DNA from: a bacterium
Lineage (GTDB): Bacteria > Bacteroidota > Ignavibacteria > SZUA-365
DNA length: 64,000 bases
Reading direction: 5' to 3'
Assembly (NCBI GenBank): GCA_020444325.1
Contig: JAHLLD010000003.1
Location: 21,572-85,571 of the forward strand
The notes beneath the pieces are model-generated. The model saw only the letters and a program-made list of their open reading frames with translations. It searched no databases and was not told the DNA's origin. Numbering within the stretch: the first letter of the stretch is position 1; each line of letters opens with the position of its first letter. A program made the translations under genes and the position numbers. Below, piece after piece: positions 1 through 64,000 of the stretch.

Positions 1-668
1 AAGACGAAGAAGAAATTCTCGAACTCGTCAGCTACAATCTCAGCAAGGAAGGTTATACTGTTGACAGCGTCATCTCCGGAGAAGACGCACTCAGCTACAT
101 GAAGACAAGCACCCCCGAGCTCATTCTGCTTGACCTGATGCTGCCGGGAGTCGACGGATTGGAAGTCTGCAAATCCATCAAGAACAATCCGGCGACAGCG
201 CAGGTGTCGATCATCATGCTTACCGCCCGAAGTGAGGAAGCGGATATCGTGACCGGGCTCGAGCTTGGAGCGGACGACTACATAACCAAGCCCTTCAGCC
301 GTCGCGTTCTTCTTGCGCGTGTCAAGGCCGTGCTTCGCAGAGGAAAAGAAGCGGAACAGCCGGATGACAGCGAGATTCTCCGTGTGCATGATATTGTCAT
401 CAATCCCGGCAGACACGAAGTGCTCGTCGGTGACGAGGGCGTCTCTCTTACGCTCACGGAGTTTCGGGTGCTGCATTTTCTCGCCAATCGTCCCGGCTGG
501 GTATTTACCCGTTCGCAGATTGTCGAAGCCGTGCGCGGTGACGGTTATCCGGTGACCGACCGCAGTGTCGACGTGCAGATCGTCGGATTGCGCAAGAAAC
601 TGGGTGACGCGGGCAAATATGTCGAAACAGTGAGAGGAGTCGGCTACCGCTTCGTGGAAACGCCATGA
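1..668 (+). CDS. OmpR/PhoB-family response regulator, 5' partial (receiver + winged-helix DNA-binding domain)
   Basis: Reading frame opens before the window (frame of position 3: DEEEILELVSYNLSKEGYTVDSV...). Receiver motifs LILLDLMLPGVDG and KPF, and a C-terminal winged-helix GVGYRF. Stop at 668, directly upstream of a PhoR-like kinase. Confidence 0.85.
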   Translation, partial: DEEEILELVSYNLSKEGYTVDSVISGEDALSYMKTSTPELILLDLMLPGVDGLEVCKSIKNNPATAQVSIIMLTARSEEADIVTGLELGADDYITKPFSRRVLLARVKAVLRRGKEAEQPDDSEILRVHDIVINPGRHEVLVGDEGVSLTLTEFRVLHFLANRPGWVFTRSQIVEAVRGDGYPVTDRSVDVQIVGLRKKLGDAGKYVETVRGVGYRFVETP

Positions 669-684
669 ATCCCGTGAAAACCGC

Positions 685-2490
685 ATGAAAAAAAAGCGCC
701 TGTTCTGGCAGCTGTATACATCGAATTTCCTGATCATCTTTCTCGCCCTTTTCGCTTTTACATTCTTCATCTCCAATTCCTTCAAGAACCTCCTGCTCAC
801 GCAGGTCTCCGATGATCTGGAATCCCGTGCACAACTGCTGCAAGAGGAAGTACTGCATCAGCTCAGAAATGCTGACGGCGGCACACTGGAAGATTTCTGT
901 GTGCGGCTCGGTCAGCGTTCGTCGACGCGTATTACCATTATTCTGCCTGACGGACTCGTGGTGGCGGATTCCGAACGCGATCCTGCGACGATGGATAATC
1001 ATGCGACACGTCCGGAAGTTCAGCGCGCACTGAACGGACAGATAGGGACGTCAACACGCTTCAGCGCCACATTGCAGATGAATACGATGTACGCTGCCAT
1101 TCCTCTGCGGGAGGGAGGGGAGCTCATTGGTGTACTGCGTACCGCCGTTCCGGTGAAACGGGCTGAAGAGAACGTTTCAGCACTGCAGTTGCAGATTGTG
1201 ATGGGGGGGCTCTTCATCACACTGCTCGCCGCGTTGATCAGTCTTGTACTCTCACGGCGGATCACACGTCCCATAGAACAGCTCAAGGACGGTGCGCATC
1301 GCTTCGCGGAAGGTGATCTCGACTTCCGTCTGCCGGAGCCGAATTCCGAAGAGCTTTCCGAGCTCGCCGAGGTGATGAATACCATGGCCGAGCAGCTCCA
1401 GGATCGTATTTCCATCATTGTCCAACAGCACAGCCAGCAGGATGCCGTCCTCTACAGCATGATAGAGGGGGTGCTTGCCTTCGATACGGACGAGCGACTG
1501 ATTAATATCAATCGCTCAGCTGCGGAGCTGTTGAAGGTGGATCCCGAAAAAGTACGTGGGAAAAGCATACAGGAAGTGGTGCGCAATGTCGGTCTGCAGC
1601 GTTTTGTCGAAGAAGCGCTGTCCGCAAATGACAACACCGAGGGATATGTCACACTCGTTGACGACGTTGAACGCTTCCTGCAGGTGCACGGAAGTATCCT
1701 GAAAGACGATGCGGGAATGCCGATTGGACTCCTCGTTGTGCTCAACGATGTTACCGAGTTGCGCACTCTGGAGAACGTTCGCCGTGACTTCGTGGCCAAC
1801 GTCTCTCATGAGTTGAAAACACCGATCACGAGTATCAAGGGATTCGTCGAGACCCTGCTCGACGGCGCGATCAACGATCGCGACGATGCCCTGCGCTTTC
1901 TCGGCATCGTTTCCCGACAGGCCGATCGCCTCAATGCCATCATCGAAGATCTTCTCAGTCTGTCCCGCATCGAGCAGGCGGGCGATACCGAGGAAATCAG
2001 TCTCGCACCCGGTTCTGTGCATGATGCGCTGCAATCCGCCATGCAGGTGTGTCAACACGATGCAGAGCAGAAAAACATTATTCTGCAGCTGGACTGCGAC
2101 GGCGACATCAGTGCACGCATGAATCCACCTCTGCTCGAGCAGGCACTGGTGAATCTCGTGAACAACGCGATCAAGTATTCTGAAGCGGGAAAGCGCGTCT
2201 GGCTGTCGGCCGCGGTGGACGATATGCAGAAAGTGCATATTTCCGTGAGAGATGAGGGATATGGCATCGAAGCCGAGCACCTTCCGCGGCTATTCGAACG
2301 CTTCTACCGTATCGATAAGGCCAGAAGTCGGAAGATGGGCGGGACCGGACTCGGACTCGCCATCGTCAAGCATATTGCACAGGCGCATCACGGTGTTGTC
2401 ACCGTCGAGAGCTCGCCCGGCAGTGGAAGCAAATTCACCATCATCATTCCTGTCGCAGGCGACGCAAACGGAAGCGGCGAAACAGCATAG
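685..2490 (+). CDS. PhoR-like sensor histidine kinase (2 TM, HAMP, PAS, HisKA, HATPase_c)
   Basis: 601 aa. N-terminal TM helix, second TM near aa 170. H-box VSHELKTPITSI, then N/G1/G2 boxes (NLVNNAIKYS, DEGYGI, GGTGLGLAIV). 16 bp downstream of the response regulator. Confidence 0.85.
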   Translation: MKKKRLFWQLYTSNFLIIFLALFAFTFFISNSFKNLLLTQVSDDLESRAQLLQEEVLHQLRNADGGTLEDFCVRLGQRSSTRITIILPDGLVVADSERDPATMDNHATRPEVQRALNGQIGTSTRFSATLQMNTMYAAIPLREGGELIGVLRTAVPVKRAEENVSALQLQIVMGGLFITLLAALISLVLSRRITRPIEQLKDGAHRFAEGDLDFRLPEPNSEELSELAEVMNTMAEQLQDRISIIVQQHSQQDAVLYSMIEGVLAFDTDERLININRSAAELLKVDPEKVRGKSIQEVVRNVGLQRFVEEALSANDNTEGYVTLVDDVERFLQVHGSILKDDAGMPIGLLVVLNDVTELRTLENVRRDFVANVSHELKTPITSIKGFVETLLDGAINDRDDALRFLGIVSRQADRLNAIIEDLLSLSRIEQAGDTEEISLAPGSVHDALQSAMQVCQHDAEQKNIILQLDCDGDISARMNPPLLEQALVNLVNNAIKYSEAGKRVWLSAAVDDMQKVHISVRDEGYGIEAEHLPRLFERFYRIDKARSRKMGGTGLGLAIVKHIAQAHHGVVTVESSPGSGSKFTIIIPVAGDANGSGETA

Positions 2491-2536
2491 TACCTGAGGT
2501 CAGGAATCACTATTTTCCCGAGAACTCTATATCCCG

Positions 2537-3241
2537 ATGCCAACATCACCAGGTAACTTTACAGAACCGCTGAAGCGCAAATTGCTCAAGCTTTGTGCGC
2601 TCGTGGAGGAAAATGCTCGACGCTGCATTCTGTCGGTGCGTACGCGCGACAGGCAGGCCGCACAGAATGTCATCGAAGCTGATCACCCGATTGATGTGCT
2701 GGAAATCGAGATCGAGGAGCACTGCGTGCGACTGTTTCAGGTTGGAGGCCTCTCTGCATCCGACGTTCGTTATGTTGTTGGTATCCTGAAGATCAACAGC
2801 GATCTCGAGCGTGTAGGTGATCTTGCGGCCAACATTGCCCGGCGTGTGCTGTCCATTGGTCAACATGAACAACTGGCACTGCCCAATGAACTGATGGAGA
2901 TCGCGGAACGCACGCTCGCCATGCTGACTGCCAGTCTCGACGCGCTCGTGCATATGGATACAGGAATGGCGCGGGAGGTGTGCTCAATGGATAATCGCGT
3001 CGACCTGCTTTACCGGCACATGTACGACCTCGTGCGCGACCGCATACAGGCCAATCCCGTACAGACCGAGCGACTCATACACATGCTCGGGCTCGCGCGC
3101 TCGATGGAACGGATCGCGGACTACAGCACAAACATCGCAGAAAACGTTGTCTTCATTCACGAGGGTCGAATCATTCGGCATGGAAGGGACACGGAAGACA
3201 GTGGCGATGCCAGACGAGAAACACAATCTCCTTCCACATAA
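2537..3241 (+). CDS. phoU: Phosphate signalling complex protein PhoU
   Basis: 234 aa. Two PhoU repeats with conserved D-L-E-R-x-G-D (DLERVGDLAANIARR) and a second repeat ERIADYSTNIAE. Sits between the phoR-like kinase and a PiT transporter. Confidence 0.8.
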   Translation: MPTSPGNFTEPLKRKLLKLCALVEENARRCILSVRTRDRQAAQNVIEADHPIDVLEIEIEEHCVRLFQVGGLSASDVRYVVGILKINSDLERVGDLAANIARRVLSIGQHEQLALPNELMEIAERTLAMLTASLDALVHMDTGMAREVCSMDNRVDLLYRHMYDLVRDRIQANPVQTERLIHMLGLARSMERIADYSTNIAENVVFIHEGRIIRHGRDTEDSGDARRETQSPST

Positions 3242-3253
3242 TCTACTTGCGAC

Positions 3254-5530
3254 ATGGAAATTTTTATTGTCATTCTGATCATTCTGCTGGCAGCCGCCAT
3301 CATTGACCTGATGGTAGGTGTCGCCAACGATGCGGTGAACTTCCTGAACTCCGCCATCGGTGCAAAGGTGGCGCCCCGCTTCGTCATCATGATCATCGCG
3401 ACACTGGGTATTGTCGTCGGTGTCACGTTTTCCAGCGGACTGATGGAGGTCGCGCGGAAAGGTATATTCAATCCGCAGCTGCTGACATTTCCGGAGGTCA
3501 TGTTCATCTTTGTGGCAACCATGCTCACGGATGTCCTGCTGCTTGATTTCTTCAACACCTTCGGACTCCCGACCTCTACGACGGTATCACTGGTGTTCGA
3601 GCTGCTCGGTTCCGCATTTGCAATCGCGGTGATCAAGGTACTCACGAATGGTGACGGTGGGATTGCCGAAGTGTTTACCTACATCAACACAGCCAGTGTG
3701 TTTAAAATCCTCTTTGGTATAGTAGCATCGGTGATCGTCGCTTTCATTGTCGGTTCACTGGTGCAGTACTTCTCGCGCATGCTCTTCACATTCGAGTATG
3801 GAAAGCGGCTCAAGCGATACGGATCGCTCTGGGGCGGTTTTGCACTGGCGGCGCTTTCCTACTTCATGATGGTCAAGGGCGCCAAGGGGGCTTCTTTCCT
3901 CACACCTGAGGACGCTGCCTGGCTCAAAGATCACACGCTGATCATCGCATCGCTTTCGTTTGCCGGTTGGACGGTGATTCTGCAGCTGCTGGTTTGGACG
4001 TTTAAAATAAACGTGTTCAAACCTATCGTCCTTGCCGGGACCTTCGCACTGGCACTCGCCTTTGCAGCAAATGACCTTGTGAACTTTATCGGGGCTCCGA
4101 TGGGCGGACTCGCTGCATACATGAAAGTCAACGCAGCAGGGGATATATGGAGCCAGACCATGGAATCGCTTGCCGAGCCGGTACGTGCGAATACATGGAT
4201 TCTGCTGTTGGCCGGTGTTATCATGGCGATCACATTATGGATTAACAAGAAAGCACGTACGGTAACTGCAACCTCAGTGAATCTGGGACGGCAGTCGGAA
4301 GGATTCGAGCGCTTTGAATCCATCGCCCCGGCACGTTCCATCGTGCGTATCGTGCTGGCAATATTCAAGTTCGTTTCCCTCATCGTGCCTGACAGCCTGA
4401 AAAGGAGAGTGGAAGGAAGGTTTGACACCAGCAAATACCGTCCGGAGCCCGATGAAAACGGTGATTATCCCGCATTTGATCTTCTGCGAGCCGCGGTGAA
4501 CCTTATTGTGGCCGCATTGCTGATCTCCTTCGGCACGTCACTGAAACTGCCGCTTTCCACCACGTATGTCACCTTCATGGTGTCCATGGCAACCGCATTG
4601 CCGGACAGGGCATGGGGACGTGATTCCGCTGTCTATCGTGTATCCGGCGTACTGACCGTGATCGGAGGATGGTTCTTTACCGCCTTCATCGCGTCCACCG
4701 CGGCCGGTATCATTGCAACAATTATTTACTTCACCGAGCTGCCCGGACTGATCATCCTTTCAATCCTTGCAGGCTTCCTTTTGATTCGTTCGGTTCGTGT
4801 TCACCGCCAGCGTGAGCGAGAGGCCGCCGAGTCCGAGAAACGCTTCAGTACGCACCAGAAGGACATCGACGAAGCGCTGCAATCGCTCAAGGATGACCTG
4901 AGCAGTACCATCAAGACCGCGACGGAGATTGTGACACGCACATTCAAGGGACTTTCTTCGGAAGATCGCCTCGAGCTGCGCGAAGCACGGAATATTTCAA
5001 AGATGCTTCAAAAGCAGGGCAAGGGTATGACGGCGAGCATATTGCGTACCTCGTCAATGGAAGCGGCAGATGAAGCGATCGAAAACAAAACCTATGCAGA
5101 AGCCATGAGTTCGCTGCAGCTGCTGCTCCGCAGCCTCCGGCATATGGCGACGCAGACGCACGATCATATTGACAATAATCATGAGGGACTGTCCGAACTG
5201 CAGGTCGAGGACCTGGATGCTATTGCGAAAGATCTGCGAAAAGAACTCAAGCGCATCGCCAACGGCATCGGCCAGGCTGATTTTTCAAATATCAACAAGG
5301 TCGCTGAAGCCGCGGAAGAGCTGAAAAGCAAAATCCGTAAAGCGGACAAGCAGCAGCTCAAGCGCTCGAAAAAGGAAAAATACACGACGCGTACAAGCCT
5401 GCTCTATCTTGAACTCCTCACCGAGTGCGAGGAAATTATCCATCACGCCCAACATCTCTACGTCCTCTGTCAGAAGTGCTACGAGGGTGGCAAGCCCGCT
5501 GCTTCCTCGGAGAACTCGTCCAGGGAATGA
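3254..5530 (+). CDS. PiT-family inorganic phosphate transporter with a long C-terminal cytoplasmic coiled-coil extension
   Basis: 758 aa. Duplicated PiT signature G-x-A-N-D-x-V-N (GVANDAVNFLNSAIGAK and AANDLVNFIGAPMG) and multiple TM helices. The last ~220 aa are hydrophilic and charged. Confidence 0.75.
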   Translation: MEIFIVILIILLAAAIIDLMVGVANDAVNFLNSAIGAKVAPRFVIMIIATLGIVVGVTFSSGLMEVARKGIFNPQLLTFPEVMFIFVATMLTDVLLLDFFNTFGLPTSTTVSLVFELLGSAFAIAVIKVLTNGDGGIAEVFTYINTASVFKILFGIVASVIVAFIVGSLVQYFSRMLFTFEYGKRLKRYGSLWGGFALAALSYFMMVKGAKGASFLTPEDAAWLKDHTLIIASLSFAGWTVILQLLVWTFKINVFKPIVLAGTFALALAFAANDLVNFIGAPMGGLAAYMKVNAAGDIWSQTMESLAEPVRANTWILLLAGVIMAITLWINKKARTVTATSVNLGRQSEGFERFESIAPARSIVRIVLAIFKFVSLIVPDSLKRRVEGRFDTSKYRPEPDENGDYPAFDLLRAAVNLIVAALLISFGTSLKLPLSTTYVTFMVSMATALPDRAWGRDSAVYRVSGVLTVIGGWFFTAFIASTAAGIIATIIYFTELPGLIILSILAGFLLIRSVRVHRQREREAAESEKRFSTHQKDIDEALQSLKDDLSSTIKTATEIVTRTFKGLSSEDRLELREARNISKMLQKQGKGMTASILRTSSMEAADEAIENKTYAEAMSSLQLLLRSLRHMATQTHDHIDNNHEGLSELQVEDLDAIAKDLRKELKRIANGIGQADFSNINKVAEAAEELKSKIRKADKQQLKRSKKEKYTTRTSLLYLELLTECEEIIHHAQHLYVLCQKCYEGGKPAASSENSSRE

Positions 5531-5594
5531 GTGCGTTGCGGATGGAAAGATAGAAGGATGGAACGATGGAAAGATCGGTTGACTGATCTATGAA

Positions 5595-5632
5595 GAAAAC
5601 GACCCCGGTGCTGGAGCGCCGGGGTCGTTTTC
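5595..5632. terminator. Bidirectional rho-independent terminator between convergent pit and porin genes
   Basis: GC stem GACCCCGG...CCGGGGTC flanked by an A-run (gaaaac) upstream and a T-run (gttttc) downstream. Confidence 0.5.
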
Positions 5633-5654
5633 AATCATTCCTTTTTCCGATTCA

Positions 5655-6815
5655 TCAGAACGTGTATTCCACATTGAACGTGACCGCTTCAAAGGTCACG
5701 TTCCCTCTGTAGTTGGTGGTGCGTTCGTAGTCGAGGAGGAGCTTGTTCCTTCTGCTGATTCTGTATGCTAGACCGGCGATAATGCGATCATTGCTCATGA
5801 GGTTGTCTATGCCGAGACCATAAAACCCAGAGGTTTCAGGGAATTCTTCCTCGGCCTCGTCGTACCGGCCGATGACACTGATCGGCGTCGATGGCAATTT
5901 GAACTCAGCGAAGAATGATGTGCCGTTCAGGTCCATCGGATAACCATCGCCCGTGACATCGTTGCCTGAGCTGTTCCCACTGCCGTTGAAAAGCGTCGCC
6001 GTCAGCACGAAGAATTCATGCTCGTAGGAGACAAATCCGAGATGCATGTTCCAGTCCAAATCCTCCGCGATATTCCCCTTACCAAATGCACCGCTATAGC
6101 TGATTTGCAGTCCCGGCAGGAAATCGGGCAAGGGACGAAGCGTGAGGCGTCCTTCAATCGTCTTGTTGGTATTGCGTTCGATTGCGTGATATCCACCACC
6201 ATTGAATACGCCGACCGCGATACTCCCATAGCGCCCGGGATATTTTGAACTCACGTGCTTTTTGTATTCATCGTCTATTTCGCCACCAAGGAGTGTGCTT
6301 GCCTTGGTACCGAAATCCGCAGAGTTGATGATGCCAATACTTTCGATGAACATGTATCCCTGCACGCGATAGTGATTGATCTTCTGCTCGAAGTTCAGCC
6401 AGGGACGTGCGATAAGACCGAACTCGATCGCCGGTTTGGTGAAGACAGTAAAATCTGGCAGATCCGCCTTGATGAAACAGTACTTGAGCCGTAACGCAAG
6501 ATTTCCCTCTTCATCACCATCCCGGTCGACAGTGATGTCCGGCGTGATACGTCCGTAGAATCCGGGAAGCAGTTCCTTGCTCACGTTGATATACCCGCGA
6601 TTAATCACAAAATCACTGAAGGGAGTGTTCCCGCGACTGCCGGTCTCGAAAGCGATAAAGAACTGTCCGGAAACGGAAACCTCACTCGGATCAAAGATCG
6701 CCCTGACAATGGATTCAAGTGAATCGCCGTCAGTGGGAGGGGAGGGGAGGTTGCTGGCGTGGGCAGCTGAACAGGAGCATACCAGAGCCAGGCAAGTGAT
6801 CAGTGAGAGTCTCAT
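5655..6815 (-). CDS. Outer-membrane beta-barrel porin-like protein (possibly a phosphate-selective porin, given the Pho context)
   Basis: 386 aa. Signal peptide MRLSLITCLALVCSCSAAHA, alternating amphipathic beta-strand pattern, C-terminal aromatic ...NVEYTF. Convergent with pit. Confidence 0.55.
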   Translation of the reverse strand: MRLSLITCLALVCSCSAAHASNLPSPPTDGDSLESIVRAIFDPSEVSVSGQFFIAFETGSRGNTPFSDFVINRGYINVSKELLPGFYGRITPDITVDRDGDEEGNLALRLKYCFIKADLPDFTVFTKPAIEFGLIARPWLNFEQKINHYRVQGYMFIESIGIINSADFGTKASTLLGGEIDDEYKKHVSSKYPGRYGSIAVGVFNGGGYHAIERNTNKTIEGRLTLRPLPDFLPGLQISYSGAFGKGNIAEDLDWNMHLGFVSYEHEFFVLTATLFNGSGNSSGNDVTGDGYPMDLNGTSFFAEFKLPSTPISVIGRYDEAEEEFPETSGFYGLGIDNLMSNDRIIAGLAYRISRRNKLLLDYERTTNYRGNVTFEAVTFNVEYTF

Positions 6816-6987
6816 TGCAGGATTCCTGATTGTGGGATGCCATGAAGAGATGTCGGGAGGAGCGTGTCTCGGAAAAAGGAATCAGGAGTAAGTATGCCGA
6901 ATATCCTGGAGTTGTACAAAGACGGTATCCAACTCGCAGCTTTTCGCTTGCTGTGGAATCCCATATATTCCGCTTTCTGAGAAGGCC

Positions 6988-7905
6988 ATGAAGCAGCAAA
7001 GCCAGGCATACATATACGCTCTCTCGGCCATAGCACTCTGGTCGACGGTCGCTTCCGCGTTCAAGCTTTCGCTCGGGGAAACCGGAGTCGTGGAACTGCT
7101 TTTCGTTTCGACCATTGTGTCCCTGATCGCTCTCTTCGTTTCGGCATATATGCGTGGCAGACTGCATGATCTGCGCAGGTGGCCGCGTAGGGAGTGGTGG
7201 TCGTCGGCATTCCTCGGACTGCTGAACCCTTTCCTGTATTACATCGTCCTTTTCCGTGCGTACGACCTCCTGCCAGCGCAGGAAGCGCAGCCCCTCAATT
7301 ACACGTGGCCTGTCGTTCTCGTGCTGCTTTCAGCTGTTTTGCTCAGGCAGCCTCTGCGGGCCCGCAGTGTGGTGGCGCTGCTTGTCAGTTTCTCCGGCGT
7401 CGCAGTCATATCCCTCAGGGGAAATATGCAGAATCTGCATATTTCCAACGTAGAAGGCGTGTCACTGGCCGTGGGAAGCTCATTGATCTGGTCGCTGTAC
7501 TGGATTTTCACCATGAAGAGTAAAACAGACGCGCTGCTCAAACTAGCGGTGAATTTTCTTTTCGGCAGTCTGTATGTAACGGTACTTGCGGTGGCGACGG
7601 GAGCGGTGTGGGACCTGAGTACGGGAGGGGTGCTGGGATCGGTGTATGTCGGACTCTTTGAAATGGGTGTGACATTCATGCTCTGGATGCGTGCGCTGGA
7701 AATGAGCAGCAGCACAGCACGTATCGGCAACCTGGTCTTCCTGTCTCCCTTTTTATCACTGATTATTATTCATTTCGTCGTTGGCGAGGAAATCTATTCC
7801 TCCACACCGGTGGGATTACTGCTGATCGTAAGCGGGATTGTACTGCAGAAAATTGGGGAACGGCGCAGGGTCAGTCCCCGAAAAGTGCGTCCATCAGGCG
7901 GTTGA
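6988..7905 (+). CDS. EamA/DMT-superfamily permease
   Basis: 305 aa, about 10 TM helices in two halves; a typical EamA-like profile (AIALWSTVASAFK...). Confidence 0.7.
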   Translation: MKQQSQAYIYALSAIALWSTVASAFKLSLGETGVVELLFVSTIVSLIALFVSAYMRGRLHDLRRWPRREWWSSAFLGLLNPFLYYIVLFRAYDLLPAQEAQPLNYTWPVVLVLLSAVLLRQPLRARSVVALLVSFSGVAVISLRGNMQNLHISNVEGVSLAVGSSLIWSLYWIFTMKSKTDALLKLAVNFLFGSLYVTVLAVATGAVWDLSTGGVLGSVYVGLFEMGVTFMLWMRALEMSSSTARIGNLVFLSPFLSLIIIHFVVGEEIYSSTPVGLLLIVSGIVLQKIGERRRVSPRKVRPSGG

Positions 7906-8941
7906 ACGGACTCTCCCGTTTCATAGGATTCCGTTTTACCCAGTTCCGGTACCGTGTGCTGCGAACCAGGCCAATCGGACCATCGTATATTCCACCGTGC
8001 ATGAAACCATCGAAGACACGAACGGCAATGACATTGTCTCCCCTTGCGCGCAACAGAGACTGCGGCACGGTGTAGGCTCGCAATCTGTCGTACGTATCAT
8101 CGTGTCCGTAGGTACCTCCCTCTGTAGGCATGAGCCCGGTTTTCCCAATGCGCTTTCCGTTGAGCCAGACTTCGTCTACATCATCGATTTTCCCGAGCAG
8201 CAGTACGAGCGTCTCATTTTTCAATGCGGGATCCAGCGAGAAATGACGACGATACCATCCGAAGCCTTCATAATTGCGAAGTCCCTGCGTCTCCCAGTAT
8301 ATCGGAACGAAAACATCCGGCCATGAACTGTCGTCAACCGTCGGGTCGCTCCATTCGGGCAGATCACCGCGGCGCAGTTTCCAGTTGCCACGGAGGGACT
8401 GATCCGGAACGAGATAATCAGTTTGCTGATACACACCAAGATTACCGCGAAGGATGCCACCGGATAATTCACGGTCATACACACGTACCGCGATGACATT
8501 GTCGCCGGTGAAATTCACGTATTCGTAGGGGAGGTAGTACCACCGTTTATCCGCAAAGGCAGACATGTAATGCGGAGGAGGAACCCCTTGAAAGCCGACC
8601 AGCCGTCCGTTCACATACACTTCATCAACATCGTCAATGGTACCGAGAAACAGGTACAACGCATCGAAATCATGTCCCTCGGGCATACGAAAATGCTTGC
8701 GATACCAGGCCCAGCCGTCATAGCCCGGGTAGCCCTGATCCTCCCATGCGTCAGGAGCGTGTATCAGATCCCATCCCGAGTCACCGTAATCGACCCGGGC
8801 CCGCGCGCTGTCATCCCCGATTTCAAAACGCCATTCGCCGCGCAGATCCACGATGCGCTGCATGTCCTGCGCCCGGGACGCCTGACCGGGCAGAAGGAGC
8901 AGCAGTGTGAACAGGACGATATGTGCGTTGTGTGAGATCAT
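7871..8941 (-). CDS. Secreted protein with two tandem GH2-N-type (galactose-binding-like) sugar-binding domains and no catalytic domain
   Basis: Signal peptide MISHNAHIVLFTLLLLLPGQASRAQ (internal start of the 392-aa ORF). Two copies of W-x-F...GW.WYR+HF...DDVDEV[YW][VL]NG+..G...N[VI]IAVRV[YF]D, matching the beta-galactosidase/glucuronidase N-terminal jelly-roll. Confidence 0.6.
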   Translation of the reverse strand: MISHNAHIVLFTLLLLLPGQASRAQDMQRIVDLRGEWRFEIGDDSARARVDYGDSGWDLIHAPDAWEDQGYPGYDGWAWYRKHFRMPEGHDFDALYLFLGTIDDVDEVYVNGRLVGFQGVPPPHYMSAFADKRWYYLPYEYVNFTGDNVIAVRVYDRELSGGILRGNLGVYQQTDYLVPDQSLRGNWKLRRGDLPEWSDPTVDDSSWPDVFVPIYWETQGLRNYEGFGWYRRHFSLDPALKNETLVLLLGKIDDVDEVWLNGKRIGKTGLMPTEGGTYGHDDTYDRLRAYTVPQSLLRARGDNVIAVRVFDGFMHGGIYDGPIGLVRSTRYRNWVKRNPMKRESPFNRLMDALFGD

Positions 8942-9063
8942 GCTCTCTACGAATCCGGGCGGTGTGCCGCAAGGCACATGGGTGGTATGCAGTTTCAAAC
9001 TACGAAAAGCGCGTAAAGCCGGTGTTGCAGCCGCGTAAAAGTATGTCACCGGATGTCACCGCT

Positions 9064-9747
9064 TCATGGAAGCAGCTTGTACCCGATGCCATGCACGGTG
9101 AGAATGTGCCGCGGGTGGGAGGGATCGTGCTCAATTTTCTGCCGCAGTTTCAGGATGAAATTGTCGATCGAGCGTGTGGAAATACTTTCGTCATATCCCC
9201 AGACATCCGTCAGCAGCTGATCACGGCTCACGGTTTGCCGCGGTCGCTCATGCAGGTAACGCAGGACTTCGAATTCCTTGTGGGACAGCGGGATATCGGT
9301 GCCTTCTTCCGATGCCGAATATCCCTCGAAATCCACCGAGAGACGTCCGATGACAGCTGCGTCACCCGTCAGTGACGTTGCATTGCGTGTACGGCGAAGT
9401 ACGGCTTTGACACGCGCCAACAGCTCCCGCAGGCTGAATGGTTTTGTGATATAGTCGTCGGCGCCGAGTTCGAGTCCGAGCACGCGATCGATTTCCTCGC
9501 CCTTTGCCGTCAGCATTATGATCGGTGTGTCCACGCCTGATGCACGTGCAGCGCGGCAGACGTCGAAGCCGTTTATGCCGGGCATCATCACATCGAGGAG
9601 AATCAGATCAGCCGCCGTATCGCGAATGAGCTCGAGTCCGGCATTGCCGTCGCCGGCTTCCGCGGTTTCGTATCCCTCGAAATGCAGATTGTCTACGAGT
9701 CCCCTGCGCATGTCCGCTTCGTCATCAATGACAAGAATCATGGCCAT
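9064..9747 (-). CDS. OmpR-family response regulator
   Basis: 227 aa. Receiver ILVIDDE...LILLDVMMPGINGFDV...KPF, winged-helix C-terminus (HGIGYKL). Confidence 0.85.
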   Translation of the reverse strand: MAMILVIDDEADMRRGLVDNLHFEGYETAEAGDGNAGLELIRDTAADLILLDVMMPGINGFDVCRAARASGVDTPIIMLTAKGEEIDRVLGLELGADDYITKPFSLRELLARVKAVLRRTRNATSLTGDAAVIGRLSVDFEGYSASEEGTDIPLSHKEFEVLRYLHERPRQTVSRDQLLTDVWGYDESISTRSIDNFILKLRQKIEHDPSHPRHILTVHGIGYKLLP

Positions 9748-9765
9748 GGTATCACCTTTTGCTTC

Positions 9766-11346
9766 CTACGATTGAGCTGCGTTGATGGGAAAACGGAGCC
9801 GGAACGTGCTGCCCTTGCCGGGTGTGCTCTCAACCTGCACAGAACCGCCATGCGCCTGCATGATGTGCTGTACAAGGGAGAGACCGAGTCCACTGCCCTT
9901 GGCCGTATGCACGAGTCCTTCACTCACCCTGTAAAACTTTTCAAATACACGGCTGCGGTGTTCGGGGGCGATGCCGATACCGCTATCGAGAACTTCGATA
10001 AATATGTATCCTCCGTCGCGTCCCGTACGCACCTGCACCTCTTTCACATCTTCGCTGTATTTCATCGCGTTGTCGAGCAGGTTGATGAGCGCCTCCGCGA
10101 CCGCCTCTTCATCCGCCTGCACGCGGGGGAGGGAAGTCTCCAGTTCCATCGATGTGGAAAAGCCCTTGTGCTCGAGGTGGAAGCTGTACATGGTCATCAC
10201 CTCACGGACAACCGCATCGATATCAACGCTGGCGAATCGGTAGTCCTTCTTTCCCGCTTCGATGCGCGAGAAAGTGAGAATGTTATTGATAAGGCGCGTC
10301 AGCCGCTCTGTTTCCTGGACGATGATGCCGTAGTATTCCTTTCGCTGCGCTTCATCCCGGACGCGATCCATCTCCAGGGTCTCGGCGAACATCCGGATCA
10401 ACGCCAGGGGCGTTTTGAGTTCATGCGAGACGTTGGAAACGAAATCGGATTTCAGCGCGGCCAGTTCCATCTCCTTCCTCACGCTGCGGTATACGACGAT
10501 GACTCCCGCGATCAGCAGAAGGTCGATGATACTCAGCAGCAGGGCGTTGCTTTGAAAGCGATCCTGCGCGATTTCCTTCACCGTCTGTCCCTGAAGACTG
10601 ATGGCAAGCTCGTATTCGGGGAAGAGCCAGAAACCGCGCGATTGCTGCAGGGTCTGTTTCTCAGCGCGTCCGGACGTTGAGAGCAGTACCTCTCCTGTGC
10701 GCCGGTCAATGCACGACAGACGCAGATTGTCGCCCGCCAGTTCCTGCAGCTTGGGGGAAAGCACGCGACGAATGAAGCTGATCGCATTGATGGATACTGC
10801 GGCGAAGCGTCCTCTTCCTTCGCCATCCACTACCACGGCCGAAAGGCACAGACGTGTACTGCCGCTGTCGACAGGTATACGCAGGGGTTCCATTTTGTAA
10901 TACAGTTCCTCACGGTAGCGCAGCAGGCGCGACAGCAGGTTCCGGCGCGTTGCAAGGCTGTCAGCAATGCGCTGTTCGAGCAACTGCGTGGCAGCGTCGT
11001 CGAGTCGGCGCGCGGAAGCAATGACCTGTGCACTGCTGTCGAACAGCGCTGCCGTGAGTATCGCCGTGTGCTTTTCGAGAATTTCTTCAAGAATGGATGC
11101 TGTGCCGCGTTCCGCTTCCTCCCTGAGCAGGGAGCCCTGGATTTCCGCAAACCAGCTTCCCGTGATATCCCAGGAGTACTGGTTGATGGAGAACAGCACG
11201 GCATCGAGCTGCTGGGCATACACCCCGGAGAGCGTTTCCTCGGTTTTGTTCAGGCGGCTGAGTTCGAATCCCGTATACAGCAGCGCGGGGAGGAGTATCA
11301 GCAGCAGAAGAACCAGCAGGAGGATATTGAGTCGACGGTGCTTCAT
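9766..11346 (-). CDS. Sensor histidine kinase (HisKA + HATPase_c), partner of the 9064-9747 regulator
   Basis: H-box VSHELKTPLALI, N/G boxes LLDNAMKYS, DSGIGI, GSGLGLSLV. Likely start is the internal MKHRRLNILLLV signal-anchor at 11346; the ORF extends to 11418. Confidence 0.8.
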   Translation of the reverse strand: MKHRRLNILLLVLLLLILLPALLYTGFELSRLNKTEETLSGVYAQQLDAVLFSINQYSWDITGSWFAEIQGSLLREEAERGTASILEEILEKHTAILTAALFDSSAQVIASARRLDDAATQLLEQRIADSLATRRNLLSRLLRYREELYYKMEPLRIPVDSGSTRLCLSAVVVDGEGRGRFAAVSINAISFIRRVLSPKLQELAGDNLRLSCIDRRTGEVLLSTSGRAEKQTLQQSRGFWLFPEYELAISLQGQTVKEIAQDRFQSNALLLSIIDLLLIAGVIVVYRSVRKEMELAALKSDFVSNVSHELKTPLALIRMFAETLEMDRVRDEAQRKEYYGIIVQETERLTRLINNILTFSRIEAGKKDYRFASVDIDAVVREVMTMYSFHLEHKGFSTSMELETSLPRVQADEEAVAEALINLLDNAMKYSEDVKEVQVRTGRDGGYIFIEVLDSGIGIAPEHRSRVFEKFYRVSEGLVHTAKGSGLGLSLVQHIMQAHGGSVQVESTPGKGSTFRLRFPINAAQS

Positions 11347-11544
11347 GGGATACAGTTCTGTAAGAAGGAAATATCGTGACGCGCAGGCAGACAAACAATC
11401 CCGGTATCTGGATTCCACGGCACTGAAACCGTATATTCTGATGAAGATAAATGAGCTGACATATGTTCACTATTCGGGAGCCGCAGGCGATGCAGTTGCA
11501 CGCACTCCCGGAAATCCGCGTCATTCATCGCAAGGAGAAGGCAA

Positions 11545-12686
11545 TGTACGAACAGGACGAACATCGGATGATCCGAAGCACGATCCGCGAGTTTGCAGAA
11601 CAGGAAATCGGGCCGCAGGCGAAGGAACTCGATGAGAAAGAGGAATTCAGCTATGCCCTGACGAAACAGATGGGCGAAATCGGATTGTTCGGTATCGTTG
11701 TCCCACCGGAGTACGGGGGACAGGGAATGGACTACCTGTCGTATATCATTGCCGTTGAAGAAATCGCGCGGGTCGACGGTTCGCATGCCGCAACCGTGGC
11801 GGCACACAACAGCCTCGGGATCGGTCCCCTCTACAACCACGGCAGCCAGGAGCAGAAGGAGAAATACCTGCCACCGCTCTGCACCGGTGAAGGACTCTGG
11901 GCATTCGGTCTCACCGAACCGGAGGCGGGTTCGGATTCCCGCGGATCGAAGACCTCGGCACGATTGGAGGACGGAAAGTGGATTATCAACGGCTCGAAGA
12001 TTTTCATTACCAATGGTTCCACGGACATCACCCGCGGCATTACGGTGCAGGCTGTGACGGGGGAAGTCGATGGACGCAAGGAGTTCTCGACGATCATTGT
12101 GGACAGCGGGACCAAAGGACTCACTGTACGCACGATGAAAGAAAAGATGATGTGGCGTGCCTCGAACACATCGGAATTATTCTTTGACGATTGTACCGTC
12201 CCTGAAGACCATCTGCTCGGACAGCGGGGTGAGGGTTCCAAGATCATGTTGAAGACGCTCGACGATGGCAGGCTGTCGATCGCGGCCATGGGACTCGGAC
12301 TCGCACAGGGTGCTTACGAGATGGCGCTCAAGTACGCGAAGGAGCGCAAGCAGTTCGGCAAGCCGATCGCAAAGTTCCAGATTATCGGATTCAAGCTCGC
12401 GGACATGGCGATGAAAGTTGAACTCGGAAGGAATCTCCTTTACAAGGCCTGTTGGCTCAAGCAGACGGGACAACCTTTTGCGAAGCAATCCGCGATGGCC
12501 AAGCTGTACTGCTCGGAGATTGCAAAGGAAGTCGCCGATGAGTCCGTGCAGATTCACGGCGGCTACGGACTGATGAAGGAATACGATATCGAGCGTTTCT
12601 ACCGCGATCAGCGCCTGCTGCAGATCGGCGAAGGAACCTCGGAAATCCAGCGTCTCGTCATTTCACGTTATCTCCTCAACGAGTAG
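11545..12686 (+). CDS. Acyl-CoA dehydrogenase
   Basis: ACAD motifs GSKIFITNG, QIHGGYG and YRDQRLLQIGEGTSEIQR. Start chosen at MYEQDEH after AGGAGAAGG; the longer ORF from 11463 adds an atypical N-terminus. Confidence 0.85.
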
Positions 12687-12690
12687 GTCC

Positions 12691-12918
12691 ATGCTGCAGT
12701 TCACCGTTGTCGTCGAAAAAACTCTCGATGGTGTGGACGCTTCCATTCCCTCGATACGGGAATGTGAAACCTGGGCGGAAGATACCGACAAGGCCCTCAC
12801 ACTGCTGATGGACCGGCTGGCGTATTTTCTGCAACGCGAACCGGGTTTTAAGCATGACCTCGATCTGATGCGCCGGGAAGACGGAAAGACGTTTTTCAAA
12901 TTGATCATACGTAACTGA
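12691..12918 (+). CDS. HicB-like/UPF0150-family small protein (possible orphan antitoxin)
   Basis: 75 aa. MLQFTVVVEKTLDGVDASIPSIRECETWAEDTDKALTLL resembles the HicB N-terminal fold pattern (..vv.E...dG.....P.lpGC.t.g.T.eEAl). No HicA-like partner nearby. Confidence 0.4.
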   Translation: MLQFTVVVEKTLDGVDASIPSIRECETWAEDTDKALTLLMDRLAYFLQREPGFKHDLDLMRREDGKTFFKLIIRN

Positions 12919-12961
12919 GTGCGGCGGATGGACGCCGGTCTCCTTTGCACGTAGGCTCTTT

Positions 12962-14395
12962 CTACCGCGCTTCCAGTAGAAAAAATCTCCCCTTGTCGTT
13001 TCCGAAAGCGATACGACCCTCCGGACCAATTGCGGCTGTGACATTGATCGGATCACCGCTGTCAAAGCGCCAGCGCACGCTCCCATCCGCGGAAACCGCT
13101 GTCAGGATGCCGTCGGGACTCCCGATATACGCAGTTTCACGTACATCCAAGACGGGACTGGCAAGTCCACCTCCCTGCGCATACTCCAACGCCCATTCCA
13201 ACTGTCCGTCAACATCGATGCGGTACAGCTTGCCTTCCGCGGTACTTACGTATACCGACCCCGTGGCAGTCAGTGCCGGCGTGCTGTACACCGGTGCATG
13301 GAGGTCGTGCGACCAGCGACGCGTTCCGTCGGGACGAAGGGCATACAGCATGTTGTCGGTAGAGGCGATGTAAATGGTACCGAGCGCGTCAACGGCCGGA
13401 CTCCCCCGGAACGGGGCGGAGGCGGGGAAGGTCCACTGCAATTCACCATTCGTGTTGTAAGCATAGACGAGTTGGTCTGCACTGCCGATATAGACCATGG
13501 ATTCATCCGGGGAGAGTGCAGGACCGCCTTCGATGGCACCACCGGTGATGCGTCTCCATGCGACCGTTCCATCAGCATGCAGACAGGTCAGCGCGTTATC
13601 CGAGCCTCCTATATAAATTTTTCCCTGTGCGTCGAGCACGACGCTGGAGCGTCCCACAGGCGCACCGACAGAGTAATTCCATTCCTTCCGTCCGTAGCGA
13701 TCGACACTGTAAACGTTTGCGCTGCTGCTGCCGAAACACAGTGAGCCATTTTCCTGCAGGGCGGGACCATTGCCGATGCGTGCAGAGCCCGTCCAGTATG
13801 TCCATTTCAACCTGCCATTCCTGTAGTACGCATGCAGCAGAAAATTGTCGCAGCCGAAATACACCGTACCCCTTGCGTCGAAACAGGCCGAGGATCGAAT
13901 AGGGGAGCCACGCTCGAGTGACCAGGCCAGGACGGGAGAGTCGGGTCCTTCAAAGGGACTGCGTCCGCTATGCTGCGCATCGCCCATGAACATCCACCAG
14001 TTGCTTCGTCCGCTCACCAGCTCACCGCCGACGAGTACGTGAAAGGGATCGGACCATGCGGAGCGTCTCCCAAGAACATCCAGGACACGGCAGCGTATCG
14101 TGTAGCTACCGGCATCAAAGTAGCTGTGTTCGAAGGTGTAGTACAGCCCGCTCACACCCTCATTGACTACTTCGATTTCGCGTTCGTCACCCCAGTCAAT
14201 TTCATAAAGGAATTCATCGTTTTCCGGATCCACGGTAACCACGGTGAGTTCCATGAATTCGTCGACTTCGACACTGTCTGACCCGCTGATGATCTGCGGC
14301 GTTCCCGGAGGAAGATTGTTTGCGTCCTCATCACAGCCGATAAGTGGCAGCAGGACGAGCAAGAGCAGGGAAGTGATGATGGCGTTCGCTTTCAT
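12962..14395 (-). CDS. Lipoprotein with an N-terminal PKD-like domain and a PQQ-type beta-propeller
   Basis: Lipobox LLPLIGC after signal MKANAIITSLLLLVLL. PKD-like YTFEHSYFDAGSYTIRCRVLD. About 7 repeats of the form G.VY.GS.D..LYA....G...W. Confidence 0.65.
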   Translation of the reverse strand: MKANAIITSLLLLVLLPLIGCDEDANNLPPGTPQIISGSDSVEVDEFMELTVVTVDPENDEFLYEIDWGDEREIEVVNEGVSGLYYTFEHSYFDAGSYTIRCRVLDVLGRRSAWSDPFHVLVGGELVSGRSNWWMFMGDAQHSGRSPFEGPDSPVLAWSLERGSPIRSSACFDARGTVYFGCDNFLLHAYYRNGRLKWTYWTGSARIGNGPALQENGSLCFGSSSANVYSVDRYGRKEWNYSVGAPVGRSSVVLDAQGKIYIGGSDNALTCLHADGTVAWRRITGGAIEGGPALSPDESMVYIGSADQLVYAYNTNGELQWTFPASAPFRGSPAVDALGTIYIASTDNMLYALRPDGTRRWSHDLHAPVYSTPALTATGSVYVSTAEGKLYRIDVDGQLEWALEYAQGGGLASPVLDVRETAYIGSPDGILTAVSADGSVRWRFDSGDPINVTAAIGPEGRIAFGNDKGRFFLLEAR

Positions 14396-14532
14396 ATTGC
14401 GCCAATCTACATACTGCGGATACGAGGCGAAAGGGAAAAGCGACAAGGAGTGCCGGACGGAAGTGTGGTCCACATGGATGCAGGGAAAGGATGCGGCATC
14501 CGGAGACGACTGCTCCGGATGCCGCGGAGATG

Positions 14533-16386
14533 CTAGTTCGCGAGTGGCGATGCGACGATCGGGGGTTTCGGGGTAATGGGACGTTTTTCTTCACGCACCT
14601 CCATGTCGTCGATGATCAAGGCACGGGGAGCGATGACGGATGTCGGAATCCCGCTGTACCCCTGTCCCATAGACATGCTGATGCTGAAAATGGCACCGAG
14701 TCCGGGTACGCTGCTGGCACCGGCGATGCTGGTATTCCATGCCACTCTGTCGGCGCTTGCGAGGCAGCGGCGCAGTGGACTGCTCCCGGGCTTGAGCACT
14801 TCAATATTCCGGATGAGCTCTTCAGAGCCGTCTTTGACGTTGACGCGATAAATCCCGGTTACGCCGTCGAGTGGCTTTGCGCTGTTTCCTCCCTGCATGC
14901 CGAACATGCTGAAGGTGCTGCTCATATCCATATCGACGGGCGGGACGGGGACAGTTTCCGGACGTATCGTACGCACGATGTATGTGTATTCCAGTCCTTC
15001 ATCCAGCGCCCGCTCAAGCAGTTCCTGCTTCATTTCCTCGAAGGTGGGTCCATCGGATACGCGAACATCCATGATCCCGGGCCCAATACCATCGACAGTA
15101 CTGAACGAACTGTATCCCGTGCAGCGGTGTCCTGTCGATGTCTCCGTGTACTGTGTGGGTGTACGATCGGCCAGCAGGGCCTCGACCTTTCCCTCGCGTA
15201 AGAGAATCAGTTCTTCGGCAGGAATCACCCCCTGGCCGTCAACGGCAAAGGGACCCACGAGCTGGGCGCCAGCAAACGATTTTTGCTGTGGAGTGCTGGC
15301 GATGGTGATTTCTTTTGGCAGCACGCGCCGACCCATTTTTTCTCCGAGGTTGCGCGTCTGCATTTGAGAGCCCATTGCGGCGAGCGGTCCATCCATGATA
15401 GGCATGCGGGAAGCGCAGAGTCCTTCTTCTCCGAGGAAAAGACGCACGAAGAGTTCCGCAGCCGCCTGGTCTTCAAAGAGAACGGGACCGGTGTAAGAAT
15501 CCGTCATGCGTTTCGCATTGCGCCGCGCGACCAGGCGTTTGGCCATGCTGTGCATTTCCGCTTTAAGACTGGCTTCGTCAGGCAAATCCTGAGGCTGCAG
15601 CGCCATGTGCAGTACATAGTCGCTGAGCACTTCACCGTCTTCAGCCTGTGTCGTGGCGGATGCAAGAATCACGGCGACGGTTCCGGGCTCTGTGATGCTG
15701 CTCCCTTCACTGTTGAGGAAATAGTGCATGTTGTCGTTGAAATGGAAGGAGACCTGCGAAACAGCGATGCCGGGGTATTCAGTGAACAGCGCGCTGAGTC
15801 TTTGCGTGCGGCCACGCCAGGCGTTTTCGTCGCAGGAAACACTGACATGCGGCGTCTGATGCGTGACGGGTTTTACTTTTGCGAAGTCGGCGAGTCCGCG
15901 GATCGCTTCGGGAATTTCCTGCTGGCGCATGGCGGCCCGTTTCTTCTCGAGCCTCTCCGTGGCCGATTTGTAGCGCGCATCCGTTTCGAGCCAGAGATCC
16001 CGCCGGATGGCGTCGTAGTCGTCTTCAATGCTGGTCGAGCGTCCACGTCCGTACATTGATGATGTGAAATCCATGCTCATGTACTGTTCCTGGGTCAGGT
16101 CGTAATCACCGACGAGTACATCGACGTCGAGTCTGCGGACACGCGATGTGTCGAAATCGGTGATGCCTCCGGCGACGGCCTTGATTTTCGTACTGCGCAG
16201 ATCGTTGAGCGTGTATGCGATGAAGAACGGGGGACTCATTTCCTCGATGGAGAGGCGTTCGATATTCCGTGTCAGTTCGTCATTCATGGCGCGCATGATG
16301 ACGTCGCTGCTGCTCTGTGCCGCCAGTGGCTGCCAGCATGTGGCAGCGAGGAGGAAGCAGAGTGTGAGAAATCTTGTGTATTTCAT
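14533..16386 (-). CDS. Secreted TldD/PmbA-family protein (PmbA/TldE-like partner, no HExxxH)
   Basis: 617 aa, signal peptide MKYTRFLTLCFLLAATCWQPLAAQ. Adjacent and paralogous in layout to the TldD-like gene. Family assignment is by overall pattern. Confidence 0.65.
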   Translation of the reverse strand: MKYTRFLTLCFLLAATCWQPLAAQSSSDVIMRAMNDELTRNIERLSIEEMSPPFFIAYTLNDLRSTKIKAVAGGITDFDTSRVRRLDVDVLVGDYDLTQEQYMSMDFTSSMYGRGRSTSIEDDYDAIRRDLWLETDARYKSATERLEKKRAAMRQQEIPEAIRGLADFAKVKPVTHQTPHVSVSCDENAWRGRTQRLSALFTEYPGIAVSQVSFHFNDNMHYFLNSEGSSITEPGTVAVILASATTQAEDGEVLSDYVLHMALQPQDLPDEASLKAEMHSMAKRLVARRNAKRMTDSYTGPVLFEDQAAAELFVRLFLGEEGLCASRMPIMDGPLAAMGSQMQTRNLGEKMGRRVLPKEITIASTPQQKSFAGAQLVGPFAVDGQGVIPAEELILLREGKVEALLADRTPTQYTETSTGHRCTGYSSFSTVDGIGPGIMDVRVSDGPTFEEMKQELLERALDEGLEYTYIVRTIRPETVPVPPVDMDMSSTFSMFGMQGGNSAKPLDGVTGIYRVNVKDGSEELIRNIEVLKPGSSPLRRCLASADRVAWNTSIAGASSVPGLGAIFSISMSMGQGYSGIPTSVIAPRALIIDDMEVREEKRPITPKPPIVASPLAN

Positions 16387-16416
16387 GGTATGCTATCCTT
16401 GCTGATCAGGAGTGGA

Positions 16417-18162
16417 TTAGTAGGTCCGCTTCGAAGGTTGCGTCGTGCTGTTGTCCCTGTCGGGCCGCTGAAGGAGCGGGGCCCGTTCCTGGGACTTGCT
16501 TTTCTTCTGCACCTCGATCTGCGAGACCAGCAGGGAAGGTGAGATTGCGGATACGGGAACACCCCCGGACTCCGCACCGCAGGTGCCGGTAAACACTTCC
16601 GGATCATTACCCGCGGCGGTGATATTTGAGAACATGACCAGTGGTGTACCAACGAGATCCACGCCACGCACAAGTTCATCAGGCCGTCCGTCCACGTACA
16701 CGCGATACACTTCCGTTGGTGTGACATTGAACGCATTCGGCATAAAGCGTCCTGTGGTGGTGAAGCCGCCCTGTACGTCTGCGAAGAGCAGTCCGTACTC
16801 TTTCTCCTGTTTACGGCATTCTTCGATCAGCTGTTCGCGGAGGTTGGCCGGCGCGACCGGGTCCGCCGTCGTAACGATCAGGTTCGACTGACGTGATACC
16901 GGGTCATATCCCGACGCTGCGCGTCCGTGTCCGTTCGACGTCGGATGCTTTTCAAACGGTGTGCGTCCCATAAGAAAATCATGAAGTACGCCTTTTCCGA
17001 CGACTTCGACATTCTGTCCCCGTACGCCCTCATCGTCAAAAACGTAGTATCCGTTGAGATCCTGACCTTCAAAACTTCGGCGGGTCGGATCGAACAGCAC
17101 TGTCATGTGATCGGCAAGCACCGACTTTCCTTCCATTTTCTTGAATGTCTGTCCCTCGCTTTCACTTTTCTGCCTGTGTCCCTCCACGCGGTGCCCGAAT
17201 ATTTCATGGAAGAACACGCCAGCTGCGCGTCCGCTGAGCATGGCCGGACCGGTATACGGTTCCGTCACCGGTGCTTCGCGCATGGCACGCATCGTTTCCA
17301 CCATCTTTTTGGCGTCAGCGAGCATGACATCGGGCGATGGAAGATCGGAGACCTTGAATGCGAAATAGCTCTGGTAGAGGGGGAGCTCCATACCGTCGTC
17401 GCATTTGATCGTTGCATTGAGCATCACCCGTGCGGAAGTGCGATTCTCCGCGATGCGGCTGCCCTCACTGGTGACGATGTACTTCCGCTCCACGCCAAAT
17501 GACAGTGATGCGCTGCCGCGGAAAATGTGTTCACACTCGAGGAATACCGCACTGATCTTCTTGAGCGCGCGTTCCCAGGCTGCGCGATCAGGCTTGAGTG
17601 GCGCGATATCGAGTACAGGTTCCTCGTAACTCTCGATCTTGATGTCACGAGCGAAATCGTCGGATTTGTCTTCCGCTTCGACTTTTACGGCGGTATTGGC
17701 TTTCACCTGCTGGTACTTTTTTGCGGCCTTGCGGTAGGCACCGCTGCTGGCATTCCAGAGCACCAGCCGTGTTCCGTTCTCGTTGCCATCGAGCGGCAGG
17801 TTGGCAGGAATGGGGAAGTCGAAATCGAAACTGTTGCTGCCGCGGATTTCCCGGGTGTTGTCCGTCGCGTAATCCCCGACCCGCACCTGCGTGGTTGCAC
17901 CACGATTATGTGACTCCTCGCTTGCCGTCAGCGCTCCGAAGGATGCGGAGACATGTGAGCTGAAATCGTCGACGACACGGTATGAGAGGAAATAGGCAGG
18001 GGGGTCTTGCTGCTGCAGGGATGTGTATTCGCGCTGCAATTCCGATTGCAGAAGATCCAGAAAGGCGTCCTGCGCCTGCACCGTTGTCGTCGCACATAGC
18101 ACGACGAACAGGCATGACACGAACGCAGTGCGTACACTACGATACTTCATCCTTACCTCCAC
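16417..18162 (-). CDS. Secreted TldD-family zinc metalloprotease
   Basis: 581 aa, signal peptide; HExxxH (HEIFGHRVEGH) and GR..SNG-type glycine-rich segments. Confidence 0.7.
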   Translation of the reverse strand: MEVRMKYRSVRTAFVSCLFVVLCATTTVQAQDAFLDLLQSELQREYTSLQQQDPPAYFLSYRVVDDFSSHVSASFGALTASEESHNRGATTQVRVGDYATDNTREIRGSNSFDFDFPIPANLPLDGNENGTRLVLWNASSGAYRKAAKKYQQVKANTAVKVEAEDKSDDFARDIKIESYEEPVLDIAPLKPDRAAWERALKKISAVFLECEHIFRGSASLSFGVERKYIVTSEGSRIAENRTSARVMLNATIKCDDGMELPLYQSYFAFKVSDLPSPDVMLADAKKMVETMRAMREAPVTEPYTGPAMLSGRAAGVFFHEIFGHRVEGHRQKSESEGQTFKKMEGKSVLADHMTVLFDPTRRSFEGQDLNGYYVFDDEGVRGQNVEVVGKGVLHDFLMGRTPFEKHPTSNGHGRAASGYDPVSRQSNLIVTTADPVAPANLREQLIEECRKQEKEYGLLFADVQGGFTTTGRFMPNAFNVTPTEVYRVYVDGRPDELVRGVDLVGTPLVMFSNITAAGNDPEVFTGTCGAESGGVPVSAISPSLLVSQIEVQKKSKSQERAPLLQRPDRDNSTTQPSKRTY

Positions 18163-18336
18163 GTTGTTGAAACTTGATACTTCAGGTCTGATGGTTGTGT
18201 ATATCTGAATATGTGCAAAAAACCGGATATTCGGAACACATAATCGGAGATTGTGGAAAACGGACAGCGCCCGTAGATGGTGATGCAGGCAACCATTTTC
18301 TGCAGGCCCTCCAGGCCCCGTTTATTGTATTTGCAG

Positions 18337-20112
18337 TCAGCGCGTTCTTGTGCTGTCGATTTCCGTAGCAGGCGAATGCCCGGGCACGGGCGCATCCGGT
18401 GGTGTTGGAATGGGAATGAACGGTCGTGTGTCCTCAATCGAAGGCATGGGCGCATCGGACGGCATGGGAGATTCAGGCGGTACCGGCGTGTCGGGCGGGA
18501 TGAGTCCGTCGGGCGGTCTCTGCCTCCGGATTTCCCTTTCGATTTCGAGGCGGAGATTCCTTGGCATGCGCTCGAACTGTCTTTCATGTTCGCGCATGAG
18601 ACTGTCGATCATCACCGGCTCGCCTTTCTGATTATAGTGATACCACCGCATCCTGCTTGTGGAATCGTTACTGAACAGCTGCATCTGCTCGAAATTCAGT
18701 TCGAGCTGCATGTTCTCCAGCTCATTGAGCATGCCGTTCATGATGCTGTCCATGTTGACGGACATGCGCATACCGCCATCGGGACGCACTTCAACCTCGA
18801 TGCCGCGATGCCTGCTGTGTTTCGCATTCCCACTTTCCAGCGCTTCGTACAGCATCCGTGCCTGCTCGCGCTTGAACACACCGACTTCTCGTGAGAGTTG
18901 CCGCATTTCATTTTCCATCTCACGGATGACATGTGCATTCGCCTGAATAGCGATCGTGATGACATGATCCCCACGGTCGTCCCCACGTGTCGTTACGCGC
19001 ATGGACTGCTGGGGAAGCAAGGTCTCACCACGCCCATTTCCGACAGCCACGGTGCGGGCGAGCTCGTTGACGCGGACATCGAAACGTGGCATGTGATGTT
19101 CCATTCCCTTCATTAACCTTCTTAGGCTGTCCATATTCAACTGAAGGCGCTGAAACGTGATACTGTCACGCATCAACACCACAAATTCCTCTGGCATGCG
19201 TACCGTGCGGAAACGCTCAATCACGTGTGATGGACGAGGCTGCGGGGGACTCTGGCTGCTGGCATGGGAAACGAAGGTGTATGGGGTATTCCGCTGACTG
19301 AGGAAGGCGTCGAAGCGTTCGAGCTGCTCGGGTTCCAGGCTGGCAGCAATCCCGGAGAGAATGACTTTGTGATATTTACTGATGGCCGGGTCAATGGCAA
19401 TTTCGTTATCGTCATTCATTAGCACGGAGGATTCGATCTGACGCTGCGCGTAGGAAAACAGTGTATCGAAGACACGGCGCTGATCCGCGGTGGGACGAAT
19501 TTCCTCATAGAGCTCTTCGAGCGAGGCTTTTCGCGCACCGCCGCTGAGATCCCTCGCGAGCTCAACGCGATATCCGGAATCCGCATGTTCATCAACACGC
19601 AGTATCGTCCCATCTTTCTCATCGAGAGGCAGCGTGCCGAACATAGCGAACTGAAGCACGTCATCCCTGTCCGTTCGTTCGAACAGGGGCATGATCCAAC
19701 CCTTGAGAACAGAATTCTCATACGCCTCCTGCATCTGCGTCCCGGTATCCTCGACGTAACGCATCAGTCCATCACGCTGCAGCCACGCCAGCGTACCGAC
19801 AGCAACGAGCAGTACCACGGCCAGAGCTGCCGCAGCGGGCAGATAGCGCCGCGGGACGGGCAGCGCCCCATCCTGCTCTTCGGCTTCGCGGCGGATGTGA
19901 TTCATGATTTTCTCGGGGAGGAAAGGATTCGGAGGCAGGGGCTCACGTGCGGCGAGCATGGAATGCATACGCTGAAGCTGCTCGTATTCTTCGCGAACAG
20001 CGCTGTCAGTCGCGATGAGTTCCTCGACTTCCCGGCGTTCGTTTTCGCCGAGCTGTCCGTCGAGATACAGCGACAGTTGCAGTGAGATGTACTGATTTCG
20101 TCTCAATGTCAT
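18337..20112 (-). CDS. Anti-sigma factor (single TM, large extracytoplasmic domain, Pro-rich C-terminus)
   Basis: 591 aa. N-terminal anti-sigma helix pattern (YLDGQLGENERREVEELIATDSAVREEYEQLQRM), TM near aa 95-115, C-terminal PPDGLIPPDTPVPPESPMPSDAPMP. 4 bp downstream of an ECF sigma gene. Confidence 0.6.
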   Translation of the reverse strand: MTLRRNQYISLQLSLYLDGQLGENERREVEELIATDSAVREEYEQLQRMHSMLAAREPLPPNPFLPEKIMNHIRREAEEQDGALPVPRRYLPAAAALAVVLLVAVGTLAWLQRDGLMRYVEDTGTQMQEAYENSVLKGWIMPLFERTDRDDVLQFAMFGTLPLDEKDGTILRVDEHADSGYRVELARDLSGGARKASLEELYEEIRPTADQRRVFDTLFSYAQRQIESSVLMNDDNEIAIDPAISKYHKVILSGIAASLEPEQLERFDAFLSQRNTPYTFVSHASSQSPPQPRPSHVIERFRTVRMPEEFVVLMRDSITFQRLQLNMDSLRRLMKGMEHHMPRFDVRVNELARTVAVGNGRGETLLPQQSMRVTTRGDDRGDHVITIAIQANAHVIREMENEMRQLSREVGVFKREQARMLYEALESGNAKHSRHRGIEVEVRPDGGMRMSVNMDSIMNGMLNELENMQLELNFEQMQLFSNDSTSRMRWYHYNQKGEPVMIDSLMREHERQFERMPRNLRLEIEREIRRQRPPDGLIPPDTPVPPESPMPSDAPMPSIEDTRPFIPIPTPPDAPVPGHSPATEIDSTRTR

Positions 20113-20116
20113 AGTG

Positions 20117-20731
20117 CTACCCCTCCAGAATTGGCTGCAGCCATGAACGGAGCATGGAGCGGCCTCGCGAGAGGCGTGATTTTACGGTTCCAAGTTCGCA
20201 TTGCATGATCTCAGCCATTTCTTCGTAGGAGAATCCTTCCATGTCTTTCAATATCACCGGAGTCCTGTATTTCTCCGGCAGCCTCTGCAGTCCGCGCTGT
20301 ATCCACTCCTTCGTATCGGTATCGACGGGTGGAACAGAGGTTTTTGCCGTCAGCTCTTTGTCGCGGACCTCAAGCAGGGTGTTCAGGGAAAGCGAACGGC
20401 GCAGTTTCTGCTTGCGCATGATGTCACGACAGTGATTGATGGTAATACGGTAGAGCCAGGTGTAAAACGACGCATCGAAGCGGAATCGGGGCAGTGCTCG
20501 ATAAGCCTTGATGAATACGTCCTGTGTCACATCGTCAATCAGATCCGGATTGTGCAGCACGGAAAACACCAGGTTGCGAATGCGCTCGCTGTACCGCTCG
20601 AGGAGGATGCGGAATGCGTCTTCATCACCAGCCTGGAAACGGGTTATGAGGACGTCGTCCCCGGTTTCCACGGTAAGAGGCGGAGCGGTGCTTTCTGCGG
20701 CGTAACCTGTCATGCGATCCGGCGTTTTCAC
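20117..20731 (-). CDS. ECF (sigma-70 family) RNA polymerase sigma factor
   Basis: Region 2 (DVTQDVFIKAYRALPRF...FYTWLYRITINHCRD) and region 4 (LPEKYRTPVILKDMEGFSYEEMAEIMQCELGTVKSRLSRGR). Confidence 0.85.
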   Translation of the reverse strand: MKTPDRMTGYAAESTAPPLTVETGDDVLITRFQAGDEDAFRILLERYSERIRNLVFSVLHNPDLIDDVTQDVFIKAYRALPRFRFDASFYTWLYRITINHCRDIMRKQKLRRSLSLNTLLEVRDKELTAKTSVPPVDTDTKEWIQRGLQRLPEKYRTPVILKDMEGFSYEEMAEIMQCELGTVKSRLSRGRSMLRSWLQPILEG

Positions 20732-20744
20732 AACACAGTGCTAT

Positions 20745-20770
20745 AGACGGTTTGAGACAACATTTGTTCC
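20745..20770 (-). promoter_or_regulatory. Putative ECF-type promoter (GGAAC-N16-CGTCT) upstream of the ECF sigma gene
   Basis: On the minus strand: GGAACaaatgttgtctcaaacCGTCT. Implies a very short leader, or use of the second Met (MTGYAA) as start. Confidence 0.4.
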
Positions 20771-20885
20771 GGGAGTCGTGAGAATCGTATTTTTTCCATG
20801 GAGCACAATACGGAAAATCCCGTATCGGAGCGAGTCTGGAATACAACCCCGCGCGTAACGGCTTATTTGCGCGAAAGGAGCTCAA

Positions 20886-21557
20886 TTGACGCATGCGCCA
20901 TACATAGACGCACACTGTCACCACGCATCAGTGGATGCGGAAACACGTACAGTCCGCAGTTTTTATGCACAAACTGCATATTTTCAGCAGGAAATTACGG
21001 GTTTTTGCAGTTTCGGTATCCATCCATGGCATGCGGGTGATATCTCCGTCCAGGAAGGCAGACGTTTCCTGGAAGAGAAGCTCCAGTTCGACGGCTGTAT
21101 CGCGGTTGGGGAGGTTGGACTTGACCGTCTGCGCGGACCGAACCTTGAGATTCAGCAGGAAGTGCTGCGCATGCAGCTGGAATTCGCAGAAGAGCGGAAT
21201 CTGCCGGTGATTTTGCACAATGTGCGCTGCAGCAGTGAATTTCTCCATTTGCGGGGAGAATATGGACGCACGCCATGGCTGATGCACGGCTTTCAGGGTG
21301 CAGTCGAACTCGCGCAACAGTTCATCGAAAAAGATGTACATCTATCGATCGGACCGGCCTTGCTGGAGCGCAAATCACGCTTCCAGGAACTCCTGCAGCA
21401 TATCCCGCTCGAAAAAATCCTGTTTGAGAGCGACGACACCCGGCAATCCGTCAGACTGTTGTATGCGCAAGCGTCCATTCTGCTCGGCATTGAAGAAAAA
21501 AAGCTGCGGGAGAAGCTCGCAGGCACATTTTACATAGTATTCGGAGTACAACCCTGA
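20886..21557 (+). CDS. TatD-family metal-dependent hydrolase/DNase
   Basis: 223 aa. N-terminal IDAHCHH and GEVGLDR motifs. Confidence 0.7.
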   Translation: MTHAPYIDAHCHHASVDAETRTVRSFYAQTAYFQQEITGFCSFGIHPWHAGDISVQEGRRFLEEKLQFDGCIAVGEVGLDRLRGPNLEIQQEVLRMQLEFAEERNLPVILHNVRCSSEFLHLRGEYGRTPWLMHGFQGAVELAQQFIEKDVHLSIGPALLERKSRFQELLQHIPLEKILFESDDTRQSVRLLYAQASILLGIEEKKLREKLAGTFYIVFGVQP

Positions 21558-22300
21558 TGGCAGTACAGTGGCTTGAGCGCACCGAACTGCTGCTTGGCAG
21601 TGAAGCCCTGACGCAATTGCAGAAGAAGCATGTGCTGGTGGCAGGACTCGGTGGTGTTGGCGCATACGCCGCGGAAATGATTTGCAGGGGAGGCGTGGGA
21701 GCCATGACTATCGTCGATGGCGACGTCGTGCAGCCAGGGAACAGGAATCGTCAGCTCCCGGCGCTGCGCAGCACCGAGGGGAGGCAGAAGGCGGAGGTCA
21801 TGGCGGAGCGCATGCTGGATATCAATCCTGATCTCCAATTACGGGTGATCAGGGAATACATGAAAGACGAGCGTCTGGAAGAGATTGTGGACGGACCCTA
21901 CGACTACGTGGTGGATGCCATCGACACGCTGTCTCCGAAAGTTTTCCTCATCGCCAATGCCGTCGCACGGGGGATTCCTGTTGTCAGCTCGCTGGGCGCA
22001 GGAGGCAAGGTGGATCCGATGCAGGTGCGTATCGACGATATTGCGAAATCACATCACTGCAGGCTTGGGAAAATGCTGCGCAAGCGCCTGCACCGGCTCG
22101 GTATTCGAAACGGGGTACAGGTGGTGTATTCGCCTGAGGAAATCCATCCTGATGCCATGATGCCGGTGGAAGACGAAGCGAACAAGAAAACAGTGGTGGG
22201 GACGATTTCGTATATGCCACCATTGTTCGGCTGCTGCTGTGCATCCGTTGTGCTGCGAGCGCTGAGTGGGGAAGAAGCCGGTGAGGGTCAGTCAGCCTGA
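21557..22300 (+). CDS. tcdA: tRNA threonylcarbamoyladenosine dehydratase (TcdA/CsdL, ThiF/MoeB family)
   Basis: 247 aa. Nucleotide-binding loop VLVAGLGGVGAYAAEMICRGGVG..IVDGDVV...NRNRQ. Overlaps the tatD stop (ATGA-type coupling). Confidence 0.75.
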   Translation: MAVQWLERTELLLGSEALTQLQKKHVLVAGLGGVGAYAAEMICRGGVGAMTIVDGDVVQPGNRNRQLPALRSTEGRQKAEVMAERMLDINPDLQLRVIREYMKDERLEEIVDGPYDYVVDAIDTLSPKVFLIANAVARGIPVVSSLGAGGKVDPMQVRIDDIAKSHHCRLGKMLRKRLHRLGIRNGVQVVYSPEEIHPDAMMPVEDEANKKTVVGTISYMPPLFGCCCASVVLRALSGEEAGEGQSA

Positions 22301-23643
22301 CGCTGAGCTGCGGCCATCCTGCGGCTCTGGCGGTGAAATCGGTACTGAAAGGAAATGGCTGCGGTGGTCAGCCCGAAGACAAATCCAAGCCACACCCCTT
22401 TGACTCCCATATCGAATACGAAGGCGAAGATATAGCCTGAGGGGAGTCCGATCACCCAGTATGAGAATATCGCGATGTACAGCGGAACAGTCACATCTGT
22501 CATACCACGCAGACTGCCGTGTCCCACGACCTGTGAGCCGTCAGAGAGCTGGAACACCGCCGCTATGATCAGCAAACCCGATGCGATATGGATCACTTCG
22601 GGGTCATCGATGTATAGCGTCGGGAGTGTGTTGCGGAAGATGATGAATATGAGTGCGGCGACGGACATCAGGGAGATGGCCAGGACCCAGGCGCTGAATC
22701 CTGCCTGACGTACCTCACGCGCATCTCCTTTTCCTACGGCATTGCCGACCCGTATGGTTGCGGCATTGGCGATACCGAGAATAATCATGAACGATGTAGC
22801 CGCCATACTGATCGCGATCTGATGTGCCGCGAGCGCCTTGGCGCCGATCCAACCGATCATGACGGCGGAAAGGGAAAACGACCCCGCTTCGAAGAAATAC
22901 TGCATTCCGCTGGGGAGTCCGATACGCAGAATCCGTAGCTGCATGGCTGTGTTGAACGAGTGGAACGCAAGCAGCGGTCTGTAGCGTGTAAAACGCTTCG
23001 AGCGCAATACGTACACCATGATGGCGACTGCAGAAAAAACCTCAACCATCAGACTGCTATACCCTGCACCATCGAGTCCGAGAGCCGGGAAGCCCAGGTT
23101 CCCGTAAATCAGCACCCAGTTGCCGAGGACGTTGACCCCGTTGGCCAGGATGATTACGACCATGGCAGGACGTGTGAATGACTGTCCCTCGATGAAATTA
23201 CGTGCCGACATGAACACCATCATCGGCAGGAAGCTGAAGCTGATGATGCGCAGGTAAGGCTCTGCCAGTACGACGACTGACGAGGGCTGGTTGAGGACAT
23301 CGAGCAGGGTGCTGAGGAAAAGTGAGAGCGCGATAAGAAGGATCCCTATGCCGCTGTTTACCAGCAGTCCCTGCCGGAACACGACACCCGCCTCATCGAA
23401 ATCCTCACGTCCGCAGGCGATTGCGGTCAGCGGGGTAATGGCGGAGGAAATGCCGGCAGCCAGCACCAGCATGAGTACGAAAACGGAATTGCCGAGTGAG
23501 GAGGCCGCAAGAGGCACGGGACCCAGTTGTCCTACCATCAGACTGTCGGTAACGCCGAGCATGACATGGCCAAGCTGTCCGATGGCCACAGGGACCGCAA
23601 GACGCACGGTCTCGCGCAGATGTGTTCCGAGATTCCGTTCCAT
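22288..23643 (-). CDS. MATE-family efflux transporter
   Basis: 451 aa, 12 TM helices in two halves, typical MATE profile. Starts 4 bp after the upstream kinase stop. Confidence 0.8.
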   Translation of the reverse strand: MERNLGTHLRETVRLAVPVAIGQLGHVMLGVTDSLMVGQLGPVPLAASSLGNSVFVLMLVLAAGISSAITPLTAIACGREDFDEAGVVFRQGLLVNSGIGILLIALSLFLSTLLDVLNQPSSVVVLAEPYLRIISFSFLPMMVFMSARNFIEGQSFTRPAMVVIILANGVNVLGNWVLIYGNLGFPALGLDGAGYSSLMVEVFSAVAIMVYVLRSKRFTRYRPLLAFHSFNTAMQLRILRIGLPSGMQYFFEAGSFSLSAVMIGWIGAKALAAHQIAISMAATSFMIILGIANAATIRVGNAVGKGDAREVRQAGFSAWVLAISLMSVAALIFIIFRNTLPTLYIDDPEVIHIASGLLIIAAVFQLSDGSQVVGHGSLRGMTDVTVPLYIAIFSYWVIGLPSGYIFAFVFDMGVKGVWLGFVFGLTTAAISFQYRFHRQSRRMAAAQRQAD

Positions 23644-23646
23644 CGG

Positions 23647-25503
23647 TCAGCTTACTTTCGACTCACCGCTGTCGGATTGCCTGCCGGCAGGATCATCGCT
23701 TCCCTTGTGTCCGCTTCCTGCCGCTCCGGTCGCCGCGTCCCCGGAAGCAGAAGCCTCAAGTTCCGGATGGAGAGGGAGGAGTACTGTAAAGGTGGTCTTT
23801 CCCGGCTTACTCTCGACACGAATGTTTCCGTGATGCTTGTCGACGATGCGGCGCACGATATCGAGTCCGAGTCCTGATCCCTCCCCGGCTTCCTTTGTGG
23901 TAAAGAACGGTTCAAAGATTTTCGCCTGAATGTCTTCCGGAATGCCACTGCCATCGTCTGTGATCGCGACTTCGATTCCCTGGCCGACGGTGCGTACGGA
24001 AACTTCGAGCTGTCCCTCGTATTCCATGGCCTGGATGGCATTGTGGATGAGATTGGTCCACACCTGGTTGAGCTCATCCGGGTAGCAGCGTATTGCTGGA
24101 ACGGACTCGAAATGGCGTGTCACCTCCACACCATGCTTGAGCTGGTTGTGGTAGAGTGTGAGCACGGTCTCTATACCCTCGACGATATCCGCATGTGACA
24201 TTTCGCCGCTTTTGTCGTGATGCGAAAAATTCTTGAGTGCGAAGACAATTTTGCTGGCACGTTCAACGGCAAGCTCAATATTCTGGCTGTTGCGCTGCTG
24301 CATACTGAGCCTGGATGCCAGTGTCAGGATTTCACGCACACGCTCATGACGCAGCACATCATCAAAGATGTCCCATCCCCTGAATATGCCCATTTCAGAC
24401 AGGTTGTCTGCAATTTCGGCTGCAAATTCATAGGAGTCGTTCTCGAGTTCGGTTTGCAGAGCGCGCCGCTTTTTTCTTTCCTCACGTGCCGAGAGCGAGG
24501 TTTTGAGGGAGAGGCTGTGTCGTACCATGGAGAAAAACTGCTCCTGCACTTCCTCCTCAAGTGAAGCCAGCAGGGCGGGGAGGTCACGCAGCGTGTGTTC
24601 GAGCGCCTTGTCGATATTCGAGATCGATGCCCGAATGGCGCCAAGGGGAGTGTTGATCTCATGCGCGATGCCGGCGATCAGTTGTCCCAGCGCCGCCATT
24701 TTTTCGGACTGCACCAACTGCGCCTGTGTTGCCTTCAGATGTTCGAGTGTGCGCGCCAGCTGACGCCGTTCTGCCTCAAGCAGACGGTTTTTGGACTGTA
24801 GTTCGGTATTGACTTCCTGCGCATGCTGCTGCGCACTGCGCACATTTGCGATCATTTTCCCGAACTCCGTAGCCAGGTCGCCAATCTCATCGTTGGTGTA
24901 GCGGTACACTGCCGTATCAAGATCGCCGTGTCCCACTTTGATGGCAGCGAGTCTGAGCAGAGAGAGGGGACGTACAATGAGATTCGCCTGCCACATGCCG
25001 AACAGCGTGCCGAGAAGCAGGGTGATCATCGATACCCAGAAGGTGATGGCACCGAGCTTGTGCACACGGTCGGAGATGAAATCCGTGCTTGCGCCAATGA
25101 CGGCGGAGCCGGAAAATAGATCCGTCTCCACCGGGTAGAAGGCGACGACAAGGGAGTCCGTCTGTTCATATGCCGGAGTGTATTCGAAATCTTCCTTGTG
25201 TGCGGCAAACGTGCGTCCCTGTCTGTCGACCAGTGCGGCAAAACGCACGCCCGGGGCGCGGACGACAATGTCGAGCGTGCGCCGCATTCCGGCCCAGTCT
25301 TCGCTCGCGAGTCCGAAAGTCACACTGGTGGCAACCATTTGTGCGAGGGACTGCACTTCGTTGTGAAAGCTGTCGCGCAGAGCCTCTTCATGCTCGGTCG
25401 GGAAGTAGGCGAACATGAAAAGGGAGAGCAGGGCGATAAAGAGGATAATCGGCAGCTGAATTTTCTGCCGTACCGAGAATCGCTTCCGTGTCTTCTTCAC
25501 CAT
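23647..25503 (-). CDS. Sensor histidine kinase (TM, periplasmic domain, TM, HAMP, coiled coil, HisKA, HATPase_c)
   Basis: 618 aa. H-box IAHEINTPLGAI, N/G boxes LIHNAIQAM, DDGSGI, GSGLGLDIV. Gly/Ser/Asp-rich C-terminal tail. Confidence 0.8.
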   Translation of the reverse strand: MVKKTRKRFSVRQKIQLPIILFIALLSLFMFAYFPTEHEEALRDSFHNEVQSLAQMVATSVTFGLASEDWAGMRRTLDIVVRAPGVRFAALVDRQGRTFAAHKEDFEYTPAYEQTDSLVVAFYPVETDLFSGSAVIGASTDFISDRVHKLGAITFWVSMITLLLGTLFGMWQANLIVRPLSLLRLAAIKVGHGDLDTAVYRYTNDEIGDLATEFGKMIANVRSAQQHAQEVNTELQSKNRLLEAERRQLARTLEHLKATQAQLVQSEKMAALGQLIAGIAHEINTPLGAIRASISNIDKALEHTLRDLPALLASLEEEVQEQFFSMVRHSLSLKTSLSAREERKKRRALQTELENDSYEFAAEIADNLSEMGIFRGWDIFDDVLRHERVREILTLASRLSMQQRNSQNIELAVERASKIVFALKNFSHHDKSGEMSHADIVEGIETVLTLYHNQLKHGVEVTRHFESVPAIRCYPDELNQVWTNLIHNAIQAMEYEGQLEVSVRTVGQGIEVAITDDGSGIPEDIQAKIFEPFFTTKEAGEGSGLGLDIVRRIVDKHHGNIRVESKPGKTTFTVLLPLHPELEASASGDAATGAAGSGHKGSDDPAGRQSDSGESKVS

Positions 25504-25532
25504 GCGTTCATGCCGGATCGATAGGGAAATAT

Positions 25533-26783
25533 CTAGAGAAGAATGCTGCAGCCGAGGAAAACGAACCGCAGCGCAAGGTCGTGTTTGTACTGGTCCGCGC
25601 CATCGTTGACCAGATAATCGAGCGCTTCGTCGTACTGCACGAGCTGAAGCTTCGCCGTGATCGCGTCGTTGATTCTGTATGCGCCGCCGACGCTGTACAC
25701 GTAGTAGTCCGAGTCGACACCGAAACTGTAGTCTCCGTACTGCACGGAGACATAGGTCATCAGATCAGAGGTGACATCATACCCGAGCATACCGTGCAGA
25801 AAGGCCTGTTCTATGGTGAAGTTCGGCAGATCGGCATCGTCGGTGTCATAGAACACCTTGATCATCTCCGTTTCAAGCGAGAAGGGGCCATGTCGCAGGA
25901 AGAGATCAGCGCCGAGGCGATACCGCGGAGCATCATCACCAAGCTGCTCGTGCACCGACTGTGAGAGAATATGATCGGGATAACGCAGGCTGTCGCGAAG
26001 ATTGTTGTAATCGTGCGTCAGCGAAACGCCGAGGTTGATATTCTCATCGCGCGATCGGAGTCCGATGCGTCCGCCAAGCAGCTTGAGATTGAAATTTGTC
26101 GGATCCACACCCGTCAGAAATTCAAAATCGCGGTTCACATCCGCATGAATATCGCCGTCTGGCGTGCGCCGGGAGATGTACGATGCTTCAGCGTTACCAG
26201 TGTAGACCGCATAATCACCAAAAAAATTACCGAAAGGAACAGCGCCATAGATCTGGACGAACGCGTGCTCCGGGATGAAATCTTCCGCATAGAACTGCTC
26301 GGATAGCAGGCGTTCATAGATGAGGGGACGAAAGATATACGGCAGCAGGGCGAGCCGGTTCTTTATCTCGTTCAGCCGGTTGAATGCGGGATACAGCAGT
26401 CCTGTCTTGATACTCAGGGCGTCATCGATGTGATAATTCATCCACGCTTCCTGAAGACTCATGCTGCCCCAGTTCTTGTCTGACGAATAATTGAGCTGGA
26501 ATTCCAGGTCGACGAAGGCGGTGAAGTTTTCGCCCAGTTCCTTCCGCATGAAGAGATCGAGCTGCTGCAGCATGAAGCTGCTGCGTGATTCAGCGTATTT
26601 GATGGGCTCCGCGAAGCCCGGAACGATGGATTCGCGCTGCCCGTCCTGATGAAAAAACACCGTCTGCATGGAACCGAAGAGTTGGAGGTCATCCTGCGCA
26701 TGAACGCGGACCGTGAGCAGCGAAAGGAAAAGGAGGGACCACAGTATCAGCGAGAGCGGCATCAGTTTCAGCGGAAGCGGCAT
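25533..26783 (-). CDS. Outer-membrane protein, paralog A of a duplicated pair
   Basis: Signal MPLPLKLMPLSLILWSLLFLSLLTVRVHAQ (the ORF extends to 26849 with a charged N-terminus). Long identical blocks shared with 27289-28512 (LYPAFN.LNEIKNRLALLPY.FRP..YERLLS, GNAEASYISRR). C-terminal RFVFLG. Confidence 0.55.
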   Translation of the reverse strand: MPLPLKLMPLSLILWSLLFLSLLTVRVHAQDDLQLFGSMQTVFFHQDGQRESIVPGFAEPIKYAESRSSFMLQQLDLFMRKELGENFTAFVDLEFQLNYSSDKNWGSMSLQEAWMNYHIDDALSIKTGLLYPAFNRLNEIKNRLALLPYIFRPLIYERLLSEQFYAEDFIPEHAFVQIYGAVPFGNFFGDYAVYTGNAEASYISRRTPDGDIHADVNRDFEFLTGVDPTNFNLKLLGGRIGLRSRDENINLGVSLTHDYNNLRDSLRYPDHILSQSVHEQLGDDAPRYRLGADLFLRHGPFSLETEMIKVFYDTDDADLPNFTIEQAFLHGMLGYDVTSDLMTYVSVQYGDYSFGVDSDYYVYSVGGAYRINDAITAKLQLVQYDEALDYLVNDGADQYKHDLALRFVFLGCSILL

Positions 26784-26849
26784 CGGATTGATGGAGCGGC
26801 ACAGCTGCATATCCTCTGGAGTGTCGATATGGAGACCACTGCGGCGCAT

Positions 26850-27281
26850 TTACTTCTTCACCCTTGCGACAATGCGGATTTTCTTTTTCCCGCGCACGGC
26901 ACGTTCAGATGCGAAACCGATGGCCCCTTTCGTTTTCGCCACTTCTTCGATCAGCTCTTCCTCGCTTTCCATGGCATTCGGAGGCGGAGCCTTGCCGGTG
27001 AACTGTTTCCGCAGCCAGATGCGCTTGAGATTGTCTTCAGACATGTCGAGATAGGACAGGAAATCTTCTTTCGCCTTGCCATCCTTGACATAGTACACGG
27101 AAACACGCGACCCGTCATCCCAGTGGGTTTTGTTCAGCGTGTAAATATCCATCAGATCCTCAATGCTGAGCTTCGTCGATTGCACCGAGCTGTTGGCGAT
27201 GACCACGGTTTGTGATCGCAGTTCGCCGGTGCTCAGCATCACCAGGATGATGAGTGGAAATATGATGCGCAATGATTTCAT
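26850..27281 (-). CDS. Small secreted PstS/PBP-like domain protein (mini phosphate-binding-like)
   Basis: 143 aa. Signal MKSLRIIFPLIILVMLSTGELRSQ. VVIANSSVQSTKLSIEDLMDIYTLNKTHWDDGSRVSVYY...KGAIGFASERAV resembles the PstS pattern (N.v..Ls..ql.dIf.Gkit.W.evGG..i.v..R...SGT and pGAIGY) but at about half the length of a full PstS. Confidence 0.5.
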   Translation of the reverse strand: MKSLRIIFPLIILVMLSTGELRSQTVVIANSSVQSTKLSIEDLMDIYTLNKTHWDDGSRVSVYYVKDGKAKEDFLSYLDMSEDNLKRIWLRKQFTGKAPPPNAMESEEELIEEVAKTKGAIGFASERAVRGKKKIRIVARVKK

Positions 27282-27288
27282 GAACGTG

Positions 27289-28512
27289 TCATAATACGAT
27301 TGTCAATCCGAGAAACACAAATCGCAATGCGATCCTGTCGATATGAGACTGATGTTCAACTTCCTGTCTGTAATGGATGTACTGTGCCTTCGCAGTCACC
27401 GCAGGATTGATCTGGAAGGCTGCTCCTGCAGTAATGGTCCGGTTTTCTGCTTCGGCTCCGAATACCTCTCGGCCGCCTTGATAGGTGCCGTAGAGGAAGA
27501 GCCGGTCGGTGAACTGATACCCGAGCATGCTGTAATAGAACAGCAGGTCGAACTCAACGTCCATGCGCTCAGCGGGGTCATAGCTGTAGAGCACTCGAAT
27601 GAACTCGGACTCAAAACGGACGGGGCCGATGCTTCCCGACAGATCTGCGCCAAGTCGAAAACGTTCTGCATCCCCTTTGAGTGGCGTGCGCAGTCCCTCG
27701 TAAATCTTCGGGTACTGTGTGGTGTCGCGGAGATTGTCATAGTCATGCGTCAGCGAGACCCCGGCCTTGAAATTCTCGTTCCGGGCACGTATGCCAAGGC
27801 GTCCGCCAAACATTTTCTTGTCTGTCTGCGTGGGATCCACACCACTGAGAAACTCGAAATTCTGATCGAGATCGTTGACGATGTCTCCGTTTTCGTCTCT
27901 TCGAGAAATGTATGAGGCTTCCGCATTCCCAACATAGGCTGCGTAATCCCAGAATACGTCCCCATGCGGTATGGCGCCGGAGAGCTGAACGAAGGCGTGC
28001 TCAGGGAGATAGTCCTCCGCCATGAAAAGGTCGCTGAGCAGGCGTTCGTAAGCGCCGGGACGAAAGACGTAGGGAAGCAGGGCCAGGCGGTTCTTTATTT
28101 CATTCAGGTTGTTGAATGCCGGATAGAGCATGCCCGCTTTGAGTCCGATCATCTCGGAGGGTGTATAGTTGAGCCAGGCTTCCTGCAGACTCAGTGCACC
28201 CCAGCGCTTGTCGGAAGAGTAATTGAGCTGGTATTCAAGATCCACGAAAATGCTGAATTCCTCTCCGATGGGCTTGCGCAGGAAGACGTCGAGCTGCTGC
28301 ACGGCGAAACTGCTGCGCTCTTCGTGATACTCGGTGCTGCCCCAGGGCTGCACGCGGCCAAAACTCATATTGGCCTTCTGGTTGAAGAACACAGTCTGCA
28401 GCGAGCCGAAAATCGTGGTTTCCCCGGGCTGCACCTGTGCAGACAGCGCCTCAGCGAACAGAGGAACGCAGCATGCTGCAATGAACATATATTTCCGGGT
28501 GAGGCGGAGCAT
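27289..28512 (-). CDS. Outer-membrane protein, paralog B of a duplicated pair
   Basis: 407 aa. Signal MLRLTRKYMFIAACCVPLFAEALSAQ; shares extensive identical blocks with 25533-26783. Confidence 0.55.
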   Translation of the reverse strand: MLRLTRKYMFIAACCVPLFAEALSAQVQPGETTIFGSLQTVFFNQKANMSFGRVQPWGSTEYHEERSSFAVQQLDVFLRKPIGEEFSIFVDLEYQLNYSSDKRWGALSLQEAWLNYTPSEMIGLKAGMLYPAFNNLNEIKNRLALLPYVFRPGAYERLLSDLFMAEDYLPEHAFVQLSGAIPHGDVFWDYAAYVGNAEASYISRRDENGDIVNDLDQNFEFLSGVDPTQTDKKMFGGRLGIRARNENFKAGVSLTHDYDNLRDTTQYPKIYEGLRTPLKGDAERFRLGADLSGSIGPVRFESEFIRVLYSYDPAERMDVEFDLLFYYSMLGYQFTDRLFLYGTYQGGREVFGAEAENRTITAGAAFQINPAVTAKAQYIHYRQEVEHQSHIDRIALRFVFLGLTIVL

Positions 28513-28515
28513 GTA

Positions 28516-30084
28516 TTACCGGGGATTGTACGGGAGGCCAAGCAGGGTGGAGTAATATTCCTCCTTGTCGGCCATGAACATGGATGTAAAGCGCAGCACG
28601 AGTGTGTCACCGCTGCGCGCCGTGACTTTTCCGTAGGATTCAAGTGCGATGCGCTCGCCGTCAATGATCATGGCATGCAGACGCACGTCGGCGCGGATTT
28701 GCAACGCACCATTGTCTCGCAGGCGGGCCTGCTGCACCGAGACGGCAAGCAGAGGCATATGCAATACGGTGTCGGACACTGATTTGCCGTCGAGTATTGA
28801 TAGCTCGACAATCACCTCTTTTGACACCTCGCGCATCTCCTCCCAGCTCGGAATGAACTCGACGTCGAAGCCGTCGCGTATGCTCTGTACTTCACAAATG
28901 CGTAACGGGTGATCGACACCCTTGACCGAGACTTCAAACTCCTTGACGATATCGACGGAGGCATGGCAGCGATCCAGTGTATCTGAAGAAATCAGCACCT
29001 GCTGTCCGGTTGACAGTGCTTCAATACGCGCGGCGAGGTTCGCGGCATTTCCGATGACGCCGTATTTCGTGCGCTTCTCGGAACCGATATTGCCGACGAC
29101 GACTTCGCCTGAACTGATGCCGATACCCATCTCCAGCGGGGGCATGCCTTCGCTGTGATGCGCAGCGTTGATGTCGTGCATCGCCGTCTGCATGGAGAGT
29201 GCACAGGCGATGGCATGTTCGGCATGATTCGCCAGCGGTTTCGGCGCACCGAAAATCACCATGATACCGTCGCCGAGAAATTCGATCACAATGCCGCTGA
29301 ATTCGGCGATGACTTCCACCATCCGCTCGAGATAGCGATTGAGGATGCGCACGACGTCTTCAGGAGGCAGATGCTCAGTTAGCACCGTAAACCCGCGCAG
29401 ATCCGACATTAGCACGGAAATATCCCGCTTGGCACCGCCGATCTGCAGTCCCTCGGGATCCCGCAGCACGGTGTCCATCACTTCATCCGATACATACCGG
29501 CCGAATACGTTGCGGATGAATTCGTTGCGAACCTGCAAATCCTTGCGCTGCTTTTCGATGCTGAGCATCTGTGTCTGAATTTCTTCCTTCTGCCTGACGA
29601 CCTCTGTCGTGCGCTCAGTCACCAGCTGCTCGAGGTTCTCATTCATTTCCTTGAGAACGCGGTTCTGTTCCTCGAGTTTCTTGTCCTGGTAATAGCTGCG
29701 CAAGGCCTCCTTTATGGTCAGGACGAGGTCTGTTTCTTCCCAGGGTTTGGGAATGTAGCGATAGAGATTCGCATGATTGACGGCGTCACCGACCGCGCCG
29801 GCGTCAGCCTGTCCGGTCAGGAGGATGTTGAAGGTTTTCGGGGAGAGTCCGTGCAGCTGACGAAGGAGTTCGTTTCCCTTGATACCCGGCATGATCTGAT
29901 CGCAGATGATGACGGGGATCTCAACGGACTGGCCAAGCAGGTCCTGCGCCAGTTCCATAGCCTCCTCGCCGCTTTCCATGATTTCAATACTGAAATCCCC
30001 GCTGAAATGCTCGCGCAACTGATCCTTCAGACTGCGGAGGATCATCTCTTCATCATCGACACACATGAGAACGGGTTTGCTCAT
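28516..30084 (-). CDS. Response-regulator receiver fused to a class III adenylate/guanylate cyclase, plus a C-terminal domain of unknown function
   Basis: 522 aa. Receiver (MCVDDEEMILRSL...ICDQIMPG..G...KPW), coiled coil, cyclase core (ISVLMSDLRGFT...EFLGDGIMVIFGAP...GNAANLAARIE), then about 130 aa extra. Confidence 0.8.
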   Translation of the reverse strand: MSKPVLMCVDDEEMILRSLKDQLREHFSGDFSIEIMESGEEAMELAQDLLGQSVEIPVIICDQIMPGIKGNELLRQLHGLSPKTFNILLTGQADAGAVGDAVNHANLYRYIPKPWEETDLVLTIKEALRSYYQDKKLEEQNRVLKEMNENLEQLVTERTTEVVRQKEEIQTQMLSIEKQRKDLQVRNEFIRNVFGRYVSDEVMDTVLRDPEGLQIGGAKRDISVLMSDLRGFTVLTEHLPPEDVVRILNRYLERMVEVIAEFSGIVIEFLGDGIMVIFGAPKPLANHAEHAIACALSMQTAMHDINAAHHSEGMPPLEMGIGISSGEVVVGNIGSEKRTKYGVIGNAANLAARIEALSTGQQVLISSDTLDRCHASVDIVKEFEVSVKGVDHPLRICEVQSIRDGFDVEFIPSWEEMREVSKEVIVELSILDGKSVSDTVLHMPLLAVSVQQARLRDNGALQIRADVRLHAMIIDGERIALESYGKVTARSGDTLVLRFTSMFMADKEEYYSTLLGLPYNPR

Positions 30085-30476
30085 GCGCCGGACTCCAGGC
30101 TTGTCCGGATACTGGTGATCAGGTCATCTTCTTTCCAGGGCTTGTGAAAGCATGCCTTGAGTGCTGCGTATTTTCGCGCGTTTTCGACGGCGGAATCGTC
30201 CGCCTGTCCCGTGAGCATGAACGTAATGATGGCGGGATGCCTGCGGTGCACATCGATGAGAAATTCGTCGCCTTTGACACCGGGCATCAACCAGTCAGAG
30301 ACGATAAGAAGTATCTCGACACCGTCGTCGACGAGTTCCTCGATAACCTCCCAGGCGTCTTCCGCATTTTCCGCGATTTCATACGCGTAACGGTCACCGA
30401 AGTGGTGCTTGAGCTGCGTGCGGAGACTGTTGAGTACGATGGGTTCGTCGTCCACGCAAAGGATGGCTTTCTTCAT
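30081..30476 (-). CDS. Stand-alone CheY-like response-regulator receiver
   Basis: Start at MKKAILCVDDEPIV; the ORF extends to 30521. DD...D-W-MPG...KPW motifs. Stop overlaps the start of the receiver-cyclase gene (ATGA). Confidence 0.8.
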   Translation of the reverse strand: MKKAILCVDDEPIVLNSLRTQLKHHFGDRYAYEIAENAEDAWEVIEELVDDGVEILLIVSDWLMPGVKGDEFLIDVHRRHPAIITFMLTGQADDSAVENARKYAALKACFHKPWKEDDLITSIRTSLESGA

Positions 30477-30646
30477 ACGGGCCTCGAGATGCGTCACGGA
30501 TAGTTCACCCGGAAGCATCATGCAGCAAATACATCATGTACCGGGGATTGTGGTAATAATATAGGGATTTCTCCCGTTTTACCCGCAGGGGAAATGGGAG
30601 ACCGGGAAGGATGTGTGCCCCGTCTGAAGCCTGTGATTTGTCCCTT

Positions 30647-31951
30647 TCAAAGCTGTAGATCTCCCGTCAATCGCTGCAGTTCGAGTGCGGCAATGCGTGC
30701 CTGGAAGAGGGCGACGATATATGCTGTTTCAGCTCTGACATATTGCAGCTGTGCATCGCGAAATTCTAGCGAGGTCGCCGAGCCACTGTCGTAGCGTTCG
30801 ATTTGCAGCGCAAGTCCGTCTTCGGCGGATTCGAGACTGCTGGTTTCCAGCTCCAGCGCCTGCATGCGGATGTCGAGGCTGCGCAATTGCCGTGATATTC
30901 GAGCGTCGAGACGCAGACGCGCCTCATCGAGTGCTGCTTCCGCACTGCGGCGTGCGAGAACGGCATTTTCCATGTCGGTGCTGTTGCGGAAACCATTGAA
31001 CAGATTAAACGAAAGCGAGAGTCCCACCGTGGCATCGGTACTCTGCGTGCTGATATCCCCGCTGAAGCGTTCGCTGTCATCGGTTCCCGTCAGCCTGTCC
31101 GAATACCCGTAATTGGCGAAGAGGTTCAGCCGCGGGAAGAAGGTAGACCGTGCGCTGGTGACGGAAGATTCAGCAACGCGGAGGTTCTGCTGACTGATGC
31201 GCAGTTCTGCGTTGCGTCGCCGTGCGCGCGCGAGCAGTTCTTCACGGTTGGAGGGAAGATCAGGTAAAGTGATTTCACGCTGAACGTCGAAGGGGGTGTC
31301 CGGGTCGCGTCCGAGAAGGATGTTGAGGTCCTGCTGTGCGATCAGCAGCTGAAGTTCCTGCTCCAGTACGGCACTTGAGTCGCTGTTGTATGCGATGCGG
31401 GCGTTGAGAAAGTCCATGGCTGAGCCGCCCAGTTCATTGCGAACCTTCTCCTTTTCAAAGCGCGTCCGGGAAATGCCGAGTACATGGCGCAGGGCATCGA
31501 GGATGCGTGCCTGCTGCACGACGGACATGTAGGAGGCGACGATGGAGACAACGGTATTCTCGATGTTGCCGCGGCTGCGCGCCTCGCCAAGTCGCGCGAG
31601 TTCATTGTAGCGGTTGTTCTCGGCGAACATTCGGAAACCGTCAAACAGTGTCCAGTTCAGTTCGAGCTGTGCCGCGGCGTTGCGCGTATTGGAATTCCCG
31701 AAACTGAAGGGAGAATTGGTTTCCTGTTCACTGCGGGCGAGCGACCAGTTTCCAACAGCGTCGAGTGTGGGTAAAAAACCCGCACTGCCACGCATCGTGT
31801 TGTTTTCCGCAATTTCCGCATCGTTACGGGCGATGCGGATACTGTAGTTGTTCTCGAGTCCCACTGCCACGGCGTCTTCGAGCGTCAGCAGATTCTGTGC
31901 GCGCAGGGTCGGCACAGCGAGCAGAAGAGTGAGGAGAATGCGGAGGGTCAT
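30647..31951 (-). CDS. TolC-like outer-membrane efflux channel of the RND pump
   Basis: 434 aa. Signal MTLRILLTLLLAVPTLRAQ; two-repeat TolC/OEP layout with coiled-coil segments. Confidence 0.8.
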   Translation of the reverse strand: MTLRILLTLLLAVPTLRAQNLLTLEDAVAVGLENNYSIRIARNDAEIAENNTMRGSAGFLPTLDAVGNWSLARSEQETNSPFSFGNSNTRNAAAQLELNWTLFDGFRMFAENNRYNELARLGEARSRGNIENTVVSIVASYMSVVQQARILDALRHVLGISRTRFEKEKVRNELGGSAMDFLNARIAYNSDSSAVLEQELQLLIAQQDLNILLGRDPDTPFDVQREITLPDLPSNREELLARARRRNAELRISQQNLRVAESSVTSARSTFFPRLNLFANYGYSDRLTGTDDSERFSGDISTQSTDATVGLSLSFNLFNGFRNSTDMENAVLARRSAEAALDEARLRLDARISRQLRSLDIRMQALELETSSLESAEDGLALQIERYDSGSATSLEFRDAQLQYVRAETAYIVALFQARIAALELQRLTGDLQL

Positions 31952-34900
31952 CGTACGTCCTCCTGTTTCGATGCGTAGACGATTTCTTGCAATGCGGGCT
32001 CCACGGCTTCAGGAGTGACATCGCTCTTGCGCAGAATATGCCGAGCGAAGAGGACGCGGAATTTGTTGAGGATGAGGAAACTCGATGGCAGCACCATCAG
32101 CAGGATAAAAGTGCCGAAGGCGAGTCCGTACGCGACGGAAACAGCCATGGGAATAAGGAACTGTGCCTGTCGGCTGGTTTCCAGGATGAGCGGTGCGAGT
32201 CCGAGAGAGGTGGTAAGCGTCGTCAGCAGAATGGGACGCAGACGCGATACGCCCGCAGTATGAACGGCATCCAGTATTTTCATCCCGTCACGAAGATTGC
32301 GGTTGATCTGATCGACGAAGACGATGCTGTCGTTGATGATGATACCGGCAAGGGCTATGATTCCATAAATGGAAAGCGTATTCAGCTGTATGCCGTGTAT
32401 CCCGTGTCCCCAGACCGAACCGAGTATGCCGAGGGGAATGATACCGAAGACGATTGCTGCCTGGGCATAGGAACGGAAGACCAGGATGACGAGGATGAAC
32501 ATTACGATCATGGCGACGGAAAATGCCGTGCGCATCGAGCGCATGGTCTTTTCCTGATTGCGTGACTGTCCTTCGAAGGAAGCGCGAACGCCGCTGACCT
32601 GTGCGAGGACGCCGGGAAGCACGTTGTCGCGTATATCGTCAAGAATCGGGGGGAGGTCGGCTTCAAAATCCGTCAAATTGGCTTCAACCTTGATTTCCCG
32701 CTGATTTTCGAGGCGATTGATGGAAATGATACCGCGTGCGATATCATATTCCGCCAGTTCGCTGAACGGATACTCGGCACCATCCGGCGTGCGTATACGC
32801 ATTCTGTCTATGAAACCGAGCGCTGAGCGGTCTTCTTCTGTATAGCGAACCCATACGCGGATTTCATCACGTCCACGTTGAATGCGCTGAACCTCCTGAC
32901 CGAAAAAGCCCTGGCGTACCTGGGAGGCGATGTCGCGGAGTGTGAGTCCGAGTGCGTAGGCGCGTGGTTTGAGACGAATGTCGATTTCCCGCCGGCCCTC
33001 CTGTTCGCTGTCGGTAACATCCTTGAGCGAAGGAAAGTCCTCGAGCTGCGCCACAAGCAGATCGCGCGCTTTGGTGAGCTGGTCGAGATTATTGCCGAGC
33101 AGACTGACGGAAACCGGTTTCCCGAAAAAGCCAATACGGCCATAGGTGAGCTTCTGCGCTTCCGGAATGGCACCCACCATGTCACGCAGCCTGTTCGCGA
33201 TCAACGGTGTGTCCATATTGCGCTCTTCGCCGGGAAGCAGCAGCAGGGTGAGGCGCCCGGTGTGGCTGCCCTGCTCTCCGAAATCATTGCTGCCGATGTC
33301 GCGCTTGACTCCGATGACGACGTCTTTGCCGTCGGGACGCTCCGCTTTGAGGGAATCGTTGAGAATCAGGGCTTTCTGCTCGATGTGACGGAGCAGTGAG
33401 TCTGTATCGGCTTCCTGCCGTCCCGCCACGAGCGTGAGATTCACCGGCAGCGTGTCACCGTCGATAAAGGGGAAAAAGGTGACGCCGATGAGTCCGCCCC
33501 GCAGCAATCCCAGTGTGATCATGACAGCAGCCACAGGGGTGACAACAGTCAGCCATTTGTGCCGCAATGCGAAATGCAGACTGCGTCCATACACATCGTT
33601 GGTCAGCCAGGTGATGAAGCCGTCGATACGCTGCCGTATGGGATTGTCCTGCGTATGTGGATGCAGTCCCTTCGAATGCGCAAGATGTGCCGGCAGAATG
33701 GTGAAGGCTTCGAGCAGGGAGAACCCGAGTGTGGCAATGACCACAAGCGCCATATGCCAGATAAATTTTCCGAGGAAACCATCGAGGAAAAAGAAAGGCA
33801 GAAAGGCGACAATGGTTGTGGCGATGGATGTCGTGACGGGACCGACCATTTCGATGGTGCCATCAATTGCGGCTTTGAGCGCGGGTTTGCCCCGCTCATA
33901 GTGCGCGTAAATGTTTTCTCCGACCACGATAGCGTCATCGACAAGGATACCGACGACGACAATCATACCGAACAGGGAAATGACATTGATGGTGATGCCC
34001 GCGAGTCCGGCAATGATGAACATGCCGCCGAAGGAGAAGGGAATACCGACGGAGACCCAGAAGGAGAGACGCAGGTTGAGGAAGAAACCGAGAGAAATGA
34101 TTACCAGCAGGAGTCCGATAAGACCATTGTTGATCAGCAGGGACAGTCGCTGGCGGAGAGAAACCGTATTGTCGTCGAGCACTTCCGCCTGCACTTCACG
34201 GTGCTCGGCATTGAATTCGCTGACAATGTTTTTCGCGGCCTCGGCGACGGCGAGAATGTCTTCTTCCCGTGTCTTGTCGATGTTGATGACCACTGCGGTA
34301 CGATCGTTGAAATACGATTTGTCGGGCACATCCTCCCAGCGTTCTTTCAGTTGGGCGACATCCTTCAGGTAGATAATGGTGCCGTCGTCGTTGCCGCGTA
34401 CAACGAGATTCGCCAGTTCGCGGGCGAAATATTCACGCGCATTGGCACGAATGAGAATTTCCTCGTCTTTCGTATCGATCTTTCCGCCTGAAAGATTGAT
34501 GTTTTCCGCTCCGACGGCCGCGGCGACTTCACTGAAGCTGAGATTGTAGCGGCGCAGATCCGCTTCCGAAACTTCCAGAGAAAATTCCAGGCGCGGGACG
34601 CCTTCAATGGCGACCTGCGAGATTTCCGGTGTGGCGAGCAGCTCGTCGCGCATGCGCTCGCCGTAATACTTGAGATTGTAGAGGTCGGTTTTGCCGTAGA
34701 GTACGATACTCAGTGCGCGGCTGCGGAATTTCTGCTCGAAGATCACCGGCTTTTCACTGCCGATGGGGAAGGAGTTGATGCGGTCGACGGAGTTCTTTAC
34801 ATCGCGGAGCACGTTATCCATGTCCGCTTCCGCAGTGATTTCCACCGTCACTGTACCAAAATTTTCACGGGATACTGAGGTGACCCGCTCGATGCCCTCG

Positions 34901-35124
34901 AGTCCGTCAATCGACTCTTCGATTTTGAGGACGACACCTTCCTCGACTTCCTCAGGAGATGCGCCGGGATAGGCAACCTGCACGTTGATGAAATCGGGCC
35001 GCGTTTCAGGGAAGAAGCTGTATTTCATGTTGAGGAAAAACAGCAGTCCGAACAGCAGCGTACTGAAGAGAAGGACATTCGTCCACACTTTGTAGCGGAC
35101 GAAAAACGCTATGATGTTCTTCAT
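31948..35124 (-). CDS. RND efflux transporter permease subunit (AcrB/CzcA superfamily)
   Basis: 1058 aa. 12 TM helices with two large periplasmic loops, typical RND length and motifs. Overlaps both neighbours by 4 bp. Confidence 0.9.
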   Translation of the reverse strand: MKNIIAFFVRYKVWTNVLLFSTLLFGLLFFLNMKYSFFPETRPDFINVQVAYPGASPEEVEEGVVLKIEESIDGLEGIERVTSVSRENFGTVTVEITAEADMDNVLRDVKNSVDRINSFPIGSEKPVIFEQKFRSRALSIVLYGKTDLYNLKYYGERMRDELLATPEISQVAIEGVPRLEFSLEVSEADLRRYNLSFSEVAAAVGAENINLSGGKIDTKDEEILIRANAREYFARELANLVVRGNDDGTIIYLKDVAQLKERWEDVPDKSYFNDRTAVVINIDKTREEDILAVAEAAKNIVSEFNAEHREVQAEVLDDNTVSLRQRLSLLINNGLIGLLLVIISLGFFLNLRLSFWVSVGIPFSFGGMFIIAGLAGITINVISLFGMIVVVGILVDDAIVVGENIYAHYERGKPALKAAIDGTIEMVGPVTTSIATTIVAFLPFFFLDGFLGKFIWHMALVVIATLGFSLLEAFTILPAHLAHSKGLHPHTQDNPIRQRIDGFITWLTNDVYGRSLHFALRHKWLTVVTPVAAVMITLGLLRGGLIGVTFFPFIDGDTLPVNLTLVAGRQEADTDSLLRHIEQKALILNDSLKAERPDGKDVVIGVKRDIGSNDFGEQGSHTGRLTLLLLPGEERNMDTPLIANRLRDMVGAIPEAQKLTYGRIGFFGKPVSVSLLGNNLDQLTKARDLLVAQLEDFPSLKDVTDSEQEGRREIDIRLKPRAYALGLTLRDIASQVRQGFFGQEVQRIQRGRDEIRVWVRYTEEDRSALGFIDRMRIRTPDGAEYPFSELAEYDIARGIISINRLENQREIKVEANLTDFEADLPPILDDIRDNVLPGVLAQVSGVRASFEGQSRNQEKTMRSMRTAFSVAMIVMFILVILVFRSYAQAAIVFGIIPLGILGSVWGHGIHGIQLNTLSIYGIIALAGIIINDSIVFVDQINRNLRDGMKILDAVHTAGVSRLRPILLTTLTTSLGLAPLILETSRQAQFLIPMAVSVAYGLAFGTFILLMVLPSSFLILNKFRVLFARHILRKSDVTPEAVEPALQEIVYASKQEDVR

Positions 35125-36263
35125 TCGCTCTCCTCTTCGGAGGCGGTGAGGCGGGCGCTGGCGGGCATACCCGGGGAAACTCCCTGCAGCAATTCTGTTA
35201 CGAGGGTGTCACCGTCGGACAGGCCTTCATCGATGACGACATGCTCCGGATTCCGGCGTACGATATGCACGTCTCGCATATGCAGTGCCCCGTTGTCGAC
35301 GATATAGACGTAGCGCTCTTCATACAGTGCGCGTCGGGGAATCTCCGTTCCCACTTCGACATCGCGTCCCGGAATATTCGCTTCCATGAACATCCCTTCA
35401 AACAACGCCGCACCAGCGGCCTCAACGGAAACGTACACCGGGATGGTCTGTGTGCGCTGATCCACCGCGCTTCCGATGCGCGTGATGCGTCCCTTCCAGG
35501 TCCCTGTGCTCTCTTTCGCCGTGAGTGAAACCGGGCGCGTGCGATCAATCCAGGGAATATCGGAAGCCGGTACGGGCACTTCGAGTTCGAGGTCGCTGAG
35601 ACTGATGACCTCTCCGAGCACGGAACCCGCTCGGGCAGTAGATCCCACGCGCAGGGCAGTGCTTACGATCGCGCCATCGAAGGGGGCGATGATCGTGTGC
35701 TTTTCGAGAGTGATTTCCTGGTTTCGCGCCGCATAGTAAAGCTTGTATACGTTGAATCGGGTCAGCAGCAGCTTGATTTTCCTGTTCTGTGCCTCAGGGA
35801 GTTCGCCGAGCGACGCATCGAAACCGCAGGAATCGAAGTACGACTGCCAGACATTGTAGTGTTCCGGATAATCCACCTTGATTTCCGGGAGCACACCGGC
35901 AAGAGCATTGAGAAAGTCGCTTTTCGTGCTGTTGAGCGTCAGCGCGACCTGCCTGTCGTCGATGCGCAGAAGCACGTCTCCGCGGCTGAAACGGGCACCG
36001 GGTTTGAACGCAACATCACCTTTCTGCAGCACGCCGCCGACTTCACTGACAAGCTGCACGGGCTCGGAAGACGTCAGCTTCCCGAGCGCGACAATGCTGG
36101 TCGGGGTCTGCGTCATGTGAATGACACGCGCGCTCACGGATTTCGGGGGCTTCTGTGCGTTCCGGCGTGCGGGTTCTTCCTTCATGCCGGCAAGCAGCTG
36201 CATGATGAGAAAGCCCGCGGCCAGGATGACGACGGGGAGGATGTAAAAGAGCTTTTTGTTCAT
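35121..36263 (-). CDS. RND efflux periplasmic adaptor (membrane fusion protein)
   Basis: 380 aa. N-terminal anchor, lipoyl/beta-barrel hairpin pattern; first gene of the adaptor-pump-channel operon. Confidence 0.8.
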   Translation of the reverse strand: MNKKLFYILPVVILAAGFLIMQLLAGMKEEPARRNAQKPPKSVSARVIHMTQTPTSIVALGKLTSSEPVQLVSEVGGVLQKGDVAFKPGARFSRGDVLLRIDDRQVALTLNSTKSDFLNALAGVLPEIKVDYPEHYNVWQSYFDSCGFDASLGELPEAQNRKIKLLLTRFNVYKLYYAARNQEITLEKHTIIAPFDGAIVSTALRVGSTARAGSVLGEVISLSDLELEVPVPASDIPWIDRTRPVSLTAKESTGTWKGRITRIGSAVDQRTQTIPVYVSVEAAGAALFEGMFMEANIPGRDVEVGTEIPRRALYEERYVYIVDNGALHMRDVHIVRRNPEHVVIDEGLSDGDTLVTELLQGVSPGMPASARLTASEEESE

Positions 36264-36450
36264 GCGCGAAACTCTCGCAATGCGATAACAGGATTGTGAT
36301 TATGCCGGGGCTGCGGCACAGAAAAAGAGAACAACGGAAACAGGGGAAAGGGTTTCATGAGGTGGGGGAAGTGGAAGGGAAATCGTACATCAATACCACG
36401 GCAGTGAACGCGCGACAGCCGGGTAAAAAAGGTGCGGTACGATTTCGGGA

Positions 36451-36897
36451 TCAGGCCCAGTATCTGCGTGTCAGCCAGCGATCGAATGACAGCGAACCGC
36501 TGCCCATGACGAGAACGATGAGTCCGAGTCCCATCGCCAGCAGGTGGTATTCCCAGCCTTCGCCTTCCTGCATGCCCGACCAGTTCATGAAGAAACCGAA
36601 ATCGATATGCTTGAGCAGGACGGCTCCCAGCATGGTGATCATGATGGAGCCCGCCATGAAGCGGCTGAACACCCCGAAAATGAGCAGCAGGGCACCGATG
36701 GATTCAGAGGCGATGACCAGCACGCCGAAAACTGGCGGGATGCCAATACTCTCGAGAGCATCGAGTGAAGCGATCAGACCTTTCCCCCCGAACATGCCGA
36801 GTGTTTTCTGCAGCCCATGCGGAAGGATGGCGCATCCGAGTATTACACGCGCGAGGAGTCCTGCTGCATGACTGTCCGTATAAATGATCTGTGCCAT
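36451..36897 (-). CDS. DoxX-family membrane protein
   Basis: 148 aa, 4 TM helices, DoxX-like N-terminus (LLARVILGCAILPHGLQK). Confidence 0.7.
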   Translation of the reverse strand: MAQIIYTDSHAAGLLARVILGCAILPHGLQKTLGMFGGKGLIASLDALESIGIPPVFGVLVIASESIGALLLIFGVFSRFMAGSIMITMLGAVLLKHIDFGFFMNWSGMQEGEGWEYHLLAMGLGLIVLVMGSGSLSFDRWLTRRYWA

Positions 36898-36959
36898 GGA
36901 ATACCCTGCTGCTGGTGTACTGACCGAAAAAACGGTTTATGCGTGCGAGCACTCAGGGA

Positions 36960-37580
36960 TCACATGGTCCCTTCGCCGGTGGACGGCGCCGGAGGAGCGT
37001 TGTCCATCTCCATGTGATCGGAAGGAGGCGCAGGTGGCAGATCTTCTGAGGGCTTGGACTCGACAATGCCTTTCAGCGTCGTGAGTCCATGTTCGAACTG
37101 GGGACCGAGCTGCTGATCTATGAAGAGTCCGAACCACCGTTCGAGAGGCCAACCGAGAGTGCCTTCGTCCGTCCACGTAAGCTTCGTCCCGCCTTCTTCG
37201 GGCTCGAACATCCAGGTGTCGTATGATGTCATTTCATACGGGGCGGTGAAATCCACACGACTTTGTATTTCCCTCGGAGCCTGTACGTCGGTAAATGTCA
37301 GCGTCCCTGCCCCGATCACCTTGCCGTCCCAGCTCAATACCGCTCCAGCGCCGCGACCCGGATCGGAGTAGCTGAAATCCGCCTGGGGATCCTGCTCCTG
37401 CCAGGGACTCCATTTATCCCAATGCTCAAAGTTCGCAACATACTCGAACACGGTTGCCGGTTGTGCATTTATGACGACGCTGCGTTCGACCCTGTATTCC
37501 GACGGCAGAAACGCCGCGATAACCAGCAGCAGTCCCAGAATACCAATAATGGCGATGAGAAGAATTTTCAGTGCTTTCAT
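36960..37580 (-). CDS. Membrane-anchored SRPBCC (polyketide cyclase/AHSA1-like) domain protein
   Basis: Start at MKALKILLIAIIGILGLLLVIAAF (internal to the 285-aa ORF). Then SEYRVERSVVINAQPATVFEYVANFEHWDKWSPW, typical of the SRPBCC fold. Pro-rich C-terminal tail. Confidence 0.55.
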   Translation of the reverse strand: MKALKILLIAIIGILGLLLVIAAFLPSEYRVERSVVINAQPATVFEYVANFEHWDKWSPWQEQDPQADFSYSDPGRGAGAVLSWDGKVIGAGTLTFTDVQAPREIQSRVDFTAPYEMTSYDTWMFEPEEGGTKLTWTDEGTLGWPLERWFGLFIDQQLGPQFEHGLTTLKGIVESKPSEDLPPAPPSDHMEMDNAPPAPSTGEGTM

Positions 37581-37847
37581 CGGAACCTCGACAATGTGTA
37601 AAAGGGCGGGTCCCACATGGGGACGAACGGCATCGCTCTGTGGTGGTATCTGGCTGCGATGCGAATACGACGGGGTAGACAGAGGGAATGTAGCGGTCAG
37701 GGCGGAGGAGTGCAAATCATCGCAGAGAAACAAGTCTATGTTTCTTTTGAAGAAAATAGTATCTTTTTTAGGCCCTCCCCAAGCAAAGGATCTTTGCCTA
37801 TGCATGTATTGACACATTCTTCACCCTCCGAAGTTCAATTCACACGT

Positions 37848-38699
37848 ATGAAGCGTTTCATTTTTCCTTTCGTATTGGCGGTCGTTATGCTTTTTGCAGC
37901 ACCGGCCGCGATGGCTCAGCTGTGGCCGCAGGACGGTGGGTACACCTATATGCGGCTGGGACTGCAGGGATTTCAGGGCAATGGTTATCACAATCTGACG
38001 GGCGAAGAACTCCCGTTGCAGCGCCTTGAAGAAAGCACATGGAAATTTTACAGCGAGTATGGCTATTCCCGCTTCGTCACCGGTATTGTGAGTCTGCCCG
38101 CGTACCGCACACTGCTCGTGCAGGAAAATGTCGATTCCCCCGTGCAGCGGGTGGAGGCTCCCGGTGATATCGAGCTGGGCCTTCGTATCGGCATCTGGCC
38201 TGGAGATCACGATGTCATTTTGCTCTCCGGTATCTTCGGCATTCCCATCGGGGAAACCGCCAGTGAGGCGGGACTGTGGTCGGGAGACGACGAATATGAT
38301 CAGGCAGTGATGCTGGGATATGGTCATGAGTTCGCAGAGCTGCACGCGCACGTGGTCGTGCAGGGCGGGTACCATTTCCGCAATGACGGCTACAGCGACG
38401 AGATCATGTACGAGGGTGAACTGCAGTATCACCCATGGTCGTTTCTCGAAGTGCTGTTCCGCGTGCGCTACCTCGAATCGCAGGAAAATGGCGACCCGGC
38501 ATTTTCTGGCGGCCGCTACGGATTCGGGAGCAACAACCGGCGTTTCCTTCGCTTCGGCCCCGAACTCTCCCTGTGGGTGACCGACAGTTTTGGCGTGCTT
38601 GCGTCGGTTTCGTCACTCTCGGGTGCGCAGAACATGCCATCCGCCCTGCAGTTCTCCACCGGGGTCTTCCTGTCCGTCGCCCCGACCAGGAGGAAGTAG
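37848..38699 (+). CDS. Hypothetical secreted/outer-membrane beta-strand-rich protein
   Basis: Signal MKRFIFPFVLAVVMLFAAPAAMAQ at an internal ATG of the 360-aa ORF. Alternating hydrophobic pattern; no recognisable catalytic motif. Confidence 0.45.
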   Translation: MKRFIFPFVLAVVMLFAAPAAMAQLWPQDGGYTYMRLGLQGFQGNGYHNLTGEELPLQRLEESTWKFYSEYGYSRFVTGIVSLPAYRTLLVQENVDSPVQRVEAPGDIELGLRIGIWPGDHDVILLSGIFGIPIGETASEAGLWSGDDEYDQAVMLGYGHEFAELHAHVVVQGGYHFRNDGYSDEIMYEGELQYHPWSFLEVLFRVRYLESQENGDPAFSGGRYGFGSNNRRFLRFGPELSLWVTDSFGVLASVSSLSGAQNMPSALQFSTGVFLSVAPTRRK

Positions 38700-39487
38700 T
38701 GCATCGCAGGCGCATCCCTGTTCACCTGATTTTTCTTTTGTCTGCTTTCGTCATTCCTCTGCTGCAGCCAGCGGTATCGCTCGCGCAGGAGAGTGGGGGC
38801 TGGGACAGCGTCAGTGATCGAAGCGGTGCGCCTGATCACACGGACTTCGACATGCTCTGTGGATTGCTTGTCGATGCGCAGGGAAACGTCCGTTATGAGG
38901 GGTTTCGCGTTCCTGCGTTCGAACGCTATGTGGCTGAACTCGGCAGCGTGCAGCTTGAGCAGCTTGGAGAAGATGCGCAGCTGGCCACCGCACTCAATGC
39001 CTACAACGCCTTTGTTATTCTCAACGTCATTCGCCACTGGCCGCTGGCTTCAGTGATGGATGTGCCGAATTTCTTTGATGAGCAGCGGTTTCTTTTCGGC
39101 GGACGTATGCGTTCGCTTCGCGAGATCGAGGATGCCATCCTGCGTCCCCTCGCCCCGGTGCTGTCACATTTCGCCACCTGTTCCGCGGCGAAGAGTTCGC
39201 CCCGCCTCACCCGCCACGCATACGCTGCCGGAGATGTCCGGGAACAGCTCCGCCGCCAGGCACGACGTTATTTTGCCGATACGGCATCGGTGCGCCTCGA
39301 CAGAGAGGAAGGCGTGTTGTATCTGTCCATGATTTTTCGCTGGTTTCGAAAGGATTTTACGACAGTGTACGGGTCGCTGCGTCAGCTGGCACTGCGCTAT
39401 CTGCCGCAGGACGATGCGCAATGGTTTGCTGCGCATGAGGCGGAAATCCGCTACATGCCGTGGGACTGGTCGCTGAACAGCCGCTGA
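38699..39487 (+). CDS. Secreted DUF547-family protein
   Basis: GTG start overlapping the upstream TAG (tagtg), after AGGAGG. Signal peptide ...LIFLLSAFVIPLLQPAVSLAQ. DUF547-like blocks LATALNAYNAFVILNVIRHWP, SLREIEDAILRPL and LSHFATCSAAKSSPRL. Confidence 0.6.
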   Translation: MHRRRIPVHLIFLLSAFVIPLLQPAVSLAQESGGWDSVSDRSGAPDHTDFDMLCGLLVDAQGNVRYEGFRVPAFERYVAELGSVQLEQLGEDAQLATALNAYNAFVILNVIRHWPLASVMDVPNFFDEQRFLFGGRMRSLREIEDAILRPLAPVLSHFATCSAAKSSPRLTRHAYAAGDVREQLRRQARRYFADTASVRLDREEGVLYLSMIFRWFRKDFTTVYGSLRQLALRYLPQDDAQWFAAHEAEIRYMPWDWSLNSR

Positions 39488-39554
39488 TCGCCCTGAATCG
39501 TGAAGATTGGGGTTTGCGGTTGCGCTGAATTCAGAATAAGTTGGATGGGCTGAT

Positions 39555-40091
39555 ATGGGACGATTGCTTCTGCCCCTTCTGCGCGCTTATGAAGTCGCTG
39601 AGGGTTTTCTCGCCGGAAACTATCCGGGACACGGGGATATTGAGGTCGCACGACAAAAACTTCGCACGATTGTCGATCTCGGTGTGACATCCATCGTCAA
39701 CCTCATGGAAGAGGATGAGATGCACTGGCGCGGGGGAAGCATACGCCCGTATGGCGATCTACTGGAAGAATTGCCTGGAAACCCTCCGGTCATGCACCGT
39801 TTCCCTGTCATCGACATGCAGATCCCCTCCGTCCAGCACATGAAGGCAATTCTCGATCATATCGACGAAGTACTTGCATGCGATGATATTCTGTATCTGC
39901 ACTGCCTCGGGGGAGTGGGACGCACCGGTACTGTCGTGGGCTGCTGGCTCGCGCGCCACGGTATCGCCACCGGTGAGGCTGCCCTGACAGAAATCTCCCG
40001 CCTGCGAGAGTACGATCCCATGCTCGACATGCCATCCCCGCAAACCGAGCAGCAGTGTCAGATGGTCCGGTCATGGGTTGAGGGGGCATGA
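39555..40091 (+). CDS. Dual-specificity/tyrosine protein phosphatase (CX5R)
   Basis: 178 aa. Active-site loop HCLGGVGRTGT. Stop overlaps the start of the AddB-like gene (ATGA). Confidence 0.75.
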   Translation: MGRLLLPLLRAYEVAEGFLAGNYPGHGDIEVARQKLRTIVDLGVTSIVNLMEEDEMHWRGGSIRPYGDLLEELPGNPPVMHRFPVIDMQIPSVQHMKAILDHIDEVLACDDILYLHCLGGVGRTGTVVGCWLARHGIATGEAALTEISRLREYDPMLDMPSPQTEQQCQMVRSWVEGA

Positions 40092-42829
40092 ACAGGAGCG
40101 GAGTGGAAATAACGGATGCACTGATGATGGATCTGCTTTCTTCCGGGGGAACGGTGTGCACATCTACCCAGCGCCTGGCAAGGGAGATTCGGCAACGATT
40201 TGACGCGCATATGCTGCGTGAGGGACGCACGGTATGGGCGTCACCCGATGTCGTTCCGTTTCCATCCTGGCTCGCCTCGGCTGTCGAAGAACAGGCGCTT
40301 TTCGGGCAGCACCTTCCCTTCGCAGAGGGGTCACCGGTCGCAGAGGGGTCACCGGTCGGACAGGAAGCAGCTTTTTCCGGGAGACGATTGTTAAGCGCGG
40401 CGCAGGAAACGCTGACCTGGGAGATGGCGATCGCACGAGCGGATGTGGAAAAACAGGTGCTGCAGACCGAGACACTTGCCTCCATGATGATGGAGGCGCA
40501 TGCGGTCGAGCATCGCTGGCTCATGCGCGAAGGAGACCTCCAGCGGTATCATAGCGAAGCGAGCGCAGCATATATGCAGGTGCGTGCGGCGGTACGACAG
40601 ATATGGAAGGAGGAGGGACTGCTGCCGCAATCGGCATTGCCGCGCATTGCGCTCGATCTCTTCCGCGCGTTTCCGGATCTGCTTCCGGAGCGCCTGCTGC
40701 TCGCCGGATTCGATTTACTCCCCGATGCTTCGCAGCGCGCGTTCTTCGCGCTCTATCGGCGTCACCGCAGTAGTCTGCCCGCTGCCGCCGCAGTGCCGGA
40801 GCAGCGGAGCGGCGACATCGAACGATATGAGAACCTCGAGCAGGAGGTATACGCCGCGGCGTTGTGGTGCAGGCAACTGCTTGAAGCCGGGGAAAATGAT
40901 ATTGCTGTTGTGTTCCCATCCCTTGATCGTGTGCGTCCCCTTGTCGAACGCGTATTTCGGGACGTCCTGCTGCCATCACGCAGCCAGGAGGATGTGGACG
41001 AGCAACGCAGCTTCTTCGAACTTTCGCTGGGTACGCGTTGCGCGCATGAACCCATCATGGCCGCGGCGATGCAGGGACTGGAGCTGCTGCGTCCACGAAT
41101 TTCTGTCGATGCTGTGTGCGCCGTTCTGCGCAGTCCATTTTTCCACGGTGCTGCGACGCATCGCTCCCTGCGCGCACGCCGTGAACTGGATTTCCGGCGC
41201 CTGGGTGTGGACACGTTGACACATAGCGATCTGAGGCAGGTGCTGCGCGACGATGCTGAAGAAGACAACCTCGCTGAAGCCCTGTGGCTGCTGGAAACAC
41301 CTTCTGGCAGCGTCTCATCTCGCGACTGGGCGGCACGCATCGATGCATTGCTGCGCGCGCTGGGCTGGCCGGGAGATCGAACGCTTTCAAGCAGGGAATT
41401 CCAGGCGCTGCGTCGCTGGGAGCGACTCGTGGAAGAATTGCTTTCCTTTGATGCCGTGCTCCCACCGATGGCCGTCACCGAAATGCTGGCGCGTTTCCGG
41501 CGCATGCTCACGGAACGGGTATTTCAACCGGAAAGCGGGCATGCACCGGTGCAGGTCATGGGCATGCTGGAAACGGCGGGATTGCACTTTGCGCACGCCC
41601 GTGTGGTGGGGATGAACGAAGAGCTCTGGCCGCCCCCTGCGCGGCCGCACCCGTTTCATCCCATACGGTTGCAGCGTCAGCTGCGTATCACGGATGGGGT
41701 ACCCGAACGCTATCTCGAGCAGATGCGTGTCGTCACGCGCAGGGTTGAGCATATTGCAGACGATCTCGTTGTCAGCTGCAGTCGAGGAGAGGGAGACAGG
41801 GAACTGTTGCCCTCACCGCTGCTGCGGCATCGCACGATCCGCGACCTTTCTGTTCAGCCCTGGAGCTACGCAAGAAATATGCAGAAAGTGCATAATTCTG
41901 CAATGGAAGAGCGTCCCGCAGAAAGCATTCCCGCCATAAGCGCACAGGAGCATGTGCACGGCGGCGTGCGCGTGCTGACACTGCAGTCTGCCTGTCATTT
42001 CCGTGCTTTCGCCGAACTGCGCCTGCATACAGAGGAAGCGGAAATTGCGGAAGCCGGTGTGCGTCCCCTCGACCGCGGCACGCTGTTGCACGGCGTGATG
42101 GAGCGCGTGTGGCAATCGCTCGAGGGACATGCTGCGCTGATGCTGCTTTCGGACGAAGATTTGCTCACACGCGTTGATCGTGCCATTGAGGAGAGTGAGC
42201 GCGCGGCGTCGTCCCTCCGCAGTGCGCAATATGCAGCGCATGTGCGTCAAGCCGAGCGCAGCTGTCTGCGTCAGATTGCGTTGGAATGGCTGCGCGTTGA
42301 ACGCGAGCGTTCCCAGTTTACCGTCGCCGCGGTAGAGGAAGAACGAACGGCCGCGGTCGGACCTCTTGCCCTGCGCCTGCGCATCGATCGGATTGACAGA
42401 CTGCAGGATGGCAGTCTGCTGCTCATCGATTACAAAACGGGAAGGCAGGATGCGGGCGACTGGCTTTCCTCCCGTCCCCGTCAACCACAGCTGCCCCTGT
42501 ACACCCTTACCGACGATGGTGATTACTCCGGCGTCACATTTGCGGAACTGCGGAGAGGCAGCTGCAGGTTTACCGGACTCACCCGCGATACCTCCATAAT
42601 GCCGCAGCTGCAGGATGTGGAGAACTTTCTCGAAAAGCGCGGGGAGGACGCTGCCGACTGGCAGCAGCTGCGTGATGCGTGGCGCGAGGTGCTGACGGAC
42701 CTGGCCACGGGGTTTTACGAAGGGAGCGCCGCAGTGAATCCCGCCAATGGTGCAACGACCTGTACCTACTGTCCGCTGCACGCTTTTTGCCGCGTACAGG
42801 AACTGCGCAAGGAGGGTGCCGATGTCTGA
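40088..42829 (+). CDS. AddB-like PD-(D/E)XK nuclease subunit (no helicase motifs, C-terminal Cys cluster)
   Basis: 913 aa, no Walker A. C-terminal nuclease motif LLLIDYKTGRQ and Cys cluster CTYCPLHAFC. Immediately upstream of, and overlapping, a UvrD-type helicase-nuclease gene. Confidence 0.6.
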   Translation: MNRSGVEITDALMMDLLSSGGTVCTSTQRLAREIRQRFDAHMLREGRTVWASPDVVPFPSWLASAVEEQALFGQHLPFAEGSPVAEGSPVGQEAAFSGRRLLSAAQETLTWEMAIARADVEKQVLQTETLASMMMEAHAVEHRWLMREGDLQRYHSEASAAYMQVRAAVRQIWKEEGLLPQSALPRIALDLFRAFPDLLPERLLLAGFDLLPDASQRAFFALYRRHRSSLPAAAAVPEQRSGDIERYENLEQEVYAAALWCRQLLEAGENDIAVVFPSLDRVRPLVERVFRDVLLPSRSQEDVDEQRSFFELSLGTRCAHEPIMAAAMQGLELLRPRISVDAVCAVLRSPFFHGAATHRSLRARRELDFRRLGVDTLTHSDLRQVLRDDAEEDNLAEALWLLETPSGSVSSRDWAARIDALLRALGWPGDRTLSSREFQALRRWERLVEELLSFDAVLPPMAVTEMLARFRRMLTERVFQPESGHAPVQVMGMLETAGLHFAHARVVGMNEELWPPPARPHPFHPIRLQRQLRITDGVPERYLEQMRVVTRRVEHIADDLVVSCSRGEGDRELLPSPLLRHRTIRDLSVQPWSYARNMQKVHNSAMEERPAESIPAISAQEHVHGGVRVLTLQSACHFRAFAELRLHTEEAEIAEAGVRPLDRGTLLHGVMERVWQSLEGHAALMLLSDEDLLTRVDRAIEESERAASSLRSAQYAAHVRQAERSCLRQIALEWLRVERERSQFTVAAVEEERTAAVGPLALRLRIDRIDRLQDGSLLLIDYKTGRQDAGDWLSSRPRQPQLPLYTLTDDGDYSGVTFAELRRGSCRFTGLTRDTSIMPQLQDVENFLEKRGEDAADWQQLRDAWREVLTDLATGFYEGSAAVNPANGATTCTYCPLHAFCRVQELRKEGADV

Positions 42830-45800
42830 TTCGAACTCCCTTTCATCGCAGCATGCAGCGGAAGAACTGCAGCACAATCTCGAGCAGCGTGACATCGAAG
42901 CCAGGAGTGAAGCGCTGGAGCCGGGGTATTCCTGCATCGTACAGGCGCCGGCGGGATCGGGAAAAACCGAGCTTCTGATACAGCGCTTCCTCGTCCTTCT
43001 TGCCGCCGTCGACGCGCCGGAAGAAATCATTGCCATCACATTCACGCGCAAGGCATCGGCAGAAATGCGCGTGCGCATCATGCTGGCGCTGGCAGAGGCC
43101 GAGTCGGGCGCGGAAGTGGAGGGACATGCCGCAGTCACACGTACGCTGGCCGAACGTGTGCTCGCGAGGGATGCGGAACGAAAATGGCACCTGCGGGATC
43201 AACCCTCGCGTCTGCGTATCATGACAATCGACGCACTCAATGGCTGGATCGTGCGGCAGATGCCCTGGCTCTCCGGCATGGGAGGAGTACCGGCGATCGC
43301 AGACGACGCGATGGAACTGTACCGCGAGGCCGTGCGGCGCAGCATGCTCGACGATGTGCACGATGTCGAACGACGTGCGCACATCACGCGTCTGCTCGAA
43401 CATCTCGATAACAGGTATGGGACGATAGAGTCGCTGCTCGCACAGATGCTTGCGATCCGGGAGCAGTGGATGGATCTCGTCAGTGAGGAGGTGGAAATTC
43501 CCCGGGAAGCACGGAGCATCATTGAACGGTCGCTGACCAGCATTGTGACGGCACAGCTGCAAAAGCTATGCGCCCTGCTTCCGGAGGAGGAGCGCCGGGA
43601 AATTGCCGCACTCGGACAGCATGCCGCGCGGCAGCTTGAGGCGAGAGAGGACAGGAACGCCGGCGCGATGGCGGGATTTCTGAGCGGACCCACTGAACTC
43701 AATGAAACACCGGAATCGCTTGCCTCCTGGCAGGCAGCGGCGCAACTGCTGTTGACTGGAAGCGACACATTGCGGAGTCCGCGGGGCATCAATCGCACCC
43801 TGGGCTTTGAACGGGACGATACAGAAAAGCCGCGCATGCTGGCGCTTGTCGGACGGTTGGAAGGACAGGATGAATGCATCGCTCTGCTGCAGGATATCAG
43901 GCGTCTGCCCTCACCGCGTTTTACCGATGCGCAGTGGGACATTCTCTCATCGATACTCGAAGTGCTGCGCTATTGCGTCGGCGAACTGCAGTCTCTGTTC
44001 ACGCAGCGTGGCATGGTTGATCATGCGGAAGTCGCGGCATCCGCGTTGCGCGCCCTGGGCAGCGAGCTCGATCCGACGGATCTCGCCATGATGCTCGAAT
44101 ATCGCATTCAGCATATTCTTGTAGACGAATTCCAGGATACGTCTGCCGGACAGTACCGGCTGCTCAGCCTGCTTACCACCGGCTGGATGCCGGACGATGG
44201 GCATTCGCTGTTCCTTGTCGGTGATCCGATGCAATCGATTTATCGCTTCCGGGAAGCTGAAGTCGGCCTGTTTCTCAGTATCTGGGAAGATGCACGTATC
44301 GGGTCGGTTCCACTGCGAACGCTGCGGCTGTACAGGAATTTCCGCTCGCAGGCGGGTATCGTGCAGTGGGTGAACGAGGTGTTCGCACAGGTCATGCCTG
44401 CGCGCAGTGATCCGGCCTCAGGCGCTGTGACGTATGTGCCCTCCGCCCCCGCAAAGCCCGAGAACGGCGAGGCAGTGCGCTTCATGCCAGTCTACAGTGG
44501 TGATCGTGCGGATGAAGCTGCAGGTATTGTTTCCCTGCTGCGTGAACTCGGACATGGGCGCAGCGAAGTTACTGCCGAAGAAACAGCAATACTTGTCCGC
44601 AGTCGATCACATCTCGCGTATGTCATTCCCGCGCTTCGCGAGGCGGGCATTGCCTTCCAGGCCGTGGATATCGAGGCTCTGGGCGCGCATCCTGCGGTGC
44701 AGGACATTCTCGCACTGACACGTGCCTTGCTGCATATGGCAGACAGCACTGCCTGGCTGGCCGTGCTGCGTGCGCCGTTTTGCGGATTGCAGCTTTCCGA
44801 CCTTCACGCGCTCACTGCGTTGCGTGGAGAGCGAACGGTACTCGATGCCATACACGATGCGATAGTGAAAGAGGAGTACTCGGAGGATGCGGGGATTCGG
44901 CTGCGTCGCATCATGCCGGTGTTGGATGAGGCCATGGGTGAAGCGGGTCGCCGTCCCCTGCGGCTCCTTGTGGAACGCTGCTGGATCGGACTCGGCGGAC
45001 CAGCATGCGTAGATGCGCAGGGCTTCGATGCTGTGGCGTCATATTTCGATATGCTCGAGATGCTGGTGCCCGGAGCGAATCTCGACAATCTTCGAGAACT
45101 CCATGAAGGAATCGAAAAGCTTTTTGCACCGCCGGATCAGGGGGATGCCCTGAGGCTGCAGGTGATGACCATTCATCGGGCAAAGGGATTGCAGTTCGAT
45201 CATGTGATCATTCCCCGTCTCGACGGGACGCCGCCTGTTCGTGAGGAGCGCCTGATGATCTGGATGGACGATCCGGGTGCGAAGGGAAGTGGCTTCATCA
45301 TCGCTCCGTTGCGGGAACGCGGTACCGAAAAGGAAGCAACCTATGCGTATGTGCAGCGTCGTCTGGCGGAAAAGGAAGAGCATGAGTACCAGCGGCTGTT
45401 GTACGTTGCCGTCACCCGTGCCCGCAGGCGTCTGTACCTGTCCGCCACACTGCGCATGAAGGAGGATGACCAGCAGGGGTTTGTGTTGCAGAAACCTGCT
45501 CGCAATTCCTTCCTTTCCGCGATATGGCCAGCGGTCGAGGATGAGGCGCAGCGGCAGAGTGCAGCCTGGCTTACCTCCGCACAGGAGGAGGATGTGATAT
45601 CCCGTCCTGAGATTCGACTGCGTCGCCTGCGTGATGGATGGGAACCTCCGGCACTGCCGCCTCCGCTGCCTGTACGCGCATCCATCGATGTGGAAGACGT
45701 GTCCCACCCTGAAACAAGTGAACTGCCCTGGCATGCGGGCGAAGAGGCGAGACTGCGGGGAACTGCGGTGCATCGTGTTCTTGCGTGGATCGGTGCGCAC

Positions 45801-46247
45801 GGTCTCGCCGCGTGGGAAGAGAAAAGTACCGACGAACAAGTATCAACGGTGACGCGCGTCCTTGAGCATGGCGGCAGTGCGGGCACAGGTTTGACACGTG
45901 CTGTCATCGACGCGGTGCAGGCGGTAACCGGGGAAGAGATGGGTCGATGGCTGCTCGCAGCGCATCCGGAGGCGCGGAGTGAGTGGGCGCTTACGGTGCA
46001 TCATGCGGGGAGAAACGAGCGTGTGATCATCGACAGGACTTTTGTGGATGAAGAGGGGACGCGCTGGATTGTGGATTTCAAATCCGCGGTGCACGAGGGG
46101 GCAGACCTCGAGGGTTTCCTTGACGCACAATTGCGCATGCATCGCGCGCAGTTGCAGCGGTACGGAGAAATATTGCGCGCATTCGATGCGAGGCCGCAGC
46201 GGCTGCTCGTGTATTTCCCGATGTATCGAACGTGGAGAGAGCTGTAG
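42822..46247 (+). CDS. AddA/RecB-like UvrD-family helicase-nuclease
   Basis: Start MSDSNSLS overlaps the upstream stop by 8 bp. Walker A APAGSGKT, helicase motifs LVDEFQDTS, FLVGDPMQSIYRFR, MTIHRAKGLQFD, VAVTRARRRLYLS. C-terminal RecB-type nuclease (IVDFKS). Confidence 0.8.
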   Translation: MSDSNSLSSQHAAEELQHNLEQRDIEARSEALEPGYSCIVQAPAGSGKTELLIQRFLVLLAAVDAPEEIIAITFTRKASAEMRVRIMLALAEAESGAEVEGHAAVTRTLAERVLARDAERKWHLRDQPSRLRIMTIDALNGWIVRQMPWLSGMGGVPAIADDAMELYREAVRRSMLDDVHDVERRAHITRLLEHLDNRYGTIESLLAQMLAIREQWMDLVSEEVEIPREARSIIERSLTSIVTAQLQKLCALLPEEERREIAALGQHAARQLEAREDRNAGAMAGFLSGPTELNETPESLASWQAAAQLLLTGSDTLRSPRGINRTLGFERDDTEKPRMLALVGRLEGQDECIALLQDIRRLPSPRFTDAQWDILSSILEVLRYCVGELQSLFTQRGMVDHAEVAASALRALGSELDPTDLAMMLEYRIQHILVDEFQDTSAGQYRLLSLLTTGWMPDDGHSLFLVGDPMQSIYRFREAEVGLFLSIWEDARIGSVPLRTLRLYRNFRSQAGIVQWVNEVFAQVMPARSDPASGAVTYVPSAPAKPENGEAVRFMPVYSGDRADEAAGIVSLLRELGHGRSEVTAEETAILVRSRSHLAYVIPALREAGIAFQAVDIEALGAHPAVQDILALTRALLHMADSTAWLAVLRAPFCGLQLSDLHALTALRGERTVLDAIHDAIVKEEYSEDAGIRLRRIMPVLDEAMGEAGRRPLRLLVERCWIGLGGPACVDAQGFDAVASYFDMLEMLVPGANLDNLRELHEGIEKLFAPPDQGDALRLQVMTIHRAKGLQFDHVIIPRLDGTPPVREERLMIWMDDPGAKGSGFIIAPLRERGTEKEATYAYVQRRLAEKEEHEYQRLLYVAVTRARRRLYLSATLRMKEDDQQGFVLQKPARNSFLSAIWPAVEDEAQRQSAAWLTSAQEEDVISRPEIRLRRLRDGWEPPALPPPLPVRASIDVEDVSHPETSELPWHAGEEARLRGTAVHRVLAWIGAHGLAAWEEKSTDEQVSTVTRVLEHGGSAGTGLTRAVIDAVQAVTGEEMGRWLLAAHPEARSEWALTVHHAGRNERVIIDRTFVDEEGTRWIVDFKSAVHEGADLEGFLDAQLRMHRAQLQRYGEILRAFDARPQRLLVYFPMYRTWREL

Positions 46248-46260
46248 GGTGGAAAAAACA

Positions 46261-46285
46261 ACCCCTGTCACCGGGAGGGACAGGG
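46261..46285. terminator. Bidirectional rho-independent terminator between convergent addA-like and tonB genes
   Basis: CCCCTGTC-loop-GACAGGGG stem preceded by GAAAAAACAA. Confidence 0.45.
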
Positions 46286-46315
46286 GCTCATGGGGAAGGA
46301 AACGTTTCGTTTCAC

Positions 46316-47167
46316 CTATTTGAGTTTGAAACTGAATACCGCCGTGCCGACCTGGTCGGCCTGTTTGCTGCTTTCGGGAAGGACGTTGAATTTCCATGTG
46401 CGCATCGCGGCGAGCGCGGCGCGTTCGTAGCGGGGGTCGCCCTTCTGTATGACGGTCATGCCGTACATGCTGCCGTCGGGTCGCACACGGAAGCGCACAG
46501 CAACCTGCACCTCGCGCGTCGCTCCCGGAGGGAAATCGGGAAGCACACCGCTGATACGGTTCCGCGATACACCGCCGTCCCACCGGATATCTGCGGAGCT
46601 GTGGGGGGTTGCGCTGAGCGAGCCAGGGTCGGAGGTGATGGCGGAATGATCGCCGGTGCCCGCGCCGCTGACATTGTCAGAAGACTGTACCGATGTGCTC
46701 AACCCCTGTTCACGTGATTCCTGGCGGGTGAAATCACCGGTGTGCATCGACGTACTGCGGTCCTGTTTTCCTCCGCCGTAATCCATGAAATCCACCGCGT
46801 CCTCGGTCCCACGCAGTTCTCGCGGAGCAGCCGGCGTTGACGGGGCGGCACGCTGCGCGCCGCGATCCCTTGCCGTGGATTCCGTACTCGGTGCCTGCCG
46901 GGCGGCAGACTGCTCGATGCTTGTCGTTCCGCTCCGGCGGGGTGAAGACGAACGCTGCGCCGTGGTTGTGGTCTGGACTCTGGGACGCGATTCCAGCCGT
47001 GGCGGTGGTGTCGGCAGACGAACCGGGGTGACGAAGGTCAGCTCGATTTCTTCCGGGAGCCTGCTGATATTCGGGAAAGCTGCCCAGAACACCATGATCA
47101 GCATGAGCAGGATGTGAAGGACGAGAGAAACGCCGAATCCTTTGACATCATCACTGTTGAGTGTCAT
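46316..47167 (-). CDS. tonB: TonB-family energy transducer
   Basis: 283 aa. N-terminal TM, long Pro/Ser/Thr-rich spacer, C-terminal TonB domain (VQVAVRFRVRPDGSMYGMTVIQKGDPRYERAALAAMRTWKF). Confidence 0.75.
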   Translation of the reverse strand: MTLNSDDVKGFGVSLVLHILLMLIMVFWAAFPNISRLPEEIELTFVTPVRLPTPPPRLESRPRVQTTTTAQRSSSPRRSGTTSIEQSAARQAPSTESTARDRGAQRAAPSTPAAPRELRGTEDAVDFMDYGGGKQDRSTSMHTGDFTRQESREQGLSTSVQSSDNVSGAGTGDHSAITSDPGSLSATPHSSADIRWDGGVSRNRISGVLPDFPPGATREVQVAVRFRVRPDGSMYGMTVIQKGDPRYERAALAAMRTWKFNVLPESSKQADQVGTAVFSFKLK

Positions 47168-47576
47168 GATCTTCTTTCATCCTGGTGGAAATAAAAAATC
47201 GTGTTGCGCCGATGCCTTTCGCTTCGTCCATCACGAACACGGCGCGGTCAAGGGGAACGTCGCGGTCACTCGAGAGCACGATGACCTGTTTTTCGGGATC
47301 CTTCAGCTTCTCTTCCAGTGCACCCCGAAACTGTTCGGGAGCAATTTCCTCGTTGTTCAAAAAGAGGCGTCCATCATTGAGCAATGCGACCACGATCTGT
47401 TCCTGCTCAGATGCGGTGGAATTCTTTGCTTCCGGGAGGGTCACCTTGATCCCTTCCGTGATGATGAAGGAAGAGGTGAGAAGGAAGAAAATGAGAAGCA
47501 GCAGGACGATATCCGTCAGCGATGAGTAGCTGAAAATACTCAGCGGCTTGTTGTCCTGATTGAGATGGATTTTCAT
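47151..47576 (-). CDS. exbD: ExbD/TolR biopolymer transport protein
   Basis: 141 aa, single N-terminal TM (LLLLIFFLLTSSFI), typical ExbD profile. Confidence 0.8.
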   Translation of the reverse strand: MKIHLNQDNKPLSIFSYSSLTDIVLLLLIFFLLTSSFIITEGIKVTLPEAKNSTASEQEQIVVALLNDGRLFLNNEEIAPEQFRGALEEKLKDPEKQVIVLSSDRDVPLDRAVFVMDEAKGIGATRFFISTRMKEDHDTQQ

Positions 47577-48253
47577 GACTGGCTGCTCCGTGCCTGCTGA
47601 CGGGCCGCCTGTGCCTTCTTCGCGGCTGCGAGCGCCTTGCGCTGCTCACTCTGCGCGATGTCAAGGAAGTCGTTGCAGCTGCTCTCGGTTTCCGCAACGA
47701 AGTGGCTCACGCGATTGACAAGGTAGTTGTACATGAAGTAGGCAGGGATGCCGACGATGAGTCCGAACGCGGTGGTCAACAGCGCTTCCCAGATGCCGCT
47801 TGCCAGCAGCTGGGGATTGACCACACCTTCGTTGACCTCGATGACCCGGAAGGCGGAAATCATACCCGTCACCGTGCCGAGGAAACCCAGCAGCGGCGTG
47901 ATGCCGGCAATGGAAGCCAGCAGGCCGAGTCCCCGCTCCAGTTTGAACACCTCCATGCGCGCAGCGGCTTCCACGGCATCCTTCACATCCTGATGCGTGC
48001 CTTTCATTTTCAGCAGTCCCGCCCGCAGGATGTTCGACAGTGGTGAAGTGGCTTCACTGCACATCGTCAGTGCCGCGGCCATGTCACCCTTGCTCATTAC
48101 GGAGCGAATCTGAAGGATGAATTTTCCGCCGTCGACTTTGACACGTGAGAGCGTAATCAGCTTCTGCACGATCAGCGTCACGCCGAGCAGCGATGCGGCC
48201 AGGATGATCCACATGATAATGCCGCCTTTGAGAAAGAGATCGAATACAGTCAT
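47573..48253 (-). CDS. exbB: ExbB/TolQ/MotA-family proton channel
   Basis: 226 aa, 3 TM helices, conserved C-terminal half (GLLGTVTGMISAF...AGIWEALLTTAFGLIVGIPAYFMYN). Confidence 0.85.
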   Translation of the reverse strand: MTVFDLFLKGGIIMWIILAASLLGVTLIVQKLITLSRVKVDGGKFILQIRSVMSKGDMAAALTMCSEATSPLSNILRAGLLKMKGTHQDVKDAVEAAARMEVFKLERGLGLLASIAGITPLLGFLGTVTGMISAFRVIEVNEGVVNPQLLASGIWEALLTTAFGLIVGIPAYFMYNYLVNRVSHFVAETESSCNDFLDIAQSEQRKALAAAKKAQAARQQARSSQS

Positions 48254-48300
48254 CGAAGTCTCCGCTATAATGAATACTGTTTCTGTGTTCTGCGTTTCAT

Positions 48301-49122
48301 CTATGCGCAGGGGAGGCGCTCTTCACTCCACGCCTGTCCGCTGCCGCTGCCCGGAACCACCGGGCGCTCCTCCTCACCGAAAAACATGCTGAATACAATC
48401 ACCAGCATGATCACCGTCAGCACCAGCGCAACCACCACAAGTGGCCGCCTGCTTCGCTCCTTCGGAGGATGATAGAGCTGATCCCGGTTCCTGTAAAAAA
48501 CCTCGTTATCCTCCTCTTCAGCCTCGCCCTTCCGGCTTCGTCCCTCCGGAACTACGCCGGGACAAGCGCTCTCGATTTCGATTTCGCTCTCGAATTCGCC
48601 TTCGCTCTCGATTTCGCCTTCGCCCTCGATTTCGATTTCGCTCTCGAATTCGCCTTCGCTCTCGATTTCGCCTTCGCTCTCGAATTCGCCTTCGCTCTCG
48701 ATTTCGATTTCGCCCTCGAATTCGCTCTCGCCCTCGAACTCGCTCTCGCCCTCGTATTCCATTCGGGGGCTAAATAAGCTCTGCACTTCATCAACGACGG
48801 CTGCAACATCGATCATTTCATGCGCACCACCGTGCTGCACGTTTTCAAGCGATGCGGCTGGAATGAATTCGAGTTCCTGTTCATTGACGGATGCGTGTGC
48901 GTGAATGAGTACGGGATGTACCGCTTCGTATTTCACATTCTGCAGCGTGCCATTGTCCTGCAGCACCGGTGTCCATTCCCCGATTCCGTCGAGGCGAAGC
49001 GGATCGCCGGTACGAAGGGCAGATTTTGCCGCATCGAAGAAGGCATGCAGAAATACCTGTGCGCTGTGCTCCGGGATGCCGAGCCTGGTCGCGAGTCGCG
49101 CTGTCAGTTCATCACGCTTCAC
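48301..49122 (-). CDS. HU/IHF-like N-terminal domain protein with an acidic E-x-E tripeptide repeat linker and a C-terminal TM helix
   Basis: 273 aa. N-terminus MKRDELTARLATRLGIPEHSAQVFLHAFFDAAKSALRTGDPLRLDGIGEW follows the HU pattern (M.k.EL...lA...gl.k..a...vda.fd.i..aL..Gd.v.L.G.G.F). Residues ~120-185 are EGESEFEGESEF...EIEIES repeats. C-terminal TM PLVVVALVLTVIMLVIVFSMFFG. Confidence 0.45.
   Translation of the reverse strand: MKRDELTARLATRLGIPEHSAQVFLHAFFDAAKSALRTGDPLRLDGIGEWTPVLQDNGTLQNVKYEAVHPVLIHAHASVNEQELEFIPAASLENVQHGGAHEMIDVAAVVDEVQSLFSPRMEYEGESEFEGESEFEGEIEIESEGEFESEGEIESEGEFESEIEIEGEGEIESEGEFESEIEIESACPGVVPEGRSRKGEAEEEDNEVFYRNRDQLYHPPKERSRRPLVVVALVLTVIMLVIVFSMFFGEEERPVVPGSGSGQAWSEERLPCA
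48568..48765. repeat. About 200 bp of tandem 9-bp (3-codon) repeats inside the HU-like gene
   Basis: Units CTCGATTTC / GCCTTCGCT / CTCGAATTC recur about 20 times and encode (E-[IF]-E-[SG]-E-[GF])n on the minus strand. This also produces several spurious overlapping ORFs in the six-frame track. Confidence 0.8.
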
Positions 49123-49343
49123 AATTCCTCCTCATCAGGTGGAAGGAGGGAGGTATGGGCACGGAAGCGCTCTTCCCCGGCCGACCGCAGCAGTGTCCCA
49201 AAGGTCATCAGCTCCACATCCTCATCGTGCTGACGGGCTTCACTGATGATTTCGAGAAGGGCATCGACATAAGACTGCACGACGGTGGAGTCCATTCCGA
49301 GTCGTGCAGCAGTGCGAATCGTTATGTCCTGCAATCCAGCCAT
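49119..49343 (-). CDS. Small HU/IHF-like domain protein
   Basis: 74 aa. ...LAGLQDITIRTAARLGMDSTVVQSYVDALLEIISEARQHDEDVELMTFGTL matches the HU N-terminal helix-turn-helix pattern. 1 bp after the upstream gene and 4 bp overlap with the downstream gene. Confidence 0.4.
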   Translation of the reverse strand: MAGLQDITIRTAARLGMDSTVVQSYVDALLEIISEARQHDEDVELMTFGTLLRSAGEERFRAHTSLLPPDEEEL

Positions 49344-49344
49344 A

Positions 49345-51075
49345 TCAGAAGCGCAGCACCGCTCCTCCCATCATGAAGAAGGGGCGCTCACGATAGTCAT
49401 CCCATTGTTCGTAAGACTGATCAAGCAGATTGTCGACGCGCAGGAACAGGGAGGCATAATCCGTCAGACGGTATTCACATTCGAAGCCGAGGATCAGCCA
49501 GGCGGGAATGTCCGCGCCGTCAGAATTCACCTGTCCTCCGGCGAGCTGCGTGCTGGCCTGCAGGGTCAGGTCAAAGGGAAAGCTGTGCTGCAGCATGAGG
49601 CGAAGCTCATACGAGGGCATGTACGGGATGCTGCCGTCGACGACATCGTTATGCGTAGAACGGAACAGCGCGCTTCCCTGGATGCGCGTTGCCGTACTGA
49701 AGGCGTGAGCAAGATCACCACGCAGATCCAGCATGCTGCTGTTTCCATCATAGTGCAGTGCCCATTGCTGCCGCACGGGATCAGGCAGAAGGGAAAAGCG
49801 CGCGATGGACGATGAGGAACTGTAAGATGCGATGATACGTGCGGAACTCCGGTGCCTGTTGTCCCATTCCGCCGCGGCTTCGAAGCGCAGGGGGATATCA
49901 GTGTGCCGGATTTCGCTGGCAAGCATCATGTAGGGATTGAGATGCATGAAATCCGCGAAGCTGCGCTCCTGCACTTCGGGTGCATACCCGGCATGCAGCT
50001 GCCAGTCGTCCGTCAGCCTGTGGCGGAAAAGTATGGTAGGATACAGCCGGAGCTGTGTTGCCTGCATGCTGCCGCGAAACAGGTAGAGGCGTGCACGGAC
50101 GTCAAGGCTGTTTTTTACATCGAAACGGTGAATGGTCGCGGCGCCTGCGTGCATGAAAAATGGCCGCGTGCTGCCTTCCGCTGCCTCGGAAAGATCATTG
50201 ACGTGAATGCCTCCGCTCGTCTCGAGACGATAGCCGGGAACGCGCAGTGTGGCCGTGCCATCGAGTCCGATACGGTTTTCCAGGCTGCTGTAGTCCTCGA
50301 GGTCCATGGTATCGCGAACGGCGAGCTGCTCATCGACGCCGGTATGACGGAAGAACAGCGAGAGGGAGTGGTCGAGAATGGTATTCCGGCGTGAGATCAG
50401 GTCGGCCTGCCAGTCGAGCTGTGTCAGGCTGCGACGAAAATCCAGTGCGGGGGCATCCTGCTGCAGCTTGTCCGCATACAACCCGTATTCATGAACCCGC
50501 GCGTGAAACGCACCCTGGATACGTGAAGAAGCGAGCAGCGGCGTAAGGTTGCGGGGGAGATAGGTACCCGCATCGATATCGAAATTGAAACGGCTGTAAT
50601 CGGCCCGTGGTACATGTCCATCACTGCGTTCATACAGCACATGCGAAGCGAGGTCGCCAAGCTGATAGCGATCGGCATACCATGCCTGCAGATGGGGGGT
50701 CGACCAGGTGCCAATCCCGGCTTTGAGGCGGAACACCTCTTCACTGCCGGTCAGGGCGCGTTTGCGCAGGGGCATGCGTGTCGGCTCGGTACCGAAGAAC
50801 CGCTGCTCCCGTATCCCGCGTCCCGCGCGTGCCGTAAAGCCGGCATTGTCGGGCCAGGAAAGTGTTGTTTTCCTGTCCTCGGTAAAGCTGATCATATCGC
50901 TGCCGGTGATGACATATTCCGGGAGGTCGAGCGCGGGCAGCACATCGGATGCCTGCCTGGTTTCGGGTTCGAAATTACGCACCGGGGGACGCGGTTTGTC
51001 CTGTGCCTGCGCAGTTGCAGGGAGCAGGCAGGAAAGAATGGCTGGGAGAAAGAGCAGACGGAGATATTTCATCAT
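49345..51075 (-). CDS. TonB-dependent-receptor-like outer-membrane beta-barrel (short, TonB-box-like N-terminus)
   Basis: 576 aa. Signal MMKYLRLLFLPAILSCLLPATAQA, TonB-box-like LPEYVITGS. TBDR-type C-terminus ...DNLLDQSYEQ...GGAVLRF. Too short for a full plug plus 22-strand barrel. Confidence 0.55.
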   Translation of the reverse strand: MMKYLRLLFLPAILSCLLPATAQAQDKPRPPVRNFEPETRQASDVLPALDLPEYVITGSDMISFTEDRKTTLSWPDNAGFTARAGRGIREQRFFGTEPTRMPLRKRALTGSEEVFRLKAGIGTWSTPHLQAWYADRYQLGDLASHVLYERSDGHVPRADYSRFNFDIDAGTYLPRNLTPLLASSRIQGAFHARVHEYGLYADKLQQDAPALDFRRSLTQLDWQADLISRRNTILDHSLSLFFRHTGVDEQLAVRDTMDLEDYSSLENRIGLDGTATLRVPGYRLETSGGIHVNDLSEAAEGSTRPFFMHAGAATIHRFDVKNSLDVRARLYLFRGSMQATQLRLYPTILFRHRLTDDWQLHAGYAPEVQERSFADFMHLNPYMMLASEIRHTDIPLRFEAAAEWDNRHRSSARIIASYSSSSSIARFSLLPDPVRQQWALHYDGNSSMLDLRGDLAHAFSTATRIQGSALFRSTHNDVVDGSIPYMPSYELRLMLQHSFPFDLTLQASTQLAGGQVNSDGADIPAWLILGFECEYRLTDYASLFLRVDNLLDQSYEQWDDYRERPFFMMGGAVLRF

Positions 51076-54074
51076 TTGAGTATCTCCAGTCTTGTTTTTG
51101 CTTCCGCGGCCTCTTCGGACCCCGCGTATTTGGTCAGCACGTCGTTGTAATATTTCATCGCCTCGCTGGTTTGTCCTTCAGCTTCGCTGATGCGTGCGAG
51201 CTGCAGCAGTGCGCGCGCATTCCAGAGGGAAGCATTGTCGCGGTAGACATAGCCGACTCGCAGCAGGGCTTCGCGGGCTTCACCGTAGCGTTTTGCATGC
51301 GCCAGCAGCTGGCCGCTGCGGTACTGTGCTTCGGCACCCACGGCATCGACACGCGTACTCGAGATCTGGCGCAATTCCTTGAGTGCCGTCTCCAGGTCAC
51401 CTTCCTCGGCGGTGAGCACCGCGAGTTCTATCGTGGCGAGGGCAGCGTAGCGGTCTTCAGGCTGCGCCTTGCGGGCGGCCTCAAAATCCTTCCGTGCTGC
51501 AGCGAATTGCTTGTCCGATTTGTACACGAGCCCGCGTCGGTAATAGACTTCTGCCCGATGTCCCCGGGCAGCGGGGTCGTTGAGCAGTTCCTCGCAGATG
51601 ACACGGGCCTTGTTGCGGTCCTGTTGCGCCATGGCGGTTTCGGCAAGCGCGAACTTGGCGCGGACGGCAAGCGGACTCTTTGGATTGAGACTGATTGCTT
51701 CGCGCAGTGTTTTTTCTGCGTCATCGAGATCGTCGTTCTCCCTGAACGCTTCACCAAGAAGCAGGTGTGCTTCCTGGAGCAGGGGGGAGGAAGGATGAGA
51801 TTTGATGAAGCCCTGGAGAGCGGGGATACTGCGTTCAGGTTCCCCCTGTGCTGCCAGGTCGCGCAGATTTGCGAATGCGACTTCGTCGGCGGCACCGCTG
51901 CGGGGATTGGACTGCAGCCATTGCTCCTTCACCGAAGCAGCCTCGGCTTCCCGACCCTGCATGCGCAGCGCCTGGGCGAGTCCATCAAGCGCATCGCTCA
52001 CCTTCGGAGAATCCGGATGCCTGGTGAGCACGCTGCGGTAGCTTTCCTCCGCTGCCTCGTATTCGCCTTTATTGTAGTAGCAATCGGCTATGCTGTAGCG
52101 TGCCTGGGGAAGCAGCGGACTCTGTGGCCAGTCACGGATCAGCTTCTCAAACTCCATGATGGCAACATCATAGTCCTTGCTCTGGAAATACATCCACGCG
52201 AGTGAGAACTGTGCCTTGTCACCGTATTCCGATTCCGGGTAACGCGCCAGCAGTCCTTTCAGCGTCGAAATCGCGGCGGGCGTATTCCCGAGCCGATGCT
52301 CACACGAAGCGAGCTGCAGAAGGGCATAGGCGGAAAGGGGATTCGCGGAATACATCCGCGAGGTGTAGCGGTAGGTTTTCGCCGCGTCGGAGAAATGCTT
52401 CTGGGCGTACTGCGCGTCGCCGAGACGGACATTGGCGTCGACGTCATGCGTACCCGCACGGAATTCCGTGGTCAGGCGGTGAAATGCCTTTTCCGCATCA
52501 GCAAACTGCTGTGCACGGAAATGTGCCCATCCGAGTCCGTACAACGCGTCCTGCGTCACGTCAGGATTCTGCGTTTCAGCGAGCGCCTGGTTGTACACGA
52601 TGACGGCGTCGTCGAATTCATCGGTCTTGAAGTAGCTTTCCCCCAGCCAGAGCAGCGCTTCCGTCTTCCGTCCATCAGCCGGGTATTTCTGCAGAAAGTT
52701 TTTGAGGACGACAATGGCGTCCGGGTATTTCTTCGCCTGATACAGCGCGAAGCCCTGGCGGAACAGTGCCTTGGAGAGAATCTCCTGCGAGGCGTCTTTC
52801 ACCGCCGCGGCCGCCGCGTACGCTGGTGCGGCAGCGGCCGGATCGTGCAGCGCAAGCCAGCATTCGCCTTTCATGAACCAGGCGTCGGCGATGACGTCGC
52901 TCTCCGGGAAATTTTCGGTCACCGAGTTGAAATGCTGAAGCGCGGTCTGCAGGGCTTTTTCATTGAAGGCCGCCATACCGAGTTCGAAATGCGCGTTGTC
53001 GGCGTAACTGCCCGAGGGCTTTGTGGCGATCATTTCGCGGAACACGCTGCGCGCGGCTTCCAGGTTGCCGTTGAGGCGCAGCGCCATACCCTTGCGGAAC
53101 ATGGCCGCCTCGGCGATCTCCCCGTTGCGCTGTGCGAGTTCGTCGAACGTCGCGATGGCTTCGGAGTATTTCTTCTGTTCAATCTGCGTCCAACCCAGCG
53201 AATACTGCACCTGCTGTGCACGTTTGTGATCGGGATACCCTGTGAGGAAGTCCCTGTACAGTGCTTCCGCTTCCGCATACTGTCCGAGTTTGTACCGGGC
53301 TTCGCCGCGGAGATACAGGCGCTCAGCAGCATTTTCCGGATCTGGACTGTCGGTCAGGGATGTGAGCCAGGAAATGGTTTCTTCATACTTGCCGAGCTGA
53401 TAGAGGCAGGCTCCCTTGCGGGTGTACACGCTCGAGAGGAGGGCGCTGGAAGGAAAAACCTTCAGGAAATCTTCGTAATTGTCGAGTGCCTGCTGGTATT
53501 CACCCTGCTTCTCGAGTACGAAGCCGATGGAAAAATATGCGTAATCGCGTATGCTGCCTTCGGGGTAGTGTTCGTAGGCGATGCGGTAATAGCGCAGGGC
53601 CATCGGATAATTGCCATCCTTGAAGGCCGCTTCACCGGCCCAGTAAGCCGATTCGTGCGCCAGGTTACCCTCGGGCCAGCGCTTGACCACCGATGCGAAG
53701 GTCTCGTGTGCCTTGCTGAACTGACCCTGGCGGTAATACACCTCACCTTCACGGAAACCCGCATCATCTGCCAGCTTGCTGTCGGGATACCGTTCCCGGA
53801 ACTGTGCAAACGCAATGGCAGCATCAGGCAGATTCGCATTCTGATACAGCGATTCAGCACAGTAATATGTGGCATCCGGACGTAACGCGCTTTCCGGATA
53901 ATCATCCAGAAACTGTCGGAATTTTTCGAGGGAAAGCTGGTAGTTTTTGTCCTTGAACAGTCCCAGGGCGAAGGCGTAATCCTGCTCCTCCTGGAGCGAT
54001 TTTACCTGCGCAGGTGCGGAAAAAGCCAGAACCAATACCAGGAGAAGTGAGAAGAGGACGGTTGGTCGCACCAT
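51072..54074 (-). CDS. Secreted tetratricopeptide-repeat (TPR) protein
   Basis: 1000 aa. Signal MVRPTVLFSLLLVLVLAFSAPAQ, then more than 20 TPR-like 34-aa units (W-LG-Y...A...F pattern). Stop overlaps the start of the downstream outer-membrane gene. Confidence 0.85.
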   Translation of the reverse strand: MVRPTVLFSLLLVLVLAFSAPAQVKSLQEEQDYAFALGLFKDKNYQLSLEKFRQFLDDYPESALRPDATYYCAESLYQNANLPDAAIAFAQFRERYPDSKLADDAGFREGEVYYRQGQFSKAHETFASVVKRWPEGNLAHESAYWAGEAAFKDGNYPMALRYYRIAYEHYPEGSIRDYAYFSIGFVLEKQGEYQQALDNYEDFLKVFPSSALLSSVYTRKGACLYQLGKYEETISWLTSLTDSPDPENAAERLYLRGEARYKLGQYAEAEALYRDFLTGYPDHKRAQQVQYSLGWTQIEQKKYSEAIATFDELAQRNGEIAEAAMFRKGMALRLNGNLEAARSVFREMIATKPSGSYADNAHFELGMAAFNEKALQTALQHFNSVTENFPESDVIADAWFMKGECWLALHDPAAAAPAYAAAAAVKDASQEILSKALFRQGFALYQAKKYPDAIVVLKNFLQKYPADGRKTEALLWLGESYFKTDEFDDAVIVYNQALAETQNPDVTQDALYGLGWAHFRAQQFADAEKAFHRLTTEFRAGTHDVDANVRLGDAQYAQKHFSDAAKTYRYTSRMYSANPLSAYALLQLASCEHRLGNTPAAISTLKGLLARYPESEYGDKAQFSLAWMYFQSKDYDVAIMEFEKLIRDWPQSPLLPQARYSIADCYYNKGEYEAAEESYRSVLTRHPDSPKVSDALDGLAQALRMQGREAEAASVKEQWLQSNPRSGAADEVAFANLRDLAAQGEPERSIPALQGFIKSHPSSPLLQEAHLLLGEAFRENDDLDDAEKTLREAISLNPKSPLAVRAKFALAETAMAQQDRNKARVICEELLNDPAARGHRAEVYYRRGLVYKSDKQFAAARKDFEAARKAQPEDRYAALATIELAVLTAEEGDLETALKELRQISSTRVDAVGAEAQYRSGQLLAHAKRYGEAREALLRVGYVYRDNASLWNARALLQLARISEAEGQTSEAMKYYNDVLTKYAGSEEAAEAKTRLEILK

Positions 54075-54179
54075 GTGTAGCTCTTCTGTGGGTAAAATCG
54101 AACGACTTAAAGTGATACTATAGATAGTTCACTTAACTGTGACAAATTACGTTTTACGGGTCTGAGTGTCAAGGAAGCG

Positions 54180-54285
54180 GAACACGGACGAAACGATAGG
54201 GCGAATCAAGGGGAACACGGTCAAAACGGATAGGGCGAATCAAGGGGAACACGGATTTTCACGGATTAATACGGATTTTCACGGA
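54180..54285. repeat. Direct repeats in the 423-bp divergent intergenic region between the TPR operon and the RavA-like gene
   Basis: 25-bp perfect direct repeat ATAGGGCGAATCAAGGGGAACACGG (~54196-54220 and ~54230-54254) within about 34-bp units. 15-bp repeat ACGGATTTTCACGGA x2 (~54251-54265 and ~54271-54285). Further downstream CGCGCGAAGTCGCGCGAAGCGGG. Confidence 0.6.
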
Positions 54286-54497
54286 GATACTGGTTGGTGG
54301 GGGAGTTTGTTTCCAATTGGGAAGGGTAGTTTGGAATGGGGTGTTTGCCGAGAACTCCACCGCAACGCGGGGGAAACAACATCGCGCGAAGTCGCGCGAA
54401 GCGGGACGGAGCGGGATGACACCGCGGTTGCGTTCTTTGAGATAAGCGTATAAACCTGTAATTTCTTACCCCTTTCCAATCATGATACAAGTTTACC

Positions 54498-55805
54498 ATG
54501 AACGCAACCGCTACAACATTTTCTCCGGAGCAGGCGCTGGAAATGATACTGGAGGCCATTGAGCTGGTCAACAGGCGCATCATCAACCGCAGGGAGGTGA
54601 TTGATCAGATTTTCTCGGCCATGCTCATGCGGGAACATGCGCTCATTCAGAGTCGCACGGGGGCGGCGAAATCGCTGCTCGCGCAACAGATTTTCAGCAT
54701 GTTCGATGGTGCCAACGTGTTCATGGTGCAGGCATCGAAGGAGCAGCAGCCGGATACGTATTTTGGCGGACTCGATATAGAGGAGCTGAAAAAGGGTCGC
54801 ATCATGCACAATACCACCGATTCGCTGGTCGAGAGCGAGTTCGGCTTCATAGACGAGATTTTCGATGCGAACGACTATACGCTTCGCGCGCTGCTGACCA
54901 CGCTCAATGAGCGGGCGCTCATCCTCGGTGTGCAGCAGGTCCCTGCCCGCGTCCACAGCGTCATCGCCGCCACGAACTATCTGCGCGTCAGTGAGATCAC
55001 CGAAGCACTGCTTGATCGTTTCATTTTCAAGGCGTTGTTCATTCCGGCGAAGGAGCCGTACACGCAGTATCAGATCGCCCAGCGCTACCTGACGCACAAG
55101 GGAAAACCATCCACTCCCGAACAGCGTATTCCCTACGCAGTGCTCAACCGGACGGCAGACGTGATCAAGGGACTGGATGCCGAGTTCAGCATTCGTATTC
55201 CGCTCGAGGTCATTTTCTTTGCGAATTCCGTCGTCCGTTACTACGAAATGCAGAAAAACCGTCTGATCAAGGAGAATCCACAGCAGTATCCGCATGTGAA
55301 GGACTACTATATCTCTCCTCGTACGTATTCCCGGGCGATGGACATGCTGCGCGTTATCGCCTTCCTTCATGGACGCATGGAAGTGATCCCGGAGGACGTT
55401 GAGAAGCTCTGGTATCTTTACACTGTCGTGGGCATTCACGAGGAACGCGACCTCTTCAACAAATGCTATACCAGTCTGTTCAAGCAACTTTCATCATCCC
55501 GCGCCTTCGAACAGATACGGCACATGCTCGAATTCCAGGAATTCATCGAATATCTGAAGACGCATCCCGAACTGCTGAAACGTCCCATCACGGAGATCGA
55601 AGGACAGCCGCTGCGCCGCACACTCACCGAGTGGGCGAAAGAAGCCCTGGGTATCACGAATGCCTCGGTCGAACACAACCGCAGGCTCCTCGAAGGCTAT
55701 TTCAAGACCTTCGAACCTCTCAATGAAGAGATTGCCGACTTCCTCCGTATCCAGCAGCGCGACATCCACGAGCTGTTCCACCCAGGCGTGCATATCTATA
55801 GCTAA
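54498..55805 (+). CDS. RavA/MoxR-like AAA+ ATPase with a divergent Walker A
   Basis: 435 aa. Region SAMLMREHALIQSRTGAAKSLLAQQIF aligns with RavA ...[22 protein letters not shown] (the GPPG is lost, AKS kept). Walker B FGFIDEIFDA, sensor-1 VIAATN. C-terminal ~170 aa alpha-helical extension. Confidence 0.65.
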   Translation: MNATATTFSPEQALEMILEAIELVNRRIINRREVIDQIFSAMLMREHALIQSRTGAAKSLLAQQIFSMFDGANVFMVQASKEQQPDTYFGGLDIEELKKGRIMHNTTDSLVESEFGFIDEIFDANDYTLRALLTTLNERALILGVQQVPARVHSVIAATNYLRVSEITEALLDRFIFKALFIPAKEPYTQYQIAQRYLTHKGKPSTPEQRIPYAVLNRTADVIKGLDAEFSIRIPLEVIFFANSVVRYYEMQKNRLIKENPQQYPHVKDYYISPRTYSRAMDMLRVIAFLHGRMEVIPEDVEKLWYLYTVVGIHEERDLFNKCYTSLFKQLSSSRAFEQIRHMLEFQEFIEYLKTHPELLKRPITEIEGQPLRRTLTEWAKEALGITNASVEHNRRLLEGYFKTFEPLNEEIADFLRIQQRDIHELFHPGVHIYS

Positions 55806-55849
55806 CGCCGGTTGGCAGAGTTACCTGCCTGTACACCGTGATGCGAATA

Positions 55850-55992
55850 GAAAAATGGAACCATCGAAAAATGGAAACATGCCCTGGATGTCATAGTTCA
55901 ATTTTTCCATTTTTCAATCCTTCCATGCTTCACAAATCCCGGGATGCCTGCACAACCCCTATGTGTAATCTGTAATCTGAAATCTGACATCT
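55850..55992. promoter_or_regulatory. Inverted GAAAAATGGAA repeats and a 7-bp tandem repeat just upstream of the vWA gene
   Basis: GAAAAATGGAA x2 (55850-55860, 55866-55876) facing TTCCATTTTT(C) copies at ~55905-55926, forming a long imperfect hairpin. TGTAATC TGTAATC TGAAATC TGACATC (55963-55992) ends 4 nt before the ATG at 55996. Confidence 0.5.
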
Positions 55993-55995
55993 GCC

Positions 55996-57507
55996 ATGCC
56001 GGCGTACGAGCACTTTTTCGACGTAATGGAGGATCTGGGATTCTTCGAGCATATCTATGAGGATTTGCCCGAGGATTTCTCGGCGGTGTTTGAGATTGCG
56101 CGGGTACTGGAGGATGAAAAACATGAATTGACGCAGCGCCTGATGCCGGTGCTGGAATTGCAGAGCAGTGGGGGAAGACGCAATCCGGAGGAGAAGGGGA
56201 GGGATCCACAGGTGTATGTTGACGACAGGGCGGAGTACGAGGCGGGCCTTATCCGTTCTCCCCAGCATTTGCCGCGTATCTACAATTATCAATGGCTGCT
56301 GCCGGATGACGTGTTTTTCCAGCGTCTCGCGAAGAAAGAGCTGTGGGTGCCGTACGCGCAGGAGCCGACGTATTACGCGGTGGACCCGGAATCGGATGAG
56401 TATCGTCCCGACAGTCGCAAGCAGAAACTCTACGTCCTTCTCGATACCTCCAGCTCCATGGCGATGAAAAACCGCATCAATCTCGCCAAGGCCATCGTGT
56501 ACCATTTCCTCAAGCAGAATCTGCGTGAACTGGGTTACATCAACCTCCGCACCTTCGACACGAAAATCGGAGAACTGCATGAAGCGAAAGACACGGCCAG
56601 CTTCCAGGCCCTCCTCACCTATGTCATGCGTCTGCACACGCTGGGCAATGGCACGGCGATGGCGCGCGCGATACGGCAGGCGGTAGAGGATATCAATGCA
56701 CTGCCGCAGCTTGCAGGGACTGAAATTCTCATCATTACTGACGGCGCCTGCGCGCTCAATGAAGATGAAATCCGTGCGATGCTGGGTGAGAGGATTGTTA
56801 TCAACACCATCAAAATCGGTCGTGCACAGCTCATCGCTTCCAAGAGCTATATTCACGACCAGATTTTTGAGGAGGACACCGGACAGCATCGCGTGATTGC
56901 GCGCCTGCAGAAACGCGAACGGGAACTCAAGCATCAGTACGACTACGCTGAGAGTCCACACATCAAACGCCGGTATGAAGAATCCCTCCGCGCCATCCGG
57001 CAGGAAATCGAACGCCAGGTCAATGCCATGACCGAGGAAATTGTCGTCGGTTACGGTCACGAACTCGAACGGCTCTCGTCGCTGTATCTCCAGATAGAAG
57101 ACATCGACCTGCCCGGCATGTTCGATTTCAGGGAGGAGCAATACGACGAGATACATCGGCTTTTCGAGCAGATCGCCCGCGAACTCGACCTGCGCTGTTC
57201 GCTTGACCAGCTTCGTAAACTGGCCCTGATCATCGACCATCTCAGCGTCCTCATCAAAAACACCGAGGATGTGCAGCTGCGCACCAGGCTCGAGGTGCTG
57301 CAGAAGGAGGTCACCCAGCGGCTGACATCCTGTATCGAAACCGAAATGGAGCAAAGCGGGGGAGGACTGTTCCGCTCTCTCGGCAATGCCGATCGGCATG
57401 ATCTGCAGTTCCTGCTTTCGTCCGCATCCACCCTCCACGTCAACCTGTGGCGTGCCTTTATCTGGAAGCTTCTCAGCGGTTTCCGCCGCATCACGGGACG
57501 CGACTGA
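55996..57507 (+). CDS. ViaA-like von Willebrand factor A (vWA) domain protein with a C-terminal coiled coil
   Basis: 503 aa. MIDAS motif DTSSSM (LYVLLDTSSSMAMKNRINLAKAIVYHFL), then ...ILIITDGAC, typical of vWA. Downstream of the RavA-like ATPase. Confidence 0.7.
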   Translation: MPAYEHFFDVMEDLGFFEHIYEDLPEDFSAVFEIARVLEDEKHELTQRLMPVLELQSSGGRRNPEEKGRDPQVYVDDRAEYEAGLIRSPQHLPRIYNYQWLLPDDVFFQRLAKKELWVPYAQEPTYYAVDPESDEYRPDSRKQKLYVLLDTSSSMAMKNRINLAKAIVYHFLKQNLRELGYINLRTFDTKIGELHEAKDTASFQALLTYVMRLHTLGNGTAMARAIRQAVEDINALPQLAGTEILIITDGACALNEDEIRAMLGERIVINTIKIGRAQLIASKSYIHDQIFEEDTGQHRVIARLQKRERELKHQYDYAESPHIKRRYEESLRAIRQEIERQVNAMTEEIVVGYGHELERLSSLYLQIEDIDLPGMFDFREEQYDEIHRLFEQIARELDLRCSLDQLRKLALIIDHLSVLIKNTEDVQLRTRLEVLQKEVTQRLTSCIETEMEQSGGGLFRSLGNADRHDLQFLLSSASTLHVNLWRAFIWKLLSGFRRITGRD

Positions 57508-57744
57508 TAACCCGCGAAAAATTTCTCAAAAAAATCAGAAAATATTTCACTATTCGGGAATTCCGGACAACCCGAAGGTGTTATGTCTCTATCCGTGGAA
57601 TGAGTCCCCACGGCAACGCTTTTCAGGCGTTTGTTTTCCGTCATAAAATCAGTAACTTTAAAGATATGTTTTTTTGAGGATTTCACTGTTTCGTTGAAGC
57701 CCGAAAAACAACACAAAACCAACGCCGAGATCATCGGTGAAGCC

Positions 57745-57957
57745 ATGCGGGAACTGCTCCCGTACACCAACCTCGGCTGGCAGCTGCTCGCCACAATTCT
57801 ATTCTTTTTTGGCGCCGGCTATGGACTCGATTCGCTTCTTGGAAGTGGAGAAATACTGACCATCGTCTTTTCTGTTATCGGCATTGTCTACGGATTGTGG
57901 TCAGTAATCAGAAACGCAAACGAATTACAAAACAAGAAACAATCCAGAGAAAAATGA
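57745..57957 (+). CDS. Small membrane protein, AtpZ-like, preceding the atp operon
   Basis: 70 aa from internal Met MRELLPYTNLGWQLLATILFFFGAGYGLDSLLG; two TM helices. Position and pattern resemble the small proteins found upstream of atpI/atpB. Confidence 0.4.
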   Translation: MRELLPYTNLGWQLLATILFFFGAGYGLDSLLGSGEILTIVFSVIGIVYGLWSVIRNANELQNKKQSREK

Positions 57958-58373
57958 TTACGCGATTCAAACGGCAACTTCGCAACATGAGGATCGAATT
58001 CACGCTCCTCGGACTGCTTTCGGTGCTTTTTGTGAGCTTCACTTATTTGACGAATGAAAACTACACGTTCGGGCCCGACCTGATCGCCGGTTGTATTTTA
58101 AGTGTGACTAATGCATTTTTGGGGTATGTATTCATTGAGAAGGCTTTTCGTCTGAACAATAACCTGTTCATGATGTTTTCGCTGGCCGCGATAACCGTTC
58201 GCTTCTTCCTTATGATAGCTGCAGTCGCCGTGTTCCTGATCACTACAACAACGAATGTCCTTGAATTCGTTGGATCGTTCATGGGCTTCTATTTCACTTT
58301 CCTCATCATGGAAGTGCTGCATATCAACAAGCGGACCGATCAACTCAAGCCAAGAAGAGCTTTCGCCCGATAA
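57954..58373 (+). CDS. AtpI-like hydrophobic protein of the ATP synthase operon
   Basis: Start MITRFKRQLRN overlaps the upstream stop (ATGA). Four predicted TM helices. Assignment is by operon position only. Confidence 0.4.
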   Translation: MITRFKRQLRNMRIEFTLLGLLSVLFVSFTYLTNENYTFGPDLIAGCILSVTNAFLGYVFIEKAFRLNNNLFMMFSLAAITVRFFLMIAAVAVFLITTTTNVLEFVGSFMGFYFTFLIMEVLHINKRTDQLKPRRAFAR

Positions 58374-58401
58374 TTCAACGGAATCCGGACAGTCCATCAT
58401 C

Positions 58402-59418
58402 ATGAAGATAATCCGCAGTTTTCAGGGAATAATACTCATCGCAGCGCTTCTGCTGTTTGCCGGTGTCCTGCGTGCAGAGGGTGGTCATGACAAGGCCATG
58501 ACTGACAGCGACCACGGCAGTGCAGTCGATCACGGACAGCAGCACGAGTCGGAGGATGCCTCCGCGCATGGCAACGGCCACGGTGAGGGACATGGAACGG
58601 ATAATCTGACACCAAACGAAGAGATGATGCGTATTCTCGAGCACAAAGTCGAGAACACCCCTTACATTCACGAATATCCCTTTCCCACCATCGATCTCCC
58701 GCAAGGGTGGGTTATCAACATCGCCGGGTTCTCACTGGATATGTCCCCGAGTCGTCATGTGGTTTACATGTGGCTTTCGATGCTGATCACCATTCTTCTG
58801 ACCTGGCTTGCGGCGCGGCAGACGCGCACGGGCATGGTGCCCCGCGGCTACGGCAATGCCATTGAATCCGTGGTGGTGTTTGTGAGGGACGAAGTGGCCA
58901 TGCCGTTTCTCGGCAAGCATAGCGCACGATACCTGCCGCTGCTGCTTTCCTTCTTCTTCTTCATTACGGTGATGAATCTCGTCAGCCTCATGCCCTTCGG
59001 TGCGGCGTCAACGGGGAATATCAACATCACCGGCGGACTGGCGCTGATCACATTCGCGTTCATGATTTTTGGCGGGATGAAAGCCAACGGCATCATCGGG
59101 TTCTGGAAAGGACTCGTGCCGCATGGCATTCCTTTCATCATCGGCATCCTGATGTTCGTCATTGAGATACTCGGACTGGTGATCAAACCTTTCGCGCTGG
59201 CCATTCGTCTCTTTGCAAACATGCTTTCCGGCGCACTGGTCATCGGCGCATTTTACGCGCTGATTTTCGGTATGGATACCGTGTTCGTCGCTCCGATGTC
59301 CATCGCCTTTCTCCTGTTCATGTCCATCCTGAAGATATTCATCAGTTTTCTTCAGGCTTATATTTTTGCGATGCTTTCGTCATTCTTCATCGGGATGTCG
59401 GTGCATCAGGAACATTGA
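58402..59418 (+). CDS. atpB: F0F1 ATP synthase subunit a, with an N-terminal signal-like segment and a His-rich stretch
   Basis: Start MKIIRSFQGIILIAALLLFAGVLRAEG (internal to the 387-aa ORF). His-rich HGNGHGEGHG. Conserved a-subunit arginine motif IRLFANMLSG. Confidence 0.85.
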   Translation: MKIIRSFQGIILIAALLLFAGVLRAEGGHDKAMTDSDHGSAVDHGQQHESEDASAHGNGHGEGHGTDNLTPNEEMMRILEHKVENTPYIHEYPFPTIDLPQGWVINIAGFSLDMSPSRHVVYMWLSMLITILLTWLAARQTRTGMVPRGYGNAIESVVVFVRDEVAMPFLGKHSARYLPLLLSFFFFITVMNLVSLMPFGAASTGNINITGGLALITFAFMIFGGMKANGIIGFWKGLVPHGIPFIIGILMFVIEILGLVIKPFALAIRLFANMLSGALVIGAFYALIFGMDTVFVAPMSIAFLLFMSILKIFISFLQAYIFAMLSSFFIGMSVHQEH

Positions 59419-59466
59419 TAACGCAAACATTTTCTCTATAACTACTATTCAACTGGAGGATTTTCA

Positions 59467-59688
59467 ATGGAACTCGCATGGTTAGCCGCCGGACTTGGTG
59501 CAGCAATCGTCGTCGTCGGTGCCGGACTCGGCATCGGTAAACTGGCCGCCGCCGCTCTCGAAGCCATCGGTCGTCAGCCGGAAGCAGCTGGTGATCTCCG
59601 TGGAGCGATGATCATCATGGCCGCACTCATTGAAGGTATCGCACTGTTCGCCGTTGTGGTCTGTCTGCTCCTGGCGCTGAAAGCCTAA
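59467..59688 (+). CDS. atpE: F0F1 ATP synthase subunit c
   Basis: 73 aa. GAGLGIGKLAAAALEAIGRQPEAAG hairpin and the second helix with the conserved carboxylate (IEGIALF). Confidence 0.9.
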   Translation: MELAWLAAGLGAAIVVVGAGLGIGKLAAAALEAIGRQPEAAGDLRGAMIIMAALIEGIALFAVVVCLLLALKA

Positions 59689-59729
59689 CACCGTCTTTAC
59701 AACGAAGCGCAGGAACCTTGAGGTAGCGT

Positions 59730-60224
59730 ATGGATAAACTACTTGCCCTTGAACCCGGGATGCTCATCTGGACGTTCATCACGTTCGCCCTGCTTCTCTG
59801 GATTCTGAAAAAAGTTGCCTGGAAACCGATGCTGTCCGCATTGGAGAACAGGGAAAACAAGATTCGCGACGATCTGCAGAAAGCAGAACAGGCACGCGAT
59901 GATGCCGAACGTATGCTCAACGAGCACAAGGCCCTCCTCCAGAATTCTGAAGCCGAGGCCAGGTCCATCATCGATGAAGCCAAGCAGACGGCCGAGCAGA
60001 TGAAACAGGGCATCGTTGATTCCGCAAATGAGCAGGCGCGTCAAATGACTGCGCAGGCCAAAGCCGAAATCCAGCGCGAGAAAGACACCGCCCTTACCCA
60101 GCTGCGCGAGGAGGTCGCCGATCTCGCCATCCGCGCAGCCGGTAAAATCCTGGGTGAAGAACTCGACGAGAACCGCCATCGCAAGATGGTGGATGATTTC
60201 ATCGGCAATCTGCCGAAAAACTGA
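59730..60224 (+). CDS. atpF: F0F1 ATP synthase subunit b
   Basis: 164 aa. Single N-terminal TM then a long charged helix (REKDTALTQLREEVADLAIRAA). Confidence 0.85.
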   Translation: MDKLLALEPGMLIWTFITFALLLWILKKVAWKPMLSALENRENKIRDDLQKAEQARDDAERMLNEHKALLQNSEAEARSIIDEAKQTAEQMKQGIVDSANEQARQMTAQAKAEIQREKDTALTQLREEVADLAIRAAGKILGEELDENRHRKMVDDFIGNLPKN

Positions 60225-60278
60225 GATAGCCTCTCATTTCGCAGACGGCCGTAGTATAAACGCTGGAATACACCCCCT

Positions 60279-60821
60279 ATGAGTCACAGCAAAGTCTCAC
60301 ATCGCTACGCAGAAGCAATTCTCAATGCCATCCCACAAGGGATGGATATCGAGAGCGTTCTCGGCGACCTTCGCGACGTGCAGGCCTCAATCGCCGCATC
60401 GCACGAACTGCAGCTCTTTTTCGAATCCCCTGTGATTGCATCGAAAAAGAAAGCAGAAGCCGTACGCGCGCTCTTTGAAAACCACGTCAGCGGTTATGTT
60501 CTCTCCGTTCTCCTGCTGCTTGTGGAGAAGGGGAGGGAAGATATTGTGCTCCCCATTATCGAGGCCGTGCACGATCAGCGCCGGCAGCGTGAAGGGATTA
60601 TCCGCACGGAAGTGCGGTCAGCAGTTGCCCTCGGTGATGATCAGCGTGCACAACTGGTCGAAGCACTGGCAGGAGCGTCTGGAAAGCACATCGAGGCTGT
60701 GTACGAGCAGGATGAGGCCCTGATGGGCGGACTGCAGGTGCGCCTCGGTGATACCGTGTATGACGGCAGTGTGCAACATCAGCTTGAACGTCTGCGGAAG
60801 CGCTTTATCAGCGGCAGATAA
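60279..60821 (+). CDS. atpH: F0F1 ATP synthase subunit delta
   Basis: 180 aa. OSCP/delta pattern (YAEAILNAI...[21 protein letters not shown]). Confidence 0.8.
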
Positions 60822-60867
60822 TACCAACGATTCGAATACAAACAGTCAGCATAAGGCAAGAACAGAC

Positions 60868-62433
60868 ATGGCAGAAGTAAGACCCGACGAAGTATCGGCG
60901 ATACTCAGGAAACAGCTCAGCGGCTTCGACAGCGATATTGATGTCTACGAGGTTGGCACCGTCCTGCAGGTGGGTGATAATGTCGCCCGCATTTATGGAT
61001 TGAAAAATTGCCTTGCAGGCGAGCTGATCGAGTTCCCCAACGAGATTTTAGGCATGGCCCTGAATCTCGAAGAGGACAATGTCGGCTGCGTACTCTTCGG
61101 TGAAGACATCGGTGTGAAAGAGGGCGACACGGTCAAGCGTACCGGGAAGGTTGCCTCCATGCCCGTCGGAGAGGAAATGCTCGGCCGCGTGATTGATCCT
61201 CTCGGACGTCCCATCGATGGCCGGGGTATCATAACAACTGCGCAGACCATGCCCATTGAACGCAAAGCGCTCGGTGTGCTTCAGCGTCAGCCGGTGAAGG
61301 AACCGCTGCAGACCGGCCTCAAAGCTGTCGATTCCATGATTCCGATCGGACGCGGACAGCGTGAGCTGATCATTGGTGATCGTCAGACGGGAAAAACTGC
61401 CGTGGCCCTCGATGCCATCATTAATCAGAAACACACGCATACCGAGGAAGCGAAGAAGCAGGGTGTCAATCCCGTGTTCTGCATATACGTCGCGATCGGA
61501 CAGAAAGCGTCGACCGTCGCACAGGTATACGCCAAGCTCGATGAAATGGGCGCCATGCCCTACACCACGATCATCACAGCGGAAGCCAATTCGCCCGCAC
61601 CCCTCCAGTATATTGCACCGTATTCCGGTGCGACACTGGGCGAATTCTTCCGTGACAGTGGCCGCCATGCCCTGGTTGTCTATGATGATCTCTCGAAGCA
61701 GGCTGTCGCTTACCGCCAGCTTTCGCTGCTGCTGCGTCGTCCCCCCGGACGCGAAGCATATCCCGGTGATGTCTTCTACCTGCATTCGCGGTTGCTGGAA
61801 CGTGCGTCCAAGCTTTCCGATGACCTCGGCGGTGGTTCGCTGACTGCGCTGCCCATCATCGAAACACAGGCAGGCGACGTTTCCGCATACATCCCGACGA
61901 ACGTGATCTCGATTACGGACGGACAGATTTATCTCGAGTCCAATCTCTTCAACGCCGGACAGCGTCCCGCGGTCAATGTCGGTATCTCCGTGTCCCGCGT
62001 CGGCGGCAGCGCGCAGATCAAGGCCATGAAATCCATCGCCGGACCGCTGCGCCTCGATCTTGCCCAGTACCGCGAGCTCGAAGCTTTCGCGAAATTCGGG
62101 TCGGATCTTGACAAATCCACCCAGCAGCAGCTCCGCCGCGGTTCGCATATGCTCGAACTGCTCAAGCAGGGACAGTATATGCCCATGCCCATCGAGGAGC
62201 AGGTCGCCAGTATTTTCGCCGGCGTCAAGGGCTTCACGGATGAAATTCCTCTCCCCGAAATGGGACGTTTCGAAAACGAGTATCTCGAATTCATGCGCAC
62301 CCGTCATGCTGACGTACTCAGCGCCATAGCGCATGAAAAGAAAATCTCCGATGAACTCGACGCCAAACTTCGCGAGATCCTCAAGGATTTTGTCACTTCC
62401 TTCAAACTCTCACTGAAAACCGAAGAAGCGTAA
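60868..62433 (+). CDS. atpA: F0F1 ATP synthase subunit alpha
   Basis: Start [13 protein letters not shown] (internal to the 561-aa ORF). Walker A GDRQTGKT, and [15 protein letters not shown] alpha-subunit signatures. Confidence 0.95.
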
Positions 62434-63336
62434 ATGGCCAATCTGCGCGAAATACGCAGCCGCATTAACGGCAACCGCAACATCAGCAAGATTACCCAGG
62501 CGATGAAAATGGTCGCCGCGGCAAAACTGCGCCGCGCCCAGGATGCCATCGTTGCCGCGCGTCCCTATGCATTCAGCATACGTGACCTGATCACGCATCT
62601 ACTGGCGCGCATGGATCGATCAACCATGCCGGTCATGATGCAGCGTGATGAAGTGGAGAATGTGCTCATCGTCGTGCTCACGGCTGATCGCGGACTCTGC
62701 GGCGCTTTTAATACCAATATCATCCGTCATGCCACCCAGAGGATTCACAAGACCTGGGGTGAGCAAAACAAAGCCGGGAATGTGAAGCTGCTTTGCATCG
62801 GTCGCCGCGGTTACGCGCATTTCAGCAAGCGCGGATATGATGTCGTTGAACATCATGTCGGACTCGTGAATTCCGCCACGCATATGGACGCATCCAATAT
62901 CATGCAGTCCATTCTCGATCGCTTCCTCGACGGGGAATTCGATCATGTCGAGGTGGTGTACAATGAATTCAAATCCGTCATCTCCCAGAAGGTGCGTGAT
63001 GAACAGCTTCTTCCGCTCCCGGAGGAGGAAGAGGAGCACAGCGGCGCTGAGCATCACTACCATCAGTTTGTCGACTACATCTATGAGCCGTCCGAAGTCG
63101 AACTCATGGAGCAGCTCATTCCGAAGCATCTCAATTTCCAGCTCTTTCGCATGCTGCTCGAGTCCAACGCTGCCGAACAGGGCGCACGCATGACGGCCAT
63201 GGATACGGCGACGACCAATGCCAAGGATCTCATTCATGATCTGCAGCTCGAGTACAACAGTGCCCGGCAGGCATCGATCACCACCGAAATCCTCGAAATC
63301 GTCAGCGGCGCAAACGCCCTCAAAGACAACGAATAG
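62434..63336 (+). CDS. atpG: F0F1 ATP synthase subunit gamma
   Basis: 300 aa. N-terminal MANLREIRSRINGNRNISKITQAMKMVAAAKLRRAQ and C-terminal ...ARQASITTEILEIVSGANAL, diagnostic of gamma. Confidence 0.9.
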   Translation: MANLREIRSRINGNRNISKITQAMKMVAAAKLRRAQDAIVAARPYAFSIRDLITHLLARMDRSTMPVMMQRDEVENVLIVVLTADRGLCGAFNTNIIRHATQRIHKTWGEQNKAGNVKLLCIGRRGYAHFSKRGYDVVEHHVGLVNSATHMDASNIMQSILDRFLDGEFDHVEVVYNEFKSVISQKVRDEQLLPLPEEEEEHSGAEHHYHQFVDYIYEPSEVELMEQLIPKHLNFQLFRMLLESNAAEQGARMTAMDTATTNAKDLIHDLQLEYNSARQASITTEILEIVSGANALKDNE

Positions 63337-63361
63337 TCCGACGATACTATCGTCTGCATAA

Positions 63362-63392
63362 ACCGCGGTTGAGCCATCTCCCGCGGTTTTTG
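63362..63392 (+). terminator. Rho-independent terminator after atpG
   Basis: ACCGCGG-loop-CCGCGGT stem followed by TTTTTGTATT. No atpD/atpC follow, so the operon ends here. Confidence 0.55.
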
Positions 63393-63454
63393 TATTATGG
63401 CAACTGCAGGTTGAAAACGTTCTACCAATGTTGATGGAAGAAAGGGAACGCGAT

Positions 63455-64000
63455 ATGTCACACAGCTATATCATGGACCGCACCGTACTGGTAACCGGAA
63501 GTACGGACGGTATCGGACTGCAGACGGCACTGGAACTGGCGCAGCGTGGAGCGAAAGTCGTGCTGCATGGAAGGACTGAAGAGCGGCTGAATGCGGCCAT
63601 GATACATCTGCGAAGGGAGGGAGCCGATGTTGCAGGCGCGGTGACCGGAGACTTTGCAAGTTTTACTTCCGTCAGGCGCATGGCCGATGAGGTGCGCAAC
63701 AGCTTTCCCGAGCTGTCGGTGCTGGTGAATAATGCCGGATTATACATGAATGAGCATGTGATGACCGAGGATGGGTATGAAATGACATGGCAGGTGAATC
63801 ATCTGTCGGTTATGCTGCTGACCGAGCAACTGTTGCTGGTGCTGAAGGAGAATACACCTGCGCGCATCGTCAACGTCGCATCCATCGCACATACCAGGGG
63901 AAGCATCGATTTCACGAATCTCAACGGAGAGAGGGAATTTGCTTCATATGCGGCCTATGCGCAGTCGAAACTTGCGAATGTGCTTTTTACCTATGAACTC
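63455..64000 (+). CDS. Short-chain dehydrogenase/reductase (SDR) family oxidoreductase, 3' partial
   Basis: MSHSYIMDRTVLVTGSTDGIGLQTALELAQRGAKVVLHGR (TGxxxGxG NAD(P)-binding loop), NNAG motif (VLVNNAGLY) and catalytic YAQSK. Runs off the end of the window. Confidence 0.75.
   Translation, partial: MSHSYIMDRTVLVTGSTDGIGLQTALELAQRGAKVVLHGRTEERLNAAMIHLRREGADVAGAVTGDFASFTSVRRMADEVRNSFPELSVLVNNAGLYMNEHVMTEDGYEMTWQVNHLSVMLLTEQLLLVLKENTPARIVNVASIAHTRGSIDFTNLNGEREFASYAAYAQSKLANVLFTYEL

Follow-up and report, generated by a model that had tools for sequence, protein, structure and literature searches.

Organization of the locus

The window, a 64,000-nucleotide stretch of bacterial DNA, contains seven packed, co-directional and overlapping minus-strand genes at positions 46316-54074, and all open reading frames were confirmed in place (Table 1). 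In the direction of transcription they encode a TPR protein (1000 aa), an outer-membrane barrel (576 aa), a 74-aa HU-like protein, a 273-aa HU-like protein, ExbB, ExbD and TonB. The original prediction listed the genes in this order, which is kept in every related locus long enough to show it, well beyond what chance would produce; the interval it gave, 48301-54074, covers only four of them. As read from the sequence, the TPR and barrel genes overlap in an ATGA at 51075-51072. This junction was predicted correctly, as were the 1-base gap at 49344 between the barrel and 74-aa genes and the ATGA overlap of the ExbB and ExbD genes at 47576-47573. The overlap of the two HU-like genes at 49122-49119, also predicted as ATGA, is instead a GTGA with a GTG start. 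The ExbD and TonB genes share 17 bases, and 47 bp lie between the 273-aa gene and exbB.

Table 1. Features of the seven-gene locus, with positions in the window.
Feature	Position	Strand	Description
Operon promoter and 5' leader	54075..54172	-	TTGACA 54172-54167, 17-nt spacer, TAATTT 54149-54144, then GTTAAGTGAACTATCTATAGTATCACTTTAAGTC
Putative secreted TPR scaffold, 1000 aa	51072..54074	-	Signal peptide, no lipobox Cys, ~11 CpoB/YbgF- and BamD-type units
Outer-membrane barrel protein, 576 aa	49345..51075	-	Signal peptide, ~85-residue N-terminal extension, ~22-strand TBDT-like barrel without plug
TonB-box-like motif LPEYVITG	50902..50925	-	Barrel residues 51-58; invariant in alignment
74-aa HU-like protein	49119..49343	-	alpha1-alpha2-beta core only, acidic, no DNA-binding arm
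273-aa HU-like protein	48301..49122	-	HU core, conserved segment, acidic repeat linker, juxtamembrane motif, TM helix, short periplasmic tail
Acidic E-x-E linker	48567..48759	-	18-bp tandem repeat, 10.7 copies; TRF score 239, 86% matches
Juxtamembrane motif FYRNRDQLYHPP	48463..48498	-	Residues 209-220 of 273-aa protein; FxRNRDQLYHPP-type, conserved
Single TM helix	48379..48441	-	Residues 228-248 of 273-aa protein; hydrophobic stretch LVVVALVLTVIMLVIVFSMFF
ExbB/TolQ-family proton-channel subunit	47573..48253	-	MotA_ExbB 109 bits; basic C-terminal cytoplasmic tail
ExbD/TolR-family subunit	47151..47576	-	ExbD 94.7 bits; best NCBIfam TolR 55.3 bits, below cut-off
TonB/TolA-family force transducer	46316..47167	-	TM helix with S-x3-H motif (SLVLH), Pro/Ser-rich linker, TonB_C domain
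Terminator-like hairpin	46253..46286	-	CCCCTGTC / GACAGGGG, then TTGTTTTTT; directly 3' of tonB stop codon

The whole unit extends from a conserved promoter and leader to a hairpin followed by a T-run. An alignment of 12 loci revealed 35 invariant columns in the promoter/leader, with a conserved, partly palindromic element just downstream of the promoter, and the leader core CTTTAAG also occurs 5' of the TPR gene in distant SPOR-type loci. Since an Rfam search gave no match, no consensus RNA fold emerged and the folding z-score was -0.64, a DNA-level promoter/operator is a likelier interpretation of the leader than a structured RNA. A terminator scan allowing loops of 3-8 nt detected no terminator-like site on the minus strand inside the operon; the hairpin after tonB has a 9-nt loop and was read directly from the sequence. 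Judged by these signals, the locus is a single predicted transcription unit with one conserved promoter and one terminator. The flanking genes are housekeeping (AddAB-like, MoxR/VWA and ATP synthase), and no siderophore, sigma/anti-sigma or polysaccharide-synthase genes were found near the locus.

TPR protein and outer-membrane barrel

The TPR protein scored 436.9 bits over 11 stretches against TIGR02795 (tol_pal_ybgF) and 264 bits against BamD, and many TPR Pfam families match. Nearly all related loci carry a ~1000-aa TPR gene directly 5' of the barrel gene, and the two occur as single-polypeptide fusions in P0151, P0170 and P0209.

The original prediction described the second protein as a short TonB-dependent-receptor-like barrel with a TonB box; the barrel and box held up, but the protein is not merely short, as the plug domain is absent. 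In an AlphaFold model (pLDDT 79.8), residues 115-576 form the barrel, and residues 21-110 (pLDDT <50) belong to an N-terminal extension that is conserved yet predicted to be disordered. Foldseek placed FhuE, BtuB and FepA at the top (E~1e-16, TM~0.58), and all 50 top matches listed are 22-strand TBDTs. Pfam Plug was not matched, and the TonB_dep_Rec_b-barrel score, 11.2 bits, stayed below its cut-off of 27; the N-terminal ~90 residues could be a small plug that AlphaFold missed. At E<=1e-30 the barrel family comprises 125 clusters, a number that rises to 788 at E<=1e-10; lengths are mostly 540-610 aa. Within the TonB-box-like motif, L51, P52, E53, Y54, I56 and G58 are invariant (alignment A2), and LPE(F/Y)xITG-type motifs recur among barrel relatives gathered without the motif as bait. 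Furthermore, a TonB-family gene lies downstream of the barrel in every locus that reaches far enough.

The HU-like pair

Profile searches support HU homology for both small proteins, as originally proposed: against Pfam Bac_DNA_binding (cut-off 22.4 bits), the 74-aa protein scored 23.8 bits over profile positions 8-58 of 90 and the 273-aa protein 27.3 bits over positions 1-64, and the HU similarity held for 19/19 and 17/17 members of the respective families. The 74-aa family profile also matched the PDB HU structure 5lvt (E=1.4e-8, positions 1-56), with an invariant ELMTFG corresponding to the HU beta1/GFG turn. This protein has a pI of 4.36 and a net charge of -9, and all 19 family members have pI values of 4.1-5.0.

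The 273-aa protein consists of an HU core (residues 1 to ~70) followed by the predicted linker and C-terminal anchor, both of which were confirmed as a tandem repeat and a hydrophobic helix, respectively. Its N-domain has a pI of 5.04 and its linker a net charge of -30; the family is acidic throughout, with N-domains of pI 4.5-6.5. Linkers of relatives span 61-216 aa and differ in sequence, with lineage-specific repeats such as MLEQP in P0010 and DSETFDVD in L012, but all are strongly acidic (net -16 to -48). In alignment A1, QVFLHA.FD and F.RNRDQLY.PP are invariant, the latter comprising F209, R211, N212, R213, Q215, L216, Y217, P219 and P220 of the juxtamembrane motif, which is also kept in L051 (FEQNRQHLFHPP), L052 (RKKREQFYSPP) and L054. 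Because basic residues (KERSRRP) precede the TM helix and acidic ones (GEEE) follow it, the positive-inside rule predicts an N-in/C-out orientation with a periplasmic tail of only ~25 residues.

Natural fusions of the 74-aa and 273-aa types occur in P0011, P0015, L012, L051 and L050, and L049 has the same barrel protein (P0078). An AlphaFold model of the P0011 fusion contains two HU-like domains (pLDDT >90) with stub hairpins of 6-7 residues per strand, and a helix at 377-401 (pLDDT ~80) equivalent to the TM helix. Its best structural matches spanning both domains are doublet-microtubule chains, one of them inferred to be CCDC81B, and single-chain IHF, so that the modelled fusion most closely resembles eukaryotic CCDC81-type tandem HU domains. 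We infer that the 74-aa and 273-aa proteins form an HU-fold heterodimer. DNA binding by this pair is unlikely because only the HU dimer core is kept, the arms are stubs and the proteins are acidic.

Such an architecture is not new. Burroughs, Kaur, Zhang and Aravind predicted in 2017 membrane-anchored 'HU-CCDC81' proteins of the bacteroidetes-chlorobi, in which an HU domain is followed by a disordered segment, a TM helix and a SPOR, LysM or small conserved extension, found in two-gene operons with a stand-alone HU or as fusions (PMC5499826). Truncated arms, few basic residues and fast evolution characterize that group (PMC5499826). The window's pair fits this architecture, and we read it as a derived representative of the membrane-anchored 'bacterial HU-CCDC81-like' group. 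The pairing of a membrane-anchored HU protein with a small HU gene, originally called unexpected, is thus partly anticipated; the TonB/Tol-like operon context itself appears new, because TonB, ExbB and Tol are mentioned nowhere in that study (PMC5499826).

Motor genes and the inner-membrane slot

Among NCBIfam models, the ExbB protein (NCBI name, MotA/TolQ/ExbB family protein) scored best against TolQ (105.7 bits versus 70.9 for ExbB), both under their cut-offs. The TonB protein (MCB2204092.1, energy transducer TonB) passed TonB_C (28.2 bits versus 24.6) and tonB_Cterm (32.0 versus 27.1), with tolA_full at 37.4 bits, below its cut-off. Ton and Tol are thus indistinguishable by sequence, as the TolQ, TolR and TolA matches are all below cut-off while TonB_C passes as TonB. 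The operon nonetheless has Tol-like features, namely best scores against TolQ, TolR and TolA models and CpoB-type TPR units; profile searches of the operon revealed no TolB- or Pal-like gene. The basic ExbB tail (EQRKA..AAKKAQ.AR) is specific to the close clade of the window. SPOR-type clades lack it, as do L051 and L052; the latter two have HU-type adaptors, which is a counterpoint to docking on the motor.

Conservation of the gene order, originally suggested as a check, was found across 14 species-representative genome loci, L001 and the metagenome loci L016-L021 and L049-L052. The deep module comprises the TPR protein, the barrel, a one-pass inner-membrane protein, an optional ExbBD and TonB. 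The slot between barrel and motor always holds some one-pass membrane protein, whose identity varies by lineage: a classical HU with an HU-TM-SPOR protein, SPOR alone, or the degenerate HU pair of the window. L053 pairs HU-TM-SPOR with a full-length basic HU that has a GRNPRTGE arm and scores 91 bits; L051 and L050 encode a fused HU-HU-motif-TM protein, and L054 only the juxtamembrane motif and TM helix, the HU domain having been lost. SPOR-type loci have the conserved leader and no HU genes. As hhalign detected no homology between SPOR-type and HU-type slot proteins (probability 4%), they may not do the same job.

Proposed function and alternatives

Alongside the observed gene content, folds, conservation, fusions, slot replacement, charge and arm loss, we propose, with about even confidence, a Tol-like, possibly division-linked envelope system with the HU pair as a cytoplasmic adaptor; in this proposal the locus would encode a trans-envelope, proton-motive-force-driven Ton/Tol-type machine rather than an iron-uptake cassette. 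ExbB-ExbD would be the inner-membrane motor, and the TonB-family protein would cross the periplasm to capture the LPEYVITG strand on the disordered extension of a dedicated plug-less 22-strand barrel, by analogy with TonB-TBDT and TolA-TolB. The CpoB/BamD-like TPR protein would act as the barrel's periplasmic scaffold, and the slot protein as a one-pass, N-in inner-membrane adaptor between barrel and motor. Relatives' adaptors would present a periplasmic SPOR domain, joined in one lineage by an HU heterodimer of the classical, DNA-binding kind. The window's lineage would have lost SPOR together with the DNA-clasping arms, leaving an acidic HU-fold heterodimer, acidic spacer, juxtamembrane motif and TM helix that may work through protein-protein contacts on the cytoplasmic side. 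Gene order, the one indication here, suggests that the pair contacts the motor. SPOR domains bind septal peptidoglycan. In E. coli, FtsN, a SPOR protein, is an interaction partner of TolQ (PMC3831626). A link to division or envelope integrity is possible.

A role as an accessory of a non-canonical TonB system, one of two originally suggested, is supported by conserved synteny, translational coupling and natural fusions. The idea that the HU-like genes are passengers, inserted by chance between two operons and unrelated to the TonB genes, could draw on the 47-bp gap before exbB and on the far faster evolution of the HU genes (31-58% identity across loci) than of their neighbors (77-95% for ExbB). 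Synteny largely refutes this very improbable scenario, as the HU position is constant in every related locus, even at ~33% barrel identity. Moreover, starts and stops overlap or lie one base apart with no internal terminator, the slot is always occupied, and fast evolution was already described for this HU clade (PMC5499826). The second original suggestion, a membrane-tethered nucleoid-associated or regulatory factor, is unlikely for the window's acidic, arm-less version and plausible only for the ancestral-looking relative L053. A nucleoid-to-envelope tether was the first of the proposals made by Burroughs et al. (PMC5499826). A direct tether, with the HU heterodimer bound to chromosomal DNA and holding it at the membrane while chromosomes segregate, would suit both the HU-CCDC81 architecture and the slot of L053. 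We consider it quite unlikely here given the acidity of the window's clade in homologues, N-domains and linkers alike, the alignment of just profile positions 1 to ~60 of 90, the short modelled hairpins and the complete loss of the HU domain in L054; Burroughs et al. also suggest that two-HU versions may not bind DNA (PMC5499826).

Two further alternatives assign the barrel a transport role. If the locus were a TonB system for nutrient uptake that carries its own signalling arm, the barrel would be a small TonB-dependent transporter and the 273-aa protein an anti-sigma-like or membrane-tethered (FecR-/ToxR-like) regulator that releases or controls an HU-fold DNA-binding factor acting on the operon. 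The TBDT-like fold, the TonB-box-like motif, the one-pass N-in topology with a DNA-binding fold in the cytoplasm and a possible operator past the promoter all accommodate this. It is nonetheless unlikely: the barrel has neither plug nor N-terminal signalling domain, the HU domains are arm-less and acidic, the periplasmic tail is very short, and the same leader precedes SPOR-type loci devoid of HU genes. The adjacent genes include no sigma factor, binding protein or ABC importer, the synteny looks housekeeping, and a SPOR protein in the slot is ill-suited to a nutrient signal. Similarly low in probability to the DNA tether is a secretion, polymer-export or gliding-type apparatus, in which a TolQR/TonB-like motor would energize the barrel so that a substrate is driven outwards or carried over the surface. 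The TPR scaffold and large barrel recall BcsC, PgaA, PelB or the Myxococcus Agl-Glt/Nfs machines, and the TPR-barrel fusions resemble the BcsC/PgaA layout. The TPR protein also gives weak matches to GltC, PorW and PorE, and the TBDT Oar is reported as necessary for protein secretion (PMC6434023). Against this, all the TPR matches to those families lie far under their cut-offs, the barrel's listed top matches are TBDTs, neither the window nor related loci have a synthase, glycosyltransferase, adhesin or T9SS gene next to the operon, and SPOR or HU adaptors do not characterize such systems. Overall, the presence of two acidic, arm-less HU relatives, one of them membrane-anchored, in an envelope operon slot that holds a septum-binding SPOR protein in related bacteria points to an undescribed cell-envelope machine, possibly division-linked, rather than to DNA packaging.

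Operon organization

Seven co-directional genes were found by ORF listing and by direct reading of the minus strand, in agreement with the original prediction. The coordinates proposed there, 48301-54074, take in only the first four of the seven. ATGA overlaps are present at 51075-51072 and 47576-47573 as claimed, whereas the third, at 49122-49119, where the 74-aa gene overlaps the 273-aa gene, reads GTGA. The one-base gap predicted between the barrel gene and the 74-aa gene lies at 49344. Direct reading further revealed a 47-bp gap between the 273-aa gene and exbB, and a 17-base overlap of the ExbD and TonB genes. A scan of the minus strand detected no terminator-like sites within the cluster, and a hairpin followed by a T-run is located directly past the tonB stop codon. 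AddB-like PD-(D/E)XK nuclease and AddA-like UvrD helicase genes converge on this terminator from the other side, and the hairpin could be shared for termination of both units.

Coordinates of the operon genes and of neighboring features in the window
Feature	Position	Strand	Length
TPR protein	51072-54074	minus	1000 aa
Outer-membrane protein (barrel)	49345-51075	minus	576 aa
Small HU-like protein	49119-49343	minus	74 aa
Large HU-like protein	48301-49122	minus	273 aa
ExbB	47573-48253	minus	226 aa
ExbB C-terminal basic tail	47573-47660	minus	
ExbD	47151-47576	minus	141 aa
TonB	46316-47167	minus	283 aa
Hairpin and T-run	46253-46286		
AddB-like nuclease and AddA-like helicase	40088-46247	plus	913 aa; 1166 aa
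Promoter and leader	54075-54172	minus	
Direct repeats upstream of promoter	within 54175-54285		
bpMoxR-type ATPase and VWA protein	54498-57507	plus	
RND efflux trio	within 30647-36263	minus	
Cyclase, histidine kinase, MatE transporter	within 22288-30084		

A collection of 15 billion proteins contains ExbB, TonB, the barrel and the 74-aa protein from the same NCBI contig, but no exact match to the 273-aa or the TPR protein. In the public records, other codons may have been chosen as starts, or the 273-aa gene may have been missed. The NCBI name of both the barrel and the 74-aa protein is 'hypothetical protein'.

An acidic HU-like pair with truncated arms

Profile searches bear out the HU similarity that had been proposed for the 74-aa and 273-aa proteins, which score 23.8 and 27.3 bits, respectively, against Bac_DNA_binding (cut-off 22.4). 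The same model is matched by 19 of 19 and 17 of 17 members of the two families, and HU-HIG by about half of the members of both. Furthermore, the 74-aa family profile matched HU structures in the PDB with E=1.4e-8 over positions 1-56. Neither protein of the window matched the Pfam models HU-CCDC81_bac_1 or HU-CCDC81_bac_2 at E<=1 or E<=10, and HU-CCDC81_bac_2 gave weak matches in 2/19 and 2/17 relatives.

Both proteins fall short of a full HU domain of ~90 residues with long β-ribbon arms, as the Bac_DNA_binding alignment covers only profile positions 8-58 (74-aa protein) and 1-64 (273-aa protein) of 90. Members of the 74-aa family retain the ELMTFG motif of the HU β1-turn and end ~20 residues further on. 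Computed charges revealed no basic DNA-binding surface; the family is acidic throughout, with a pI of 4.36 and a net charge of -9 for the 74-aa protein (4.1-5.0 in every homologue) and a pI of 5.04 and a net charge of -9 for the N-domain of the 273-aa protein (4.5-6.5 across its family, with linkers of net -16 to -48). Because of this charge and arm length, DNA binding by the window's pair appears improbable.

The 273-aa protein has few homologues, and the MAGs that encode them are labelled Bacteroidota or Ignavibacteria. In the alignment of these homologues (A1), an HU core with an invariant QVFLHA.FD is followed by conserved segments RHFIPA..AL and VD...V.EV, then by a hypervariable acidic linker of 61-216 aa. 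Past the linker lie an invariant juxtamembrane F.RNRDQLY.PP, one TM helix and a short EPRELPGS-type tail with a conserved PG and an invariant P257. The alignment thus reproduces the HU domain, disordered segment, TM helix and small conserved extension that characterize the HU-CCDC81 group. In the window, the linker is encoded by an 18-bp repeat in 10.7 tandem copies, and other lineages have expanded different repeats. Sub-cut-off matches of the 273-aa protein to Bactofilin, NESP55 and ClfA/B map to the E-x-E repeat and are not seen in relatives with differing linkers, so we dismissed them as low-complexity artefacts. A Pfam scan of the window's operon proteins found no SPOR domain (PF05036).

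Natural fusions of the 74-aa and 273-aa proteins occur in two database relatives (P0011 and P0015) and at three related loci (L012, L050 and L051), a classic sign that the separate proteins associate. The fold of the pair was analyzed through an AlphaFold model of the relative P0011, in which residues 1-65 and 86-165 form two alpha-alpha-beta-beta-beta(-alpha) domains with pLDDT >90. The hairpin strands of this model are only 6-7 residues long, its linker is disordered and a TM helix is present. The best Foldseek matches in the PDB that cover both domains are chains of ciliary doublet microtubule-inner proteins, followed by single-chain IHF; the top entries are 8snb_1K (E 1.4e-4, TM 0.63), 9e2g_2N, 8v3l_A and 8g2z_0T. 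From its description and length, alongside the preprint describing CCDC81B of Tetrahymena (10.1101/2023.11.28.569001), we infer that 8v3l_A is this protein. By way of that presumed CCDC81B chain, the tandem-HU fold of the P0011 model appears closest to CCDC81.

Conservation of the operon and variation of the proposed adaptor slot

The gene order, whose conservation had been put forward as a check, is kept in 14 of 14 species-representative loci encoding the 273-aa family, and additionally in L001. These HU-type loci share a layout of MoxR/VWA genes on the opposite strand, then TPR, barrel, HU, HU, ExbB, ExbD and TonB, with a convergent AddA-like helicase. Identity across loci is 31-58% for the HU genes, against 77-95% for ExbB. 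Even in marine relatives whose barrel is only ~33% identical, the order TPR, barrel, HU75 and long HU gene is retained.

To guard against circularity, the barrel, and not the HU genes, served as the query in a survey of metagenomes. Distant barrels (21-26% identity) still have a ~1000-aa TPR gene upstream and a single gene downstream, followed by ExbB-ExbD-TonB or by TonB alone. In this slot between barrel and motor genes, the HU proteins are replaced by a protein of 210-250 aa with an invariant MP(D/E)LNL N-terminus, a TM helix, a P/E-rich linker and a SPOR domain (PF05036, 43-52 bits). Across the SPOR-type slot proteins (L023-L047, L055 and L056), two short linear motifs were observed: MP(D/E)(L/I)NL, which forms an invariant N-terminus on the cytoplasmic side, and LNQxGVIxLWGKK, which is conserved next to the membrane on the periplasmic side.

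Loci with intermediate barrels carry further slot forms and fill in a series. L053 encodes a basic, full-length classical HU (91 bits, with a GRNPRTGE arm) together with a 415-aa HU-linker-TM-linker-SPOR protein. L052 has a 106-aa HU and a protein with a weak HU, the juxtamembrane motif and a TM helix, then ExbB-ExbD-TonB. A fused HU-HU protein is complete with motif and TM helix in L051 and ends at a contig edge in L050, whose barrel is the same as that of L049. Finally, the HU domain is gone from L054, where motif and TM helix remain. Overall, this series defines a module comprising the TPR protein, the barrel, a one-pass, N-in adaptor encoded in the slot, an optional ExbBD and TonB; in the window, the adaptor takes one of its derived forms, the HU pair. 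No homology was detected between the SPOR-type and HU-type slot proteins, of which hhalign aligned only 10 TM residues with a probability of 4%.

A plug-less barrel and its TPR partner

No Pfam family describes the barrel; the only faint match is to the last strands of TonB-dependent transporter (TBDT) barrels, and its scores of 11.2 bits against TonB_dep_Rec_b-barrel (cut-off 27) and 21.9 bits against TIGR01783 (cut-off 223.5) are sub-threshold. In an AlphaFold model built on 28 homologues (pLDDT 79.8), residues 115-576 form ~22 DSSP strands. Foldseek against the PDB returned, at the top, only the TonB-dependent transporters FhuE, BtuB, FepA and OprC (E~1e-16, TM~0.58). The protein has no Pfam Plug match (PF07715), and only ~85 residues, all with pLDDT <50, separate the signal peptide from the barrel in the model. 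Although residues 21-110 are modelled with pLDDT <50, many of them are invariant, including a TonB-box-like LPEYVITG at residues 51-58.

A profile search of 1.84 billion representatives recovered 125 clusters of the barrel family at E≤1e-30 and 788 at E≤1e-10, nearly all of 540-610 aa. Relatives begin with a signal peptide, Q(D/E)KxxPP and then LPE(F/Y)xITG, and in most the last residue is W or F.

The TPR protein carries a signal peptide without a lipobox, and Pfam and NCBIfam scans identified ~11 units of CpoB/YbgF and BamD type. Its score of 436.9 bits against TIGR02795 (cut-off 90.1) is a sum over 11 stretches of repeated units in 1000 aa. Judged by these matches, the unit type agrees with that of CpoB/YbgF, but the architecture differs. 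In three ~1200-aa proteins of the representative library (P0151, P0170 and P0209), ~650-740 aa of TPR repeats are fused to the N-terminus of the barrel, which argues that TPR protein and barrel act as one unit. The barrel-homologous part of these fusions begins at around profile position 90-113, later in P0209, and all three seem to lack the TonB-box region or to have another segment in its place.

Motor and transducer

Pfam matches identify ExbB (MotA_ExbB, 109 bits), ExbD (95 bits) and TonB (TonB_C, 28.2 bits against a cut-off of 24.6), and the TM helix of TonB contains an S-x3-H motif (SLVLH). The top NCBIfam models are TolQ (105.7 bits), TolR (55.3 bits) and TolA (37.4 bits), all below their cut-offs of 221, 127.3 and 59.45, so Ton and Tol are inseparable by sequence alone. 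No TolB or OmpA-like domain was matched in the seven operon proteins or seen in the flanking genes scanned.

A conserved basic tail, EQRKA..AAKKAQ.AR (net +3 to +6), ends ExbB in the window and in L001-L021; it is cytoplasmic and probably helical. It is missing in L051, L052 and the SPOR-type clades. The tail may be an electrostatic partner of the acidic linker or the HU pair, with an imperfect correlation. We did not accept it as evidence of co-evolution with the linker, for the tail is clade-specific yet absent from the HU-adaptor loci L051 and L052; it offers a weak hint only.

Comparison with known systems

The HU part most resembles the bacterial HU-CCDC81 group defined by Burroughs, Kaur, Zhang and Aravind (2017; PMC5499826). 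According to that work, bacteroidetes-chlorobi members have one or more HU domains, whose arms are truncated and poor in basic residues. A disordered segment and a TM helix come next, and the last part is SPOR, LysM or, for a minor fraction of the members, a small conserved extension. Versions with a single HU are encoded together with a stand-alone HU in a two-gene operon, two-HU versions arise by fusion, and the group evolves rapidly. Its proposed role was to tether the nucleoid to the envelope or, for the two-HU forms, to engage in protein-protein contacts. TonB, ExbB, Tol and TPR are not mentioned in PMC5499826. In the window, the N-terminal HU likewise has a truncated arm and few basic residues, and the same elements follow it: disordered segment, one TM helix and a small extension that is conserved at the C-terminus. 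Pairing with a gene for a stand-alone HU, natural fusion into a two-HU form, rapid evolution and a host of bacteroidetes-chlorobi type are further common features. This agreement in layout makes the HU part a variant of the predicted kind. It differs in matching Bac_DNA_binding rather than the HU-CCDC81_bac models, in lacking SPOR and LysM, in an additional conserved juxtamembrane motif and in its place within a TPR-barrel-ExbBD-TonB operon. Moreover, the stand-alone partner is truncated and acidic in the window and is classical only in L053. Relative to classical HU/IHF, the pair has the alpha1-alpha2-beta core and dimer-type packing, but its arms are stubs, it has no basic clasp (pI 4.4-5.0), one subunit is membrane-tethered and the genes belong to an envelope operon.

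For the operon as a whole, Tol-Pal (TolQ-TolR-TolA-TolB-Pal-CpoB) is comparable in that one operon joins a PMF motor from the same family, a transducer of TolA/TonB type and a TPR protein with CpoB-type units. The box that the Tol transducer grasps on the disordered N-terminus of its outer partner has a putative counterpart in the TonB-box-like motif of the barrel. In addition, the septal SPOR proteins of the window's relatives echo the interaction of E. coli TolQ with the SPOR protein FtsN (PMC3831626). In contrast to Tol-Pal, the operon has neither a TolB propeller nor a Pal lipoprotein, its outer partner is an integral 22-strand barrel, its TPR protein is ~4x the length of CpoB and its motor proteins score below the Tol equivalog cut-offs. 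FtsN, DedD and DamX resemble the relatives' slot protein, which is one-pass and N-in with a cytoplasmic MPDLNL peptide, a P/E-rich linker and a C-terminal SPOR. The window's protein is not detectably homologous to such SPOR-type proteins; it has no SPOR domain, a periplasmic tail of only ~25 residues and a large cytoplasmic part.

Proposed function and alternatives

ExbB-ExbD complexes turn proton flow into force on TonB/TolA-type proteins, which bind a disordered 'box' of the outer partner by strand addition. Septal peptidoglycan is bound by SPOR domains. In the family described here, the plug-less barrel with its TonB-box-like motif is always encoded with a TonB. We propose that the operon specifies a Tol-like system that would transmit force or provide tethering between the membranes, probably at division, with the adaptor positioning or coupling the motor. 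The HU pair would be an acidic, arm-less heterodimer at the cytoplasmic face, held by the acidic spacer and engaged in protein contacts. As the juxtamembrane motif and TM helix persist even where the HU domain is lost, they would be the part that docks to the membrane complex. A Tol-like, possibly division-linked machine with the HU pair as adaptor is a reading in which belief and doubt are for us about evenly balanced, its functional part being drawn from sequence, models and gene order; we hold the structural annotation more firmly, and the division role less so.

Several alternatives were weighed against this proposal. Chance adjacency of HU-like and TonB genes is effectively excluded by the synteny across relatives. 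Another alternative is a nutrient-uptake system with an HU-fold regulator. The operon shares with Ton systems ExbB, ExbD, TonB_C, the 22-strand barrel fold, the TonB-box-like motif and the aromatic C-terminal residue of the barrel. Set against TBDT systems, the barrel has no plug, the operon has no ligand-uptake partners, and barrel and TonB form a dedicated one-to-one pairing joined by extra TPR and HU/SPOR components. The flanks consist of housekeeping genes (AddAB-like genes, MoxR/VWA and ATP synthase), with no uptake, sigma or synthase genes among those scanned. A secretion or gliding apparatus was weighed as well. A direct DNA tether would fit the nucleoid-envelope proposal for HU-CCDC81 proteins and the classical HU of L053; the acidity and stub arms of the window's pair speak against it.

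Pfam, NCBIfam and the searched literature contain no plug-less TonB-box barrel family, TPR partner of such a barrel or HU/SPOR adaptor slot. Searches on SPOR with ExbB/TonB operons, on Tol-Pal in Bacteroidota and on plug-less TBDTs gave no description of the module, nor any follow-up to PMC5499826 on this topic. Taken by itself, the HU pair is a variant within a clade already described computationally, and it is the operon context that was not found in the searched literature. A 2025 survey reported no Tol-Pal locus in Bacteroidetes and still expected other outer-membrane-stabilising systems (PMC12204202). The module is a candidate for such a system, with its CpoB-type TPR units, SPOR adaptors, TolQRA-like motor and hundreds of barrel clusters (788 at the looser E-value). 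Bacterial HU-CCDC81-type proteins, the proposed source of eukaryotic CCDC81, have until now been a domain-architecture prediction only; they gain a motor, transducer, barrel and TPR scaffold as conserved operon partners, which makes their function testable. If nature indeed provides a TBDT-like barrel of 22 strands that has a TonB box and no plug, it would offer a new way to study what TonB force does with nothing to unplug. The slot series in turn is a clear example of stepwise repurposing of a DNA-binding fold: classical HU plus HU-TM-SPOR comes first, then SPOR without HU, next the acidic pair of arm-less HU proteins, and last the motif with the TM helix alone.

A bolder scenario, which we consider speculative and rather unlikely, would make the module (TPR scaffold, plug-less TonB-box barrel and ExbBD-TonB motor) an undescribed, widespread trans-envelope machine of the FCB group (Bacteroidota/Ignavibacteria-like) that substitutes for the Tol-Pal lacking in Bacteroidetes. 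Its adaptor would have begun as a tether of nucleoid and septum (HU dimer-TM-SPOR) and become an HU-fold heterodimer that is associated with the motor and does not bind DNA; eukaryotes would later have put an HU module of this kind to use as CCDC81. Through the HU pair, outer-membrane constriction would be coupled to a partner in the cytoplasm, namely proteins of the divisome or the nucleoid.

Conserved promoter region and genomic surroundings

The minus-strand promoter and leader upstream of the TPR gene consist of TTGACA, 17 nt and TAATTT, followed by GTTAAGTGA..CCATCTAGAGTATCACTTTAAGTC. Across 12 loci this element has 35 invariant columns, while the HU proteins of those loci are only ~35% identical. 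It is found upstream of the TPR gene in L001-L021 and partly in L031-L047, and its CTTTAAG leader core persists even in SPOR-type loci with barrels ~22% identical. A structured RNA in the 5' leader was considered; the absence of an Rfam match, of a consensus structure and of covariation, together with a weak folding z-score of -0.64, favors a promoter/operator acting at the DNA level. The conserved element may be an operator or a promoter-proximal protein-binding site.

Directly upstream of the promoter lie a 34-bp direct repeat in 2.4 copies (GTGTTCCCCTTGATTCGCCCTATC...) and a 10-bp repeat in 3.6 copies (CCGTGAAAAT). In L021, the corresponding position is taken by another tandem repeat (CGATTCACGATTAA...). 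Repeats in the divergent TPR/MoxR intergenic region are lineage-specific. Divergent from the operon are genes for a bpMoxR-type AAA+ ATPase (PF20030, 97.8 bits) and a VWA protein, a pairing present in all HU-type loci and not in SPOR-type loci. Elsewhere in the window are an RND efflux trio (OEP, AcrB-type and HlyD-type), a response-regulator-fused adenylate/guanylate cyclase, a HAMP/CHASE8 histidine kinase and a MatE transporter, which we regard as ordinary neighbors with no link to the operon.
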